From contig QPGO01000069.1 of NCBI GenBank assembly GCA_008632985.1, positions 372,001-436,000 of the forward strand: a stretch of 64,000 bases of DNA, in the 5' to 3' direction. The position numbers and the translations under genes were made by a program. This DNA comes from Psammoneis japonica. Its lineage: Eukaryota. Below are positions 1 to 64,000 of this stretch, piece after piece (positions within the stretch are counted from its first letter, which is position 1; each line of letters begins with the position of its first letter). A model generated the notes under the pieces. That model was given only the letters and a program-made list of their open reading frames with translations, had not been told where the DNA came from and did not search any database.

Positions 1-1940
1 CAGACTGTTGTTGCGCTTGTCGTGTTTCAATGCATTGACAATCTGAGTCACTGGTTTTGATGCACCACAAACCTGACACACACGATCACAAGCCACCTGG
101 GCACTCAATCCAGCTCGGACAAGCCCAGCCACCACGTCCCATGGAACCTTCCTTCTGCGGCACTTGTGCTTGACTCGACCGCGCTCTTCTCTGGTGAAGT
201 CTTGTGCTGCTTTCCTTCCACCAATTCCATTCTCATGCTTTTGCCACAGAATGTGAATGGTCCTTGGATTTGGGCCAAGGGTGCTCTCATGCGGGACGTG
301 GTTTGGATTGTTGTTGTTTGCACCTTGCTGAGGCGGGACGTTTCCTGCAGCTTGTTGGTTGCCTTCCTGGTTTCGCGCAACTCCAAATGCAGGCTGGGAA
401 GCAAGGCGTCGCACATTGCATTCTACATTTGCAAGTCGACGCTCCAGCTGTGCATGATGATCATCAGAGCAGGCTTTGAGCTCCTCCATGACGCGACGCA
501 ATGATCTCACCTCGGAGTGCATCGCAAGCAATGGATTTCGATCGACAAGCCCACGGCCGGCTGCGACGCCCCCATTCTGAGCGCCATTCCCCCCATCATC
601 AACATCCACCACTTCATTGAAATGCACCTCAGCATCTTCACCAGTCACCACCATCAATGCTTTTTTAATTGGATTCTCGCCGACCGGCAGTTGATGAACT
701 CCATTGCATGCTTGGAGAATGCGTTCTCTTAGATGTTGCGGAAGGTGCCAGCTTTCTTCTGAGAAAGCAAACCACAGCAGTGCTTTCCCAAGCACCAAAG
801 CAATCTCAGCACCAAATTTGTTGTTTGTTGCTGGCGCCACATGCTCCAATAAAAAATCATTTGAAACTGGCCTCCAACACAGAGTGCTGAGGCAACCTTG
901 GCATCCGGCCACGGCAACTCTACGTCATCATACAAATCCGACATGCGCTTGGACATTTTCCAACGGCCACGACAGTCCTTCTCATCTTTTTGGCACCCAT
1001 TGTTGCGGGCACGCGTTGAGCCATACTTTCTGTCACTGTGTGAGCCAACCAGTCCTTTGGTGCTTCCTGTTGCAGCAACAAATTCTGGATGAATGTACAC
1101 TTCGTTTGTGAGTGTCTTGGTGACTGCATCCTTCACCTTTTCTCCTCCTTCTGGCACACGAAGGTCATTGGTTAATCCAAAAATGCAAGGTGCACGTTCT
1201 GCGGCACCTCCTACACTGTGGAACACTTCCAGCCAAATTGCCAAGCCAAGCAAAGAACAAAACTGTGGGTCCAGCATTGCCCCAAAGAGAATTTGGTTTG
1301 GGGCATCTCTTCTTCCAGACAGTTCTTTGACCAATTTGGCCTTGCCCGCAGGGTGAAGTCATTGGCTGGATGGGGGGTGAAATTGTCATTAAGAAACTGC
1401 GTGCAATCATCGATTCGACCAATCATGTGAACCTGAAACCGGGACAAGCTTGGCATGAGATGCTTCCGCAGCATGGATTGGTCTGGTTTTCCTCGAGCAT
1501 TTTGATTTGAGCCCGGTGCTCCTCATCTTTCAATGGTCGTCTCTTTTTTGACGGTGCGCCTCTGTTCCGAGTTTCCTCTTTCTTGACCTTTTTGATGAGT
1601 TTGTTTGCATCGGTTGATCATGTCGGGTTGCCTTGGTTCGATTGAACATTCCACGGCATCAACCGGTTTGGCACGCAGCTGGAAATCGCCTTCTTCCAGC
1701 ATTCCAACAAACTTGACCTTGCTTGCTTGGGCAAGTCTTCTTTGCCTGGTTCGGGCGTTCCACACGCCTTTAGATTCATCCACCGCTTGACATCATCGGG
1801 GGTCATTTGAAGCAGCCTCTGGTTGGTGAACTCTTGCTCACATTGACAAGTCACCCCATCAAGAAATGACATGAGTGCCATCAAGGTTGGCTTGCAATCA
1901 TTTTTAGATGGCATGGTCTCCATTGCATTGTTGCACAAAT
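1..1940 (-). mobile_element. Crypton-type (tyrosine recombinase) DNA transposon relic, copy A; frameshifted and TpA-hypermutated; runs off the window's left edge
   Basis: Minus-strand fragments join into one protein. N-terminal ...TPDDVKRWMNLKA[C]GTPEP...LE[C]WKKAISS...NQGNPT (1618-1938). YR core with GSHSDRKYGSTRARNNGC..DEKD.RGRWK...SDLYDDVELPWPDAKVASALC (HxxR and catalytic Y; 729-1334). C-terminal LWQK[H]ENGIGGRKAAQDFTREERGRVKHK[C]RRRKV.WD (GCR1_C-like; 1-300). Resembles oomycete/diatom CryptonS elements. Confidence 0.8.
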
Positions 1941-2603
1941 CGATCAGAAACGCGATGTTCCATGCAACAAATCGGTTGTTTCAATGCGGAAAAATTTCCC
2001 GTGCTTTCCACAACAACACAGAAGGCACGGTGTCTGAAAAGGAGTAAGGTTCAACACAACGTGTAGAATTCAACGGGGAAATACAACATTGGTTGTATTC
2101 CCGGGATAATGTACTTGTACCGGTGCAGACCTCCCAAGCCGGGAGTGGTGCCGGTAAGTACAATCAAACAAAAAAAAAGGCGAGAAAGCACACGGAGCAA
2201 AGGACGATCAAAAGCTCCGTGACCCAGCATTGCCATTTAACGGTAATAAATATATTGTATTATAATCATGTGTTAACACATGCAAATGCGTTGAGTCTTG
2301 TGAAAACATATAAGGTCATCGTTATCATTAGATGAGTATCCGTTGAACTGGGGCAACTCCTAATAACCACTCTAAATGAATTAAGAACTATCAGAAGAGC
2401 ATAAATACATTTATCACGGTATAGAACTACACAACGGACTATTGTGTAGGAAGAGAATACACATGACACTCGTGGGAAGAGGCAATAGATAATATTCTTC
2501 AAGTCCCAAGATAAACATTTCACTTTTGAAATTTCAGGTGGAGGGAATTCCGTTGCGGGGACGGATTATTTCATGAAAGTTGAAGAATTGGGCAGCGGCG
2601 ACC

Positions 2604-4320
2604 ATGGCGCCGTCTCCAGCGCCGGCAAGGATCGCATCTCCTAATCCCAATGGCATTTTCCGTCCTTCACATAGCAGGCCTCCATTGGCTCCCAGATCAC
2701 CAACGACGACAAATCTCCCGCAACAGCAACATGATCGTATTGCTCATCACGCAACTCCGAGTGACTTGATGCATGTTGCTGTGCCCCTCACACGAAAGCC
2801 CTCTGACGTGAGCGATTTGAGTGGTTCGGCGAACGAAGCGGGTTCTGTACATTCCAATGGCGTACCGCGGAATATCTCTACGGATGGTGCGGCGTCGCGT
2901 CAGCCTTGGAAGCAGCCGCACTTGCTATCCTCGACTCCGCCCAAGGATAGCGGAGTGGTTGTTGTGGAACGACAGGAGAGCGGAGTGGAAGTGATCAAGG
3001 CGGAAAAGCCCATGCTAGCAGGTGCTACAGACAACCTTACGCCATTGGTGGTTCTTCTTATGGACCCGCAGCAAAAGTGGTATGAGTTGCTTCTCATGTG
3101 GATCGATGTAGAGACAGACGCCGTCCGAGACGTGTTTCAGTCTGTGAATCAACGAATCAAAGAAGGCTGGAAACAAGAATATGATGGGTTCTTGCAGCTT
3201 CGGGGCGGTCACTGGAATCATCTTATCAATTGCTTTGCTATCAACAAGTATGACGTTGTTCCTCACGAAGTATGGATTGCCAAACCCACGTCCATGCTTG
3301 GGAGACAAACGTAAGTGCTTCGCGTTGTTCCCTGCGCTCTCCCCTTTTATGCTGCTACTCATTTTACGCGGAAAACTTCTAACCACCGTCGCACGTCATC
3401 AATTGTGTTGTGTTTGCAGGATAAAGTGTGCTGATAACTTGATCAAGCACATGAGGAATATTGGCATGGTTTCTCAAGGCGCAGGAGGATTGTTATCAGG
3501 GGGTAGCACTTCTCCATCAAGAAAAAACAAGGGAGCCACGGCTCCGTCCAACAATGGAGTCTTGACGCTGAGCCTCGTGGCGCGATCAAGAATTTATGCT
3601 CCAGATGGAGTTATGAAACCTCATCGCGGAGGAATCTTTCTTACCTTCTCGCCGCCTTTTGAACCGGAAGTAGCGCCTCCTCGACAAGTAACCGATGACC
3701 ACGACGATGGATCCTCCAACATTTCGGGCCTGTCCTTTGAAGTGTCGGGAGGAGTTGAGATAAGTAGGAACAGTACTCATTCAAACTCTCAAGCCTTCTC
3801 CGCGACACCCAAAAAGCCTTCGTCTACTTCAAGGGGCGCCACGAGAAGCGACGTGTCCACAGGAAGCAGCCACGTAATTCGAGAACGAGGAAATCGACTA
3901 TTCTTCAATCCAAAGCCCGCCAAGTCCATCCAGAAGGAATCGAAGCCAGCAAAGACTACCGGCACAAATCGAGCTGCAGACTATCGACAGAAGAAAGAAA
4001 GTCGACTCAAGCTATTTGGTGGTTGCCTGGGTTTCGCGGACTGTTCTGCAGAGCAGAAGTCGGACTATGAATGGAACTTGCCGGGTTCGTCCTCGGATCA
4101 CCGGATGCCCATGTTGGAAACAGAGACCACCGCCATGACAGAGTCTCCATCGCGAAAGCTTTCGTCGGGTAGTTGGGCCGAGTTTGGGGATGAGTTTTCG
4201 TTTGTATCACACGAGGACTCCTTTGCGCCTCTCATCAATCGACATTCATCAGAAGTGTTGCCTGTTGTAAGTCGAAACGAGGTCACCGACTGTGGGATCA
4301 GCAGTGGTGTCTCCATTTAG
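2604..4320 (+). CDS. Hypothetical protein, 2 exons (2604-3310, 3420-4320)
   Basis: ORFs 2580-3314 and 3181-4320 join in frame through a GTAAGT...TTGCAG intron at 3311-3419. Globular core LVVLLMDPQQKWYELL... flanked by S/P-rich low-complexity regions. Normal TpA/CpG content. Confidence 0.7.
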
Positions 4321-4502
4321 ATTGGGAAAATAGACCAAGGGGAACAATCATCGTTTGCAAAAGAGGATGATTCAGTACATGCTAAATATTACTATTCCAA
4401 CTACTAGAGATTTGCATTAGATAATACTTTCACGGCAGACTCTAGCTGTTTAGAGGAACGATCGAGATTTCCCAAGAGCACCCAAGAGCTTAACTTGTTC
4501 TT

Positions 4503-7500
4503 TTAGGGCGCACGGTTGGGCATGGCATCTAGATCGTAGCCTCGTTTCGCCGGAGGGCCGCTATAAAACGAAGATCTGTTGTCCCTGCCTTGTTGCGTGT
4601 ATCCACCTCCGTCAGCTCCCCTACCATGGTCATTTCCATAGTTTCCGCCAGCGTTCTGGTGGTAGCCGCCTTCGTTTCTTCTGCCTTCAGAAAAGTTTGG
4701 ACTTTGATGATCAGCGTTCCCACCTCCTTGATGAGAAAAATCACCATGTGGACGATTAAAACCAGGTCCTTCAGGAGAGCGGCTGTTGTGATAGTCTCCA
4801 CCATGTCCATAGTGCGACCGCTCTTGGAAGGCGCGATTATCCATGTGACGGGAGCGATCGTCACCACCACCATATCTATGACCTTCGCCATGGCTGCCGG
4901 CATCAAATCCGCGTTCACGCCTATTATCGTACTTTGACCACCACGCTGGTAGCTTCCGGCATCGCCCCCTTGTTCGCGCCTGTTGTCAAAGCCGCGGTCG
5001 TCGCGTTGGTACCCACCGTCGTGAGCCTTGAATCTCTTCTGTGGCTCTTGAGATGGGTAGAGGTCTGCTTCACGCGGGTGAGTGCGATGACCACGGTGAT
5101 CTTCAAACGAGCCTCTTGGTGAACCTCTTGGAGGCTCAGTGGATGAGTAATGGCTTTGGTTACCATACGCGTTGTCGACTGGTCGTGCTTCGTAGCTGGG
5201 GCGTGGGGGATCACTGCGGTATTGGTCGTGCCTATCTCTGGTATGATCAAAACCACCACCTTGGTTGTTATAAGGCTCTCTGGCTCTGTTGCGATCGTAA
5301 CCGCCGCCTTGGTGACTATCTCTACGGTCATAACCACCCCCTTGATAGCTATCTCTGCGATCATTTCCGCCACCTTGATAATCGTTTCGGTCCCAGTTGC
5401 GGTTATAGCCCGCGCCGTCACTTTGCTGGCGGTCGTACCCACTGTTTCTTCGGTCACCACGAAAGTCGTTCCTCACCCGATTGTGCCCGTTGCGGCCCCT
5501 CTCTAGCGATCTTGTATCCGCAATTGGAGTAATCTTGGGCCTGACTTTTTGTTCAACCTCGGGCATTGCGGTTGCGGTAGTTTCCTCCTCCTTGTACTTT
5601 GCGTATCCCTCTTTATCAAAGACGATAGTGCCATTATTCTTTTTCACCTCGTCAACGATTGACTGCTTGTCAATATGAACTCGGCCCTTATTGGGCTGTT
5701 CTATTTCCTTGATGTTCATGAACTTTAACATTGCACGAACACGCTTTCTCATGCCATCGTCCCCATGACGGATACCACGCATTCGCGTTTTTCCATATCC
5801 TGTAACTATATCAATTGATTTGATGGCATCAAGCTTGGAAGTATTGATAAAGTAAGGCACAAGGCACTCTTCAAACCACCACAGCAAGCCGGTTTCACCC
5901 CCGCCGAGAGAAAGGAAATGTAGGTCGAGCTCTAACCATTGTCCACCAAGCCTCGATACTCTTGCGTAGAACCCGCGCTCCACCCCTGGCCAAATCACAC
6001 AAAAGAAGCTCAAAGTTGAGCTATCGTCGCTCAATCAAGATGCATGACAGCCACAACTAGTACATACCTTGCTTGAACAAATTTCTTGCCAATTGCGCTT
6101 CGCAGGCCACAGCCTCGAGCACAGCGTTATAGCTCACCACGTCTGGCACAACGCCAACGCGATCCATCTCTTTGAATAGATCATAGCCTTGCTCCCAGAG
6201 GCAACAGCGTGCGCACGCTGAAATGGCCGAGTTGTAAATATGCACGTTTGGAGAAACGCCTTCAATCTTCATGCGGTCCATGAGCTGGAATGCAATGTCG
6301 GCTCTGCCACACTTCTCCATGCACGACATGGCTGCACCAAAGATAATCACGTTCTTCTTTATCCCAACTTCAGTCATCTCGTCTAGGTACTCAAGGCATT
6401 GACGCCACTGAAATCCCTTCTCACAGGCGGCAATAGCGCTACCATAACTTACCACGGTAACAGCTAGTTTTCTGTTCTTCATCTCATCGAAAAGATCGAG
6501 AGCTCGTTCCCACTGCAATCCTTTCTCCAGAGCAGTCATTGTCGCGTTGTATGTAACAACACTGCATCAAAACATAAAGCAGTTGAAGATGTAAGTTGCA
6601 ATAGACATATGGTTTACGGACCGGCGTGCTTCTTGTTGCGTACCTCGGTGTTCCACCTGACCGCTCAATGTCGCGAAACAAATCAAGCGCCTTCTCCCAC
6701 TGTTGTCCCTTGGATAGAGCCGAAATACAGGCCGAATAGGCAATAACATTGGCTCCGTGGCCTGCCGCCTTCATCTCTTCCAGGACTTCCAACGCGAGCT
6801 TCCATTGTTGTCCTTTCTCGCAGGCGCTAATAAGCGCGCTAAAGGTAATAACTGTTGGAGTGATTCCCTCCTTCTTCATGTTTTCGAAAATCTCCAGCGC
6901 TTTGTTGGGTACGAGTCCCTTCTCGCAAGCGCTGATTGCCGCGTTGTAGGCAATGGCGGTCCTTCCGACTCCTTCTCGCTTCATCTGCTCCAGCAGGTTG
7001 AGGGCATCACGCCACTGTCCGCACTTTTCGCAGGCCGAAATGGCACTCGAGAAGGTAACTTCATTCTTCTGGACTCCCTTTTGCTCCATCTCTCTCAAGA
7101 GACTCAGTGCCTTCTGTGAATCCTTGGTCTTCTCAAAAACGGAGATTAGCGAATTGTAGTGATAAACGTTCTTCTCCATACCTGCAGTGTCCATCCAGTG
7201 CCATACGTCAAAGGCGATGCCGATCTTCCTTCGGCGAGCTAGGTTGGATAAGATTGCAGTGATGGTCTTGCTGCGTTCTGCCACGGAAAAGACATTGTCA
7301 AATGCATAACTCATCTCGTCGGCGAGGTTGCATCCGGGTCTCGAGATAGATCCACCAGCCTGTTGACCTCCGTATTCCGGACATTGCTAAAGGAGGAATC
7401 TCGACGACCACCGCGATGATAATACTTGTCGCTTGGGGCATCCCTTGAAAAGTTTTGTTGCCTGCCGTCTCTGTCAAGCATCTCACGGTCTCGCAGGCTC

Positions 7501-7790
7501 GCGCGTTCCTGATACCCACGCTTGAAATGATCGAGGGGCCGCGGTGCCAAGTCGGGTGCTTGTTCCGCGCCCGGGACAAACCTCTCACCATGATCTGGCT
7601 TATTGACACTATTCTTGTTGTCGACTGGTTGATTTGTGTTGTCTTGGTGACTGCGGAGGGAACATGAAACACACAGAGTGAGAGGCACACTAAGAAACAT
7701 ACGAAAAACAAGACCCATGTTGTGTTTTCTTTTTTTGTTTAACGGAAGATTCAACTATAGAGAAACTCGCACATGATCTCCTTACCTCAT
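4503..7790 (-). CDS. Pentatricopeptide-repeat (PPR) protein with Smr domain and R/G/D-rich disordered C-terminal tail
   Basis: Tandem 35-aa PPR motifs (NEVTFSSAISACEKCGQW.., YNAAISACEKG..) at 6057-7314. Smr-like LELDLHFLS...IDIVTGYGK at ~5700-5950. Micro-exon ATGAG at 7786-7790 followed by a GTAAGG..CCGCAG intron. Apparent single-base frameshifts near 7335 and 4935. Confidence 0.85.
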
Positions 7791-8328
7791 TTCAATATCT
7801 AAACTCTCTACAGGGCCTCGTTTGATGCAACACGTCGATTGTTATCAAATCTTCAACACACGATCGCTTTGCTGTTTTGACCTTCGTTTTTTTTGTCATG
7901 TTGCTGTGGCGGCGGGGTGGAGGGAGTTTTCGAGAGTGCGCGCGTGGCCACGAAAATACCTGTAGAAAAACACGAGCGATTCCTGGTACAAAACGTGCAT
8001 GTACTGTCACACGTGGAATTCTACACAAGGTACGTCCGTGTGTCCACTTCTTACTTCCAGTGGCACCTTGAGGGCGGATGGTCGCTCTCTACTCTAGCTA
8101 AAAAATACAGTACTCTACTCTCTAGAGTAGATTTGGGATTGTCTTGCCATAAAACTCTCTCTACTTTGAACTAACTACTGATAAAAACTTTACGTGCACC
8201 TGTGGCTTCATTCCCCTCAGGTCGATGAAGACAAACAAGTGCAAACTCCACTACAAAAAATGCCATCAACAAACACTGCGGCTTGACTAAAAAATACTCA
8301 CGACGAAATCAATGATAAGTTGCCGTCA

Positions 8329-10180
8329 CTAATCCTCAGGGTCAACTTCCACCTTAAAGTTGTCCCTAGCACTCTTTGAATCCGCTTCGACCTGCTCCAA
8401 ATCACCGATAAGCCAAACAAACCCAGCAAAGCTCATAATGTCTTGAGCACGCTTGATGTGTTTACCAACCTCGCAAAGCATGACGTGATCGTCGTATGTT
8501 TTGAGGCGCTCAAAGTCGTCTCCCGTAAAGGAGCGCAGGGTGCCCGTCTTGTCGCTAGGCACAAACACGTGACGCGCCACTTTCGCTGGAGTAAAAGAAG
8601 GAGGGACCCGAATGGGAAATCCGCAATGCGCGTCAAGCAAGGCATGGAATGGATACCAACCGGGAATTGTCTTTTGGGCCATGATTGATTTGCGTCCACC
8701 TGCTAGACGGGCACCAATCTCGATAAGGACGGGGTCGACATAGCGTCCAGTGTCAGCGTTGTATCGAGCCATCAACTCACAGTGCCCAAGGCCATACTTG
8801 ATGCCAAGGGCACGGCAGACAGCCTCTGCGTAGCGGACGAGAACGGCATACTTTGGGTCGTGGGGGTCAACCATGGTTTGCCAAGTATTGACCATGGTAC
8901 CATCGGTAAAAATCTTGTTGTACTGCCAAACATCAGTCACTTGGAGACCACGAGGAGCGGTGGGACTGGCAATAATGTTGACGGCAAACTCTTCGCCTTT
9001 AAGGAACTCCTCCATCAACGAGAAGGTAGATTTGGTGCCGTCAGGGCCAACGCTGCGAACAATCTCACCTGAGCGTAGAATGGCCTCTTGTAGCGTCTCG
9101 CAAATGTAGACTCCCTGGACAGACAAATTCGAATAAGAACGAATTTAGTTAGATACCCGATGGAAATAAAAGCGCCCAGTCTCGGCAATAACATACCTGC
9201 GTACTCATACCACGAGGAGTCTTGACAACGACGGGAAAGTCAAGCTCCAGGTCCTTAATGGCATTCTCCACATCGGATCCATCCCGTGCGGTGAGACGTG
9301 CGTACTTGGCGACACGAAGACCGGCGTTGGCAACGGTCTGCTTCATGAGGGCCTTGTCACGGCGGCAACTCGCCAAACCCAAGTCATTGTGGACTGCTAG
9401 TCCCAAAAGAGCACCCAGCACGTCAGAGTAGTCCACCATCTTCTCGCGAAACGGAATGACTCCGAGGAAACGAAGATTCTGCTGGGATTCAATGGTCTTC
9501 AAATGGTTGGCACACTCGCAAATGTTGAACTTGCTTTTTTCGGGGGGTTCATAAACTTGGTGGACTCCAATTTCGAGTAGCGCTTCTGCCGTGGGGTAGT
9601 AACCGATGTTCTTGGTACCGTCATTGATCTCGGTATTGACGACAGTCACAAATAGACCGCGGGAGGTGGCTGCCTCAAGGAGGAACTTACAGTCGGCGAT
9701 ACGCGGCTCGAGAAGAATGATGGAGTTCTGAAGGATCGGTTCAGGTTCAGAGGCGGCGATAGGGTCGGGCACGATTTCGGTAGCGACAATCTTATGGTGT
9801 TCGATATCATCGGAGTCGTCGTTTTCGAAAGGCGTTTCACCCAAAGTTGCAATTGTAGGAACGGCAGAAACAAGCCGTTCGGGAAGCTCATCTCCGATCA
9901 GAGCTTCGTGCTCTACTTCGATTGGAACGCCCGTAGTTGGCTCGATTGGGGCTCCAGCAAGCTCAATAGGCTCCGTAGCTGGTTCAAGGAGAGTGTGCGT
10001 CTGGTTAGACATGTTCTTACTCTTGCTGATGCTGATTCCTGGTGGATTGACTGGTTCTGAAGTTGTGAGCACTCCAAATGCCAAAGATGATGTAGCGCTT
10101 TCTTCAAGCGCAGACGTGCTTGGACCGTTAAGTAGCGAGCATCCGGGAATGGGCATCACACACAGAGGGGAATTTGTCAT
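8329..10180 (-). CDS. ATP-grasp domain protein (L-amino-acid ligase / carnosine-synthase-like), 2 exons; exact start uncertain
   Basis: RRDKALMKQTV, PVVVKTPRGMS, LMEEFLKGEEFAVN, LGHCELM, LIEIGARLAGG are ATP-grasp motifs. Intron ~9115-9196 (GTATGT..TCCAG) joins ORFs 9149-10180 and 8329-9126. Confidence 0.85.
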
Positions 10181-10416
10181 TTGAACGTGAATTGAACGAA
10201 AAAATAATACTAAAAGACACTATGACATCAGATCTGACAAACGTACAACACGCAAGACTTGAGAAGAGCACTTTCAACAAGAGACTTTCAACTCCGAGAT
10301 ACTGTTGGAGCATTATTACAGTACTGTACCGTCACTCTAACGGTATGTATCATCACTGACGCATTTGAAAGAAATTGTCTTCATTTTTTAGTCGTGCATG
10401 TCTTGACTGTCAGTGG

Positions 10417-13400
10417 ATGGTCTTCTTTGGCGCAAGGACTTTGGCAACACTTTTCTCGTTCTTATATCGTGCAACAACAGTTCGTTGCTTAACAAGCTCT
10501 TTCTCAGCAACATCCCAGCGACGCTGGAAGGAACTGTTGGTTATGACGGACAACGGCATGGTGATTGACTTGGAAAAACATGTGGACACAGACTTTGCTG
10601 TGGGTGAGTTGAATCCACCCGCCTCGGTAACTTCTGCTGCAACAAGTGAAGGCGCAGATGACTCCAGTGCTTGTCAGCAGCCCATGAATGTTCCCAAGAT
10701 TGTTGCGGCAGGAAAGGGCTCCGCCATGTATCTGCCCGCCATTCTCTCCAAAGTCGTGGAGTTGTCAGGAAAAGAAGCTCCCAACATTCTCTACATTGGC
10801 ACGGCATCGTTCGATAAGGAGAAGAATTACAAGCGATACTACAACGAGTTTACAAAGCGACTCGGTAGTCCGGTAAAACGTCTCAACGTCAGTGAGCCCG
10901 ATGATGTCCCATCGATGGAAGAAATGCGTCACCTGGTCGTGGAATGGGCGGATGTAATTGCGTGCTCGGGAGGAAACACTCTGCACGCTTTGGTCCGATG
11001 GCAGGAGACCGGACTGGATATGCTTATGAAGGAAGCAGCAGAGCTGGGCACCGTGCTATGCGGTGGATCTGCTGGTGCGGGCTGCTGGTTTTCGTCCATG
11101 CATTCAGATTCGCTTCGTCCAGATAACGTCAAGAACGCTCAAGCTGTCAAGGACGAACTTGATGAAGATGAGCTTATGGACTGGGTAAGTTTTGGCCTAT
11201 TGACTGGGAATTTCAGCACCCTCGTTTTCTTTGCATAAGTTTCCTCACTCAATCTTTTTGCTGTTTTCCGGTTACTTTAGGACTATGTGAAAATCAATGG
11301 CTTGGGAATCGTACCCATGCAAGCCATGGCGGTTCCTCATTTTGATGTTACGGGCACTAATGATGTTTCGCGGTCAGAGCATGCTGAGCAGGTGCTTGTT
11401 GACCAGCAGGAGGGCATGCCCGCGATTGGTATTGACGAGAATGCAGCGCTTGTTGTAGAAGGCGACAAGGCAATGGTGGTGAGTGGCGACGGTAAAGCCA
11501 CGGTGCACGTGGTAGTCGCCGACGAGGAGACTGGCGAGACATTGACTGCGCCGCTCGTGCCCACCGAAGAACCAGTGCCGCTAGAGGAATTAGTTGACAT
11601 TGTCAACCCTGCTACCGCCGGTCATCTTGAGACTCTGGAGGAGCATGTTGATACGGATTTTGCAATTGCCGAACATGTGCTCAAATCATCAACGGCAGAT
11701 ACCCATGCTACCGCGGAGTCTTGCTTACAGTCCAACGAGCAAGCCATCCACGGGCAGCGCGAAGAAGATCAAGTACCAAAAATCGTTGCAGCAGGCAGAA
11801 TGAAAGCGCTACAAATGCCCGCAGTCTTCGAAAAGGTTATCGAACTCTCTGGTAAGGAGAAGCCTAGAATCTGTTACATTGGTACGGCCTCGTTTGACCG
11901 TACCGACAAGTACAACTTGTGCACCAAGGCCTTTCGCGAGTTGGATTGCGAGATTGAGCGATTAGACGTCTCGGAAGCTGACACCGTTCCTTCATTAGAG
12001 GATATGCGTCGTTTGGTTTTGGATTGGGCGGACGTGTTGTTATGCTCGGGCGGAAACACGTTGCATGCATTGCTCCGTTGGAAGGAGACCGGACTCGACC
12101 TTATCTTGAAGGATGCGGCGGAGCAGGGCAAGGTCTTGTGTGGCGGCTCAGCCGGTGCCGGGTGTTGGTTTTCTTCTATTCACTCCGACTCACTTCGCCC
12201 TGACAATGTGAGAAACGCAGAGAGTGTGAAGTATGAGCTGGACGACGAGGACCTTACAAATTGGGACTACGTCAAGATAAGCGGTCTTGGTATCATTCCG
12301 GCAATGGCGGTGCCTCATTTTGACGCTACGGGTACTAATGATGTTTCACGATCGGAAAATGCCGAGCATGTGCTTGTTGATCAGCAGGACGGCATGCCCG
12401 CGATTGGCATTGATGAGAACGCAGCACTTGTTGTGGAAGGCGGCAAGGCAATGGTAGTGAGTGGCGATGGTAAAGCAACATGCCATGTGGTGGTTGCCGA
12501 CGAGAAGACGGGCGAGACATCGACGGCGCCGCTCGTGCCCACCGAGGAGCCAGTGCCACTCGAGGAGTTGGTTGACATTGTCAACCCTGCTACCGCCAGT
12601 CATCTTGAGACTCTGGAGGAGCATGTTGATACAGATTTTGCTATTGCCGAAAATGTGCTCAAATCATCAACGGGAGATGCCCACTCTGCCGCAGAGTCGT
12701 CCTTACAGTCCGAGGAGCAAGCCATCCACGGGCAGCACGACGAAGATCAAGTACCAAAGATAGTTGCGGCAGGCAGAATGAAAGCGCTACAACTGCCAGC
12801 CGTATTCGAAAAGGTTATCGAACTCTCTGGCAAGGAGAAGCCTAGAATTTGTTACATTGGTACGGCCTCGTTTGACCGTACCGACAAGTACAACTTGTGC
12901 ACCAAGGCCTTTCGCGACTTGGATTGTGAGATTGAGCGATTAGACGTCTCGGAAGCTGACACCGTTCCTTCATTAGAGGATATGCGTCGTTTGGTTTTGG
13001 ATTGGGCGGACGTGTTGTTATGCTCGGGCGGAAACACGTTGCATGCATTGCTCCGTTGGAAGGAGACCGGACTCGACCTTATCTTGAAGGATGCGGCGGA
13101 GCAGGGCAAGGTCTTGTGTGGCGGCTCAGCCGGTGCCGGATGTTGGTTTTCCTCTATTCACTCCGACTCACTTCGCCCTGACAATGTGAGAAACGCAGAG
13201 AGTGTGAAGTATGATCTGGACGACGAGGACCTTACAAATTGGGACTACGTCAAGATAAGCGGTCTTGGTATTATTCCAGCGATGGCGGTGCCTCATTTTG
13301 ACGCTACAGGTACTAATGATGTTTCAAGGTCTGAGCATGCTGAACAGGTGCTTGTTGATCAGCAGGACGGCATGCCCGCGATTGGCATTGATGAGAACGC

Positions 13401-13575
13401 AGCACTTGTTGTGGAAGGCGGCAAGGCTATGGTAGTGAGTGGCGATGGTAAAGCAACATGCCATGTGGTGGTTGCTGATTCAGAGACGGGCGAGACATTG
13501 ACTTCGCCGCTGATGCATGGTGAGGCACCGGCTGCTCTGGAAGAAATGATTGGTATGGTTGATTTCACAATATGA
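10417..13575 (+). CDS. Peptidase family S51 (dipeptidase E / cyanophycinase-like) protein with three tandem catalytic domains
   Basis: Three copies of YIGTASFD...SGGNT...GGSAGA (nucleophile elbow)...PHFD...IGIDENAAL. GTAAGT..TTTAG intron at 11185-11280 joins ORFs 10375-11238 and 11287-13575. Confidence 0.88.
11290..13510 (+). repeat. Intragenic tandem duplication, ~978-bp unit, near-identical
   Basis: The segment around 11770-12540 recurs at ~12750-13510 with few substitutions; TpA and CpG are retained. Confidence 0.9.
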
Positions 13576-14165
13576 GAGCAACGTTATGTGAGCGACCAGA
13601 ACAATACTGCCACTTGCCATCAATTTTTGTCAGGCTCATTGTTTAAGCCAAGAAGGACGACCGTGAAGAACACTTTTATTTTTTGATTCGCTCTTACATA
13701 TCCGCTTTCACATCTACTCTCTACTTGGTGGGGAGTTGGGCCGAAAATTGGTGCCGGCGAGGTTGACTCTTTTTCCAGCAAGGACTGGGAGTCTGTACGG
13801 GCGATGTATCACGGAAATTTGTGGACGTGAGGGCCGATTTTCGTTTGGGTGTGATGGGAGAGCAAATCGAAGGCTACCGTTTGGCCAAGATGGCAGGTAA
13901 GAGTGACTTTGTGCATTGGGATATGGAGATAACGCGGAATCTTGGTCCTAGGCCAATGTGACAAAATAATTTGAGCAAGGTAGCGTGGTGCTACCTTGAG
14001 CCAGTTACAGCTTACAGCAGTAGAGAATCTCACACCAACGTCACACATGTGCTACTAGCGTTTATGTAGTGCTAATCCTAGCAACCCCTGAAGCAGCCAG
14101 TTTGGTGCATGCCATTCCAGCTTTCAAACCCGTTCCCGCGATGCCGTGGACGGTATCCTGGATGG

Positions 14166-16128
14166 TTATAGTGAGTCATGTACCCTTTCCATGCTCTCAA
14201 AATCTATCATTGCGATGTAGCTTGAGCTGCCCCCAGTAGTGCCTCCAAGGCGCACAAAATTGGACCCTCTCACATCCACCTGACACCATCCGAGGTCACG
14301 AATCTTTTGGATGGTCTCTTCGGCCTGCTGTAGATCCACATCAGCCAATTCTGACATGTCATCGGGTAGAGTTTCACCAAGTTCAAGCCCGATCATTGAC
14401 GATGTCGGCCAAGGCTTGTGGAAAAGAAGTTCAGGTACGTGTTTTCCCCAGAGATCGCGCAACGACCAGAGCACTTCAAGTTCGTGTTCATAGACTTCTC
14501 GAAGGCTTCTCTTATCATCAAAATGCAGGATGAATGTCTTCAGGGCCACGTGACGAGATTGCCAAAGTACCTTTGTGACCTCAGAGCTTCGACCACGCCC
14601 TAACGTTTCCAAGCTGTCGCCTATCTGGTCGAACCAGGGAATGGACATATCAAATTTGTCGTATTCAAAGCAGATATCAACTTTTTCATGACTGTCTTCA
14701 AAGTCAAACGAGACCACTGTGCACTCCCCTATACTAGTTTGATCAAACAACTCCCCTCGGGAGGTTCCTCCCAACAGACGTGGCCGCTTCGTTCTTTCTG
14801 GGCCATTTTACCAGAGTTTCGCCTGACATCAGTACTAGTCCCCGACACAGGCTTCATTCGTCGCTCTTCCGTTGATTGGTTACGACAATGGCTCTTTCCC
14901 AGCGTCGTCTCGAACCTATATTCATGCTGGGGCAATTCCGAGCGGACAAGAGGAATTCTATGACGGTTTCCGGGAACTTGCGGCAACCTGCCTTCCATGC
15001 GGTGCTAACGTCTACCGTACAATCATTGTTGTCGAGCCGAATGAACCACCACATTCTAGCGGACTGAACGATTGTCATCACTCGTCCTTTCTCCAGGCTG
15101 TAGATGCATGCCTGCATGACAGCTGCCCGCAAATTCACAGCATCCAGCGGTTCAATTTCATTAGAATCGAATAGACTGTGAACCTTTCTTACGTCAGCAG
15201 CAATTAGTTTGTGATTGCGGAGAATGGCATTTGTTCTCGCCGAAGGTTGCACTGACGTATAAGCTTTCTCACTCGGCTTGGTAGTCCCAACTTCAAATAA
15301 TAGGTTTGCAGCGCACCTCGTACAGCATTGTTTTCCTCTGCTTGCGTTTGCAATTTCGGTTTTACGTTCGATTTCCCTGCCATTTCTGCCTCCGTTTGCA
15401 ATTTGGAGGTGGCGGCGCCTTCCTTTGAATTCTCGCCAGCTTCGCTGCAAATCCGAACGTACAAAGGTGGTGCCCGTCGGTTTTGAGAAATCGAGGCAGG
15501 CAAGCAGATTCTTTGCCTTCTGAAAAAAGAAAACTCTCGTTCGTCGACAAAGTTTGAAAGGACACGTCATCATCAGAGCCATTCTTAACATTCGTGGCGA
15601 AATAGAGTGAATAATTGTGAGTTCTTGTACTTCTCCCGTTCGCTCCCCATTTCCGCATCCGATGACATGAAAAGCACTCGCTTCAGTAGCTCTCCCCAAT
15701 TTCGGAATCCTTCCGGTAACTCGCCAGGCGCATCAATGTCCACTTGCTCCGTTGTGTCTTCAAAATCGTTCCACTTCTTGAAAGTGACGTTGAAGCTGTA
15801 AAAGTCATCAAGAACTCTCCTCGCAGTCTTCGAGACGTTCCCGGACAGACGCCCTTCATTCTGCACAGCACGATGGGAAGAGGGTTTTAACCCTTGATAA
15901 CAAAGAAAGGAGAGTCTCTAGAACGTCTTTCTTTGTAAAGGTAGTATCGTTGCGTGCAAATCGCACGTCCTCGCCGATTGAAACACCGTGGGTCAGCAAA
16001 TGCGCACGCACATCGTCGGAGGAGAAATTCAGCAGCAATCCTTGGATTGTCCGGAGAAGCGTCACCGAATCATCTAACAGTCGCTCAAGATCGACTTCCA
16101 GAGTAACGTCTGTCGGTATTCCTGGCAT
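14166..16128 (-). pseudogene. Disrupted gene: restriction-endonuclease-like region plus atypical kinase (Crinkler-associated/fungal-type REase-kinase architecture)
   Basis: C-terminal kinase-like motifs LGRGRSSEV..VALK..YEHELEVL..LWGKHVPEL..DVRGSNFV..IDFE (14166-14774). Upstream IAADVRK..AVMQACIY..WWFIRL resembles a PD-(D/E)XK Q-x-x-x-Y helix. The coding region is broken into at least 4 ORFs by stops and frameshifts. Confidence 0.55.
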
Positions 16129-16499
16129 GGTTCCGTACAGTCGCCGCCGATTGTGTTTATCTTGCTTGTAAATGTTTGTAGGGTGGAAGATGATAATAAT
16201 GGTGGAGTGCGGTGTGCGGCGGGTTGGTGTCAGGTGGTAAAATGCACTCAGGCAGCATAGCAGCCGCCAACTTTGTCTTTCCCGATCTCCACATACGGAG
16301 TAGTCAATTAGGACCGACGCGGCCTATCCATACAACAACAACGCCATGGTCAACAGTCAACAGAGGCGAACGCGATCCCGATCGTACAAAATGCCCCTGT
16401 AAGCGCAGGAGCTTGTGCTGCAACAAAACGAGCGCTGGTCCGTCCGTCCGTCCGGGGGCGCAGCGGACGAATTCGCGGAACGAATCATCATCGAAGCGA

Positions 16500-19400
16500 A
16501 ACACCTGATGACAGAATAATTATTGCAGACTGTCAATTGTCAAGAGAAAGGCTCGAAAGATGGTCGGTGTCCAATCCCTCTTCGTTCGCATTGTCTTTCT
16601 TCTTTTTGGCAAGATCGGACGTCACCACACACCAGTCTCAGTGTGGGGGGGAGACTGCATTTGGAAATGCCGCCCTGGAAATTGCTTGAAATGGTGGGGA
16701 AATTTCCAAGCCAGTCATCCTGTTGCTTGCATTTTGACTGCATTGAATCTGCAATCGTTCCTAGACATCATGAACATGTGGCATCATTTCCATGTCAATT
16801 TCAGTTTCTGATGGTGGGGTGCTTGCATCATTTTTGTGGCGCTCCTCAGAAATGGGGCGAACCTCTGTGCCGTCTCCCCTCATGCCCTGCGGCTTCACCA
16901 TCAGTCACTGCTCCTGATGGCAAGCTTGTTTTGTTGCTTTCCAGAATAAGTGGGTACCCTCACTGGTGTCTTTTGGGTCCATGGAAATCTTCAAACTTTC
17001 TTCTGCACTGTCAGGTGTGAGAGCTTTGCAAGCATTGTCCAGGCAATTGGTTTCTTTGCCTGGTGTTGCCGGAGAGCAGTGGGCAACACAAGGGGATCCT
17101 TTGTCAACCCAGACACAAAGCAAATGTGGGTTCACTGGAGAAAAGGTTGCTTCATCACAGCATGGGATGAGAAGCTTGTCTTTTCCCAGGACCATGGTGA
17201 GATCCCAAAATGACTTGGGAATGGGGAGGCAGGCAGCTCTTCAGATGGTCGTTTGGTGTGCACAACACTCAAAATTTAACAGATGCAACAGAGTGGCGGG
17301 AAGCATCACAAAGAAAACAACAATCAAGTTGATCATTGGTCAGACCATGTTCTTGTCACTTGGACATTCTTTTAAGGTGGCAAGTGGAAAGAGAAAAGCC
17401 AAGGGACTGAATCTTGAAAAGTTGTCCCAAGACATCTCTGACAGTCCAACAAAGGAAGCTGGACAAGCTCAAATGTGCCAGCAGCAAGAACAGAGAGATC
17501 AACTTGGCATCCGCAGCAAAGTTGCAGCCCCAAACAAGAAGTTGTCATCAGCTCAACAGGGCCAAGGTGCAATTTGCTGGCCCACAGATTTTGTGTTGGG
17601 TTGCAGCACACACACACACCCTCTGCAGGAAAAAAGAGACTGTGGTGAGAGTGAGCCAGACAAAATGGCAGCACTGCATCTCAGAGAAGAGCAGACCTTC
17701 AAAGCTGTTGCACTCTAACCTCATGTTTGCCGGGCACACAGGATCCTTTTATGAGAATCCACTGGCAAAAGGTTCTTTGAGCACCTGTTGCAGCTTCAGT
17801 TCACCTGCTTCTGCACCCACTGCAACAACCACTCTGCCAAAATCAATTGCGGCATTTCCAATCATGGCACCATAAATTTTGTGAAATGCATGGCCTTTCC
17901 TCCATTCATCTCTGTCTTGAGACAAAAGCTTGCTGCTGACTGCACATGACAATGCGTTCATGACAATGCGTTGAATGTGACAAAAACCTCCACACCATTT
18001 GAAGCAAGATGCTTCTTTCAAATGTCACAGCGGGAATTTCTGCCTGCTCCAACATTTGAGCAGTTCCCGTTGAACCATCAAAATTCCTGTGTGCCACAAT
18101 TCTGAAAGGTTGTGCAGCTGGGGAACCCTGCCACACTTTTGGCCTTTTGTCAATCATGTGGCCCTCACTCAGTTGCTCAAACTTGGCCATTCAAGTGGCG
18201 CCACAAGCAACAGGTGCTCGTCATCAGGCTCTGTTGGAGGATCACTGTCAGCAAAAAAGCTGAACAAAAATCCATGGAACTCACCAAATGGCAAACAAGC
18301 ACGCACTCCCAATCCGTGGCTGCCAGTCACAAATGTGGAACCACCTGTGGCAACATGGTCAAGACAGCTTGTGCATGCCTTTGTGTGAGTTGCCATTCTT
18401 CTTGGCACTGCTTCTTGTTGGGGGGGTCATCGAGTCAACAATGGTTTGATCAAAAAAAAGATCTCCACCTGTGCAATGGATGCAAATGTCAGAACAATGT
18501 TGCATCAAAGGTGCAATGCATTGTTTCCTGCACATGCCTGCAAGTTAAAAAGGATGACTGAAATTTCATTTCTCTGAGCCAATTGCTGGAACTTGTCAGG
18601 TGAGCATCTTCGGGGGACACTTTCAAAGTCAAACTTGACCCAACAAGAGCAGCACCACCAACATCAAAGTGGGCAACAAGAAACACCACTTTCTGAGAGC
18701 AGCAAATCTCTTTGCCAAATCTCAAGGGAGCTGTCCCCCAGCTGCTCAAGTGCTGCTGGACAGAGAGCTGTTCAAGTGGAGTTGCCAAGGAGCCAGCAAA
18801 GCTGTGCATGCAGAAGCAATGGCAACTCCAATTGCTGGAAAACATGTCAAGTGAGAGGACAAGAGATTGGATGCCACATTGAAGGCCACAGGATGTGTGC
18901 ACTCTAGCATCCATGCCCACTCTTTGGAAGACTTTGGTTCACTCACGGTGTCCAAATGTCCCTTGACTGCTTTGGGGGTGAGTCAGAGCACGATCCATTT
19001 TCAAGTTTGATGGGGCCATGCCCATGTCAAATTGTGGGGATTGAAAGACATTTGGGAGCAGTTGCACTCTGCCAGCTGCAATGCTGGCACTGTTGACATG
19101 GGTCTGCTTGCAAGACAATGCTGGCACAGCTTGGGTTTGGGAATGAGGCTTGTTTGCATCCACCAGCAAAGCCACCCCAGCCAGTCCACTGCTGGAGAAT
19201 TTGGTGTCTCCAGTGCTCCTGCTAGAGAGAGAGAGAGATGCAGGAGAAGGAATGAGAAGGATGGCAGCAGCAGCCCACCTGGCACAATTCAACAAGTCGA
19301 AATGACCATCCTTCCAACCATTGGTGGGGTCATTTCCACCTCACAAAACAACCTGAACAGGCTGGCACCAGCACAAGAGCAACACAGTCGCTGCTCTGGT

Positions 19401-19630
19401 TTTTCTTGTTTTTTTTTTTATTCTCTCTAGGAGCAACAGCCGCAGCAGATGGTGTTTAACATTCCCACCTGTCCCGCCCTCTGGCTCTGCCATTACAGCT
19501 TGGGTTTGGGATGGCGCTTGTTTGCATCCACCAGTAAAGCATCCCAGCACATTGCTGAAAAATTTGGTGTCTCTGGTGCACCTCTCTAGCTTGTTAGAGA
19601 GCAGTTGTGAAAAGCGGAGATGTAGCATCT
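16500..19630. mobile_element. TpA/CpG-depleted degenerate relic of unidentified family (possibly a P-loop/RHS-like gene on the minus strand)
   Basis: Abrupt loss of TA, excess of CA/TG and nearly Tyr-free ORFs. Weak P-loop-like FVTGSHGLGV at ~18300-18335 (-). Internal ~100-bp duplication at 19125-19225 / 19494-19590. Confidence 0.45.
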
Positions 19631-19900
19631 AGCAGCACTACTACACGCATCGAAGGAATGGCAAGGGTATCTTGCATTCACGCTAATTTCTACTCTAGAA
19701 CAGGAATATGATTAGGCTCAAAGACATCTTGATAGGACTGGTCTGACCCGAGTCTGCGGAGACTCATGTGGAGGGGGATCATAACGATCGAGCTCTGCTG
19801 TTGGCTTCATTGCACTTTCGGGGCTGCCACATTCGTTCTTGTTTTCCTTTCCATGTCCACATGCGAAGTCCTCAGCTTTCTCTCAAGACTACATTCTCGG

Positions 19901-22900
19901 TTACAGCGTAACTACATTAGAAGACGTGGTTGGAGACGTTGGGTTTGCGGTAGACGTCTCGGTGAGACTTGCACTTTGCTGCGTTGTTGGTTGAACGGTC
20001 GGTGAGCTAGTTGGTGCCAATGCAAAGGTCGCTGAGTAACAGTAACTCTTTCCACTCGCTCCTAGTCCAATGCAGCCAGGTACCTAGAAGCACGCAAAAG
20101 CAAGAGCGTCAGAGATACCATATGCAGACCAACATCGTTGACTTCACACGCACTTACTGGTTCAAGTTCTTGCCTTGCCATACACTTCAGCCCTGGCATA
20201 CAATTTGTGTCGTTGCAGGCGCCTTCGCACATGTCTAACAGCGTCGTCGGATTCTTGCCTTTCCACACCAACCGCTTTGCGATAGGTTCGGCAGGCGAGG
20301 ATTTATCGGCCCCGGTGGACGTAAGCGTTGGCGTCGTGGTTGGTTGAACGGTGGTTGAGCTAGCTGGTGACACCCCAAAGGTCTCAGAGTAGCAGTAACT
20401 CTTTCCACTCGCTCCTAGTCCAATGCAGCCGGGTACCTAGAGTATTCAAAGGAAAAAGAGTCAGAGATACCAAATGCAGACCAACATGATGAGTTAAAAT
20501 GCACTTACTGGTTCAAATTCTTGCCTTGCCATACACTTCAGCCCTGGCATACAGTTTGTCTCGTTGCAGGCGCCTTCGCACATGTCTAACAGTGTCGTCG
20601 GGTTTTTGCCTTTCCACACCAACCGCTTTGTGATAGGTTCGGCAGGCGAGGAGGCATCGACACCGGTGGGTGTAAGCGATGGTGTCGTGGTTGGTTGAAT
20701 GGTGGGTGAGCTAGTTGGTGGCACTCCAAAGGTCTCAGAGTAGCAGTAACTCTTTCCACTCGCTCCTAGTCCAATGCAGCCGGGTACCTAGAGTAATTTA
20801 AAAGCAAAAGTGTCAGAGACACCAAATGCAAACCAACCTCGATGACTTCAATGCACTTACTGGTTCAAAATCTTGCCTTGCCATGCACTTAAGCCCCGGC
20901 ATACAGTTCGTCTCATCGCAGGCCCCTTCGCACATGTCCAACAGTGTAGTTGGATTTTTGCCTTTCCACACCAACCGCTTTTTCATAGGTTCGGCAGGCG
21001 AGGAGTTATCGGCCCCGGTGGGTGTAAGCGTTGGCGTCGTGGTTGGTTGAACGGTGGTTGAGCTAGCTGGTGACACCCCAAAGGTCTCAGAGTAGCAGTA
21101 ACTCTTTCCACTCGCTCCTAGTCCAAGGCAACCGGGTACCTAGAGAATTCAAAAGCAATAGCGTCAGAGATACCAAATGCAGACCAACATAGATGACTTC
21201 AAAAGCACTTACTGGTTCAAATTCTTTCCTTGCCATGCACTTAAGCCCCGGCATACAGTTCGTCTCGTCGCAGGCCCCTTCGCACATGTCCAACAGTGTA
21301 ATTGGATTTTTGCCCTTCCACACCAACCGCTTTGTGATAGGTTCGGCTGGCGAGGAGGCATCGACACCGGTGGGTGTAAGCGTTGGTGTAGTTGTCGGTT
21401 GAACAGTGGGTGAGCTAGTAAGTGACATTCCAAAGCTTTCAGAGTAGCAGTAACTCTTTCCGCTCGCTCCTAATCCAATGCAGCCGGGTACCTAAAGGTA
21501 TTCAATAGCAATAGCGTATGAGTTACAATGCATATTCAGACAAACATAAATGACTTAGGGTTTCAATGCACTTACTGCTTCAAATTCTTGCCTTGTCATG
21601 CACGAAAGCCCCGGCATACAGTTTGTCGCATTGCACGCCCCTTCGCACATGAACAACAGTGTCGTCGGATTTTCGCCTTTCCACACCAACTGCTTTTTGA
21701 TCGGCTCAGCAAAGGCGGGGTTTGGATTGTAACAGTAGTTCCTGTTCTTCTTTCCGCGTCCCGTGCAGCCAGGTACCTAGTAGAGGTAAGCAAAAGCAAC
21801 AACGTCAGAGAAGCCTCGGCGAGAGCACCACATAGGACTTCTGACTTACTCTTTTGTTTCCTTTACGAACGAAGCACTTCAGTCCAAACCTTCTGTTGCA
21901 ATCCGAGTCTCTCCTACAATGACCTTCACATTCACCGAGGGCGTTTCGTTTATGAGGCGGAAGCGCAACAATGACCAGTTTCTTCGATGGTGCAGTTGTC
22001 GTCAAAGCTGTTGGAGCCGCAGTTGAAGTGAAAGCACTGTCTGGACGGTAACAGTAGTTCCGGTCCTTCTTTCCCTCTCCTATACAGTTGGGGACTGAAG
22101 TGAAGCCACGTCGAGTGAAGCATTTCAGCCCGTCTAGGCAGTCGTCGTCCTTTCGGCAGTGACCAGCGCATTCACCGAGAGTGTTTGGTTTATGAGGTGG
22201 AAACGCATCAATGACCAGCTCCTTCGTTGAATTCAGATCATTGTCAGGACGGTAACAGTAGTTCCGGTCCTTCTTCCCCATCCCTATACAGTTGGGAACT
22301 TGAGTGAAGCCACGGCGCGTGAAGCACTCCAGCCCCTCTAAGCAGTCGTCGTCCGTTCGGCAGTGACCAGCGCATTCACCGAGCGTGTTGGGTTTGTGAG
22401 GTGGAAACGCATCAATGAGTAGCTCCTTCGCTGATGCCGTTGTTTCTAATGTTGGTGATAGTGTCGGAGGTGACAAAGTAGGCACCGCAGTTGAATTCAC
22501 AGCACTATCTGGACGGTAACAGTAGTTCCGGTCTTTCCTTCCCTTTCCTATACAGTTGGGAACTTGAGTGAAGCCACGGCGAGAGAAGCATTCCAGCCCG
22601 TCTAGGCAGTCGTCGTCCCTTCGGCAGTGACCTACGCATTCACCGAGCGTGTTTGGTTTATGAGGAGGAAACGCATCAATGACCAGCATCTTCGCTGGTG
22701 CTGTTGATTCTAATGTTGGGGATAACGTCGGAGGTGGGAAAGTAGGCGCCAAAGTTGAATTCACAGCACTGTCTGGACGGTAACAGTAGTTCCGGTCCTT
22801 CTTTCCCGTTCCTATACAGTTGGGAACTTGAGTGAAGCCACGGCGAGTGAAGCATTCCAACCCGTCTAGGCAGTCGTCATCCTTTCGGCAGTGACCAGCG

Positions 22901-25900
22901 CATTCACCAAGCGTGTTTGGTTTATGAGGTGGAAACGCATCAATGACAAGCTCCTTGGCTAAATTCACATCACTGTCAGGACGGTAACAGTAGTTCCGGT
23001 CCTTCTTTCCCATCCCTATACAGTTGGGAACTTCAGTGAAGCCACGGCGAGTGAAGCACTGCAGCCCCTCTAGGCAGTCGTCGTCCGTTCGGCAGTGACC
23101 AGCGCATTCACCGAGCGTATTTGGTTTATGAGGTGGAAAGGCATCAATGACTAGCTCCTTCGCTGATGAAGCTGTTTCGAATGTTGGCGATAGTGTCGGG
23201 GGTGACAAAGTAGGCGCCGCAGTTGAATTCACAGCACTATCTGGACGGAAACAGTAGTTACGGTCCTTCTTTCCCTTTCCTATACAGTTGGGAACTTGAG
23301 TGAAGCCACGGCGAGAGAAGCACTTCAGCTCATCTATGCAGTCGTCGTCCTTTCGGCAGTGACCGGCGCATTCACCGAGCGTGTTTGGTTTATGAGGTGG
23401 AAACGCATCGATGACCAGCTTCTTCGATGGTGCCGTTGTTTCAAATGTTGGGGATAGCGTCGCAGGAGACGAAGTAGGCGCCGAAGTTGAATTCACAGCA
23501 CTATCTGGACGGTAACAGTAGTTCCGGTCCTTCTTTCCCTTTCCAATACAGTTGGGAACTTGAGTGAAGCCACGGCGAGAGAAGCACTTCAGCCCATCTA
23601 TGCAGTCGTCGTCCTTTCGGCAGTGACCGGCGCATTCACCGAGCGTGTTTGGTTTATGAGGTGGAAACGCATCGATGACCAGCTTCTTCGATGGTGCCGT
23701 TGTTTCAAATGTTGGGGATAGCGTCGCAGGAGACGAAGTAGGCGCCGAAGTTGAATTCACATCACTATCTGGACGGTAACAGTAGTTCCGGTCCTTCTTT
23801 CCCTTTCCAATACAGTTGGGAACTAGAGTGAAGCCACGGCGAGAGAAGCACTTGAGCCCGTCTAGGCAGTCGTCGTCCTTTCGGCAATGACCAGCGCATT
23901 CACGGAGCGTGTTTGGTTTATGAGGTGGGAACGCATCAATGATCAGCTTCTTCGATGCTGTTGCTGTCGCCAATGATGTTGGTGGCAGTGTCGAAAGTAA
24001 CGTCGGTACGGAAGTCGATGACGGAGTCGGCGCAGCAGTTGCATTCATTGCATTGTTGGGACGGTAACAGTAGTTCCGGTTCTTCTTTCCCTTTCCTTTG
24101 CATTCAGGAACAGATTTGAATCCTTGACGCTGAAAGCACTTCAATCCCATTCTGCTATTGCAATCTGAGTCACTCTTACAATGACCTTGACATTCACCGA
24201 GCGCGTTTGGTTTATGCGGCGGAAGCGCCACAATAACCAGCTCCTTCGATGGAGCAGTAGTTTGTTGAGATGTTGGAGAGTCGGTCGGGATAGGCATGTC
24301 GGGATCATTCCTGCGTGTGGGTGACAAGGAGGGAGCGACGTACGATGATGGCAATGGCGTGGATGGATCATAACAATATTCCTGACCAGAGACACGGAAG
24401 CCAGAACAGCCAGGCACATCAGTGTCGTCGTCAAGACAGAGCAAACCCTCCGCACAATCACGGTCTTTATCACAACTGATTGAAACATGTGAGCAACAAT
24501 TGCAATTCCAATTCCCACAAGTAGGAAACGTCTTGGGAATTACTTACTCTCCTTCGCACAGGCCAAGAAGGCCCTGAGGTTTTCTTACAAGCTTATATTG
24601 AGGCCCTTTCGTCTCGGGTGGGGGGTCCCATGTCATTTCGTAGATGGGGTTGCATGCGCCTTCGGGAGAGTAATACCCACCCCTTTGGTCAACTTTGAAC
24701 AAGTACCTGTTGTCCTTGGGGTCCTTATTCTTTAAAACAGAAACAAGCACTGGCGGTGCATACCCTCCATCCTCGAGCTCTAATTCGTAGACATTGTCGT
24801 TTCGCGGATCCATGTTGCGTATGCAATAATCGTGCCTTTGAAAAAGAAACAGAGTCAAAGACAATACACAGAACAAGTGAGGAAATTGTCACCACACGAC
24901 GCAGTATCAGACGAACAAGTAACAGCGCATACCAGTCACCGTGAATATACATTACGGGAAGATCGGCGAACTCGTCCCGTAGAAGCTGCATGAACGGTTC
25001 GCCAAAATATTCAAGTCTCCCTTTAACAGGAACATGTACCGCAGCATGACCAAAAACAACAGCCGCCTTCATCCCGTGCTTCTTGTGAGCGCGTAGCTTT
25101 GTTTGTACCCATTTATAGTTCTGGGACAATCGTAATTTGGGGTCGTCGAATCGGTCAGCAACAAAGCTTTTTCCGCCGACAATGTTCAGCCCGACAAAGA
25201 GCTTTGAATGGCAGAAGAAAAGAAGGAACGGTGTGAGAAGCAAGAGGAAACTCACATAGCAGCAACCACCATATCACAACGCACCACCCCGTCTTTGAAG
25301 AAAGCAAAGTTCTCACTCCTGGGTTCACCTGTTTTTCGAAAAGCGTTTGTTTGCCTCGTCACTCGTATATTCTTCTTTGGGGAAAAGCTGCCAAACCCAT
25401 ACTTGTTGTCCATCCCAAAGTTTTCAGTCCAGAGTTTCCATCCATTGTTTGGATCCTTACAGTTCGTCCACTCATTGTCACCCACAAGAAAGAACATATC
25501 TCGCGGATCATAGTTTAACGCGTTGCTCTCATGAGAGTACAGCTGCGCAATATCACTGTACGCTGAAGCATTACACTGAAGATTCACACGAAAGAAAAAG
25601 GACAATGAGAAACTGACAACATGCATCTGGCGATGTGCAGTGCAGGGACAGAACACTGGAACTTGCCGGCCAGAACCCCTTCTTAATGTCCCCCACGTGG
25701 ACTCCAAACAACGCCGCCCCATCCGTCATATTGAGGCGGCGTAGCTGGTCATTCAGACAGTATTTCTGTTCGACAGTGTACGGAGTGTCACCCATGGCAT
25801 AAAAGCTCACAACAGTTTCAACTTCTGCCGACGGATCGAAGGTTGGTAATTCTTTGCATCCTTCTAAACGTCGGCTCTCGCACTCGGTTGACTCCAACGA

Positions 25901-25981
25901 AAGACTCCGGACAAACACTCTGTTGGAGAACACGGCAAAGACTGCCACGACGGCAACGATAATAACGTGTGCGCGCATCAT
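19901..25981 (-). CDS. Secreted calcineurin-like metallophosphoesterase fused to ~16 frustulin-like Cys-rich repeats with S/T/P linkers; multi-exon
   Basis: Signal peptide MMRAHVIIVAVVAVFAVF. MPP motifs AMGDTPY, HVGDIK, VGDNEW, FGHA, IHGD. Repeats LGECxGHCxxDDDCxxGLxCFxRxGFxxVPxCxGxGxxxxNYCY (ORF 21805-24444), continued in intron-containing units to ~20040. Stop at 19901 inferred by manual splicing. Confidence 0.8.
20010..21790 (-). repeat. Five ~352-bp tandem units, each an exon (Cys repeat + linker) plus a GTAAGT..TAG intron
   Basis: Motif ctctttcc(a/g)ctcgctccta recurs at 20046, 20399, 20750, 21102 and 21454. On the minus strand each unit reads ...FEP|gtaagt...tag|VPGCIGLGASGKSYCY. Confidence 0.85.
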
Positions 25982-26685
25982 CGTTGTTGTTTCTGTTGCA
26001 ATGGGCGTCGTTTCTGCGACCAATCTGCCGCTTACCCATGCAAAACCTTACACCGAATGAGGAGTCAAGAGACGCTGTGTTGAATGACTCTTTCATTTTG
26101 CTTCGAATTGGTTAGAACCTCCCTGGCTGACGCTCTGAGGAGTAACACACAAACACGGCAAGTCGTCGAGGATTCGCTTCTCAAAAGACGCTTGTGCTGC
26201 CTTGTGCCGGTGCCAGCGTTTTGGGTTTGCAGCACAAAATGTCCACACATGTGTGTCATACTAAACAACTCAGTAGAATGAACCAAGCATCAGTCTAAAT
26301 GTCATTTAACGAAACCTCACACGGTCCTTATTTGATTTTGCGCAAAACGAATCGCGGATTGAGAAAGACGTTAAGTATTCACCCTCAAAAATACATATTA
26401 TATTCGTTATTATATGTAAATAAAACCATAAGTCATTTTGCTCAGAAAGACTTATTTTAAAATATAGGTTTATTCAGAGACCAGGGTTCACATATAATAC
26501 AGACTACACTGCTGAACCCAACAATGACCGATGGGAGTTTCTGAACGATGGGTTTGCCGCGACCTGCAACTCTCGCCACAAAACGCAACAAGCACGAAAA
26601 ACAGCCTGGCACGCACAACTTGGCGTTTTTGCATGCGACTTTGCTTTGCTGACGCCACTCGGAAACACCCACGCTTCATGCCGAC

Positions 26686-28319
26686 ATGATGAAACACTTG
26701 ATCTTTGTGTCATGCCTTGTTTCATGTATGGTTGGACCGGGTATTCAAGTTTGTGCTGACGCAACTAAAAATGACATGCCGGTTAAAGAAACGCGACAAA
26801 TTCGTGGTTCATGCAGGGAGTTGCCTAGCTTTGATCCGTCGGCTGATGTGGAAACCGTTGTAAGCTTTTTTGCAATGGGCGATACTCCATACAGCCTTGA
26901 ACAAAGGTATTGCCTGAATGAACAGCTACGCGGCATCAACATGACGGAAAATGACGCTATGTTTCAAATTCACGTGGGCGATATAAAACGCGGCCCGTGG
27001 CCTTGTAACGCATCTGCCTACAGCGACATTGCCGAAATGTACACTCATCCCAGCAATGCGGTGGACTACGATCCACGAGACTCTTTCTTTGTGGTTGGCG
27101 ACAACGATTGGACTAGTTGTGATAATCCAGAGCAAGCTTGGAAAATATGGACGGAACACTTCGGAATGAACAATCGGCACGGCTTTGGAACGTTTGCGCC
27201 GAAGAAAAATATTCGCGTGTCGAGACAAACCGGATCCTTTCGACTTCCCGGGGTGGATCGAAGCGAGAACTTTGCCTTTTTCACGAACAAAGTGGTGCGT
27301 CAAGATTTGGTCGTTGCCGTTCTGCTGGTTACCACCTGCTTCTCACAACGTTTCCTTGTCTCCATCCTGTAAAGTTATTTATCGGCTTGAATATTATAGG
27401 AGGGAAAGACTTCGGCGACGAGCGAAGAAGAATGCCCCAAAATCTAAAGTGGTGCGAGAAAAAGCTCAGATACTTTCGGAAACGCGGTATGAAGGCGCCG
27501 TACTGTTTGGCCACTCGCCTTTTATCAACCGAGGAGCCAAGAAGGATTATTTTGGTGAGCCTTTCCGTGATCTTTTAAAGAACGTCTATTCTGATTTACC
27601 TGTTTTATACATTCACGGCGACTGGCACGACTTTTGTACGCGGCCACTGGACGATAAGAATAATAATATTTGGGGACTTGAGCTGGAGGATGGTGGGTTT
27701 GCGCCTCCAGTATTGGTTTCTGTCATACGCAACAAGGACCCAAATGACGACAGATATTTGTTCAAGGTCGATCAAAGAGGAGGGTTATACTTGCCATTAG
27801 GTGCTTGCAAGCCGATCTACGAGAGAACATGGACGGAAGAGACGACTCAACAGCCTGAAGGGTCTCCGTACAAATTTGTTCGGAACCCGAAACGTCCTTT
27901 GGGGCTGTGCGAAGGAGAGTGAGTCGAACTTGTGCCATGTGTACTGTCGAACGATTCCAGAACTTCCGTTTCACTTACTTGTGTTCCGTTCACTTTCTAA
28001 AAGCTGTGATTCAAACGAAGACTGCGAAGATGGATTGGTGTGCTCAGAAGGAGTCCTTCCTGTTCTGGGTTGTATTGGTGATCGCAAACCCGGTAAGGAG
28101 TACTGTTACCGACCGCAAGCGAACACGCTCAGGTTTAAAGCTCGGAAGAAGAAAAATCCAGCAGCTTTTCCTCTAGATGCTTGCGAAGGGTTCTGCGCTA
28201 CCAATGCTGACTGTAAAGGCACACTGCAATGTACGAAGCGGAGAAAGGGGGGAAAGGTTCCCAATTGCGTTGGAGAAGCAAAGTTTGGAAAGAATTATTG
28301 TTACAATGCCACGGCGTAA
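26686..28319 (+). CDS. Paralogous secreted metallophosphoesterase with 2 frustulin-like Cys repeats
   Basis: Signal peptide; AMGDTPY, HVGDIK, VGDNDW, FGHS, IHGDWH; LGLCEG.CDSNEDC..EYCY and LDACEGFC..NYCY. Introns ~27295-27373 and ~27920-28000. Apparent 1-nt frameshift near 27495. Confidence 0.8.
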
Positions 28320-28436
28320 CGAAATGTATTCCCTCTGGAGGCAGACCCTCACAGGACGACCTCGATTTCTTGGAGCATGCCCGGGTGAGAGTGTAACGGA
28401 CCATAAATTTTGTTTACTAGTCATTGAAAAACTAGC

Positions 28437-31232
28437 CTAGGTTCGGTTTTCGCCATCTTCCTGGCTGAATATGTCTTTCTCAAAATCTGCGCTGGCATTG
28501 AGAAAGTGAAGCGAAGCCTGCAACGTTACGAGGGCATATCCTTCCTTACCCCGCAGCAAGTGCTCATCTCGAGCAAACTCCTCCAAGAAGCCAATTTCAG
28601 CGTTTATGTTAGGAACTTTTGCAGCGATGATATGCTGGCAAACCATTTTCAGGAGAGAGTCTGCGTTGATGACTTGCCCTCTTTGTTCTTGTGATTGTCT
28701 AGGCGTGGAGAACTTCGTCGATACTAGCTCAACAAAATGGACACATATTTGCAGTTTGCCCACCGCTGAATGTGCCTGAGAAATCGATTGAAGGGCCTCG
28801 ATGGCGGCCTCCGATATGCCTTCACGCCACTGAAGATGACTGCAACTATTCGCTGTTGACGCCTGATCCGCTTCGAAGGAGGAGATTCTTTCCAAGAGCT
28901 TCTCGTCGGCCGCATTTGTTTCTTCATTGATTTCTTCAAACACAGAATCGTAGAGTTCTCCAAAAACAAGGCCTTCTACTGCGGTTGCTGACATTTCGGT
29001 GATTTTGGGCGACGAAGCGAATCCCGGTCGAACTTCCAGTAGTGTTGCCGTCACGTGCTTGATTACTGCATGCGCATCTTGTCTTCTTTGTCTCTCTCCA
29101 TCCTTCACATTTATCTCCTCGTCCGCTGTCTTCTCGGAAGCCAATGAACTGTGTACAAGTCCTGCATTCTCCTCGACACTTACTCGGTCTCTATTGCTAC
29201 GTTCACGATGTTTTTTGATCAGGCATCGATAAACATGCCCAGGGAGACTGTACTTATCGTTCAGACTGCGATTGACCAATAGGATGACTTTGTCTTCAGT
29301 TGGAATCTCATACTCATCAGTCTCGACAATGTCCGTATCGCGGCGGTTCCGTTCCCTCTTGGCCATATCTGCTTTTCTACCAGAGGAAGTAGGAATCACC
29401 CCAAAAGACATACGTTTCATAGAGGGAGCCGTCTTGATGGCATCGGCACATATGTCGTCCCAAATCGGATCGACAATCACGTTCGGACGAACGAGTACAA
29501 CTTTTCGGCTATCGCCTTGGCCAAGGGTGAGGACGCGCTTCGCCTCCTTTTCTTGCAATTGCTGTGCGGTGAAACTGGCTGCCGCGACTCCGGCAACAAC
29601 CACACCAACGCCCACAGAAGATTCAATTATGACTCCAAGAACGCCGGCAGTCTGGAATAACTTGGCGCCAATAACAGCACCAGCAGGACCCGCCACAAGC
29701 AGACCCGCGGCACCACCGGCGATGCCACCTGCAACGGATACCAAGCCAAGTTTTCTGCGAGCCTGTGCAGAAGTTTTAGCGACGTCGAGGGTTCCTGAAG
29801 CCAGGCGCATCAACGGTTTTTCTTCTTGTTTTGGCGCAGGTTGCACCTCAGTTAACAGAGATTTGACGTCAACGTCCGTTCCTGTTGTCGTCCCATCCTC
29901 GGTCGAATCATTCACTTCTTCCTCCAATTGTGATTCGGCTCCCACCTCTTCTGCAGTGTCGTCGATTGTCTCTCCAGGATCCTTCTTTGGGCTCGGTCGG
30001 AAATACGCCAGAACACTATCCTGTAAAACACGCGACACGCTGGCGAACGGGTGCTTCTCGTAGTTGAGTGGTTCCTCTTTTTCGTCGGCGTCAGCATCCT
30101 CTTCAGATTCCTCCTCGACCGATGCTCGATCATTTACACTGTGACTCGCTGCACTTTGTATTCCCTCCAGTGACTCTTCACATGCCCAGTGCCGTGGAGG
30201 ACCTTCCGGCGTCCACACCATTATAATCTCGTCCTTTTCAATGTGAGATGACGACGAAGACGACGGAGTCAATGGAGCCTCCTCAGTATCATCAGATGGA
30301 AATGGAACCAGAAGAGCAGAAGAAGGTATTTTTCGCACTTGTGTAAAAGGGGACATGTCATGAACTGTTTCAGAAGCTTCTGTATCAGCCATTGCGATGG
30401 TTTCTTCTTGCTGCACGTGAACAATGTTTTCGTCGCTTGCGTTTTGATCTATTGTCTGGTTCTCTTCGGGTACTATGAGGGCTGCTTGTTGAACATGAAC
30501 AATGTTTTCGTCGATTTCATTTTGACTTATCTCTGCGTGATCCTCTTCGGATATCAGGACGGGTGCTTCTACCGGCGGGGTGCTTTCAATGACGTAGTCA
30601 TCTTCGTGTTCGTAAAGCTCAGAGCCATCGGAGGTGGATTGGTCGTCGGACAATGAAGCTACCAACGATGATGTAGGCGAAGGTGTTTTCATATCTTCAA
30701 ATGAATCACCAAAGGTATTTGACACGCTAGAGCTATTGGCTAGATCCTCAGGTTCAACGAGCTCTTCTTGGGCTTCTTCCTGAACATGGACGATGCTCTC
30801 CTCGAGCTTCTGCGATATGATGGGCTCATTTTGCGGCGCTAGGAGAACTCCAGACTGTTCTAGAAGGTCTTCTCGAGAATCATCTGTCGTCACGTCGTCA
30901 TCCATACCTACAACGGCTGTATTTACAGGGCAGGTCTTCGCCCACTTGGACTTGTCGGTCGAAAATGCACACGAGCGGTGGGCATAGGCTTTGCAAGCAA
31001 CACATCGTACAACCTGAGGTGCTTGTCCGATACCAAGCACAGAGTTGAGACGTTCGCCGCAACCAGAGCAGACCCGCATGGGCCCCGATATCAGAAACGA
31101 GACGGGGGCGAACGAGTGTTTGTGAACGGGATCGACGCACAATTGCAAGTTCTGCATCGTTTCAATCGTCTTTTCAACTGCCGCAGACGTGTCATCGCGA
31201 TCAAATTCTTCAGCCGGCATGTTGTCACCCAT
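28437..31232 (-). CDS. VPS9-domain (Rab5 GEF-like) protein with an N-terminal C1-type zinc finger
   Basis: Single long ORF. HSF..CSGC..CVAC..AH..C (C1-like). C-terminal INADSLL...EIGFLEEF...GKEGYALVTLQASLHFL (VPS9 signature). Confidence 0.85.
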   Translation of the reverse strand: MGDNMPAEEFDRDDTSAAVEKTIETMQNLQLCVDPVHKHSFAPVSFLISGPMRVCSGCGERLNSVLGIGQAPQVVRCVACKAYAHRSCAFSTDKSKWAKTCPVNTAVVGMDDDVTTDDSREDLLEQSGVLLAPQNEPIISQKLEESIVHVQEEAQEELVEPEDLANSSSVSNTFGDSFEDMKTPSPTSSLVASLSDDQSTSDGSELYEHEDDYVIESTPPVEAPVLISEEDHAEISQNEIDENIVHVQQAALIVPEENQTIDQNASDENIVHVQQEETIAMADTEASETVHDMSPFTQVRKIPSSALLVPFPSDDTEEAPLTPSSSSSSHIEKDEIIMVWTPEGPPRHWACEESLEGIQSAASHSVNDRASVEEESEEDADADEKEEPLNYEKHPFASVSRVLQDSVLAYFRPSPKKDPGETIDDTAEEVGAESQLEEEVNDSTEDGTTTGTDVDVKSLLTEVQPAPKQEEKPLMRLASGTLDVAKTSAQARRKLGLVSVAGGIAGGAAGLLVAGPAGAVIGAKLFQTAGVLGVIIESSVGVGVVVAGVAAASFTAQQLQEKEAKRVLTLGQGDSRKVVLVRPNVIVDPIWDDICADAIKTAPSMKRMSFGVIPTSSGRKADMAKRERNRRDTDIVETDEYEIPTEDKVILLVNRSLNDKYSLPGHVYRCLIKKHRERSNRDRVSVEENAGLVHSSLASEKTADEEINVKDGERQRRQDAHAVIKHVTATLLEVRPGFASSPKITEMSATAVEGLVFGELYDSVFEEINEETNAADEKLLERISSFEADQASTANSCSHLQWREGISEAAIEALQSISQAHSAVGKLQICVHFVELVSTKFSTPRQSQEQRGQVINADSLLKMVCQHIIAAKVPNINAEIGFLEEFARDEHLLRGKEGYALVTLQASLHFLNASADFEKDIFSQEDGENRT

Positions 31233-31544
31233 CTCAGAAATGCTCTTTCTCAATCACTGTTGCGCAATAATTCTCTCTTTATGATTCCCAAGCGATCGCT
31301 ATGCTGACGAACTGAGGCACAGGCTCTCATATTATTCTCATCGTCGATCGTCGCAGGGTTTTGTTCTCCTTTCCCGTTTCCCGTGTTCTTCTTCCGCACC
31401 AAGCACCAACGAAAGGGCAATCGCGTGTAGAACTCGCGTTGGAAATGTACCAGACTTCTCATTTTGAGCGCTCGGGAGTCCAAGTTCGTCTGCCTTCCCA
31501 CGTTGCGTCCACCGTAGCGCATTGCTCGAAAGGAGAAACTCACA

Positions 31545-32420
31545 TCGATCTCAGCCAGCGCCATCCCCGTCTTCACTGCCCAACTGGCTCGCTCCTTCCG
31601 ACATGCAACCCACGGCCTCGCCACCTCCACTGGTGACCCCCGACTCACATTCCCCTTCTACACTCGCTCTCTCCGAACTTGGGCTACATCGAGACAATCT
31701 CTCCATTTGCACCAAGTGTTCCGTCATTGCGGCAATGCTCTGCTGCCATGCCTGGACCCCCCGCCCCCCTCTCTCCCTGCTCCAGTTGAATCTCATCTGC
31801 CCAAGACCCTTTCTCACACCATGTGTCACCTGCGCTTTGCCGACCAACTCGATCACCTTCACCGCCACCATGGCCCGCCACACATCACCACTGTGCTCTC
31901 ATCCATCCTTTCGCCCCCAACAAGTCTTCCATTGCACTTTCTTGCTTGCTCCATGTCACCCCAATGCCTGTCACCTGCCACCGTCCAGCTTGTGTTGCAA
32001 TGTAAACCATGCCCACCCATGTCATCCAACCAGCCTGCTCCCATCCCCTGCCCATCCTGCTCTGGCACAGCTGACCCATGTGGAGATCATGCCGTTTGTT
32101 GCCGCTCTCTCGGCCTCAAAACCACTCTGTCCAACTCCTTGCAAGATGGCCTCTTTGCCATTCTCTAAACTGTCAGACCCCTGTCAGGACTGTGCACCAC
32201 CTCCTCAGATGTGCATCATGAACCCACCAACCTCATTCCACATTCACCACTCAAGAGCGCCCTGCTGACATTGGAGTCAAACTGACCCCTGCCTGCTCCA
32301 CTGCTGCACCCAGCACCCATTCTCATCTTGCTGTCAACATTGCCATCCAAGACCCTGTGACCAAGGCACACCATGCAAGCACAAAATGGAAATTCCATGG
32401 GGCTCACAAAACTCAACATG
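31545..32420 (+). mobile_element. Non-LTR retrotransposon 3' fragment (RLE-type zinc knuckle plus RPAD-like motif)
   Basis: PCPSCSGTADPCGDHAVCC...KTTLSNSLQD at ~32040-32150, then cgccctgctgacattgga (RPADIG) at 32258. C-rich and TA-depleted. Confidence 0.6.
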
Positions 32421-32499
32421 GCACTGCCATCATTGCTTTTCCTCAATTGATGCCGGCATCTGCCTTGTGCCATTCACCATTTCAAGAGCTCGCCAGCCA

Positions 32500-33105
32500 G
32501 AGGCCGCCACTTCAAATGATGCAGCTGACCCCCAAAGCAAGATGCAAAATGGCGGACAAAAAATCCAAAGGCATGTGGAACACCAACTCTGGTGGCAATG
32601 ACTTCCCCATGCAAGCAAGGTCAGGTTTGTTGGCACACTGGAAGAAGGCAATTTCTAGCTGCACACCAAAGAAGCGGTTGATGCTGCGGAGTGTTGCTTC
32701 AACCAAACCAAGGCAATCCAATGTGGTCAACCAATGCAAACGACCTCATTGAAAAGGTCAAAAAAAAGGAAGCCCAGAATGAGAGCATGGCACACCATCA
32801 GAAAGCCAAGGAACACTGGGCTCAGCTCAAAACACTCATGGAAAACCAGACCAAGCCCATGCTGTGGAAAGTGTCTCTCTCATGCCAAGACTGTCCCGGT
32901 TTGTTCAGGCTCACATGATTGGCTGGCAGCACGTTGATGACTGCAATCAGCTTCTAAAAAAGAATTTACCCCCATCTGGCCCCAATGACTTTGTGCGCTG
33001 TGGGCAAGGCCAAATCAGTCAAAGTGCTGTCTGGAAGACAGAGATCCCCCAAACCAAATTCTTGCTGGGGTGATGGACCCACCGCAGTTTTGTCATCTGG
33101 AAAAC
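32500..33105 (+). mobile_element. Crypton fragment B (N-terminal part; homologous to 1290-1830)
   Basis: gcaagcaaggtcaggtttgttggcacactggaagaaggcaatttc (32610-32655) matches the reverse complement of 1682-1726. ..SRFVQAHMIG..DDCNQ.. and PNQIL-like motifs follow. Confidence 0.8.
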
Positions 33106-34849
33106 ATTGCTGCTCTTGACCAGAACTCATCTGTGCTGAATGAGAACCCTGGGTTCTTAACAAGTGCCAGCCAATTGTGAACAAAGCAAATTTAACAATC
33201 ACTTCTAAAGTTGAAGCAGGAAAATGTGCCCAATCTACAGGTCTCCTCATTGCCCATTCAATCTTGACAAGATTGCAGCCACAGTGATTTTGACATGACT
33301 TGGTTTGTGTCCATGATCAAACAAACATGCAAAGCAGGAAACAACAATCAATGAAACTTGTGACTTCCAATCATTTGTTCATTTCTGACAATGACTGCAT
33401 TCATTCATCTCATTGAGATGCTTGTGCATCAGCTGTGTGCTGCTTGTTTCTACAGCGAACATGTTTTTGCTTCGTGTTTGTTGCTCTTCCCTCCTTGGCT
33501 TTGTCCTGTCTCCTGCCAGTGCTCCAGTGCTGCAGCTGTTCTCTGTTGTCTTGCATGATGGTGTGATGCTTTGCTTGCTGCATTCCTTGTCCCTTGCAAC
33601 TGCTCTCACTCACCACAGCTGCATGTTGTTTGTTCCATGTCATGACCTTGTCTCTTTTGCTTGTCATGCCACAGTTTGCCAAAGTGTTGCCTGCAAAGAA
33701 GAGAAAAGAGCTTGCAGCAGATCAGAGCATTGCATGCGTTTTATCTCAAATGGGCTTGGCTTTGTGCAAATGGCATTTCTGCTCACCTTTGTGTGGCTGT
33801 GACCTTGTCTTTTTTGTTTCTTGTGTCAGTTTGCCAAAGCATCATCTTCAAAAAAGAGAAAAGAGCATGCAACAGATGAGAGCATTGTGTGTTTTTTGTT
33901 TTGAATGTGCTTGGTGCAAACTCTGTTTCTGCTCACCTTTGTGCAGCCCCTGCAGGGCCATCTTCCCTTCTGGCTCCCCTTGCATGTCAACATGTCTGAG
34001 TGGAAAGATTGGCAAAAGCATCAGTTGTTTGCATTGTTGCCCAGGCTCCATGCACTTGCCAACTCAGTTCCTCTTCTGTTGCCTTCCCTTGCTGCTGTCA
34101 TTGTCATGATGTTGGATGAGCCCTGTGTTTTGTGTTCTGTGTCTTGTGAGGCAATGATGAATTGTGTGTTCTGGCAATGTTGAGCCTGTCTGCCTGCTGA
34201 TTCCTGTCAGCATTGTTTTTAGGTGACAATTTTGTTTTAAAATTCAACACTCACATTCAGTTTTGAAGGTTTGAAAATGATTTGAAATGACTTGAATGAA
34301 TCATCAAGTCACCAAGGTTTTGCATGTGTGTTTGCAGTTGGTCAATTTCTCATTTTTTATCGTGTTAATGTGTTCTTGTCAAGATGGCATTTTCACAGTC
34401 TTGCTGCCACACACCATCTTTTTTCAATTGCTCTGGGACTTCAATCTCCACAATCTGCTTGATGCCCTCACGACCACATTTTCTTTTTGGTGTGTTGCAA
34501 CAATGCTGCCCAAAAATGTGTGAACTGTCCCTGTGGAGGCAGTGGTGGGCCGGCCATCCTTCTGCTCTGCCAACTGCTCAAACACAGGTGGTGGTCTTGG
34601 CCATGGTGATGCAGGCGGGGCTTGCAGATCTCAAGCTGGACCTCAGCCACAAGAGTCCAGCAGGAGAAGCATTTGGAGAAACCAAGGCTCTGCCACCCTG
34701 GAGCTGCTGCAGCACCAACTGGCAATCCAGCCACTGCTGCCACCTCCATCAACAACAAAGCCACTGCCCACCAGACCAACTCAGCCAATGACCCCCACTC
34801 TCTGGTCATTCCACCCAAAGCTCTTGAATTTCTCATGCTTTGTCACAAA

Positions 34850-35830
34850 ATTCCCGTGATTGTTGTTGCATCCCCTGGCACCCAATGGAGTCTCCTGTGG
34901 CCATCCAAGACAACTGAGCACTTGCCCATCACACATGTGTTTCCTGGTCTCTGCAGGGGTGTGGTGGCTGGGCCAAAGCCAGGCATGTCAGAAAGAAAAG
35001 GGGCTGCATTGATGCAGGACAAGGCCTTTGCTCCCCAACCAAGGTTGTTGTTGGCTCCCCAGGGACACAAGCCAATGGAGTCACCCAAGGCCATCCAAAA
35101 CTGCTGGGCACTTGCACCGTCACACAAAAAGCTCTCTGGCTGCATTGACACAAGACAAGGCTTTTGATTCCCAACCATGGTGGTTGCTGGTTTTCCTGGG
35201 ACACAATGGAGTCATCCAAGGCCATTCAAAGACAACTGGGTGCTTGCACTGTCACACAGAAAGCTCCCTTGTCTCTGCAGGTGGGGTGGCTGGTGGGTCA
35301 AAGCAGTGACCCAAGCCAGCCAACATCAGAAAAACAAAAGGGGCTGTGTTGGCCCAAGACAAGGCTTTTCCTTCCAAGCCATTGTTGTTGTTGCCTCCTC
35401 CAGGACCCAATGAAGTCTCTTGTGCCCATCTCAAGACAACTGCCTGAGTGCTTGCACTGTCACACAGATGGCTCCCTTTTTTCTTTGCAGGTTGGTTGGC
35501 CACCAGGCCAAACCCAGTTGTGTCAGAGAGACAAGGTGCTGCATTGACACAAGACAAGCCTTTTGCTTCCCAGGCGTTGTTGTTGCTGGCTCCCCTGGGA
35601 TCCAATGGAGTTGCCAAAAGCCATCCCAAGACAATTGAGCACTTGCACTGTTGCACAGATGGTTTTCTTGCATCTGCAGGTGGGGTGGCTGCTGGGCCAA
35701 ACCCAGGCATGTCAGAGAGATGGACAAAGGGCTGCGTTGACAAAAGTCCTTTGCTCCCCAGCCGTTGTTGTTGTTGTTGTGTCCTCTGGGACCCAATGGA
35801 GTCATCCAAGGCCATCCCAAGACAATGGAT
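34850..35830. repeat. Degenerate tandem repeat array, ~130-200-bp units
   Basis: Recurrent caatggagtcatccaaggccatc..gacaact..cacttgcactgtcacacaga..ctgcaggtggggtggc at about 34880, 35075, 35205, 35405, 35600 and 35795. Confidence 0.75.
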
Positions 35831-36093
35831 CACACAATGCAAGGGCAGGACAAACATGATCTGCCATTGTCCACAAAGCTGCTGACCTGCTTGCTGAGGA
35901 CAGGACAGGTGTGCTCAAGGGTAAAACCAAGGGTGACAAAGACAACCAAGTTGCACTGTTTTACACAGAAGCAGGTTTTTGGGTTCTGGTTGCCTCCAAA
36001 ATGGGGCACAGTGGTGGCAGATCCAGGATGTTTGCATTCACTGGTTGGTGGGAGCTGCGCATGCTTCATGAGCTTCATCAGCTGAAAAAAAAA

Positions 36094-37538
36094 AGGCAGA
36101 GATCTGACAAATGGAGGAAAAGGGGAACAAATGAAGCTGTTCTTAACAAGATTAAAATGAGAACAAAATGAATCACACAGGTGACTTAACATGATGCTTT
36201 TGGGCCACATCCACGTGGCCATCACTGTGAATTTTGACAAAAACACTCATGACCCAGAAAATCAATTTTTCTTCTTTCCAAAATGCAGACACTCGATGCA
36301 ACTCAAGTCCACCATGGGATGAGTTTTGGCAATTGCAACATTGAACACCAAGTGTGAGAAACACTCAGAGAGCATGTTAAAACCTCAATGTGATCACAAG
36401 GTGTGGGTCCTGAAGAAAGGTTTTTTCACTCAATGCCTCCAATCATCATCTGAACTTTTCACTTGATTTCTTTGTTTCTTCTCTGCATCCCACATGACAG
36501 CAAATGTTTTGAAGGTCATCTAAAGTGGGGTGCATCATGAAGGTGCCCATCACTTGGACAATGCATGCAATGAAGATGATGCAGAAATGCACAAGCTCTT
36601 TCTTTGGCAGCGTTTTTCTTGTCAAAAACAAAGGCAAGCATGTCAATCCTTGCTTGTCACCATCATTTGCAACAATCAAATTGACTCAATGTCTGTGTTG
36701 TCAAACCATCCAAAAGTTTCAATCAATGGCTCAAACACCTCCTTCTGTGACCAAATGAGACAATCCTGGGCAGTTGTCAGGTGTGTCAAAAATCCATGCA
36801 AGTTCCTGAGGAGCCGCAAGCAGTTGGACCTTGGACCCTGTGAATGTGCCAGCTCCAACCAAATCAATTCACAGCACAGCTTAAATTGTTCACTTTGTCT
36901 GCAAAGAAGCATTTTCAAGTGGTCAATGCTTCTAAGATTGGGGTCAATTTGTAGAAAATGCCACTGGCAACAGGCAAATGACAACAGCTGGCTCAAGCCC
37001 TTCTGTCATTCACCCGTTTTCATCATTTTGCATGCATGGAATGATGCGCAGTTTGTCAACAATGCAGATTAAATGCTTTGCAATGGTCCAGGAAGCATCT
37101 GCCACATGGAAGGATGTTGAACATGAGCAACAGCAAGAGTCAATGAGCACAGTCAGTTCCATTTAACCATGAAGGTCAATTTGATCCAAGACTTGGTGAG
37201 TGCACAGGCAGCCCTGTCCTCTGGGCTCCAAGCACTGGAAATCATTGCTGCAATGATGAGAACAGCTTTTGTCAAAGAGCAATTTGACAGAGTGGCACAG
37301 ACAAGTGCTGTTGACAGCCAACCATGACTCCTGGGAGCCACATGCTGTGACCTCAAGGAGATGCAACATGCCACAAGAACAAATTGAACCAGCAAACTCT
37401 GGCATGCAGAGAAAACACTTGCACGAGCCACACAGGTGACTCAAACAAAGGCAGAGAGCTAACAAATGGAAGAAAAAAAATGAAACTGTTCTCAACAAGT
37501 TTAAGATGAGGACAAAATGAGCCACACAGGTGACTTGA
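36094..37538. mobile_element. Degenerate element bounded by ~95-bp direct repeats (36094-36190, 37450-37538); possibly a DNA-transposon transposase relic
   Basis: ggcagaga..acaaatgga..aatgaa.ctgttct.aacaag..taa.atgag.acaaaatga..cacacaggtgactt occurs twice. Internal minus-strand ORF fragments are not confidently assignable. Confidence 0.45.
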
Positions 37539-37799
37539 AAAAGCAAAAAATGTTCAATTGACCTTGTGCCCAGCTGTGTCCCAAACGTGTCCCAAAATCT
37601 GGGTTTCTCTTTGGCACATTTCTGTGCAAATTTGTTGCAGACTTTTGTCCTTGTTCAAGGCATGCTCAGAGCAAATGTGTGCGGTCACAGATTTTAGCAT
37701 GCACAATCATTGCATGCCTGGTGAAAGAAAAAATTGGCAAAACAAGAAGCAGCCAAATGAAAGGTCAAAGCACATGAGGAGACCCTCAAAACGGTCCTC

Positions 37800-38560
37800 A
37801 GGACTCTGCCCAATGTTGTCTCAAAGCCAGAGCTGTCAAGGACAGCACCAAAACTGGATTGTGGCTGTCAGTGCACCCATCAACACTGAATGGCACAGAA
37901 CTCTCATGTCAAGAGACCTGTGACATGCTCTTTTTGTGGTGTGGCAGTGGCCTGCTCCACCAGACCTCCCCAAGCACTGTGACAGATGTGGCTGCAAATT
38001 CTCTGTCAACCATGCCCTTCAGTGCAAGAAGGGTGGCATGGTCATCTCACAACACAATGAAGTGCATGATGACAACCAGATGACCCAATTGGCACAACTT
38101 GCAAACCTTCCCACATGCACAACAAATGAACCTGTTGTTGACCCTGCTGGTTGCATCTCAGGAAGCCCAAGCAAGTGACTCCAATGGCACCCCAGGCAAC
38201 ACCAACTCCAACAAGTCCAAGGATGGTGATTGCAAAGATCTTCTGGCCATGAGCTTTTGGGACACAAGGTCAGACATGGTGTCAGACATTTGTGCCCCTG
38301 ATGCAGGCATGAAGTCACACCCATCAAAAACACCAGAAGAGGTCCCATCAGACCATGAACATGACCCTTTGTTGCATCATGCAATGGACTGCTTGGCAAG
38401 GAAGCCAAGGCAATGCTTCTCCTTTTGATTGCATCAAAGCTGTCTGATGGGTGGCAAAAACCTTGTTTGGAAGCATGCGGCTGCATCAAAGTCAGGATGA
38501 TCTTCACAACAGTTTGGGTGACCCATTTTTGCCTCAGGGAGATCCCAAGTGGGAGGATGG
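37800..38560 (+). mobile_element. CRE-like non-LTR retrotransposon 3' fragment (CCHC plus restriction-like endonuclease)
   Basis: PPDLPKHCDRCGCKFSVNHALQCKKGGMVISQHNEVHDD (canonical C-x2-C..HAL.CKKGG..RHNEVRD), then DLLAMSFWDTRSDMVSDI (RGDLL.RGFW...D). Confidence 0.75.
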
Positions 38561-39129
38561 CACAGGTCTGTCCCTCAACAGGCATCAAGGGACCACAATT
38601 TGGTTGGAATCCACTCATCCAGACAGAGTGTTAACCCAGTGTCTCTGCAAAGACTGCCGATGTCAAGTTGACAAGATGATAAAACCCTGCCACAGTGTTG
38701 ATCATGGTGCCAGAATCCACTTGAATTTTGCATGCACAGACAATGAAAACTTGTGCAACAACTTCCTCTTGCTTGCATGACTGCATCAATTGCACAACAC
38801 CCATTCTCTCTAAAATTAGGAGCTTGTTATGAAGAATTTGGAGTTCTGCTGGACACAAGGACATTTGTGACTTAAAAACCACCCCATGAGCAAGACAAAA
38901 TTGAAAATTTTGCAAATTGATCATTTGTGGAAGCAATCAGCACAAATGTGAAAATTCTGATCGTCAATCAGTTCTCTTCTGGCTGAGCATGGAAACATGT
39001 CACAGATGGTTCTTTTGCTTGGCAATCCAGCAAGAGGCATTTTGAGGTGCAGGAGGTGGTGTGCGGCAGAACAGACACCTCACATTTTTGGATTAACCAA
39101 CAACCTCATCTGCCAGAAGGAGCAGAAAA

Positions 39130-39670
39130 GGTGAAGTGATGCACTCCGAGGCAAGGTCAATGTTGTGCGTCATGGAAGAGCTCAAAGCCAGTGCTGGGAC
39201 AATTGTCATGCACAGTTGGAGCATCAACTTGCAAATGTGAAAAGCAGTGTGCAATGCCTTGCTTCCCAACCTGCATTTGGAGTTGTGCAAAATCAAAAAA
39301 GCAACCAACAAGCAGCCCAGCAGGAAATGCCCCACCTCATCAAGGTGCGAACAACAATGACAACCCAAACCATGTCCCTTGTGAGAGCACGCTGGTGCCA
39401 AATTCAGGGACTGCTCACATTCTGCCATGGCAACAGCATGAGAATGGAGTTGGTGGAAGGAAAGCAGTGCCACAAGCCTTTGTCAGAGAGGAGCGTGATT
39501 GAGTCAAGCACAAAAAGTGCCACAGAAGGAAGGTTTTCTCTGGGACATGGTGGCTGGGCTTGTCCAAGCTGGTTTGAGTGCTCAAACAGCTTGTGATCAT
39601 GTGCATCAGGTTCATGGCAGTGCAGCACTCAAATTGTCAATGCACTGAAAGAATGTGACAAGCACCACAA
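39130..39670 (+). mobile_element. Crypton fragment C (C-terminal part; homologous to the reverse complement of 1-525)
   Basis: gagaatggagttggtggaaggaaagcag and gtggctgggcttgtccaagctgg align with copy A. ORFs 39093-39473 and 204-479 are visibly homologous. Confidence 0.85.
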
Positions 39671-41564
39671 CACAGTGTGAGTCCATGGCTGTGACTGCAC
39701 ACTCCATGTCAGCTCATGTCTGTTTGTGTTGCACGCCATGTTCAATGTTCATGTTGCATGCCATGCATGCTTTCTTCACTCTTCTTTTTAGAGCCAAAAC
39801 ATTTCTTGAGTGTTCCTTCCAATTGAAGCACCAGCATTTGGGTGCTGCTTGCTTTTTCTGACAAATCCATCTTAATGGAATGAATTTTTACACAACAAAA
39901 ACAAGCCTGTCAGATCTCTGTGCAGCTGGCATCAAAAACTGTTTGGATGTTCTTTGTTGCCATGTTCAAAACTGATGCTGTGTTGCACCCTCACCTTTTT
40001 CATGAAGAAGAAACAATGCACAAAGATGGAACAAAGTTGCAAGAAGAGATCAGAAAATTTTGAGGACAAGCAATTGAAGATGAATCTTTCTAAAAAAAGA
40101 CACAGAGAAGGGTGGGCTGTGCAGCAGCAAAGGGAAGCACCAAACTGATGAGTGGTGCATTGCTGTGCATGAGCTCCAAACTGAAAGAGCTTGCGTGTCC
40201 CATTTGCAACAACATCTGCATGTCCTGCACACAAGAGAGGAAAGGAGGGGTGGTTGCCTTGATGCACAGTGTCAAATCAGAGGCTCTCTCTCCTGGGAAA
40301 CTGAAAGCTCACCTGCTTGTTGCATCTGGTGCAGTCCACCCCAAGGAGAAACAAGGCCACAGACTTGGCAAGAGAAGCCCTGCTTGAAAAAAGGCTTGTC
40401 AATTTGAGGAGCAGTGCAGGGTGCAAGATCACCAGCTTGTTGGCAATTTTCAGGGAGGCAACAAAGCTCAAGCCCTCATTCATCCAACTGGGGCAGCATT
40501 GGGTGAAGCAGTTGAAAATGTGGCTCTTCTACAGGCTGAAAAAGAGACACAACATTTGTCCTGCTGCACTCAAAAATTGTGAGCTGGGCAGAAGTCCCTC
40601 CCCTGATGGCTGGAAAACATGTTGACAAGAAGTGTGACAGGGTCATGCACCCTCACAAAATTGTTGGGGTGCCACATGATTTTGTTGCTGCAACTCCCAC
40701 AGCATTCTTTGTGCCAATCAGAGTGCACCTGGGGCAAGATGGGGGATCTGGAAGGTGCAGCACATAAACCAGTGGAAAGGAAAAGGAGCAACTCATTGTG
40801 CTTTCTCCAAGAAGAGCAACAAGTTGTGGCCATTTGTGATTTGGAAAGGTGCACCGGTGAGGCACAAGACAAGAGCTGGGGTGGGGGAAAGACAAGCTTG
40901 ATGGTGAGCGTCCCTCTGAAGACAAAAGATTGCAGCAGCAGCATCAAAGACTGTCAATTCCTTGGGTGAGTTTGCAAATGATGTGTTGGGTCATGACGTT
41001 CTTCCTGGCACAAGGGCAGTTGATTCAGAGGGAAAGGAAAATGGGGCAACGCCAGCAGCGCTTTTGTTCATGGCTTCAAAAAGGGCATTCAAAGCAGTGC
41101 ATTAAAGACAGGACAGCAGAAGGGATTGTGCCCAAAACACAGCTTATTGACACTTTGATTGACAAAATGTGAAAGGCGCTCTGTTGTTGGGACCTCTGTG
41201 TGATGTGCACATGCACCACTGGTGATCCAATTGATCCATCCAGGCAGCTTGTGGTTGTGCAGTGGACATTGGAGGCCTGTGAGAAGGTCCCTGAGGAGCT
41301 GGTTTGCAAGTCCTTGCTTCTCGGTTGCTGGCAAAGAGGAGGATCTAACTAATGAGCCGGTCCAAGAACCTGCACAGCCAAAGTTGAAGCTGAAACAGCA
41401 GCAGAGTGCAGAGACAGAATTGTTCACTTAACCAGCAATGCAGTGGGCAAAGATGTGGCAACCGTGCTGAAGCAGTCAAAGGATTTTGATGGAAGCAACA
41501 TGGAGGATGACAAGGAGGATAAATTGTGCAGTTGTCTCATTTTTGTTTTAGCAGAACAAACCCT

Positions 41565-41754
41565 TGACAGAACACCGAAGGTCAATGATGACAGAGGTGT
41601 GAAAGACTCCCCAAGCACTGGGACTGTGACAACACGAGCACCAGTGGCTGGATGAGAAGTGAGAGGCAGATCTCAGAGAGATCTGCTCGTCCATCCAAAT
41701 GTTCTGGTCATCATCCGTGTGCAGTCTGTCCATCACAGGACAGATGGGCTGACA
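41565..41754 (-). repeat. 3' LTR of the Copia element
   Basis: tgacagaacaccgaaggtcaatga...gggctgaca, preceded by TSD accct and followed by the PPT complement ccctcccc. Confidence 0.9.
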
Positions 41755-44700
41755 CCCTCCCCTGATCTGCAATGTCTAAAGATGGAAGACAATGCAAATC
41801 AAAACAAAAGCAGGGACAATGCAAACAGAGAGACCAAAGGACACAACAAGTGTCCAAGCCCAATGCGCAACAGACAAGGGGGCAATGCACAGCAGGGGAG
41901 GCCACCACAAAAAAAAGTCAACGGCAGTGTCCCATCATGCATCGAGCGTGGCGAGCATGGAGCGCCCATCCCAAAGCCTTGGCAAGGTCATTGCCAGGAT
42001 TGACAATGCCAGGGATGTGTCAAGTGACAACTTCCCTGCCTCCTTCCACTCTTGGATTGCAAAGAACTGAGTTTCAATGTGGCGTGAGCACTTGGCAGGA
42101 ACAGAGTGGTTGATGATCTTGATTGCCAATTCGTTGTCAACATGCAGGGGCAGGCTTCATCTGGAGAAACCCAATTCATGAAGAACATGGCAGAGACAAA
42201 GGACATGTTTGGCAGCAGTGCCAGCAGCATGGAATTCTGCTTCCACAGAACTTGTGGTGGTCACAGATTGGGTCTTGCAACGGAAGGAGATGGCAGCACT
42301 GACCAACATGCAAGCATGACCTGTCATAGAATGGCAATTACAAAGATCATTGCCATGGGCAGGATCCAGAAAAGCAAGAAGTTGATGGTCACATTCAGCA
42401 GTGGGAAAGGACGGCAGTGCTGGGTCAGCAATCAACCATTCAAAAGGACAGGTGGGCAGACTGGAATCATGTTTCACCTTCTTGCAATTCAACTCCCAGT
42501 GCTTGGTTTGCCAAAGACATTTGCATGCACCCTTCAGCACATCACAGCAGCGCACTGCAGCAGGGCAGGCAGAGAATTTTGAAAGGGTGGTGACAGCATG
42601 GCCAACATCCAATTGACGTGTGACACACATGTGCAACAATTCACCAAGGAGAGTGCGGCATCCAAATCCAGCAGCCTCTTCAAGCTCCGCATGCTTGGGT
42701 GCACCTTCAGCAGGACCAATGGCAGGGCACAACTCTTGAATGGAGTCAACTGGGATGGGAGTTGCCTTGAATTTGTCAGCAAGTGTTCATCCAAAGCCAT
42801 GCCCATTCAATGCAACTGTGGACAGCAATGCCAATGGAGTCATTGCACTGGTGAATGTCCACACCATCAAACTCTTCAATGAGCCCAAGACACTTGAACG
42901 GCAGAGCAGCTTCCAAGGAAAGTTGGTGGAGAGCTTTGCCAATCTTGTCGCAGATCTTGATTGCATGTGATTCTTTTGGACATGCAATCAAAAAATCATC
43001 AACTTGATGCAGCAACAAGATCTTGTGTCCTTCAAACACAGCAAAGTGGGTGCATTTGTCATGCACAGCATTGCAAAACAATGAGGTCACATTTGAAAAA
43101 ACAGAGTTGATGTGATTCTCCCAGCCAGAGCATGCCGGCTTCTGGGTGTCCTTGGAGTGCATGTCTCATCAGCAACACCATGCTTCTGTCCAAGTCAATG
43201 CCAAAGCAGGACTTGCACCAAGTCACATGTGCATCGTCTGTTGCAACACAGACGGGATGAGATGGCTGGGGTGAATGCGCACAGGCATCATGAGCATTGC
43301 CTCCAAACACAGGATGGCTCACAGCAGCTGCCAAAGCAAAAAACATTCATTGCACAGGCTGTTCAACACAAGAGGAGTGCATCAAATGAAGATGGTGTAG
43401 AACAGAAGCTGCACATGGAGAGCTGTCACAACATTGTCAAGAACGATGTGTGCCATCATGCTTGAGATCACATTGCCAATGTGGACGTGGGACGACAGCA
43501 TCTTTGGGATGCTTGGTTGGGGCACCAAACATGCCCAATTCATGAAACTGATCTAATTGCTTGAACTCGCCTGCATGCCATTCAGGCCATGCAGACAGCT
43601 TCTTGAGACAAGTTTGGGTGAAAGCACCCAATGCCTGCTCCTCGGGAGTCATGGTGTGGGAGGACATTGCATGAATGTCAACAACACCATTGTCATGATC
43701 AGTGGAGACAGGAGGAAGGGTCTTGTCATTGTGGATGTCAGGAAAATCAGCACCTGGATGATGAATTGTGGCAATGGCATGCATGTTGGCGGTGGTCAGC
43801 TCTGGGACATGCTCGTCTTCAGGGTCCGGGGTGGGAGAGAAGATGTTGTGTTCCACCAAGGCGCGTTGCAATGCTTTAGAATCAAGTCAACGTTCAGGCA
43901 CAAAAGCAATTTCAAAATGAGTCTTGCCCAATTCATGTGTGTGTTGCAGACATTTGACGGTGTCTTCAGCAGCAAAACATGTTGGTCATTGACCAAAACA
44001 ATGCAAGCACCCAGGATCTTGTTTTGCATTGCCTTCAGGGATGAGAACAGGCAAGCAGCAGGAGTGCCACATTTGACATCAGAGACAAACACTTGTTGAC
44101 AGAGTTTGTTCACAGTCAAAGACAAATCAAAGTCGGGATCAGCAAAGGGGTCCTTCATTGCATGTGTGATGGTCTGGGCAAAAGGGTTGACACCGAAGTG
44201 AAATTCATCAACCGTCATTTCCTCTGGCTCAGCAGGAAATGGCTCACCAGCCTGAGCACACTCCAAGTGGACTGCATTCTGAGGAACAGCTCCATGATCC
44301 AGGTCATTCATGCCCTCGTCAAACCAGATGTGTGTTTGGCAAGCTTGACCCAAGATGTCTTGGCATCATGCCACAAAATGTTCTTTGCAGCATCCGGAAG
44401 ACAGCCCAGGAACATGCCCTTGCAAGAGTTGGTCCAGAATTTTGCCAGACAATGGTTGGAAGTGTGGATCCAAACCCGGCAACCAAACATTCGGAAGGCA
44501 GTGAAGTCATCCTTTTGACCAGCAGCAAGGGCAATCGGGGCAGCAGTCTGTCATCTCTGGATGGCACAGCATTCTTGATCCAAAGGCAATGATGAAAAGC
44601 ATGCGACCAAAATTTTGTGGGCAAATCAGCACCTGTCAGCATCGCCCAAATGGCATTCACAATGGCCAAATGACTCCGTTCAACTGGGCCACTCTGGTTT

Positions 44701-47700
44701 GAAGCATCTTTCCCAGCAGGACAAATTGCACAATGGAAGTCATCCTCAAAAAGTTGCCAAGCCGCTGGTTGTTGTGCAGTTTGCCACCCTGATCCAGAAA
44801 AACATGTTTGTCTGGACATTTTGGCAAGTGCTCTTCCAGAAAGTGGCAAATCCAATTCAACGGAGCAGCCTTAGAAACACGAGTGGTGCCATGGAGGTGC
44901 TTCGTAGTGCAATCACAGACAGTGATCCAACAAGTCTTGCCATTCAAACCAACGCAGTCCTTGGCACATTCTTCATTCTTAGATCATAAGCCAGAGAAAG
45001 AAAAATCTGCTGTGAGACCTTGGTGGGGTTGAGTGGCAGTCAAAGCATGTTCGGACCAGCAGGTTCCTTTGTCTGCTCAGCACGGATGCAAGTGGGACAA
45101 GTGTCAAGGGGAGATGCACCATGTGCAAACTTTGGAACACCATCAACATGTTCATGGGCATGATGCAAACAGTGATCACTCAGATGGCCAAGTCATTGAT
45201 GCCACAGGAGACGTTCCGCATCAGCCTTGAGGGATTGAACAGGAACAGTCTTCTTGGCATGTTCCTCAAAAGGCATGTTCTGACAACATTGGGGAATCAA
45301 CTGTCATTCCACACATGAAGCATCATGTTGGTGTCCACAATGTGCTTCAATCATGTGCACCAAGACTGCTTCACATTCTTCAGCAAAGGATGGATCAGCA
45401 GTCTTCAACCTTGCAATGGATGCATTGAGTTCATCGTGAGATTCCGGCAGCACAAGTGGGTGAGTGCAACATTTGCCATTGATCAATTTCCCATGCATGA
45501 CAATGTCCTGACTCTTGTGCAGTTGATGCCGTGCAACAAATTTGCAGGCTCCAAGGTTGTGGAACTTGAGAATGCAATCAACATTGCAATCTGTGTGATG
45601 GGCACTGTTCTGGCACAGTGGCAAGCACTCATCTGCCAAGGTGGACTGAATCTGCAGGTGGCAGCATGTGCGGACCTCAACAAAACCATCAGAATTCTCT
45701 GCAGGCACATGAAGACATCCGAAGCCAACTGGCACAGCTTCATGTCCAAGAGCTGGGTTGACAGCAAGTGGGCACGGATTCCTCATTGAAGTGAATTCTT
45801 GACATCAGTGGAGGAGATCACGATCTCCAGCACAGGCAATGTCAGCATCACCAGCATCCAGCTGAGCACATCATTCATTTGGTGCAAACTTGACAGCGTT
45901 GATGGCACATGTCATGCGAGCCAATTCCAGTGCAGTTGGTTCAAGGATGTGGGATGGGTCAATCAGAGTGACTCGGACAGAGTTTGCTGCAGCAAATCCA
46001 TCTTCAACAGCCATGTCATCACAGGTGAGATTGATGAATTCCACATGGTCATGTTCATCCTTCCCCTGGTCCAAAGGATCTGGAGCAGGATCATCATCCA
46101 CTTCAACATGGGGGAGAGCAGGGTTGTCATCCGGTGGCTTGGTGATGTCCGAGGATGCCATTGGGTGGGAGCATGGGCACTGACCTTGGGGTCTTTGGAA
46201 TTCAGAGGAATGCATTGCTGCTTCCCTCTTCAGAAGCTGACAAAAGCACACATGGAAACCCTCGATGCATGGATTGCCATTCAAGACAGGGCACTCATGG
46301 AATGAGTGTTCCTTGGAACAGATGATGCGCGGTTTCTTGGAGGCCTCATTGGGAGCAACCTTCAGTTTGCATGCAGAAGCCAAGCATGCATGATGAAGGA
46401 GATGATCCTCATCTGCAGGTGGCACATCCATGTCAGCCAGTTCTGCACAAAGGGCATCAAATTGGTCATCCGGCGGATCATCTGCATCATCTGGCACCTC
46501 AACAGAATCATCCTCATCAAGAGACACGTCCGGGACAGACAAAGCATTGACATCAAATGTGGCATGCTTGGGGTCTTCTTGATTCCGGTCCCATTTGTGG
46601 TGGATTGCAAGGATTTGCACAAGTGCAAAGTGAAGGACTGCCCAGTTGACGAAGGAAGTCAGAAAGAGTTTCAACAATCTGAGCATCTGTGTGCTTCTTG
46701 AGCACACTTGTGGACTTCCATTCATCCCCAGTGGTGTGGGACAAGTGCTTGGAGCATTTGGTGTTCTTGATGAATGCAGTCATCTCTTGTGGATCATCTG
46801 ATGTAGAGTCCGCATCAAAGACACAAGTGCACAACTGTGGAAAATCATTGAAAACCATGTGGCAGTCCATCAATGACAGATTGCCTTGAGCAAGACAGGA
46901 ATCTGCCAATCCAGCAGCTTCATGGTCAAAAGCTGGATGATTCTTGTGGACACTCTGCTTGAGAGCCTTGCTTCCATTGCCACAGCAGGAGGCAACAATC
47001 CGATGGTGCTTGCTGTTCTTGGGGAACATGTCTGACTTGGATGGAATCTTGTGGAGAGAACTCTGGGCTTCTTTGCAATGGACATGCACGCATTGATGTG
47101 AGTCATCATCCTTGCCGTTTCCAATCATGAAACCCTTCTCACCACCTTGATCCTTGGTGAAACACCACAAAGGGTGGACGCAGTGTCCTGAATTGAAAGA
47201 GTGGTGTTGGAAGTTTTGATGCCATGCCTGTGTCCCAGCAGGAGAGTCATCATGACAGATGGGAGGTTCCCTGAACAACATTTTCTGATCAGGAGTTGAG
47301 CTCATGACATGAAGCATTCCATCATTGAGAATGATGTGATCAGAAGCATCAACATGATGATGGAAACCATGGTCACAGTGGATGAGAAAACTCTTCAGGG
47401 CAGCCGCACCATGTTCCTTGCAGCCGCATTGTTCTCATGCATCAGTGGGTGGAGTGTTGGGTTTGAAGAGACACTTCAATGTTGTGGATGATGTGGCACT
47501 TCCTGATGTCTTGGCAGTGGCAGTGGAAGGTGGAGCATGGCTCGACACAAACTTGTGGAGGGCTGTCGCCAAATCATTCACACTGACAGTCGCAGTTCCT
47601 GAACCAGTCCAGGATGAGGGTGCAGGCTGTTGCTTCTGCTGGTGGGGCCCAAGGGAAAACTCTTTCCAATCCTGATGATTCCATGTTGCATCTGGATCAA

Positions 47701-48320
47701 CATGGATGTGTGAGCAGAGATGACAATGAATGAGGTCTGATCATGACTTTCTGAAGGTTCATCTTGATCATGGATGACAGAGCTGCAGACATCAAACAAA
47801 TTGCACAAGGCCTGTTGGGGTCTGCAATGCAGAACAGAGCTTGGTCCACAATCATTTTGATGGATTGCATGTCCGCAGGGTCCACCGTGCAAGGTGGAAA
47901 CGCTTGATTGACAAGACAGTCTTGGAGCAAGTCTGCAACACTCGTCTTGGGTCAAGCATGCTCTGGATTGTCAAAGAACGGGTCCAGATCAAATGTTGAA
48001 TCCGCGTGGATCTCATTCAGGCATGCATGGAGATGTGGCATCGTCGTGTGTGCTTGGAATTCACGCAACAGATCTCTGCAACAGACGCAGGAGCAGCCTT
48101 TGCAAGGTCGGGAGACGCCATGGTTTTACTTGGGGAAAACATTTTTGGTCATGCACGTGCAGAAATCTGGCGTGTTTCTACGGTCGTGAAAAATGCGGGA
48201 AAACACGAAAAAATTTGTTTCAGGAACAAAGACGAGGCTTGCTCGATCGGCTCACAAAACAAATGAATCGAAACAGAAAGTGTGGCGCAGAGTTCTGTGA
48301 CACAGCGCAAGGCCACAACC

Positions 48321-48470
48321 TGACAGAATGCCGAAGGTCAATGACAATGGAGGTGTAAAAGACTCCCCAAGCACTGGGACTGTGACAACATGAGCACCAG
48401 CAGATGAGAAGTGAGAGGTCTGGTCATCATCCGTGCACATTCCATCCATCGTACGATGGACAGGCTGACA
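48321..48470 (-). repeat. 5' LTR of the Copia element (internal ~40-bp deletion relative to the 3' LTR)
   Basis: tgacagaatgccgaaggtcaatga...caggctgaca followed by TSD accct. Confidence 0.9.
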
Positions 48471-48543
48471 ACCCTCTGCTCTCTGCCGGCACTCTAGAGA
48501 GCAGATTGGCACCTCTCCCCTTGCAGCTTTGGCAGCACTGGTT

Positions 48544-49860
48544 AAACCAGGCCTGCGGGGAGCATTGACCACTTGTCTTTCTTTTTGTGGGTGTGGGTGT
48601 GTGCCGTTGCATGCTGCATTGCCTGTGCGCACGCAGGTGGCAGCGTGGCCACCACACCGGTGACGCGGATGACCGTTGTGTCTGATGTCTCATGCCATTT
48701 TTGGGGCTGCAGCGAGGTGCACGGACACTCTTTTTTTTCCAATTTATCGCCACAATGGCGCATCGCACAAACTCACTTGTTGTTTGATGTGTTTTCCCAG
48801 TGTGACTGTCTCGTGCAGAATTCACGATTGATTGTCTTTGTTCACAACTGAGTGCATTTTTCAACATGCCACGCCGGCAATCCCAATTTTTGAGAACTTT
48901 CGAGCTCTCCTGAAAAACCGTGCCACGCACCCGTCGCAGGGAATTTGTCGATTTTTTAGGATGTCCCCACGACCTCTCATGTCCTCAATGATCATTCTGC
49001 GAATCCAAAGAATTCATCTGTGCCAGACAACCCATGCCGTTCCAAAATCTGAGGGACACACTTTCAAATTCAGATGGACTGCCCGACTGCCCGACTGCCC
49101 GACTGCCCGACTGCCTGACTGTCCGACTGCCCGACTGCCGGACCGACACGAAAAAGTCTGCAATCACCAACCACTGAGTGGTCAATGAAATGTGTGCTTG
49201 TGGAAACCAGGCCTGCGGGGAGCATTGACCACTTGTCTTTCTTTGTGGGTGTGGGTGCATGTGTGCCGTTGCATGCTGCATCAGGGCCCTGCTGCCGGGG
49301 CCGGCATTGTGGCGGCTGAGTGGCATGGCCACCGCACCGGTGACGCGGATGACCGTCACATTTGATGTCTCATGCCATTTTTGGGGCTGCAGCGAGGTGC
49401 ACGGACACTCTTTTTTTCCAATTTATCGCCACAATGGCGCATCGCACAAACTCACTTATTGTTCGATGTGTTTTCCCCAATGTGACTTTTTCGTGTAGAA
49501 TTCACGATAAATTGTCTTTGCATGTAACTGAGTGCATTTTTGAACATGCCACGCCGGCAATCCCAATTTTTCAGAACTTTCGAGCTCTCCTGAAAAACCG
49601 TGCCACGTGCCCGTCGTAGGGAATTTATCGATTTTTTAGGATGTCCCCACAACCTCTCATGTCCTCAATGATAATTCCAAGAATCCGAAGAATTCATCTG
49701 CACTAAACAACCCACACCCTTTCAAAATCCAAGGGACACACTTTCAAATTCAGACGGACAACCCGACTGCCCGACTGCCCGACTGCCCGACCCCCCGACT
49801 GCCCGACTGCCGGACCGACACGAAAAAGTCTGCAATCACCAACCACTGAGTGGTCAATGA
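48544..49860. mobile_element. Two tandem ~650-bp copies (48544-49188, 49204-49860) of a non-autonomous element with subterminal inverted repeats, a (GACTGCCC)n microsatellite and a terminal hairpin (MITE or Helentron/DINE-like)
   Basis: CATTGACCACT at 48563/49223 is inverted as AGTGGTCAATG at 49177/49849. Hairpin ACCACT-G-AGTGGT. 8-bp repeats at 49077-49140 and 49762-49812. Confidence 0.7.
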
Positions 49861-50051
49861 TCTGCACCTGTTTCTGCGGACCCCTTCATACCCTGCACTA
49901 CATCTGAACCAAATTCAGTAGACCAGATTTTCGATGACTAGGAAATTTGTGCCAAGATGAAACGGGAAACTCTAACCTAAAGTACAAGCATGAATTTGCT
50001 GAAATCTGAGAGAATGCATTATGTTTAGTTGTGAAGTGTGGTTGATCTAGT

Positions 50052-52762
50052 TCATAGCTTCTCAATCTCAGCCTTGAGGTTCTCGGGGGACATGCCGAGC
50101 TCCTTCATGACAATGTCACCTGGGGCAGAGAATCCGAAGCGATCAACTCCGATGACATTGTCGGCGTACTTGTACCAGAGTCCAGAGACACCGGCTTCCA
50201 TTGCAATGCGCTTGGTGCACGAAGCAGGGAGGACGCTTTCCTTGTAGTCATCGCTCTGGCGTTCGTAAAGCTCCATGCAAGGCATAGAAACAACACGGGC
50301 ACCTGGCATGTCAGCGGTGGCCTTAAGTGCGTGCTGAACCTCAGATCCAGTGGCAATAACAATAACGTCCAAGTCTTCAGTCTCCTTCTTGGCAATGTAT
50401 GCTCCCTTGAGGGTTCCCTCACGACGTTCAGCAACGGACAAGTCGTTGTTCTGGTCGACATTTTGACGAGAGAAGATCAAGGCAGTGGGTCCCTCCTTGC
50501 GGGTGACAGAGTGAACCATGGCGGCAACAGTTTCCTCGGCATCAGCAGGGCGCATGACATCAACATTAGGGAAAACACGGAGACCACTGACGGTCTCAAC
50601 AGGCTGGTGGGTAGGACCATCCTCACCAACACCAATAGAGTCGTGGGTAAGGATCCAGGACACACGGTTGAGCTCAGCAAGACCAGCAACACGGACAGTA
50701 GGACGGAAGTAGTCAACAAACACAAGGAAGGTAGATCCAGAGATCTTGAAAAGACCGTGGTAAGCAAATCCGTTCATGATGGAACCCATGGCGTGTTCGC
50801 GGATACCGAAGTAAAGGTTCTTTCCAGCGTAGCTCTTGTCGAAACCGGCGCCGAAGTTTCCTCCGTCTTCGATGTAGTTACGGGTGGAGCCATGAAGGTC
50901 GGCGGATCCAGAAACGTAATACGGGACGGCCTTGGAAATTTCCTGAATGGCCTTGTTCTGAGAGACACGGGTGGCCTCGGCATCAGTGCCCATGTCGGGG
51001 ATGGACTTGATCATTTCCTCGGCAGAGGCAGTCTTGTCATTGATGGCATCGTCAAGCTGCGAGGCAAGGTCGGGGTTGGCCTCCTTCCAAGCGGAGAAGG
51101 TCTTTTGCCATTCATCGTAGGCAGCCTCGTTCTTGGCCTGTACGTCCTTGAAAAAGTCGCGGGTTCCTTCCGAAACATACCACTTTTCTCCATCAGGAAG
51201 ACCAATGTTCTTCTTGGCCTTGTCAACGTAAGGAACACCGGCTTCTCCGTGAGCAGCGTTGGTTCCCTCGGTTTCTTCCATGCCCTTACCAATGATAGTG
51301 TTGCACTTGATGAACTTGGGCTTGCCGTTGTCGCTGGCCTTGGCGGAAGCGATGGTTTCCTCAACAGTGGCAAGATCGTGACCGTCAATATCATAGACTT
51401 CCCATCCGTACGCCTCGTAACGCTTGAGAATATCCTCGGACTGAGTGTACTCCGCCATCTTATCAAGGGTGACCTCGTTGGCGTCGTAGAGAACAATGAG
51501 GTTATCAAGCTTCTCGTGGGCCGCAAAGGCAGCAGCCTCGGCGGAGACACCCTCTTGGAAGCAACCATCTCCAGCTAGAGCAAAGATGTGGTGGTCAAAG
51601 ATCTTGTGGTCATCGGTGTTGTAAACTGCCTCGGCCATCTTCTCGGAAGCGGCGAAACCAACCGCGTTGGCAACACCCTGTCCAAGGGGTCCCGTAGTGC
51701 ACTCAATTCCGGGTGTGTTGTGTTCAGAGTTGGGGAACTCGGGGTGACCAGGGGTCATGGAGTGATGTTGACGGAAGTTCTTCAACTCCTCCATGGGGAG
51801 GTCGTATCCGGCAAGGTTGAGCCATGAGTAGATGAACATGGAGCCATGTCCGGCAGAAAGGATGAAACGATCACGGTTAATCCATTCGGGGTCCTTGGCA
51901 TTGTAGCTCATCTACATTTTGTGAAGAGAATTCGGAAAAAGAACAAAGTCGTGAGCGCAAAAAATCGAAACGACATCATATCACTTGCGGTCGCCAGCCC
52001 ACGTCACTGATCGCAGTAGAAAGTGTACAGATTTCTACGCGCGACAAATGGACTCAGTACCTGACCACGTATGTGTTTTCAAAAAAGGAACGCAATGATG
52101 TCTCACGTACCTGGGAGCCGTAAAGCGAGGCACCAATCTCAGCAGCACCAAGAGGAAGACCCATGTGTCCAGAGTGAGCTGCAGCAATGGAGTCCATAGC
52201 AAGACCACGTGCTTCGTTGGCAGCAGTGGCGAGAGCGGCCAAAGTGTCCGTCTCGGTGGCAGTGCTCATCTTGAGAACATTGCTCTGCATGACACCAAGA
52301 AAGATCGAGAGTATACCAACAAGCATAATGGACCAAGTAAATGCATTAATATTGGAGAGTATCATTGTTTCATTGTCAAGAGTGCGTACGAGAGAGAAAA
52401 CGGGGAGAGAAAAAATGTGAGTTAGTCGTAGGATTCTGAGAAACTTGCTCCATGCCACACAAAATCCGACAAATCACATGCAAGACAAAATAGCTGAATT
52501 TCTCCAAGTCAACAAGCGATCATTGCAGCCCTCGCTGTGACGAAGCAAGTCGACAAAGACTGAACGTCGTATTTCCTTTGCAGGCGCGAACCAGAAGGTG
52601 TTTTCCCGACACAGTTACGGGGAACAAGCGCATATTGTGCATATCTTTCTTGTTACGTACCTGGCGGACTGCAAAGCGAGCAGATTTAAGAGGAGTTCCG
52701 GCAAATCCGTTGACACCGGCGGACAAAGCCGTCGCGGCGATAGCAAGCATGGAGAACTTCAT
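50052..52762 (-). CDS. TKL: Plastid-targeted transketolase, 3 exons (52762-52661, 52284-52111, 51911-50052)
   Basis: [50 protein letters not shown] motifs. Bipartite presequence [22 protein letters not shown] (ASAFAP-like). GT-AG introns splice in frame. Confidence 0.96.
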
Positions 52763-53149
52763 CGTGAAAGAAAGCGTGGTTAGAGAACCCACAAGCTTTT
52801 TATGAGAAGGCATCAATCAAAGCCGAATGGTTGTTGTGCAGATCAACAGCGCGACACGTACGTACGCGTCGTCGACGTTGGATCTTTATTTTTTTCGTGG
52901 CGGGAAAAAGCGTGGCGAAGTGCCACCTTTCCTTCACTCTTTCCCATTGAATACTAATTTTTTCGAAACAGATGGAGGAATCGTGGCCAAGATTCAATCT
53001 TTTCAAAAAACATTCCAAATCACAAGTCCGAAGCCAAGATTCCTTCTCAAAAGATTCCTGTGGTGACGGGCAGACCGCCCGAAAATGCTGAACTAAGATA
53101 GATAGACAGACAGTCGCGACGACCAGACTGTTGGCAGGGGTTGGCCACG

Positions 53150-53720
53150 ACATGTCATTCGTTCATTCAAGCAAAGCGGAAGACTTCACAGTTGAACAAT
53201 GCAGAGCAGATTGAGACTGGTGAGGCCCGAACACAAAACGAAGACGAGGCTGTCCCCAAAATCATCTGTGGGAGGAGGCAAAATGCTGCTTTGCATTGGT
53301 TTTTGCTTCCAGCATGCAGGCTGTGGCTGCAAGCCAATGTGCGCCAGGCTGCCCATGTTGTGACTCCTCCTCCTCACTGTTTCAAGCTGGAGGCAGGCCA
53401 GAGTTTTGCAACCGTGCCAGGTTCTTGTAGGAGCAAAACGCTGCGTTGTTGTGCCGCACAGTGCATGCTGGCAAGGACAGAGCAGCTGCTTTCTCTCTTT
53501 TCTCTGGAGGAGAAAGCTGGCCAAGAACAGCTCTTTGCCCAGACTCCTCTGTTCTTCGTTGGCATCTCTTGACCCTTCAACAACTGGGAAGTGAAGAGAG
53601 TTCTTGCTCAATGCCACTGGCTGCCCTCCATCTCCTGGGCACTGCTGCCATGCTGTTTGTCAAATTTCGTGTCTCTCAAATTTCTCTGAACAGATGGACC
53701 TGCCTTGTTGTTTGTGGTTT
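53150..53720. mobile_element. Small TpA-depleted insertion or relic between the TKL and ASF1 promoters
   Basis: About 570 bp in which I see one TA (near 53429) and excess CA/TG, embedded in normal intergenic DNA. Confidence 0.5.
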
Positions 53721-54120
53721 GACTAATCAAACGTCTTTCAAAAGAGTTTATTTTTATCTTTTGATGAGTGCCGTTGCGTTGTGTTGGGTTTTCTCTGCCG
53801 TGTGTCTTCGAGCTCCGAAAAGTAAACCTCGCGCGCCAGGAATGAAGAGAAAGCAAGCCCGTAGAATTTGTACCTGGGTGCTACCACCCGGTGATCGAGC
53901 TGTCGCGTTGCGTTTCGCCGCATTTTCTGCTTCAGCTTCAGCGACGACACAACACCCTTGATCGGTTTGTGCTTTGAGAGTTCGACACAGCGTTTGCTAT
54001 TCTTATCGCTATACCAGCCGTTTCTCAGCAGGATCATCTCTACGTTTATCAGTCATTTTTGCTTCGAGTTATTCCGAAATTAGCAATTAGAACTGCATCA
54101 TACAACATAAATCTTTCACA

Positions 54121-54925
54121 ATGGCGCTCGTCAATGTATGCAACATGGTAAGTCACCGCAAACGCTCTGCCCGATTCGTAAGGAGGCAATTGCCGCACTC
54201 AATGTCTTTTTCTTGTATATAACGCACCAGGTGGTTCTCGATAATCCAACAAACTTTAGCAATCCGTTTCAATTCGAAATTACCTTTGAATGCTTACAAG
54301 AGCTCGAAGACGGTACGTGAGCAATCTCTGTATGAGACTTGAAGCTAGCTCCTTATCTATCACCCCATAAACCTCACAGCTTTTCCCGTTATTTATTATA
54401 GATTTGGAATGGAAGGTGCTGTATGTTGGCTCAGCAGAGTCATTTACACACGATCAAGTTCTGGATGAAGTCATGGTGGGTCCGGTGCCGGTGGGCCTCA
54501 ACAAGTTTGTCTTGCAGGCGGACGCCCCCGATCCACAATCGATTCCTCGTGAAAGTCTCTTGGGGGTCACGGTGGTCTTGGTTACTTGCAGCTACCGAGA
54601 ACAGGAGTTTGTTCGGATTGGATACTATGTCAACAATGAATACGAGGGACACGATGCAACTCAGGAAGACGCTCCTCCACTCCCAGAGACGCTCGATATG
54701 AACAAGGTGTTGAGAACAATCTTGGCGGATAAGCCACGTGTCACGAGATTCCCCATTACGTGGAATAGCGACGGCAGACAGGCTCAGCAGGAAGCACAAG
54801 GCGATGAAAACATGACGTCTCCGGCCAAGGTTGCTGATGCGAATACTCATGCAGCTTCTGAAGATATGGATATTGGCACAGGTATGCATGTGGTTACACC
54901 CATGGATACCGCCATGCAAATGTAA
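54121..54925 (+). CDS. ASF1: Histone H3-H4 chaperone ASF1, 3 exons (54121-54147, 54231-54312, 54402-54925)
   Basis: MALVNVCNM|VVLDNPTNFSNPFQFEITFECLQELED|DLEWKVLYVGSAES..DQVLDEVMVGPVP..GVTVVLVTCSY..QEFVRIGYYVNNEY..PRVTRFPITW. Confidence 0.96.
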
Positions 54926-55361
54926 AGCAGATATTTTGCTCATGGCATGATTCTTCGGTTTCGTTTTATTTTCAGAAGAAACATGATATTGTAAGTCCTA
55001 CAAGTTGAGACAGGGGTGATTGGTGGTTTACCGCAACAATTATTGAGCTTCTGTTAGGTATGTTGTAAACTAAGACACCAGAGACACGGGATATAGAAAT
55101 TGAGCCAAACAAGAACTATCGCTTTAGCTTGAAAATCGCTGTTAAATTGTAGCTTGCAGCAAAGTCACTCTTGAACCTCTAAAGCACACACGCGACGACG
55201 ATTCAAAGCTCTTGTCGAGAAACTGAAAACTAAAATACATGTTTTCTCTACCGACAATCCATTCTTATGTGAGAAAACCAAAGCCCTTATGCCCCCATCG
55301 CGTGATTGCTCTTGTTACTCACGTAGCCGTCTATGATTTTCACCGAAAGCTTGTAAGTTTT

Positions 55362-55646
55362 CTACCGTTGCATGTTGGTTGGCCTAGCTCCACCGTCGAC
55401 CCGTTTATCCCACATTTTGAGCCATGTACACAAGGTACAGGTACGTTCAAATAGAAACGGCTTTGACCACTGCTTGTCTGGAAACCCATCGCGGGCCTTT
55501 GTTTCGCGGCAGTATCCGCACATAACCATACCGACAACATGACGTTGCCTCTTGCAGGGAGGCTCTGATGCGTCGGAGTGACGGATCATATGATGGCTGT
55601 TAGTTGTGTCAACCATGACGACGTCCGGTACGGATTCGACTTGCAT
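55362..55646 (-). CDS. Small putative zinc-finger protein (Stc1-like CxxC...K...F...Q...CxxC)
   Basis: MCGYCRETKARDGFPDKQWSKPFLFERTCTLC. Divergent from the BAP31-like gene; short, boundaries uncertain. Confidence 0.4.
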   Translation of the reverse strand: MQVESVPDVVMVDTTNSHHMIRHSDASEPPCKRQRHVVGMVMCGYCRETKARDGFPDKQWSKPFLFERTCTLCTWLKMWDKRVDGGARPTNMQR

Positions 55647-55972
55647 GATACCGAGTACAATCCCTTTCTTACACACACAAATGTCTCTCGACAGACTCTT
55701 GAGAAATGAAGTGAGAAGTGAGAGCGTCGCTTTGTCGCTTCAGAAAAAACCGAGGGAAAAAAAATGGCGCGAGGAGACCACAAGCAGAGAGCTCGCGCTG
55801 ATGACGTCGACCTCGCAAGATTTCATTCCGGCCCGATTCGATATTCATTCCCGCCAAAAAAGATCGCCTACTCGCTACTCGCAGAAGCATCAACAAAAAG
55901 GACTCAAACCGAAGCGTTTAGAGCCACTTGAGTAGATCGTTTGCATACACACATTCTATACGCTCTATCATC

Positions 55973-56533
55973 ATGGGACCTGGATGGACACTGTACCTGT
56001 TTCTCATGCTGCCACTCCCACTCTTGTCGGTGATGCTTCTCACGACGTGCGGCAGGTGGGGTTTTGTGCGAAAGGCGTGTCGAGGCGCCAGCAGTCTGAG
56101 CTTTAATGTGGGAAGCTTGGAAATTTCACTCCGCTCTGTTTGTTTCACGATTTCTGTTATCATGTTTTTGCTTTGCGCCAGAGCAACTACCCAAGTCGCC
56201 ATGCCAGTAGACGAAGTTCTTTTGACTCCAAGCAGCAAAATACAACTCTATTCCAAAAAGTGGAGAAATGAACGTAATTTTTGGATTAGTGCTCTCATTC
56301 TCATCTTATGGTATGTTCTCGGTGGATTGATGAGACTTCAAGAGGAAAATGCATTATTACGAAACGTGCTCGAAGAACTAGGTTGCGACTTGACGGAATT
56401 TCAAGCAAATCAACAAGCCCAGGGGCGAGCGAAGAAGGACAAAGAGCAACCTGCGAGAGACCCGAAGGACAAGCCAAATGGTAAAACGAACGAAAAACAA
56501 GCTTCATCTGGCGAGACAAAAAAAGACAAATGA
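55973..56533 (+). CDS. BAP31/Yet-like ER membrane protein
   Basis: Three hydrophobic segments, the KWRNERNFWISA motif (BAP31 family FRAQRNxYIS equivalent), a coiled coil and a C-terminal KKDK dilysine ER-retrieval signal. Confidence 0.8.
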   Translation: MGPGWTLYLFLMLPLPLLSVMLLTTCGRWGFVRKACRGASSLSFNVGSLEISLRSVCFTISVIMFLLCARATTQVAMPVDEVLLTPSSKIQLYSKKWRNERNFWISALILILWYVLGGLMRLQEENALLRNVLEELGCDLTEFQANQQAQGRAKKDKEQPARDPKDKPNGKTNEKQASSGETKKDK

Positions 56534-57649
56534 TAGAGAGGAGTCCATTTTGGCGTGAGGAATCGATCCTGCCATGAGGACAGTTCGTTCTATTAAGTAA
56601 TTATTGACAGACCCCCACGACCATTATATTGCGGTCATGGTCTTTTATAATGAAACCTCTATTGACTATGCCCCAGTGTTCAACAATTCGTTAATCGCCA
56701 AAGGCTATATCTAGCTTTTTAGCTTCTACTCTCTGCTAGAGCTAGAATAGTACGGTACAGTAGTAGTAGCTCTCAATTGCGACCAAATTTGAATAAAACA
56801 TGCCACGCGGCAATTAAGGCGGACCGTCGGCTTATTTTTTTCGCACGTCTTTCCGGGTTTTCAGCATTTTTGACGGGTCGCGACAGAAAATAACACGACA
56901 AAAGCACGAGCGACAATGATGATGTTCGCGACGAGCGGTGAGTTGCAAAGTATCACCTCACGAGGGACACTCATTGGTTTTATTATCATGATGTGGTGCA
57001 GATTGATTCACATGCTTTCGTCCCTCGTGCCACTGGGCCAATTTTGAGAGACAGCGCAATGGCCGTCATCGTCGTGCTTCGATCGCGGAGCATGGCTGTT
57101 CTCGTTTTTCGAGGGCGATCGAACAATTCTTGTATTTAAAATTAACAAATGTAAATAAACGCATCCAAACACAATGCCAATTTTAGGATCAAATGCTGAA
57201 AAAATATGTCGGCGGTCCCCCTTAAACGCTGGGGCCCTGCTTTGTTGAGGTTGGAGTCCTGTGCTGTCAAAAACATGAATCGCGCCCGCCCACATGCATC
57301 GCGAGGTTGGATGCAGCTCTCTGACTCAAGTCACATGAAACACAACCCTTGGAAATGCTTCGCCACCTTCCTCATGCCAGCTTGCAACTCCTTTTCTGAA
57401 CAAGCCAGAGGCCTGCTGACAGACATCCGAGATGGGGAGTGCACTCCCTTGTGTCGGACAGACTGGCACAGACAGCACAGAGAGATCCGATGATCTCTCT
57501 CTGCTCACTTTCTTTCTCATCTGGTGCACAATCATCATCTGTCCTAGATGTCCGTTGGATCATCCCGACACCGCCAGTCCGCAAGGTTGTGAGCAGCAGT
57601 GCGCTGTTTGTCTTCCTCAACACAGCTGCGCTGCAACGTTCACTGTGTG

Positions 57650-60600
57650 ATTTGGCGACGTTTCTCCGTTGAAATCGTCATCTTTGTCACAGCCATTTTT
57701 CTCACTCGATTTGTGATCATCACGACCACCGTAGACCACACACCAGTGTTCTGCGCGGGATTTTGATTTTTTTCCCGCGCAACCATGGTGCCGACTGAGC
57801 AAACTTCTGTCGATTTGACCAAGATCAAGTCGACACAGGTCGAATTCAAACCGCAAAATCACTTGCCTGATGCCCATCATTGCCTGAATGCACTTCATTC
57901 AGATGCGACACCTGCTCCTGAAGATCTTCTGGATGGTCTTCAATCTTGTTCATTCACCCATGCCAACCTCCCCAACTCAGCCCCGCCAACCCTTCTCCTG
58001 CGCTCAAGCCGCCAAGCAACCTTCCCAAGACACCCATTCTGAAACCACCTTTTCTCTCTTTGCTGTGTCTTGGCACCCTCCTCTGCCCTCCTGACTCTCC
58101 TCACCTGCCCAGAAGTGCTTCTTCCCACCCTGCCGAGACATTGACACCAACACTGATGCAGAAGCTCTGTGCCGCACCTCTTTTCACACCACCTCTTGGT
58201 TGGAAGGGGGTGCTGGGTGAGGTGGAGGTGCCAGAGGGCTCCATTTCTGGAGGGTGGACCTGAGGAGTTGGGGCTGTGATTGGAGCAAATGGCTTCTCTT
58301 GCAGCAGGGCAACCTGCTCCAGGGAGTGACAGGTGACATGGCATTGAGCACGTGCAGCAAAGGTGTGTCAACAGCATGGCAGTCATGTTGGCAGTGAACA
58401 AGATCCATGCTTTCAGAGGGGGTTGTGTTGTCAGGACCTGGCCCACCTCCTCTGGGACCATCTTGTCATGGCCCACAAGCACCAAAGCATTCTTTGAAAT
58501 GTCCTTCTTGACTCCTTCTTTGAGCAACACAATCTTTGCCCTTGTTGATGCCATCAAAAAATGCTGAGATTTGTCTGTGCAACTCCTGCCTCAATGCCCA
58601 CATTGCCAACAAGCACCATTGCCCCCACACCTCTGCCAGCCTTTGACTCATGTCTTCTGGCCACCCTTCAAAAAAAAATGCCTGGCTGGACCTCTTCCCT
58701 CCAGTGGCCTGAAGCCCTCACTCTCACACCTTTCCCTTTTTTGAGCCTCCCTCTGGCACAAGCTGTCCTCATCCTCCTGCCTCCAAGCTTGTCACACCCT
58801 CCACCCTCTCATCAGCATTGACACCTCTGCCCCCTTTTGGACAATGACTCCCCTCCCCTTGGCAAACCTCTTCAGCCCCTTGTTGGAAACTCCTTTTTCT
58901 TTTCAAGTCCCTTGTTCTTTGCCCCCAACCCAAGACATCTGACCAGCCACACTTGTTCTCTGCCCTCATCTCCAAGTGCCTTCCCTTTTTTGAAACAGCC
59001 CAGTTTGCTCTTTGGATGACTCCTCTCAAGTCTCAAGCAGAGCCTCCCCCACCACCCCTTCTGATGACCCACCCAATTTGATGCCTCTTTGCCAGCATCC
59101 CAACCAGCACCATGACCACCATCTTCAATGGCCACCCTTCCTTCAGCATGAAGGTTTTGTCCAAGGTTGCCCCCCTGGCCCCACTTTCTTGAGCCTTGTC
59201 CTCATGTGTGTGCTCACCCCACTTGACCAAGAACTGCATGCCAGTGCTTCTTCCCTCCCCACTCCTCCCCAGATCCAGCACACCAGCCATTGGAGTGCAG
59301 ATCACAGACAGAAAATGGAAGGTGTCATTGTTCTGCAGGCTGAAAAAATGGTCGGGAGACAAAGAAAAATCCTTTTGGGAACAAAAAATGATGTTGGCTT
59401 GATTGGATCACAAAATGATGGAGTCAAAAAGAGAGCACATCACAGAGTTCAGCAACACAGCTCAAGGCCACAACCTGAAAGAGTGCTGAAGGGCAAAGAG
59501 AATGTGGTGACATGACAGGCTCCCCAAATGCTGGGGCTGTGGCGGTGGTGCAAGCACCAGCAGAAGAGAATGAGAGGAGGACAGCAATGTGGCAGACTCC
59601 ATGAGCACCAGGGCTGTGACAACATGAGCACCATCAGAAGAGAATGAGAGGTGGATCTCAGAGAGATTTGCTCATCAGTCCAAAAGGGTGGTCTGGTCAT
59701 CATCCATGTTCAGTCTGTCCATGGTGTGAAGATTGCTTTCTGGAAAAGATTTGCAACCAGCAGCTCTTCTGCAGGGTCTTTGGTCTCTGGTGGGCTCACA
59801 TGATTGAGGGCATGTTCTTGCAAGAGATCAGCCACAGCATCTTATGATTTTGCACGTTTGGCATCACAAAAAAAAGTTGAGCCCAACGGTTCTTGAGCCA
59901 CCACAAAGGCAGCACAAGTGCTCAGAAGCCCCACTGCAGTGAGGACACAGTTGGAACACTGTGCTGATCTCCACAAGGGAGTCAACGACAGTCTTTTTGA
60001 GGGTCAGATGTGCCACGGTGGAGGGCAAAAAATGCACACACACCACAAAACAATTTTGTTGACAATGCTGGGAAATGTCAGCTGCAGAAACAAAAAATGG
60101 GCTGGCTTGATTGGCTCACAAGCAAAACAAGCCATGGTGGAATTTTCAACACAGAAAAGAGCACAAACTGCTCACAAGGCCACAACCAGTCAGAACAGCA
60201 ACAGCCAGCTGAGCTGACAAGCACAAGAGTCCTCTCTGTAAACTGGCAACAGCAACAACACATGCACTGGTGAGAAAGAGTGAGAAGAGCAGATCTCAGA
60301 GAGATCTCACTCATCTGTCTGAAGGGTCTGGCTGTCATCCATGTGCAGTCTGACCATGTGCAATGGTCAGTCTGCTGACACTCTCACAATGACAGCCCAG
60401 CTTGCTGCCTCTCTGTTTCTCTTGGCAGCGCTGGCTGCCATGACATTCCTGATGCTGCAGCTGTCCTGCCCTCTCTCCATCTCTCTTGCCCACTCTCTCC
60501 TCTTTGCCAAACAAGGCATCCACTCAACAGGTGCTGACCAACACTTTTGCCTGCCTCCCAGCTGGTCTGCTGCCCTCTCCTCCTGGTCTGACCCGTGCCA

Positions 60601-62080
60601 ATTTTTGATTCCTTGCCACTGCCCTCTTCCAACTTGACTCTCCCAGCTTTTCCTCTGTGTCTTCTTCTGTCTCCAATCACATCCTCCACAGTCTTCCTCA
60701 ACAAACAACCCAACTTTGCTGTCATCAGCACAGTGCCCTTCTCCTGCTCCTGTGCCATCCTGACCTCCAACTGGCCCTCTCTTCCCATTTCTTTTTTCCT
60801 TGCTAACTTGTGCCTCCATTCCCTCTCACAAGCCCATCCAAGTGACCATCTCTCATCCTCGTCCCATGTCTCCCTCCTCCTCTTCCTCTGCAAGCTCCAC
60901 CCCCCTGCTGTCCTCCCTCCAACCTCTGACACACCTGCCTTGTTGCCCCTGTGGACAGCACGGCTCAGAGATCCCTTTGGTGGCCATGCGCTCACTTGCT
61001 CCAAGATGCGTGCAAGGGCCCTCTCTCCAGTGGCGTCTTTGACAAAATCTGTGATGTCATTGAAAACTGCGGTCCTCTCAGCAGCATTTGTCACTCTTGT
61101 CATCTCATGTCCTTCTCAAACTGCTGGCTGGTCATCCCAATCCCTGACTGCCATCTCAAGTGACCTGCCAACATTGAAGCACAGCTTGCGCCAGGCTCAA
61201 TGTGGCCTCCCTGTGCTCTGTGCTCCCTCCATCCACCACTTCCTTGCTTTCAATGTCATGGTCCCTCCAGCTCCTCCCCATCCTGCACTTGGTTGCCTGC
61301 TCCTTCCAGCTCACTTGCCAAGGCTTGCCTCAGCTGCACTTGTGACAACCTTCTGGGGTGCAGCGCCCCTTCCAACAGCAGCTCTTTTGTCATCATTGCA
61401 GTCAACCAATCCAGCCTTTTTCTTCTCCCCTTCACTCTTGATCACTGGGGTGGAATGGGCTGCCATTTCCACACCCTCTTCTTTGGCCACTCACCCAACA
61501 ACTCTTCCTCTGTCCCACCCCTGCATCCCAAGCTCCCCTGGAACAACCAGTCCAACTTCTCTCATTCTCATGCTTCATTTTTTTCATCCCACAAATCTTC
61601 TCTTGCTCCTTTTGCCAGTCAACCTCCTTGTCCAAGCCACCATCACCTGGAAACAACTTCCCGCCAATTGTTTTGGCTCTGTCCATCATTCATCTGCCCC
61701 CCAGTCAATGGTCTGTTCAATTTCTTGGTGCCTCAACCTTGGCCTGGCTCTTTCCAACCACCTGCCAATCCTTTCTTTGCTTTGCTGCCCCCCTCTGCTT
61801 CCTTCCATCCATCTGTCTGCATCTCTGAGCCCAGCCTTGTTTTCCAAACCCAGTCACCACACACACTTGCACTGCCCCCCTGATCCTTTTGTGCTGCAAT
61901 TTTCCCTTTGTTGCCACAAAACAACTTGGCCAAGTTGGAGCAGACCCTGATGGCTTCTGCAGCATTGCACAATTGAGTGGCAAGTCAATGCTTCCACACA
62001 GACATCTGCTTGTGTCAGTGCCTCCACATGCAAAATGTCAAGTGACTGTTGCATCCTGCAGCCTCATTGGAGCTCTTTTC
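57650..62080 (+). mobile_element. Degenerate non-LTR (CRE/R2-like) retrotransposon, interrupted by Copia LTR fragments
   Basis: RT motif EGFVQGCPPGPTFLSLVL at ~59150-59200. Zinc knuckle CPCG..RDPFGGHALTC at ~60945-61000. C-rich sense strand, TA-depleted. Confidence 0.65.
59300..60380 (-). mobile_element. Two Copia 5'-LTR+PBS fragments related to the 41.5-48.5 kb element
   Basis: PBS complement aaggccacaacc at 59464-59475 and 60176-60188. LTR motifs tgtgacaacatgagcacca, agatctcagagagat, gtcatccatgt..cagtctg, ending gctgaca at 60380. Confidence 0.7.
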
Positions 62081-62369
62081 AAATGAAAAGAAAGGCGCCA
62101 TTGGTGCTGGGAGGCAGAACACAGCAGCGCACACTCTCAAGAAAAGAATGACAGGTGCAAAAACAGAGCAGAGGAAAGAAAAGCAACCACACAATGATGG
62201 CTGATTTGTCATCATCCATCCATCCATTTTCATCTTGTGGCAGAGAATTTGGATGTTGGATGTGAGCCCAATGAAAACTTCCATTGTCCAGATCATGATG
62301 GATTGGGGGGGGGGGGGGGATCTCTTGCTTGTTGCAGTGCTTTCATGTGTGCCAAACAACAGATTGTCA

Positions 62370-62640
62370 AAGGCTGGCTGTTGTGCCAAGTTGAATGCCA
62401 TCTGCAATGCCACCCCACAGTGTCATGTTGAAATGCTGGCCACCACCACATTGTGTTGAATGCCATCTGTGCAGTGTCATGTTGAATGCTGGCCATCATC
62501 ATGTTGCATCAAACACCATCTGCAGTGTTTTGTGCTGTCATGTTGAGTGTTGAATGCTGGCTGTCACATCACATCAAATGCCGTCCTGTGTGTTGCGTCA
62601 AATGCCAGCTGTTGCATCATGTCAAATGCAGTTGATCAAG
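62370..62640. repeat. Degenerate ~50-60-bp tandem repeat
   Basis: Recurrent gtgtcatgttgaa(a)tgctggcca..ca..gttgaatgccatctg. Confidence 0.6.
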
Positions 62641-62859
62641 ATGCTTCAGAGCAGCAAAGTTCAGTTGACACATCAAAAAACAAAATTAGACAAACCAACA
62701 GCAACAGAGGCACAGGTGAAAAAGTTGTCAAAATCATTGCTGCCTGCTTCACTTTTCTTGCTGCATTCTGGAACCCTGGCCTTTTGAAAAAGTTGTGGGC
62801 TCTTGTTGGCATCATTTCTGCCAACACAAGCTCATGACCCCAGTCCCTTGCAGCATCTA

Positions 62860-63800
62860 AATTGCGCTAATTCCACCTTGCATGAGCTTCCCACTGTTGC
62901 CCTCAATGAGGTCACAAACTCTGTTGGAGATGTGAACAGATGCATTGTCTGCAACCACAGCCAAGCCTGGTTCATAAAGACAGCATTTCCAAAGTGCAGG
63001 AACCACTTTTTCTTCCACACGAGCCTTGAATCTGGCCATGTCCACTGTTCCACATTCTGTGTCTTTGTTGTTGGGATGATTGCGCACATGCTCCACCATC
63101 TTGCAAGATTCTTTCACAAACCCAGCATGTCATCAGAGGCAATTGGGGGTTGCACCACTTGTGGAAATCTTTCTCAAAATGCAAATCAACCACAGGTGGA
63201 TTGTCCAGTTCCTCCCACCCTCCAGCAGGCACATTTTGTTTTGGCTGTTTCATCAAGAAATGCAGCTGTTGTGGGTTTTGGTGGGAACACATCCAGCCAT
63301 CTTTGATGCCACTGCTTTTCAGCTTCACACCTCTGTTGGGCACAGACTGCAGCCTTCTACAAGCTGTGGCCAAGTCAAAACAGTTGGCACCATGTGTCAC
63401 TTGGGCTCCATGTTTTGCCATGTCTCTCCTTTCTGTTGCCAGCTGCATCTCATCAAGGTGCAAATGGGGCATCTCTCTTTGATGGCATGGAGCACATCAT
63501 GATTGTCAGCTTCAGAAAATGAACAAGCAGCTCTTGTTGTGACATCATGCCATCTTTTCCAGCTTCTTGCTCTGTGATGAGTTTCAGCTTTCATCTCACC
63601 AGGCTGGAGCAGATGAAGCCACTTCCAAAAGGTTTTGCATGGGGTGCTCTTCATCCAAGAGCCATCTGTTTCCTGCCAATCATCTTTGTTGAATGTTTGC
63701 ACTTTGTTCCCATCATTCTTGCCAGCACAGCTCAAAGACTTGCCACCTGGCTAATCTGTTGTTGTTTCAACGTGTGCCTTTGGGATTTTCTTGTCATCAT
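62860..63800 (-). mobile_element. IS630/Tc1-mariner-like transposase relic
   Basis: GTVDMARFKARVEEKVVPAL...EPGLAVVADNASVHISNRVCDLIE resembles the DDE_3 motif VVxDNASxH. Confidence 0.6.
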
Positions 63801-64000
63801 GCTGAACTCCACCATGGCTTCATGAGGCTGGAGGACACAAACAAGCAAAGCAGTGCACTCCAGGTTTCACAGACCCCCCTGAATTGCATTGATTCTTTCT
63901 GTGCCCCCAAAATGGTTTTTGCTTCTTTCTTCTTGCCACAAAAAGAAGCCAGAGCAACCGCGATGCAGGAAGCTGCATCAAAAAAAAAAGTGCCATTGTT

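Follow-up and report, generated by a model that had tools for sequence, protein, structure and literature searches.

Evidence for locus-restricted TpA hypermutation of mobile-element DNA in the diatom Psammoneis japonica

Introduction

A 64,000-nt stretch of the Psammoneis japonica genome (contig QPGO01000069.1, positions 372,001 to 436,000; hereafter the window) contains blocks of DNA that are almost free of the dinucleotide TpA. The locus raises the question of what removed TpA from these blocks, and whether the responsible process is already known. Fungal RIP changes C to T, mainly at CpA or at another CpN, raises TpA and is triggered by duplication, and 5mC deamination (CpG decay) cannot remove TpA. 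ADAR and APOBEC3 act on RNA or minus-strand cDNA and leave strand-asymmetric changes, and the WA motif of Pol eta gives A>G at both TA and AA. In Bigelowiella natans, Mettrop et al. (bioRxiv 10.64898/2026.01.13.699255) described hypermutation at TpA in viral DNA that had integrated, and measured the TpA>TpG/CpA change directly in mutation-accumulation lines at a de novo rate ~1000-fold above background. The original prediction for the window proposed a new, RIP-like system that had not been described in diatoms. Its claim to a new system fails, as the same process has already been measured in B. natans; its statement on diatoms agrees with literature searches, which found no diatom report. The kind of process is already known from B. 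natans, and what appears to be new is its occurrence in a diatom.

Results

The dinucleotide composition of five depleted blocks (Table 1) was compared with that of host DNA in the window. Pooled over 29,604 nt, the blocks contain 110 TpA (observed/expected, o/e, 0.06) and 415 CpG (o/e 0.23), with CA at o/e 1.73 and TG at o/e 1.76. Host DNA (30,804 nt) contains 1,153 TpA (o/e 0.58) and 1,816 CpG (o/e 0.97), and since the host TpA ratio is itself 0.58, some general TpA loss exists. In 1-kb windows, TpA o/e was 0.00-0.13 at 32-48 kb, 17-19 kb, 58-64 kb and 1-2 kb compared to 0.44-0.80 over most host DNA, and CA+TG o/e was 1.5-2.0 in the blocks compared to ~1.0-1.3 in host DNA. Only 81 of 1,208 expected TpA were found at 31550-49870 and one of 28 at 53200-53700, and none at 1-423 (22 expected), 42341-43397 (68 expected) and 44990-46803 (117 expected). 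TpA-free runs reach 2,111 nt, compared to at most 222 nt within host regions. Total YpR is unchanged (240.6 per kb in host DNA, 235.5 in the blocks), and relative to host DNA the blocks have lost 78.7 TA+CG per kb and gained 73.6 TG+CA. The depletion is far above chance level and genuine. The original prediction had described blocks nearly without TA and rich in CA/TG, including the three intervals without any TpA, and was right on both counts, CA and TG lying at ~1.75.

Table 1. Features of the window, with strand and supporting detail.
Feature	Coordinates	Strand	Detail
Crypton-like DNA-transposon relic, truncated by the window edge	1..1950	-	TpA 13 vs 119 expected; CpG o/e 0.62-0.68
Unclassified block, TpA and CpG depleted	16450..19400	n/a	TpA o/e 0.03-0.17
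Main TpA-depleted block, nest of several elements	31900..49200	n/a	depletion fades towards ~31.5 and 49.9 kb
Crypton-like fragment, N-terminal part	32441..33111	+	tblastn with P0273, E 8e-14
Crypton-like fragment, C-terminal GCR1_C part	39138..39672	+	tblastn with P0273, E 1e-14
Ty1/Copia gag-pol relic (integrase, RT, RNase H)	41500..45720	-	many TGA stops and frameshifts
Putative 3' LTR remnant of Copia relic	41565..41760	-	direct repeat with 48321-48460
Putative 5' LTR remnant of Copia relic	48321..48460	-	direct repeat with 41565-41760
Tandem pair, ~660-nt high-copy unit	48544..49860 (48544-49188, 49204-49860)	n/a	TpA-poor, CpG near-normal
Small unclassified block, TpA and CpG depleted	53100..53800	n/a	TpA o/e 0.06
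Unclassified block, TpA and CpG depleted, runs past window end	57250..64000	n/a	TpA 13 vs 415 expected

To establish what the depleted DNA is, Pfam, tblastn and blastn matches were examined. The Copia relic gave 142 tblastn HSPs with 23 full-length relatives as queries; relatives P0123 and P0124 carry gag_pre-integrs, SH3_retrovirus and RVT_2 domains (Pfam), and SH3_retrovirus was also matched in the window itself at 44311-44550. These relatives align on the minus strand over 41.5-45.7 kb, and the element at 41.5-48.5 kb has the Ty1/Copia order of gag-pre-integrase, integrase, RVT_2 and RNase H, with a putative LTR pair. The relic at the left edge was matched in three frames by residues 1-635 of P0273 (641 aa, GCR1_C; 56-59% identity in tblastn), and blastn paired it with both Crypton-like fragments of the main block (1257-1776/33093-32562, 73.5% identity; 6-523/39672-39138, 77.8%). 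GCR1_C was detected in P0273 at E 2e-7 (Pfam), whereas no recombinase was matched by Pfam even at E 10, and a PDB search gave no match. Atlas neighbours carry NDC10_II/GCR1_C (0.97) and Phage_integrase/DUF3504 (0.88-0.90), and a tyrosine recombinase with a C-terminal GCR1_C is the CryptonF-like architecture as given in PMC3212892. The block at 16450..19400 had no Pfam or tblastn match, and neither method classified that at 57250..64000, where an LTR-like copy (59344-59722) matches 48189-48418 and 41587-41733 in blastn. Thus two of the five blocks are classified as transposon (Copia, Crypton-like). The original prediction had spoken of every transposon relic; depletion is indeed found in all blocks, but outside these two families they are unclassified repeat DNA.

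The direction of change was determined from conserved tyrosine codons. Pooled over the Copia and Crypton-like relics, only 1 of 55 ancestral Tyr codons was kept, 24 having become Cys (TGY) and 19 His (CAY), as the original prediction had proposed. No Tyr was kept in the Copia relic (0/11 among 299 conserved sites: Cys 6, His 4, Trp 1), compared to 199/262 non-Arg residues retained (Fisher p = 3e-7), and 1/31 was retained in the Crypton-like family (Cys 13, His 12). Across codon boundaries, first-position A>G changes were preceded by T in 10/12 cases, compared to 1/27 retained ANN codons (p = 1e-6). One predicted Tyr site, 'EAEFHAA', does not derive from Tyr, as the motif is EAEFLAA in intact relatives. 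That the element families are TpA-free by nature would account for the composition itself and nothing more. Tyr makes up 2.8-6.6% of residues in 17/17 of the closest relatives, two of them from Nitzschia inconspicua, and 3.0% in P0273; the relics are broken, and copies conflict as CA versus TG. With a normal Tyr content in the closest intact relatives, a native composition is ruled out for all practical purposes.

A related Copia family from metagenome contigs (55 copies) allowed the changes to be polarised in DNA. In copy L076, 22/23 ancestral TpA were converted (TG 15, CA 7) with no transversions at TpA, and transitions affected 39/74 TpA bases compared to 19/426 other A:T and 13/423 other G:C positions. 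The transposon-restricted A:T>G:C change at TpA on either strand that had been proposed is supported, being polarised at both the protein and the DNA level. Copies of like overall divergence ranged from 0 to 22/23 converted, and copy L012, although more diverged than L076 beyond TpA, had only 7/71 TpA bases changed. Conversion in this family is not clock-like.

The bases flanking TpA revealed a preferred target, 5'-TAY-3', which the opposite strand presents as 5'-RTA-3'. In the metagenome family, whose copies share ancestry, 91/240 TAY opportunities were converted compared to 14/158 for TAR, and with one count per site the values were 25/28 and 9/18 (p = 0.005). Surviving TpA in the window were YTAR in 61/110 cases in the blocks and 181/1,153 in host DNA, and RTAY in 5/110 and 322/1,153, respectively; the context test on the window alone is no more than suggestive (p = 0.063).

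Comparison of repeated copies revealed where the changes arose. CA-versus-TG discordances numbered 11, 12, 8, 4, 8 and 3 in six transposon pairs, whereas the four controls from host repeats gave 0, 0, 0 and 1. In the tandem pair (87% identity; word depth 3,900-8,700 in the public sequencing run X1), TA was present in both copies at 2 sites and unequal at 6, with 8 discordances, while CG was present in both at 31 sites and unequal at 7. For the putative LTR pair, 10/13 difference events were at YpR steps. The near-equal numbers of Cys and His mean that both strands were hit, and the hits showed no strand coordination. Conversion occurred in DNA, in situ, on both strands. ADAR-like A-to-I editing of element transcripts or cDNA, with the edits made permanent when the element is reverse-transcribed and reinserted, would fit the 5' U preferred by ADARs (as cited in bioRxiv 10.64898/2026.01.13.699255), and the element studied most closely here is indeed a retrotransposon. 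However, the Crypton-like DNA transposon is affected to the same degree, sense and antisense changes are similar, independent hits separate the members of the putative LTR pair and of the tandem pair, same-locus variants differ at TpA, and the depletion extends to all the non-coding flanks and nested fragments. RNA editing is therefore extremely unlikely, and the sense-only, retroelement-only form of ADAR-type editing fixed by retrotransposition was rejected.

The accuracy of the sequence was assessed with contigs built from exact 31-mers of run X1 (~57x depth), the sole public run that contains the stretch. Contigs reproduced the main block at single-copy depth (word depth 55-66; flanks 58-59), with 21 differences from the window in 6,473 nt (2-6 per contig). 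Of 133 differences, 40 were itemised, and of the transitions listed at single-copy depth (n = 22), 8 were TA<->TG/CA and 13 CG<->TG/CA. These variants suggest, indirectly, that TpA conversion is ongoing. The share of TA<->TG/CA variants, 8/22, occurs although TpA is rare in that DNA. A sequencing or assembly artefact, in which silenced DNA carries a modified base that is read wrongly and TA is really present, gains from the fact that the only run may be the assembly's own sample; the run rules out miscalling only insofar as exact 31-mer contigs mean accurate reads. Against it, those contigs reproduce the TpA-free sequence at the depth of the single-copy flanks, and most of their differences lie at TpA and CpG; coding consequences are present in the frames (Tyr>Cys/His, TGA stops), and the same signature is seen in proteins and contigs of unrelated assemblies. 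The probability of an artefact is negligible.

CpG decay overlies the TpA loss, as had been proposed: CpG o/e is 0.06-0.28 in the same blocks, and Arg has become Cys, His, Gln, Trp or stop. However, TpA is lost while CpG is intact at 16.4-16.75 (16401-16750 being TpA-free), 47.95-48.35, 48.6-49.2 and 57.5-57.95 kb, and in such CpG-normal stretches ~85-90% of TpA is gone compared to ~18% of CpG. The two losses can thus be told apart, and the suggestion that TpA loss is triggered in methylated DNA does not agree with these stretches. Host tandem repeats served as controls. In the 978-nt repeats 11323-12533/12301-13511 (92% identical), TA is present in both copies at 30 sites; repeats at 87% and 88% identity share TA at 46 and 28 sites, and none of the three has a CA/TG discordance. 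Because the 978-nt repeats keep TpA, duplication is not the trigger; the trigger differs from that of RIP, and 'RIP-like' is not an apt description. Untargeted neutral decay, in which old relics simply record genome-wide context-dependent TpA instability and CpG decay, draws on the host TpA o/e of just 0.58 and on the clear age of the relics (many stops, copies 73-88% identical). It is very unlikely given that similarly diverged host repeats retain TA, that TpA is lost where most CpG remains, and that conversion varies so widely among metagenome copies of like divergence.

Discussion

Collectively, these results suggest that mobile-element DNA here very probably underwent locus-restricted, DNA-level TpA hypermutation of the same kind as in B. 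natans. The data show in which direction and context the changes occurred, that they are strand-symmetric and arose in situ, and that within the 64 kb they are restricted to mobile DNA. In the proposed mechanism, A:T pairs of TpA would be converted to G:C, giving TpG or CpA. Hypermutation would work in situ and on each strand independently, preferring an A with a 5'-T and a 3' pyrimidine, and would proceed to saturation. Its targets include a retrotransposon (Copia) and a DNA transposon (Crypton-like), while adjoining host genes and host tandem repeats are left untouched. Block cores have in addition undergone ordinary CpG decay of the 5mC type, which is a separate process.

This case and that of B. 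natans (bioRxiv 10.64898/2026.01.13.699255) both involve near-exclusive A>G/T>C change at TpA, giving TpG and CpA, limitation to foreign or selfish DNA (here within 64 kb) and long-term TpA depletion with CpA/TpG enrichment, including in reverse-transcriptase and DDE genes. Activity is uneven among lines there; the range of conversion among copies here, a comparison of copies and not a time course, would fit such unevenness. In contrast to B. natans, a chlorarachniophyte (Rhizaria), the host here is a diatom (Stramenopiles), transposon relics rather than NCLDV or virophage are hit, the blocks are saturated (o/e 0.06) where hypermutable NCLDV are still at Rho 0.45, and strong CpG decay is overlaid. 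A 3'-pyrimidine preference was found here; the preprint's main text makes no mention of one.

The process shares with fungal RIP a mutational genome defence in which transitions in one dinucleotide context inactivate mobile elements, but here A:T>G:C change removes TpA while CA and TG rise, and duplicated host DNA is untouched. 5mC deamination has left its CpG depletion in the same blocks. It resembles ADAR hyperediting and APOBEC3 editing of animal retroelements as deaminase-type hypermutation in defence, but affects both strands and a DNA transposon, with changes arising at a fixed locus.

We infer an enzymatic agent that is recruited to DNA which is silenced or foreign. The most likely candidate, put forward tentatively, is a TadA/ADAT2-type deaminase acting on adenine in polynucleotides; the TadA substrate U33-A34-C35 resembles the 5'-T, 3'-Y context found. 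Error-prone repair by Pol eta, the other option raised in the original prediction, was rejected: AA and TT are undepleted in the blocks (o/e 1.23 and 1.18, compared to 1.14 and 1.17 in host DNA).

Alternatively, the primary event could be a symmetric adenine mark on silenced DNA or the work of a TET/JBP dioxygenase that modifies thymine at TpA to 5hmU or a J-like base, with T>C as its mutational shadow. T>C on one strand equals A>G on its complement, and the parallel would be CpG loss as the shadow of 5mC. As TpA is self-complementary, the data cannot tell whether T or A was attacked. The hits are strand-independent and uncoordinated, as expected of a mark on duplex DNA, and the 5hmU of dinoflagellates may have a TpA preference. 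In dinoflagellates a TET/JBP enzyme produces 5hmU, which is concentrated on repeats and keeps transposons silent (PMC11572971), a SAR-lineage system with non-canonical chemistry on the thymine of repeats; in the main text of that report it is a modification with no reported mutation spectrum or TpA context, and TpA goes unmentioned. Against such a mark, we saw no evidence for one in diatoms, the accurate-read contigs have fixed G:C pairs and no modification, and half-site survival is multiplicative (predicted 0.075; observed 0.063 and 0.079), as would be seen equally with a deaminase or another reader that is strand-local. We consider a primary modification of this kind improbable.

On a broader and speculative reading, which we hold to be rather unlikely, at least two SAR lineages may mark their silenced mobile DNA by a base modification, or a DNA base-editing enzyme, that has yet to be described and whose mutational shadow is the loss of TpA. 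It would be strand-local at 5'-TAY-3' (= 5'-RTA-3') and independent of cytosine methylation. The two lineages meant are diatoms and chlorarachniophytes. If true, it would constitute a second dinucleotide-based chromatin or defence code beside CpG, possibly ancestral to SAR.

TpA-poor blocks and the elements within them

We scanned the window for dinucleotide observed/expected (o/e) ratios in 1-kb steps and then pooled the counts of blocks and host. In the 1-kb scan, TpA o/e was 0.00-0.13 inside the blocks compared to 0.44-0.80 across most host DNA, CA+TG o/e inside the blocks was 1.5-2.0, and the block cores had a CpG o/e of 0.06-0.28. The pooled blocks (29,604 nt) contained 110 TpA (o/e 0.06) and 415 CpG (0.23), with CA and TG o/e of 1.73 and 1.76, while the pooled host DNA (30,804 nt) contained 1,153 TpA (0.58) and 1,816 CpG (0.97), with CA and TG o/e of 1.21 and 1.10. 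The TpA depletion in the original prediction was thus confirmed, and the three intervals that it had called TA-free did contain no TpA, compared to 22, 68 and 117 expected. Positions 31550-49870 held 81 TpA compared to 1,208 expected, and the longest run without TpA was 2,111 nt. The total of YpR steps was unchanged (240.6 per kb in host, 235.5 in blocks), and the loss of TA+CG in blocks relative to host (78.7 per kb) was close to the gain of TG+CA (73.6 per kb), as expected from transitions limited to YpR steps.

Reading frames in the blocks are heavily decayed: among 150 stop-to-stop ORFs taken from the main block, Pfam recognised a single domain, SH3_retrovirus, and it recognised none in three read-through frames (TGA=X) or in 21 ORFs of the remaining blocks. 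A HMMER search with one read-through frame as the query returned 5,734 relatives. The full-length relatives P0123 and P0124 carry gag_pre-integrs, SH3_retrovirus and RVT_2 domains, and 23 full-length relatives align along a minus-strand segment of the main block, which on this homology we assign as a Ty1/Copia relic. The reference protein for a second relic, P0273, carries a GCR1_C domain, and its Atlas neighbours are NDC10_II/GCR1_C and Phage_integrase/DUF3504 proteins. A tyrosine recombinase with GCR1_C is the CryptonF architecture (PMC3212892). Pfam recognised no recombinase domain in P0273 itself, so the name Crypton-like rests on GCR1_C and these leads; a sequence search of P0273 against the PDB gave nothing meaningful. 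Relaxed tblastn with 15 element proteins gave no match in 16.5-19.6, 33-38.7, 45.8-48, 53 and 57-64 kb, and blocks other than the Copia and Crypton-like ones were assigned no class by Pfam or tblastn. Large parts of 33-38 kb and of 44-50 kb were multi-copy in the public run X1, in which an internal repeat of the main block, outside its classified elements, had a word depth of up to ~3,000.

Since TpA-free DNA lacks TAA and TAG stops, long meaningless ORFs arise in it, and gene callers are likely to report false genes in these blocks. Between 31 and 50.5 kb there were 25 stop-to-stop ORFs of at least 150 aa. False gene prediction in TpA-free DNA was also found in Bigelowiella natans (bioRxiv 10.64898/2026.01.13.699255). 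On the host side of the blocks, a few hundred adjoining bases had low TpA with normal or high CpG, which could reflect a slight spread of the process, or promoter composition together with window smoothing.

Features of the window, with positions and strands
Feature	Position	Strand	Description
TpA-poor blocks	1-2 kb; ~16.5-19.4 kb; ~31.9-49.2 kb; 53.1-53.8 kb; 57.25-64 kb		1-kb scan
Host DNA adjoining blocks	30951-31500; 49200-50000; 56800-57200		TpA o/e 0.2-0.5
Crypton-like relic	1-1914	-	aligns to residues 1-635 of P0273 (641 aa), 56-59% identity
Sole Tyr kept in Crypton-like relic	930-932	-	...SDLYDDVEL; P0273 ...SDVYDDVEL
Fragments of Crypton-like family	32.4-33.1 kb; 39.1-39.7 kb
Ty1/Copia relic, assigned by homology	41.5-45.7 kb	-
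Putative LTR pair of Copia relic	~41.57-41.76 kb; 48.32-48.46 kb
Internal repeat, unclassified part of main block	34856-35833		~200-nt unit x5 (families D10, D12)
452-aa ORF	60592-61947	+	in TpA-free DNA; no Pfam match
Host tandem repeat, 978-nt unit	11281-13575	+	x3, 77-92% identity; TpA normal; control
Host tandem repeats, 352-nt unit; 264/204-nt units	19982-21722; 21805-24543	- (21805-24543)	352-nt unit x5; 264/204-nt units within 912-aa ORF; TpA normal; controls
Inverted duplication in host DNA	24542-25859 / 26811-27924		diverged, 69-75% identity, three blastn pieces; TpA normal
Transketolase gene	50052-51908	-	host is a diatom; 83-89% identity with named proteins from Cylindrotheca, Odontella, Nitzschia and a Bacillariaceae MAG; none identical

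TpA was lost by mutation to TG or CA

The direction of change was examined at 299 sites of the Copia relic at which at least six relatives aligned and at least 70% agreed. None of the 11 ancestral Tyr was kept (TGY 6, CAY 4, TGG 1), compared to 199 of 262 non-Arg residues (Fisher p = 3e-7). Arg was kept at 8 of 26 sites and the rest were TGN or CAN, which is CpG decay. Counts across codon boundaries provided a test independent of the Tyr counts: 10 of 12 first-position A>G changes (Thr>Ala, Ile>Val, Asn>Asp, Lys>Glu) were preceded by T, whereas among 27 retained ANN codons one followed T and 15 followed C (p = 1e-6 against the A>G codons). The Crypton-like family retained a single Tyr among 31 sites (Cys 13, His 12), and under looser thresholds the 55 ancestral Tyr sites of both families read Tyr 1, Cys 24, His 19 and other 11. 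Tyr makes up 2.8-6.6% of the closest 17 relatives, which include two from Nitzschia inconspicua, and 3.0% of P0273, showing that the element families are not natively TpA-free. TpA was therefore lost by mutation, in the direction TA to TG or CA.

In the Crypton-like relic, HSxRK and RGRW strings that resemble tyrosine-recombinase boxes are found upstream of the sole Tyr kept, which may for this reason be the catalytic residue. That this Tyr survived is probably due to chance, or to a late hit owing to its GTAT context.

Conversion took place in the DNA, on both strands and independently of CpG decay and repetition

Comparison of repeat copies revealed 11, 12, 8, 4, 8 and 3 CA-vs-TG discordances in six TE pairs, compared to 0, 0, 0 and 1 in four host-repeat controls. 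A seventh TE pair (35138-35642 / 35342-35833) was left out because its ranges overlap and the alignment is of the sequence to itself. In the young tandem pair 48544-49188 / 49204-49860, CG was shared at 31 sites and differed at 7, TA was shared at 2 and differed at 6, and CA/TG discordances numbered 8; as hardly any CpG had been lost, these discordances must derive from TA. A rough fit to this pair would correspond to ~1.4 hits per TpA, ~0.1 per CpG and ~0.03 per other site in each copy. In the putative LTR pair, YpR steps made up 10 of the 13 difference events, 6 of these 10 being CA/TG discordances. The Crypton-like DNA transposon was affected to the same degree as the Copia retroelement, sense and antisense changes were approximately equal, and neighbouring TG/CA states were uncorrelated, a search for strand-coordinated tracts finding none (same-neighbour fraction 0.498, z = -0.43, overdispersion 1.18). 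These results speak against editing of element RNA or cDNA and against processive tracts on a single strand.

TpA loss is separate from CpG decay. At 16401-16750, 47951-48350, 48601-49200, 57501-57950 and 1501-1800, TpA o/e was 0.05-0.12 with a CpG o/e of 0.9-1.2, which speaks against the predicted dependence on methylated DNA. Host tandem repeats with units of 978 nt (92% identity), 352 nt and 264 nt retained TpA, so the trigger is unlike that of RIP, to which the process had been likened. An error-prone process of the Pol eta type, the other option put forward, acts on the WA motif. AA and TT were not depleted in the blocks, which argues against it.

The same signature in metagenome relatives

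Nine of the best 150 database relatives contained less than 0.5% Tyr (median 3.7%), and all nine came from ENA and JGI metagenome assemblies. Their 51 conserved Tyr positions read Tyr 1, Cys 26 and His 15, whereas nine control relatives kept Tyr at 51 of 59. Across 80 metagenome loci encoding relatives, the median TpA o/e was 0.67 with a tail to 0.05, and 55 of the loci formed one DNA family (at least 80% identity). The protein P0256, used alone as the query for related loci, gave no relative. None of the loci was near-identical to the window.

Ancestral states in this family were taken from 41 TpA-normal copies and gave 23 ancestral TpA, of which L076 had converted 22 (TG 15, CA 7), L053 16, L049 12 and L035 8; L030 had converted 16 of 22. 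TpA-normal copies had 0-3 transitions per ~68 TpA bases, and CpG and other changes were alike across all copies of the family. Non-TpA A:T sites were barely changed (19/426 in L076), and gBGC was rejected on this ground. Outside TpA, L012 has diverged further than L076, yet only 7 of its 71 TpA bases were changed; conversion is therefore copy-specific rather than clock-like. Near-identical copies from different assemblies differed at one site in L034/L035 (CA/TA) and at three in L052/L053, one of them CA/TA. Across loci L001-L080, and above all in L076, L030, L052/L053, L057, L049/L046 and L035/L034, TpA conversion of a single Copia family was graded from none to complete, which makes this family ready material for dating the process and for extending the polarised spectrum.

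The preferred target is TAY

Surviving TpA in the blocks lay in YTAR at 61 of 110 sites (TTAA 25, CTAA 18, TTAG 12, CTAG 6) compared to 181 of 1,153 in host DNA, and in RTAY at 5 of 110 compared to 322 of 1,153. Survival relative to host density was 0.35 for YTAR, 0.063 for RTAR, 0.079 for YTAY and 0.016 for RTAY; if the strands act independently, 0.075 is predicted for the mixed classes (RTAR, YTAY). This pattern fits attack on an A with a 5' T and a 3' pyrimidine on its own strand, which is the same as a T in 5'-RTA-3'. The Tyr-codon context test on the window alone was only suggestive (p = 0.063). In nine partly converted metagenome copies, 91 of 240 TAY were converted compared to 14 of 158 TAR, and with each family site counted once, 25 of 28 compared to 9 of 18 (p = 0.005).

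Public reads argue against an artefact

One public DNA run, X1, which may be the source sample of the assembly and whose library type is not recorded, contained 75% of the words sampled from 39.9-49.9 kb. Its contigs had a word depth of 55-66 on the block and of 59.1 and 57.6 on the host flanks; exact-word contigs at such depth indicate that the reads are accurate, and to that extent the TpA-free sequence is not an artefact. Compared over 31001-51000, X1 differed from the window at 21 positions in 6,473 nt of block (six long pieces) and at 1 in 1,898 nt of flanks. These denser differences recall, in small numbers, the SNP excess in the hypermutable region of B. natans. Among 40 differences listed (133 in all), 27 were at single-copy depth: 5 transversions and 22 transitions, the latter comprising 13 CG<->TG/CA, 8 TA<->TG/CA and 1 other. 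With so few TpA in the block, the 8 TA<->TG/CA transitions are a large excess, and TpA conversion is probably still ongoing. Block words were next to absent from X2 and X3, runs of the same sample, with X2 contigs on the host flanks only; the public runs listed with block words included no RNA run.

Mechanism and relation to Bigelowiella natans

The original prediction of a transposon-restricted TpA>TpG/CpA process was right about the process, but not about its likeness to RIP or its dependence on methylated DNA. In this window, the direction, context, strand symmetry, in-situ origin and restriction to mobile DNA were all observed, as was independence from CpG decay and from repetition. As a kind of process it is known, though very recently described (bioRxiv 10.64898/2026.01.13.699255), so the claim of novelty does not stand in that form. 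In B. natans mutation-accumulation lines, an integrated NCLDV and a virophage took 231 of the 302 nuclear mutations. These regions mutated at ~6e-7 per site per generation, nearly every change being A>G or T>C at TpA, and hypermutation was active in only some lines. Over the long term the signature there is a set of genes poor in TpA and rich in CpA+TpG, among which reverse transcriptase and DDE domains are over-represented; as the agent, the authors suggest a DNA adenine deaminase resembling ADAT2 (same preprint). The main text of that preprint mentions neither trinucleotide context nor diatoms or stramenopiles. Our literature search found no report of TpA hypermutation in diatoms; the 'TpA' match in one candidate, PMC4504042, was 'Tpase'. 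What is added here is a further lineage, action on transposons of both classes, saturation, separation from CpG decay and the preference for TAY.

We infer that TpA would be converted by an enzyme targeted to DNA that is silenced or foreign. An adenine deaminase is consistent with the A>G outcome and with a context read at -1 and +1 on the same strand. The natural substrate of TadA, U-A-C, parallels the TAY context. A thymine-directed chemistry, as with 5hmU, could act instead of adenine deamination, TpA being self-complementary and the T in 5'-RTA-3' equivalent to the A in TAY. In dinoflagellates, transposons are marked by 5hmU, a chemistry of this kind (PMC11572971).

The process reaches both transposon classes, saturates and is uncoupled from CpG decay. 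Converted elements lose every Tyr codon and every TAA/TAG stop, and with them Pfam recognition, while gaining long spurious ORFs; transposon content is under-annotated and false genes are called where elements are converted, and TpA o/e is a simple detector of such DNA. Comparison of diatom and B. natans gene content would narrow the search for the enzyme, perhaps a naturally occurring editor of adenine in DNA that is specific for TAY, and genetically tractable species exist among diatoms. The occurrence of TpA hypermutation in diatoms besides one rhizarian alga points to a genome defence that is widespread among eukaryotes and perhaps ancient.

Follow-up and report, generated by a model that had tools for sequence, protein, structure and literature searches.

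Loss of TpA dinucleotides after insertion in Ty1/copia retrotransposons of the diatom Psammoneis japonica

The window analyzed in this study is a 64,000-nt stretch of the Psammoneis japonica genome (contig QPGO01000069.1 of assembly GCA_008632985.1, positions 372,001–436,000). It contains a block of TA-depleted repeats (31500–49300) with sharp edges against the neighbouring genes, which encode a VPS9-domain protein on the left and a transketolase on the right. The genes of the window have observed/expected (o/e) ratios of 0.46–0.57 for TA and 0.82–1.04 for CG, and the tandem gene arrays (19982–24543), whose copies are 89–93% identical, escape the loss (TA o/e 0.72 and 0.54). Within this one 64-kb window and the loci fetched for comparison, TA loss is confined to foreign or mobile DNA.

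The block encloses a single Ty1/copia insertion on the minus strand (41565–48470), bordered by the target site duplication (TSD) ACCCT (41560–41564 and 48471–48475). Read from its 5′-end, the element consists of (i) a 150-nt 5′ LTR (48321–48470) shortened by a deletion of 36 nt that are present in the 3′ LTR and in the family, (ii) a primer-binding site (PBS; 48311–48320, reverse complement GGTTGTGGCC), which presumably matches the initiator tRNA primer, (iii) a region without a Pfam match (44948–48120), which by position in the copia gene order would correspond to gag, protease and the N-terminal part of integrase, (iv) broken integrase remnants (44332–44947; tblastn to residues 1–213 of homologue P0004), (v) a broken reverse transcriptase (RT)/RNase H region (41921–43712), 35–74% identical by tblastn to the RVT_2 proteins P0001–P0004, (vi) a polypurine tract (41755–41762), which family copies also carry ahead of the 3′ LTR, and (vii) a 190-nt 3′ LTR (41565–41754) with an insertion of 4 nt that is absent from the 5′ LTR. 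The assignment to Ty1/copia rests on LTRs with TG...CA ends (TGTCA...TGTCA-type on the minus strand), the 5-bp TSD, the PBS, the polypurine tract and the order of integrase followed by RVT_2-type RT and RNase H (tblastn with P0004 and P0002). The named relatives come from Nitzschia, Fragilaria and Cylindrotheca; we take CoDi to be the family name for such diatom elements.

The element retains 15 TA dinucleotides in 6.9 kb (TA o/e 0.03), its CG o/e is 0.28, and its sense strand contains 212 TGA triplets versus 8 TAA/TAG; this loss of TAA and TAG creates long false open reading frames. None of nine open reading frames of the element gave a Pfam match (0/9), since the matches were lost to mutation, and elements mutated in this way escape Pfam annotation. 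Not one of 88 tyrosine positions aligned to four overlapping homologues was kept, and 67 of them read Cys or His (40 and 27, respectively); in the same counts Trp was retained at 84%, Phe at 78% and His at 72%. Within the RT/RNase H region all 21 Tyr-rich columns were lost (to 12 Cys, 6 His, 2 Phe and 1 Ser), and in the named diatom homologues, annotated proteins biased towards intact copies, Cys and His together occupy 0–10% of the Tyr columns. Changes of Arg to Cys, His or Gln, a mark of CpG decay, also occur, and 67 of 421 CG-type sites still read CG. This heavy CpG decay was not mentioned in the first-pass annotation; because of it, CA/TG mismatches alone cannot give the direction of change. 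The element is an end state, in which TA has nearly gone, CpG decay is following, and both converge on TG/CA.

The first-pass annotation, whose quoted sequences are all present in the window, had claimed that the LTRs and PBS of one insertion record TA mutation of the integrated copy. The LTRs do belong together: besides the ACCCT duplication they share a private state, one T short, which was seen in none of 53 other LTR stretches of the family, and no better partner for the 5′ LTR was found elsewhere. Over 150 aligned bases they differ at 22 positions (20 transitions and 2 transversions), which form 14 events: eight CA/TG doubles, two of TA versus TG/CA, two of CG versus TG/CA, and the transversions. 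Two indels, of 36 and 4 nt, add to these and are absent from the first-pass annotation. All 20 transitions lie in TA, TG, CA or CG (YR) steps; when 20 transitions were placed at random 20,000 times, the mean was 10.4 in YR steps (maximum 18) and 0.56 CA/TG doubles (maximum 4). Total divergence of the pair is 14.7%, and 1.3% outside YR steps; the values for 14 LTR pairs of the family are 9.3% and 1.2%. LTR dating is thus inflated about 8- to 11-fold.

The states of the 53 other LTRs at the 14 events reveal seven of TA type, two of CG, two of nearly invariant CA, one probable reverse change and the two transversions, so that TA was ancestral at most CA/TG mismatches, as proposed, and CG at two events. 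Two of the four examples originally quoted fit TA: the CA at 41573–41574 versus TG at 48329–48330 (family TG 10, CA 42, CG 0, TA 0), and 41720–41721, scored in a separate alignment (TG 16, CA 14, GA 20, no CG). The other two do not. The CG at 41635–41636 versus TG at 48391–48392 is ordinary CpG decay (CG in 39/53 family LTRs), and for 41600–41601 versus 48356–48357, read earlier as TA>TG, 47 of 53 LTRs have the 3′-LTR state. The TA at 48356–48357 is therefore no remnant in a family with almost invariant TG; it is allelic, an assembly error or, probably, derived, and three of three short-read contigs read G at 48357. A true remnant is the TA at 48452–48453 in the 5′ LTR, now gone from the 3′ LTR (family TA 7, TG 24, CA 20). 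The two mismatches at nearly invariant CA sites, together with one transversion that separates common family alleles, may reflect gene conversion over a short stretch of the 5′ LTR. The proposed TA>TG change in the PBS is consistent with 26 PBS-like sequences, in which positions 4–5 read TG (21/26) or CA (5/26) and never CG (0/26).

Across 37 copies of the family, 100 sites were classed as TA-only, 470 as CG-only, 172 as neither and 17 as both. Polarization against the least-mutated relative, as suggested earlier, could not be done within this family: 40 scored candidates included no lightly mutated copy, and 30 cut-out loci showed 69–82% identity in the RT region and a TA o/e of 0–0.15. The direction of change was therefore taken from the homologues, from the site classes and from further families, including the young copia family F1, in which 11 TSD-matched copies were compared with a natural copy having identical LTRs, and copies L113 and L117 served as a polarity filter. 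Of 2890 TA steps, 1260 had become TG (719) or CA (541) and six CG, compared with loss of 141 of 4006 CG and with 14 reversions of TG/CA to TA among 9969; a further F1 count at TA gave 21 transversions against 1214 transitions. In a second family (L077 versus the identical L051 and L053) 79 of 98 TA and 19 of 110 CG had changed. A 1.1-kb mutated tract in L069 was set aside, as the place (L125) has no TSD match. The change is TA>TG/CA, almost exclusively by transitions and on both strands, and it outpaces CpG decay more than 10-fold and non-CpG C>T more than 100-fold in the same DNA.

In 15 TSD-matched LTR pairs of F1, TA had changed in the 5′ LTR only at 67 sites and in the 3′ LTR only at 18 (pair rows summed by hand); by copy, nine favoured the 5′ LTR and three the 3′ LTR, with three ties. 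The 348-nt LTRs of copy L114 differ at eight TA sites and one CG site, and nowhere else. At the element locus, contigs of sequencing run X1, at roughly single-copy depth, retain TA at 43650, 43973, 45938 and 46597, positions that read CA or TG in the window. Mutation therefore comes after reverse transcription and goes on after insertion. Near-identical 6.5-kb copies may stay almost clean of TA loss, as L113 and L117 do, and five F1-related metagenome loci showed no TA depletion (o/e 0.58–0.88).

Polarity and context were analyzed in 13 F1 copies (26 projected copies, minus six without a TSD match, six with fewer than two LTRs, and the older copy L122). The loss at 400–2400 exceeded that at 4200–6200 in 10 of the 13 (Wilcoxon p=0.006); of the three with opposite polarity one was barely mutated and two were near saturation. 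In F1, the one family in which the 5′ bias is well tested, TA loss is densest in the 5′UTR/gag part and the 3′ LTR is usually spared. Of 21 F1 places with two LTRs, six have no matching TSD and resemble assembly joins, so polishing or collapse could sharpen this gradient. In other families TA was lower upstream than downstream of RT (1.5 kb either side, baseline uncontrolled) in 14 of 16 cases, and in the saturated family of the element the residual TA is flat, slightly higher at both ends.

Relative to T, the base 3′ of the adenine had effects of +0.78 (C), −0.34 (G) and −0.75 (A), with bootstrap intervals excluding 0, which gives the preference TAC>TAT>TAG>TAA. NAY triplets are weak side targets: A>G in hot versus cold bins was 1.9 versus 0.5% at AAY, 1.5 versus 0.12% at CAY and 0.46 versus 0.11% at GAY, with no significant rise at NAR. 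CpG decay also goes up where TA loss is high (2.9 versus 0.9%), and non-CpG C>T is flat. A raw excess of TG over CA (526 versus 322; 104 versus 65 in palindromic tetramers) came from a pseudo-replicated test, which also counted two places lacking a TSD match. It vanished when flanking bases were modelled with a site-level bootstrap in TSD-matched copies (s=−0.08, CI −0.26 to 0.09), and exposure of a single strand by transcription is therefore unsupported. Same-strand patches indicating processivity were not detected (0.515 versus a null of 0.500, with 37 of 300 shuffles as high). Each site takes its strand regardless of its neighbours, a pattern that fits a build-up of mutations across many cell cycles, and strand agreement between copies lies mostly at the level of chance plus context (median 0.59, 170 pairs).

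We consider it fairly probable (roughly 60%) that a host DNA adenine deaminase of the TadA/ADAT2 type turns TpA in integrated transposon DNA into TpG or CpA. Such an enzyme, favouring a 5′ T and a 3′ pyrimidine, would be drawn to transposon chromatin that is newly silenced and CG-methylated and would convert adenine to inosine, with replication fixing the change as A>G. The genome carries TadA-like and ADAT2-like genes, two A_deamin loci and 27 DNA_methylase matches, and TadA prefers UAC/TAC. Against this reading, the housekeeping role of TadA and ADAT2 is in tRNA, one TadA-like and one ADAT2-like locus were seen, and the Asn of locus L156 at the place equivalent to D108 is usual in ADAT2. To our knowledge, there is no established natural enzyme that acts as a targeted A>G mutator of DNA.

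As TA is palindromic, and an A followed by a pyrimidine is a purine followed by T on the other strand, the sequence cannot separate a lesion in A from one in T. Enzymatic oxidation of thymine at TpA after insertion, yielding 5-hydroxymethyl- or 5-formyluracil that pairs with G, predicts the identical TA>CA/TG spectrum, with a context that reads equally as purine-T-A. 5hmU occurs on dinoflagellate repeats, and locus L155 encodes a fusion of a deaminase with a 2OG-Fe(II) dioxygenase; however, its oxygenase part belongs to the DIOX_N small-molecule type, and the genome gave no TET/JBP match (a weak argument, control genomes being equally silent). Thymine oxidation is, in our judgement, unlikely. 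Less credible is the repair or replication of silenced transposon DNA by an error-prone, Pol eta-like polymerase with a WA motif. In somatic hypermutation no WA target is hotter than TA, and AAY is the strongest side target here, but AA lies about 20-fold below TA, AAR is not raised, CAY roughly equals AAY, and the scarcity of transversions and absence of same-strand patches also speak against such a polymerase. We would rate a little lower still the deamination to inosine, enzymatic or spontaneous, of N6-methyladenine on transposon TpA. It would mirror CpG decay and account for a target that is palindromic and coincides with CpG loss; against it, eukaryotic 6mA sits mostly at ApT and in active genes, and the AT o/e of the element is 1.11.

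There is very little to commend ADAR-like editing of transposon RNA or of a reverse-transcription intermediate, copied into new insertions, although the A_deamin loci exist and ADARs prefer a 5′ U, as stated in a preprint (bioRxiv 10.64898/2026.01.13.699255). Editing predicts one strand and identical LTRs, whereas TG and CA are interleaved within copies and LTRs of one insertion differ, grounds on which the first-pass annotation had dismissed RNA editing and reverse transcription, rightly in our opinion. Alleles of the element locus also differ at TA, and copies agree little beyond chance plus context. TAG, the ADAR optimum, is a poor target here. Equally hard to credit is the notion that all CA/TG mismatches are CpG decay, or that the LTRs stem from two insertions or misassembly: CpG decay is real (in the Arg changes and two LTR events), but CG cannot yield Tyr loss, which together with the F1 counts and the L077 comparison rules it out as a full explanation, the TSD and private one-T-short state oppose two insertions, and long short-read contigs reproduce the TA-free element with 0–6 differences each.

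The graded series of copies in this genome, from one with identical LTRs to saturated relics, fixes the direction, the motif, the order relative to CpG decay and the place of densest loss, which makes a search for the enzyme testable in a group with genetic tools. A natural adenine deaminase of this kind, if found, would interest developers of base editors.

Among known systems, DNMT5-type methylation of diatom transposons, described in the part of the report seen (PMC9998398), leads to CpG decay that explains the CG>TG/CA share of divergence. CpG decay cannot remove TA and is more than 10 times slower in young copies here, and the named Ty1/copia homologues of diatoms keep the tyrosines that the element has lost entirely. 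Amphioxus ADAT2/3 is a natural TadA-family enzyme that likewise deaminates adenine in DNA; its adenine preference, GAA, is unlike TA, it also prefers TCG and hairpin loops, and the text seen describes no transposon targeting (PMC10354150). The deaminase-like motif recalls APOBEC3/AID, and the 5′-weighted gradient somatic hypermutation, but those enzymes make C>T, and here A>G arises after integration, on both strands, with differing LTRs and no strand bias; the one-strand change and identical LTRs by which APOBEC or ADAR editing of retroelements is recognized are not what we found.

RIP of ascomycetes, a premeiotic process associated with the RID methyltransferase, which is triggered by duplication and tied to methylated heterochromatin, converts C to T at CpA and so raises TpA. 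Both processes hit specific dinucleotides, leave transitions on both strands of repeats in the genome and kill open reading frames. The chemistry is opposite, RIP making TA from CA/TG; moreover, same-strand patches are absent here, and duplication alone is no trigger, since 89–93% identical tandem arrays are spared and L113 and L117 are nearly clean.

The closest counterpart is the TpA hypermutation of integrated NCLDV and virophage DNA in Bigelowiella natans, where TpA-poor coding sequences are enriched in RT and DDE domains and ADAT2 is proposed as the putative enzyme; according to the part of the preprint seen, the process is active now, in some lines only, at about 1000-fold over background (bioRxiv 10.64898/2026.01.13.699255). 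It was the only account of the TpA>TpG/CpA signature in the literature covered, most subscription papers lying outside that scope. Both organisms show almost only T:A>C:G at TpA, on both strands of foreign DNA and far above background. The TA differences between alleles of the element locus and the more than 100-fold ratio would fit present-day activity here as well. They differ in host supergroup (diatom-type here, Rhizaria there), in main target (LTR retrotransposons versus viral DNA) and in extent (TA o/e 0.03 versus 0.45 in the NCLDV region). The words 'diatom', 'LTR' and 'flanking' do not occur in the main text of the preprint, and the part seen describes no 5′ bias, flanking-base preference, strand independence or link to CpG decay. 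The signature, known so far from B. natans, is extended here to stramenopile retrotransposons, and the 5′UTR/gag-weighted loss with its usual sparing of the 3′ LTR, the per-site choice of strand, the order TAC>TAT>TAG>TAA with weak NAY side targets, the lack of strand bias after context correction and the sparing of tandem arrays are new. Tentatively, and at rather less than even odds, we suggest that diatoms and chlorarachniophytes share an 'adenine RIP', in which a natural DNA adenine deaminase, directed to freshly inserted mobile DNA, nucleates in the 5′UTR/gag part of LTR retrotransposons and spreads with silent chromatin until TpA is gone. On this view SAR lineages would possess an ancient defence, and with it the first natural adenine deaminase pathway that edits a genome, and Tyr-poor copia RTs, of which other datasets contained 6 among 122, would mark further hosts.

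The Ty1/copia element occupies positions 41565-48470 on the minus strand and carries TG...CA LTRs, a PBS, a PPT and the TSD ACCCT at both flanks. Its 5′ LTR (48321-48470, 150 nt, TG...CA) and 3′ LTR (41565-41754, 190 nt, TG...CA), both on the minus strand, share a one-base state that is absent from 53 other LTR stretches of the family, and none of the scored matches would pair better with the 5′ LTR. Aligned over 150 bases, the two LTRs show 22 differences. Each of the 20 transitions lies within a TA/TG/CA/CG step, and there are eight CA/TG doubles; neither figure was ever reached in 20,000 random placement trials. The whole element contains 15 TA in 6.9 kb (o/e 0.03), with a CG o/e of 0.28. 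It lies in a TA-poor repeat block whose borders with genes are sharp, and its named homologues are of diatom origin, which points to a diatom host.

Since a CA/TG mismatch can originate from either TA or CG, the ancestral state needs separate evidence. Site states in the 53 other LTRs form two classes: in one, TA is sometimes kept and CG hardly ever appears; the other shows the reverse. The 14 LTR events of the element comprise seven TA-type sites, two CG sites, two almost invariant CA sites (possibly a short conversion patch), one probable reverse change and two transversions. The first-pass annotation had proposed post-insertion mutation of TA to TG or CA from four LTR mismatches: two of these are consistent with TA, one reflects CpG decay (39 of 53 LTRs have CG there), and the TA at 48356-57 is contradicted by 47 of 53 LTRs and by all three contigs of the short-read run X1 at that place. 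Its main conclusion is upheld, on stronger evidence than its own examples. In the internal region (37 copies), 100 sites show TA but never CG, 470 show CG but never TA, 172 show neither and 17 show both; because CG sites there retain CG in 42% of copies, sites without any CG are mostly former TA. The protein evidence for direction is independent of the LTR site classes. When the element was compared with four intact homologues, all 88 aligned Tyr positions had been lost (40 to Cys, 27 to His, 11 to Phe), 72-84% of the Trp, Phe and His positions were kept, and the Arg positions showed a CpG pattern. We also used 122 homologues to define 21 Tyr-rich columns, at which the element carries 12 Cys, six His and no Tyr.

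The order of events was revealed by younger elements of the same genome, above all the copia family F1. One natural copy in F1, L111, has 348-nt LTRs that match each other exactly, and identity falls to as low as 78% in the relatives. In 11 TSD-matched F1 copies, 1260 of 2890 TA steps had become TG (719) or CA (541) and just six CG; in the same set, 141 of 4006 CG steps had decayed, and TG/CA had become TA in 14 of 9969 steps. Compared with two agreeing relatives, L077, a copy from another family, had lost 79 of 98 TA and 19 of 110 CG. These counts indicate that TA loss comes earlier and CpG decay later; both are present in the window's element.

The mutator works after insertion. The LTR pair of one locus (L114) differs at eight TA sites, one CG site and no others, and in 15 TSD-matched F1 LTR pairs TA sites were changed solely in the 5′ LTR in 67 cases and solely in the 3′ LTR in 18. 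TG and CA are intermixed inside every copy, and the median agreement in strand choice between copies is 0.59 (170 pairs), the exception being pairs with common flanks. Within the element, X1 contigs depart from the window at no fewer than 11 places (those of about single-copy depth together with 45599 and 48357, among 40 of 86 rows): five are TA-type, four CG-type and two other. At four roughly single-copy places X1 keeps TA where the window has CA/TG; since X1 is possibly the source sample, these differences are evidence of variation between alleles or clones and do not count as an independent replicate.

In 10 of 13 TSD-matched F1 copies, TA loss peaks at 400-2400 nt (5′UTR/gag) and declines from there towards the 3′ end (p=0.006); this 5′-weighted gradient is seen on both genomic orientations. 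Ascertainment by the RT query does not explain it, because among the copies covering gag there is none whose gag is clean and whose RT is mutated. Other families, seen around RT alone, show the same lean, weakly, in 14 of 16. Six of 21 two-LTR F1 places (L112, L115, L118, L121, L125 and L137) were excluded, as they lack a TSD match and resemble assembly joins; several have a flank common to another place, and they are probably joins of near-identical copies. One F1 copy (L132) is mutated in its interior and 3′ LTR but has an almost clean 5′ LTR, and in three others (L120, L129, L131) much of the 5′ LTR is spared too, as might be expected if an active promoter were shielded.

The base 3′ of the target A ranks C>T>G>A; AAY, CAY and GAY are hit weakly as well, NAR is not. 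In TA-hot bins non-CpG C>T is unchanged and CpG loss is 3x higher. We detected no strand bias once context was corrected, and no same-strand clustering of changes. The process is transition-only, TpA-centred, two-stranded, post-insertion and regionally graded. Duplication alone is not the trigger, because gene tandem arrays of 89-93% identity are spared.

Several other repeats occur in the window. A ~680-nt repeat of unassigned class, dispersed through the genome in at least 40 copies, occurs twice in tandem at 48540-49960; TA o/e there is 0.18 and CG o/e 0.84, so TA has been lost without CpG decay. Inverted copies of another mobile element (65-1737 and 32600-39617) are both TA-poor, and the copy at 1-2000 retains a CG o/e of 0.6. 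Distant LTR-like matches (~62-75%) to the family of the window's element lie at 59555-59746 and 60310-60357, in another TA-free block. Two tandem arrays at 19982-24543 (352-nt x5; 204/264-nt x8-9) show no TA loss, the latter lying within a Cys-rich ORF of 912 codons that has WAP/PAN-like matches; an inverted duplication (24542-27924, arms 70-75% complementary) has normal TA content, and an ORF at 11281-13575 contains three Peptidase_S51 domains on 978-nt repeats.

The likeliest source of the spectrum is a TadA/ADAT2-type enzyme deaminating adenine on silenced chromatin. The genome contains a TadA-like gene (L153), an ADAT2-like gene (L156) and two A_deamin loci; judging by eye, we take the D108-equivalent residue to be Asp in L153 and Asn in L156. 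A further gene (L155:313-1785, minus strand) fuses a Zn-deaminase domain to a DIOX_N/2OG-Fe(II) dioxygenase; its role is probably nucleobase catabolism, and its halves correspond to the two rival chemistries. All of these genes are candidates only. The main rival to adenine deamination is a lesion in thymine, and it remains so because TA is palindromic and the spectrum would be identical; we found no match to TET/JBP in the genome, the control genomes being silent as well. The C5-methyltransferase set is expanded (27 DNA_methylase PF00145 matches on several contigs, eight with E <1e-28, some with stops). An error-prone Pol eta-like polymerase fits poorly, since AA is a weak target and transversions are few. 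The data exclude editing of RNA or cDNA, and they also exclude CpG decay as sole cause.

Among the 122 homologous proteins, six from other datasets (P0032, P0094, P0089, P0083, P0019 and P0120), copia RTs of about three families 41-55% identical to that of the window's element, have Tyr replaced by Cys or His at 25-70% of the conserved Tyr columns and may mark additional hosts of this process; the named homologues from diatoms lack the pattern. The process behaves like RIP but does not pass the tests that define RIP. Our literature search for the signature returned no diatom report. The feature is real and unusual, and its signature has been reported once before: a preprint on Bigelowiella natans describes an identical signature in integrated viral DNA, hints at transposons as targets and proposes ADAT2 (10.64898/2026.01.13.699255).
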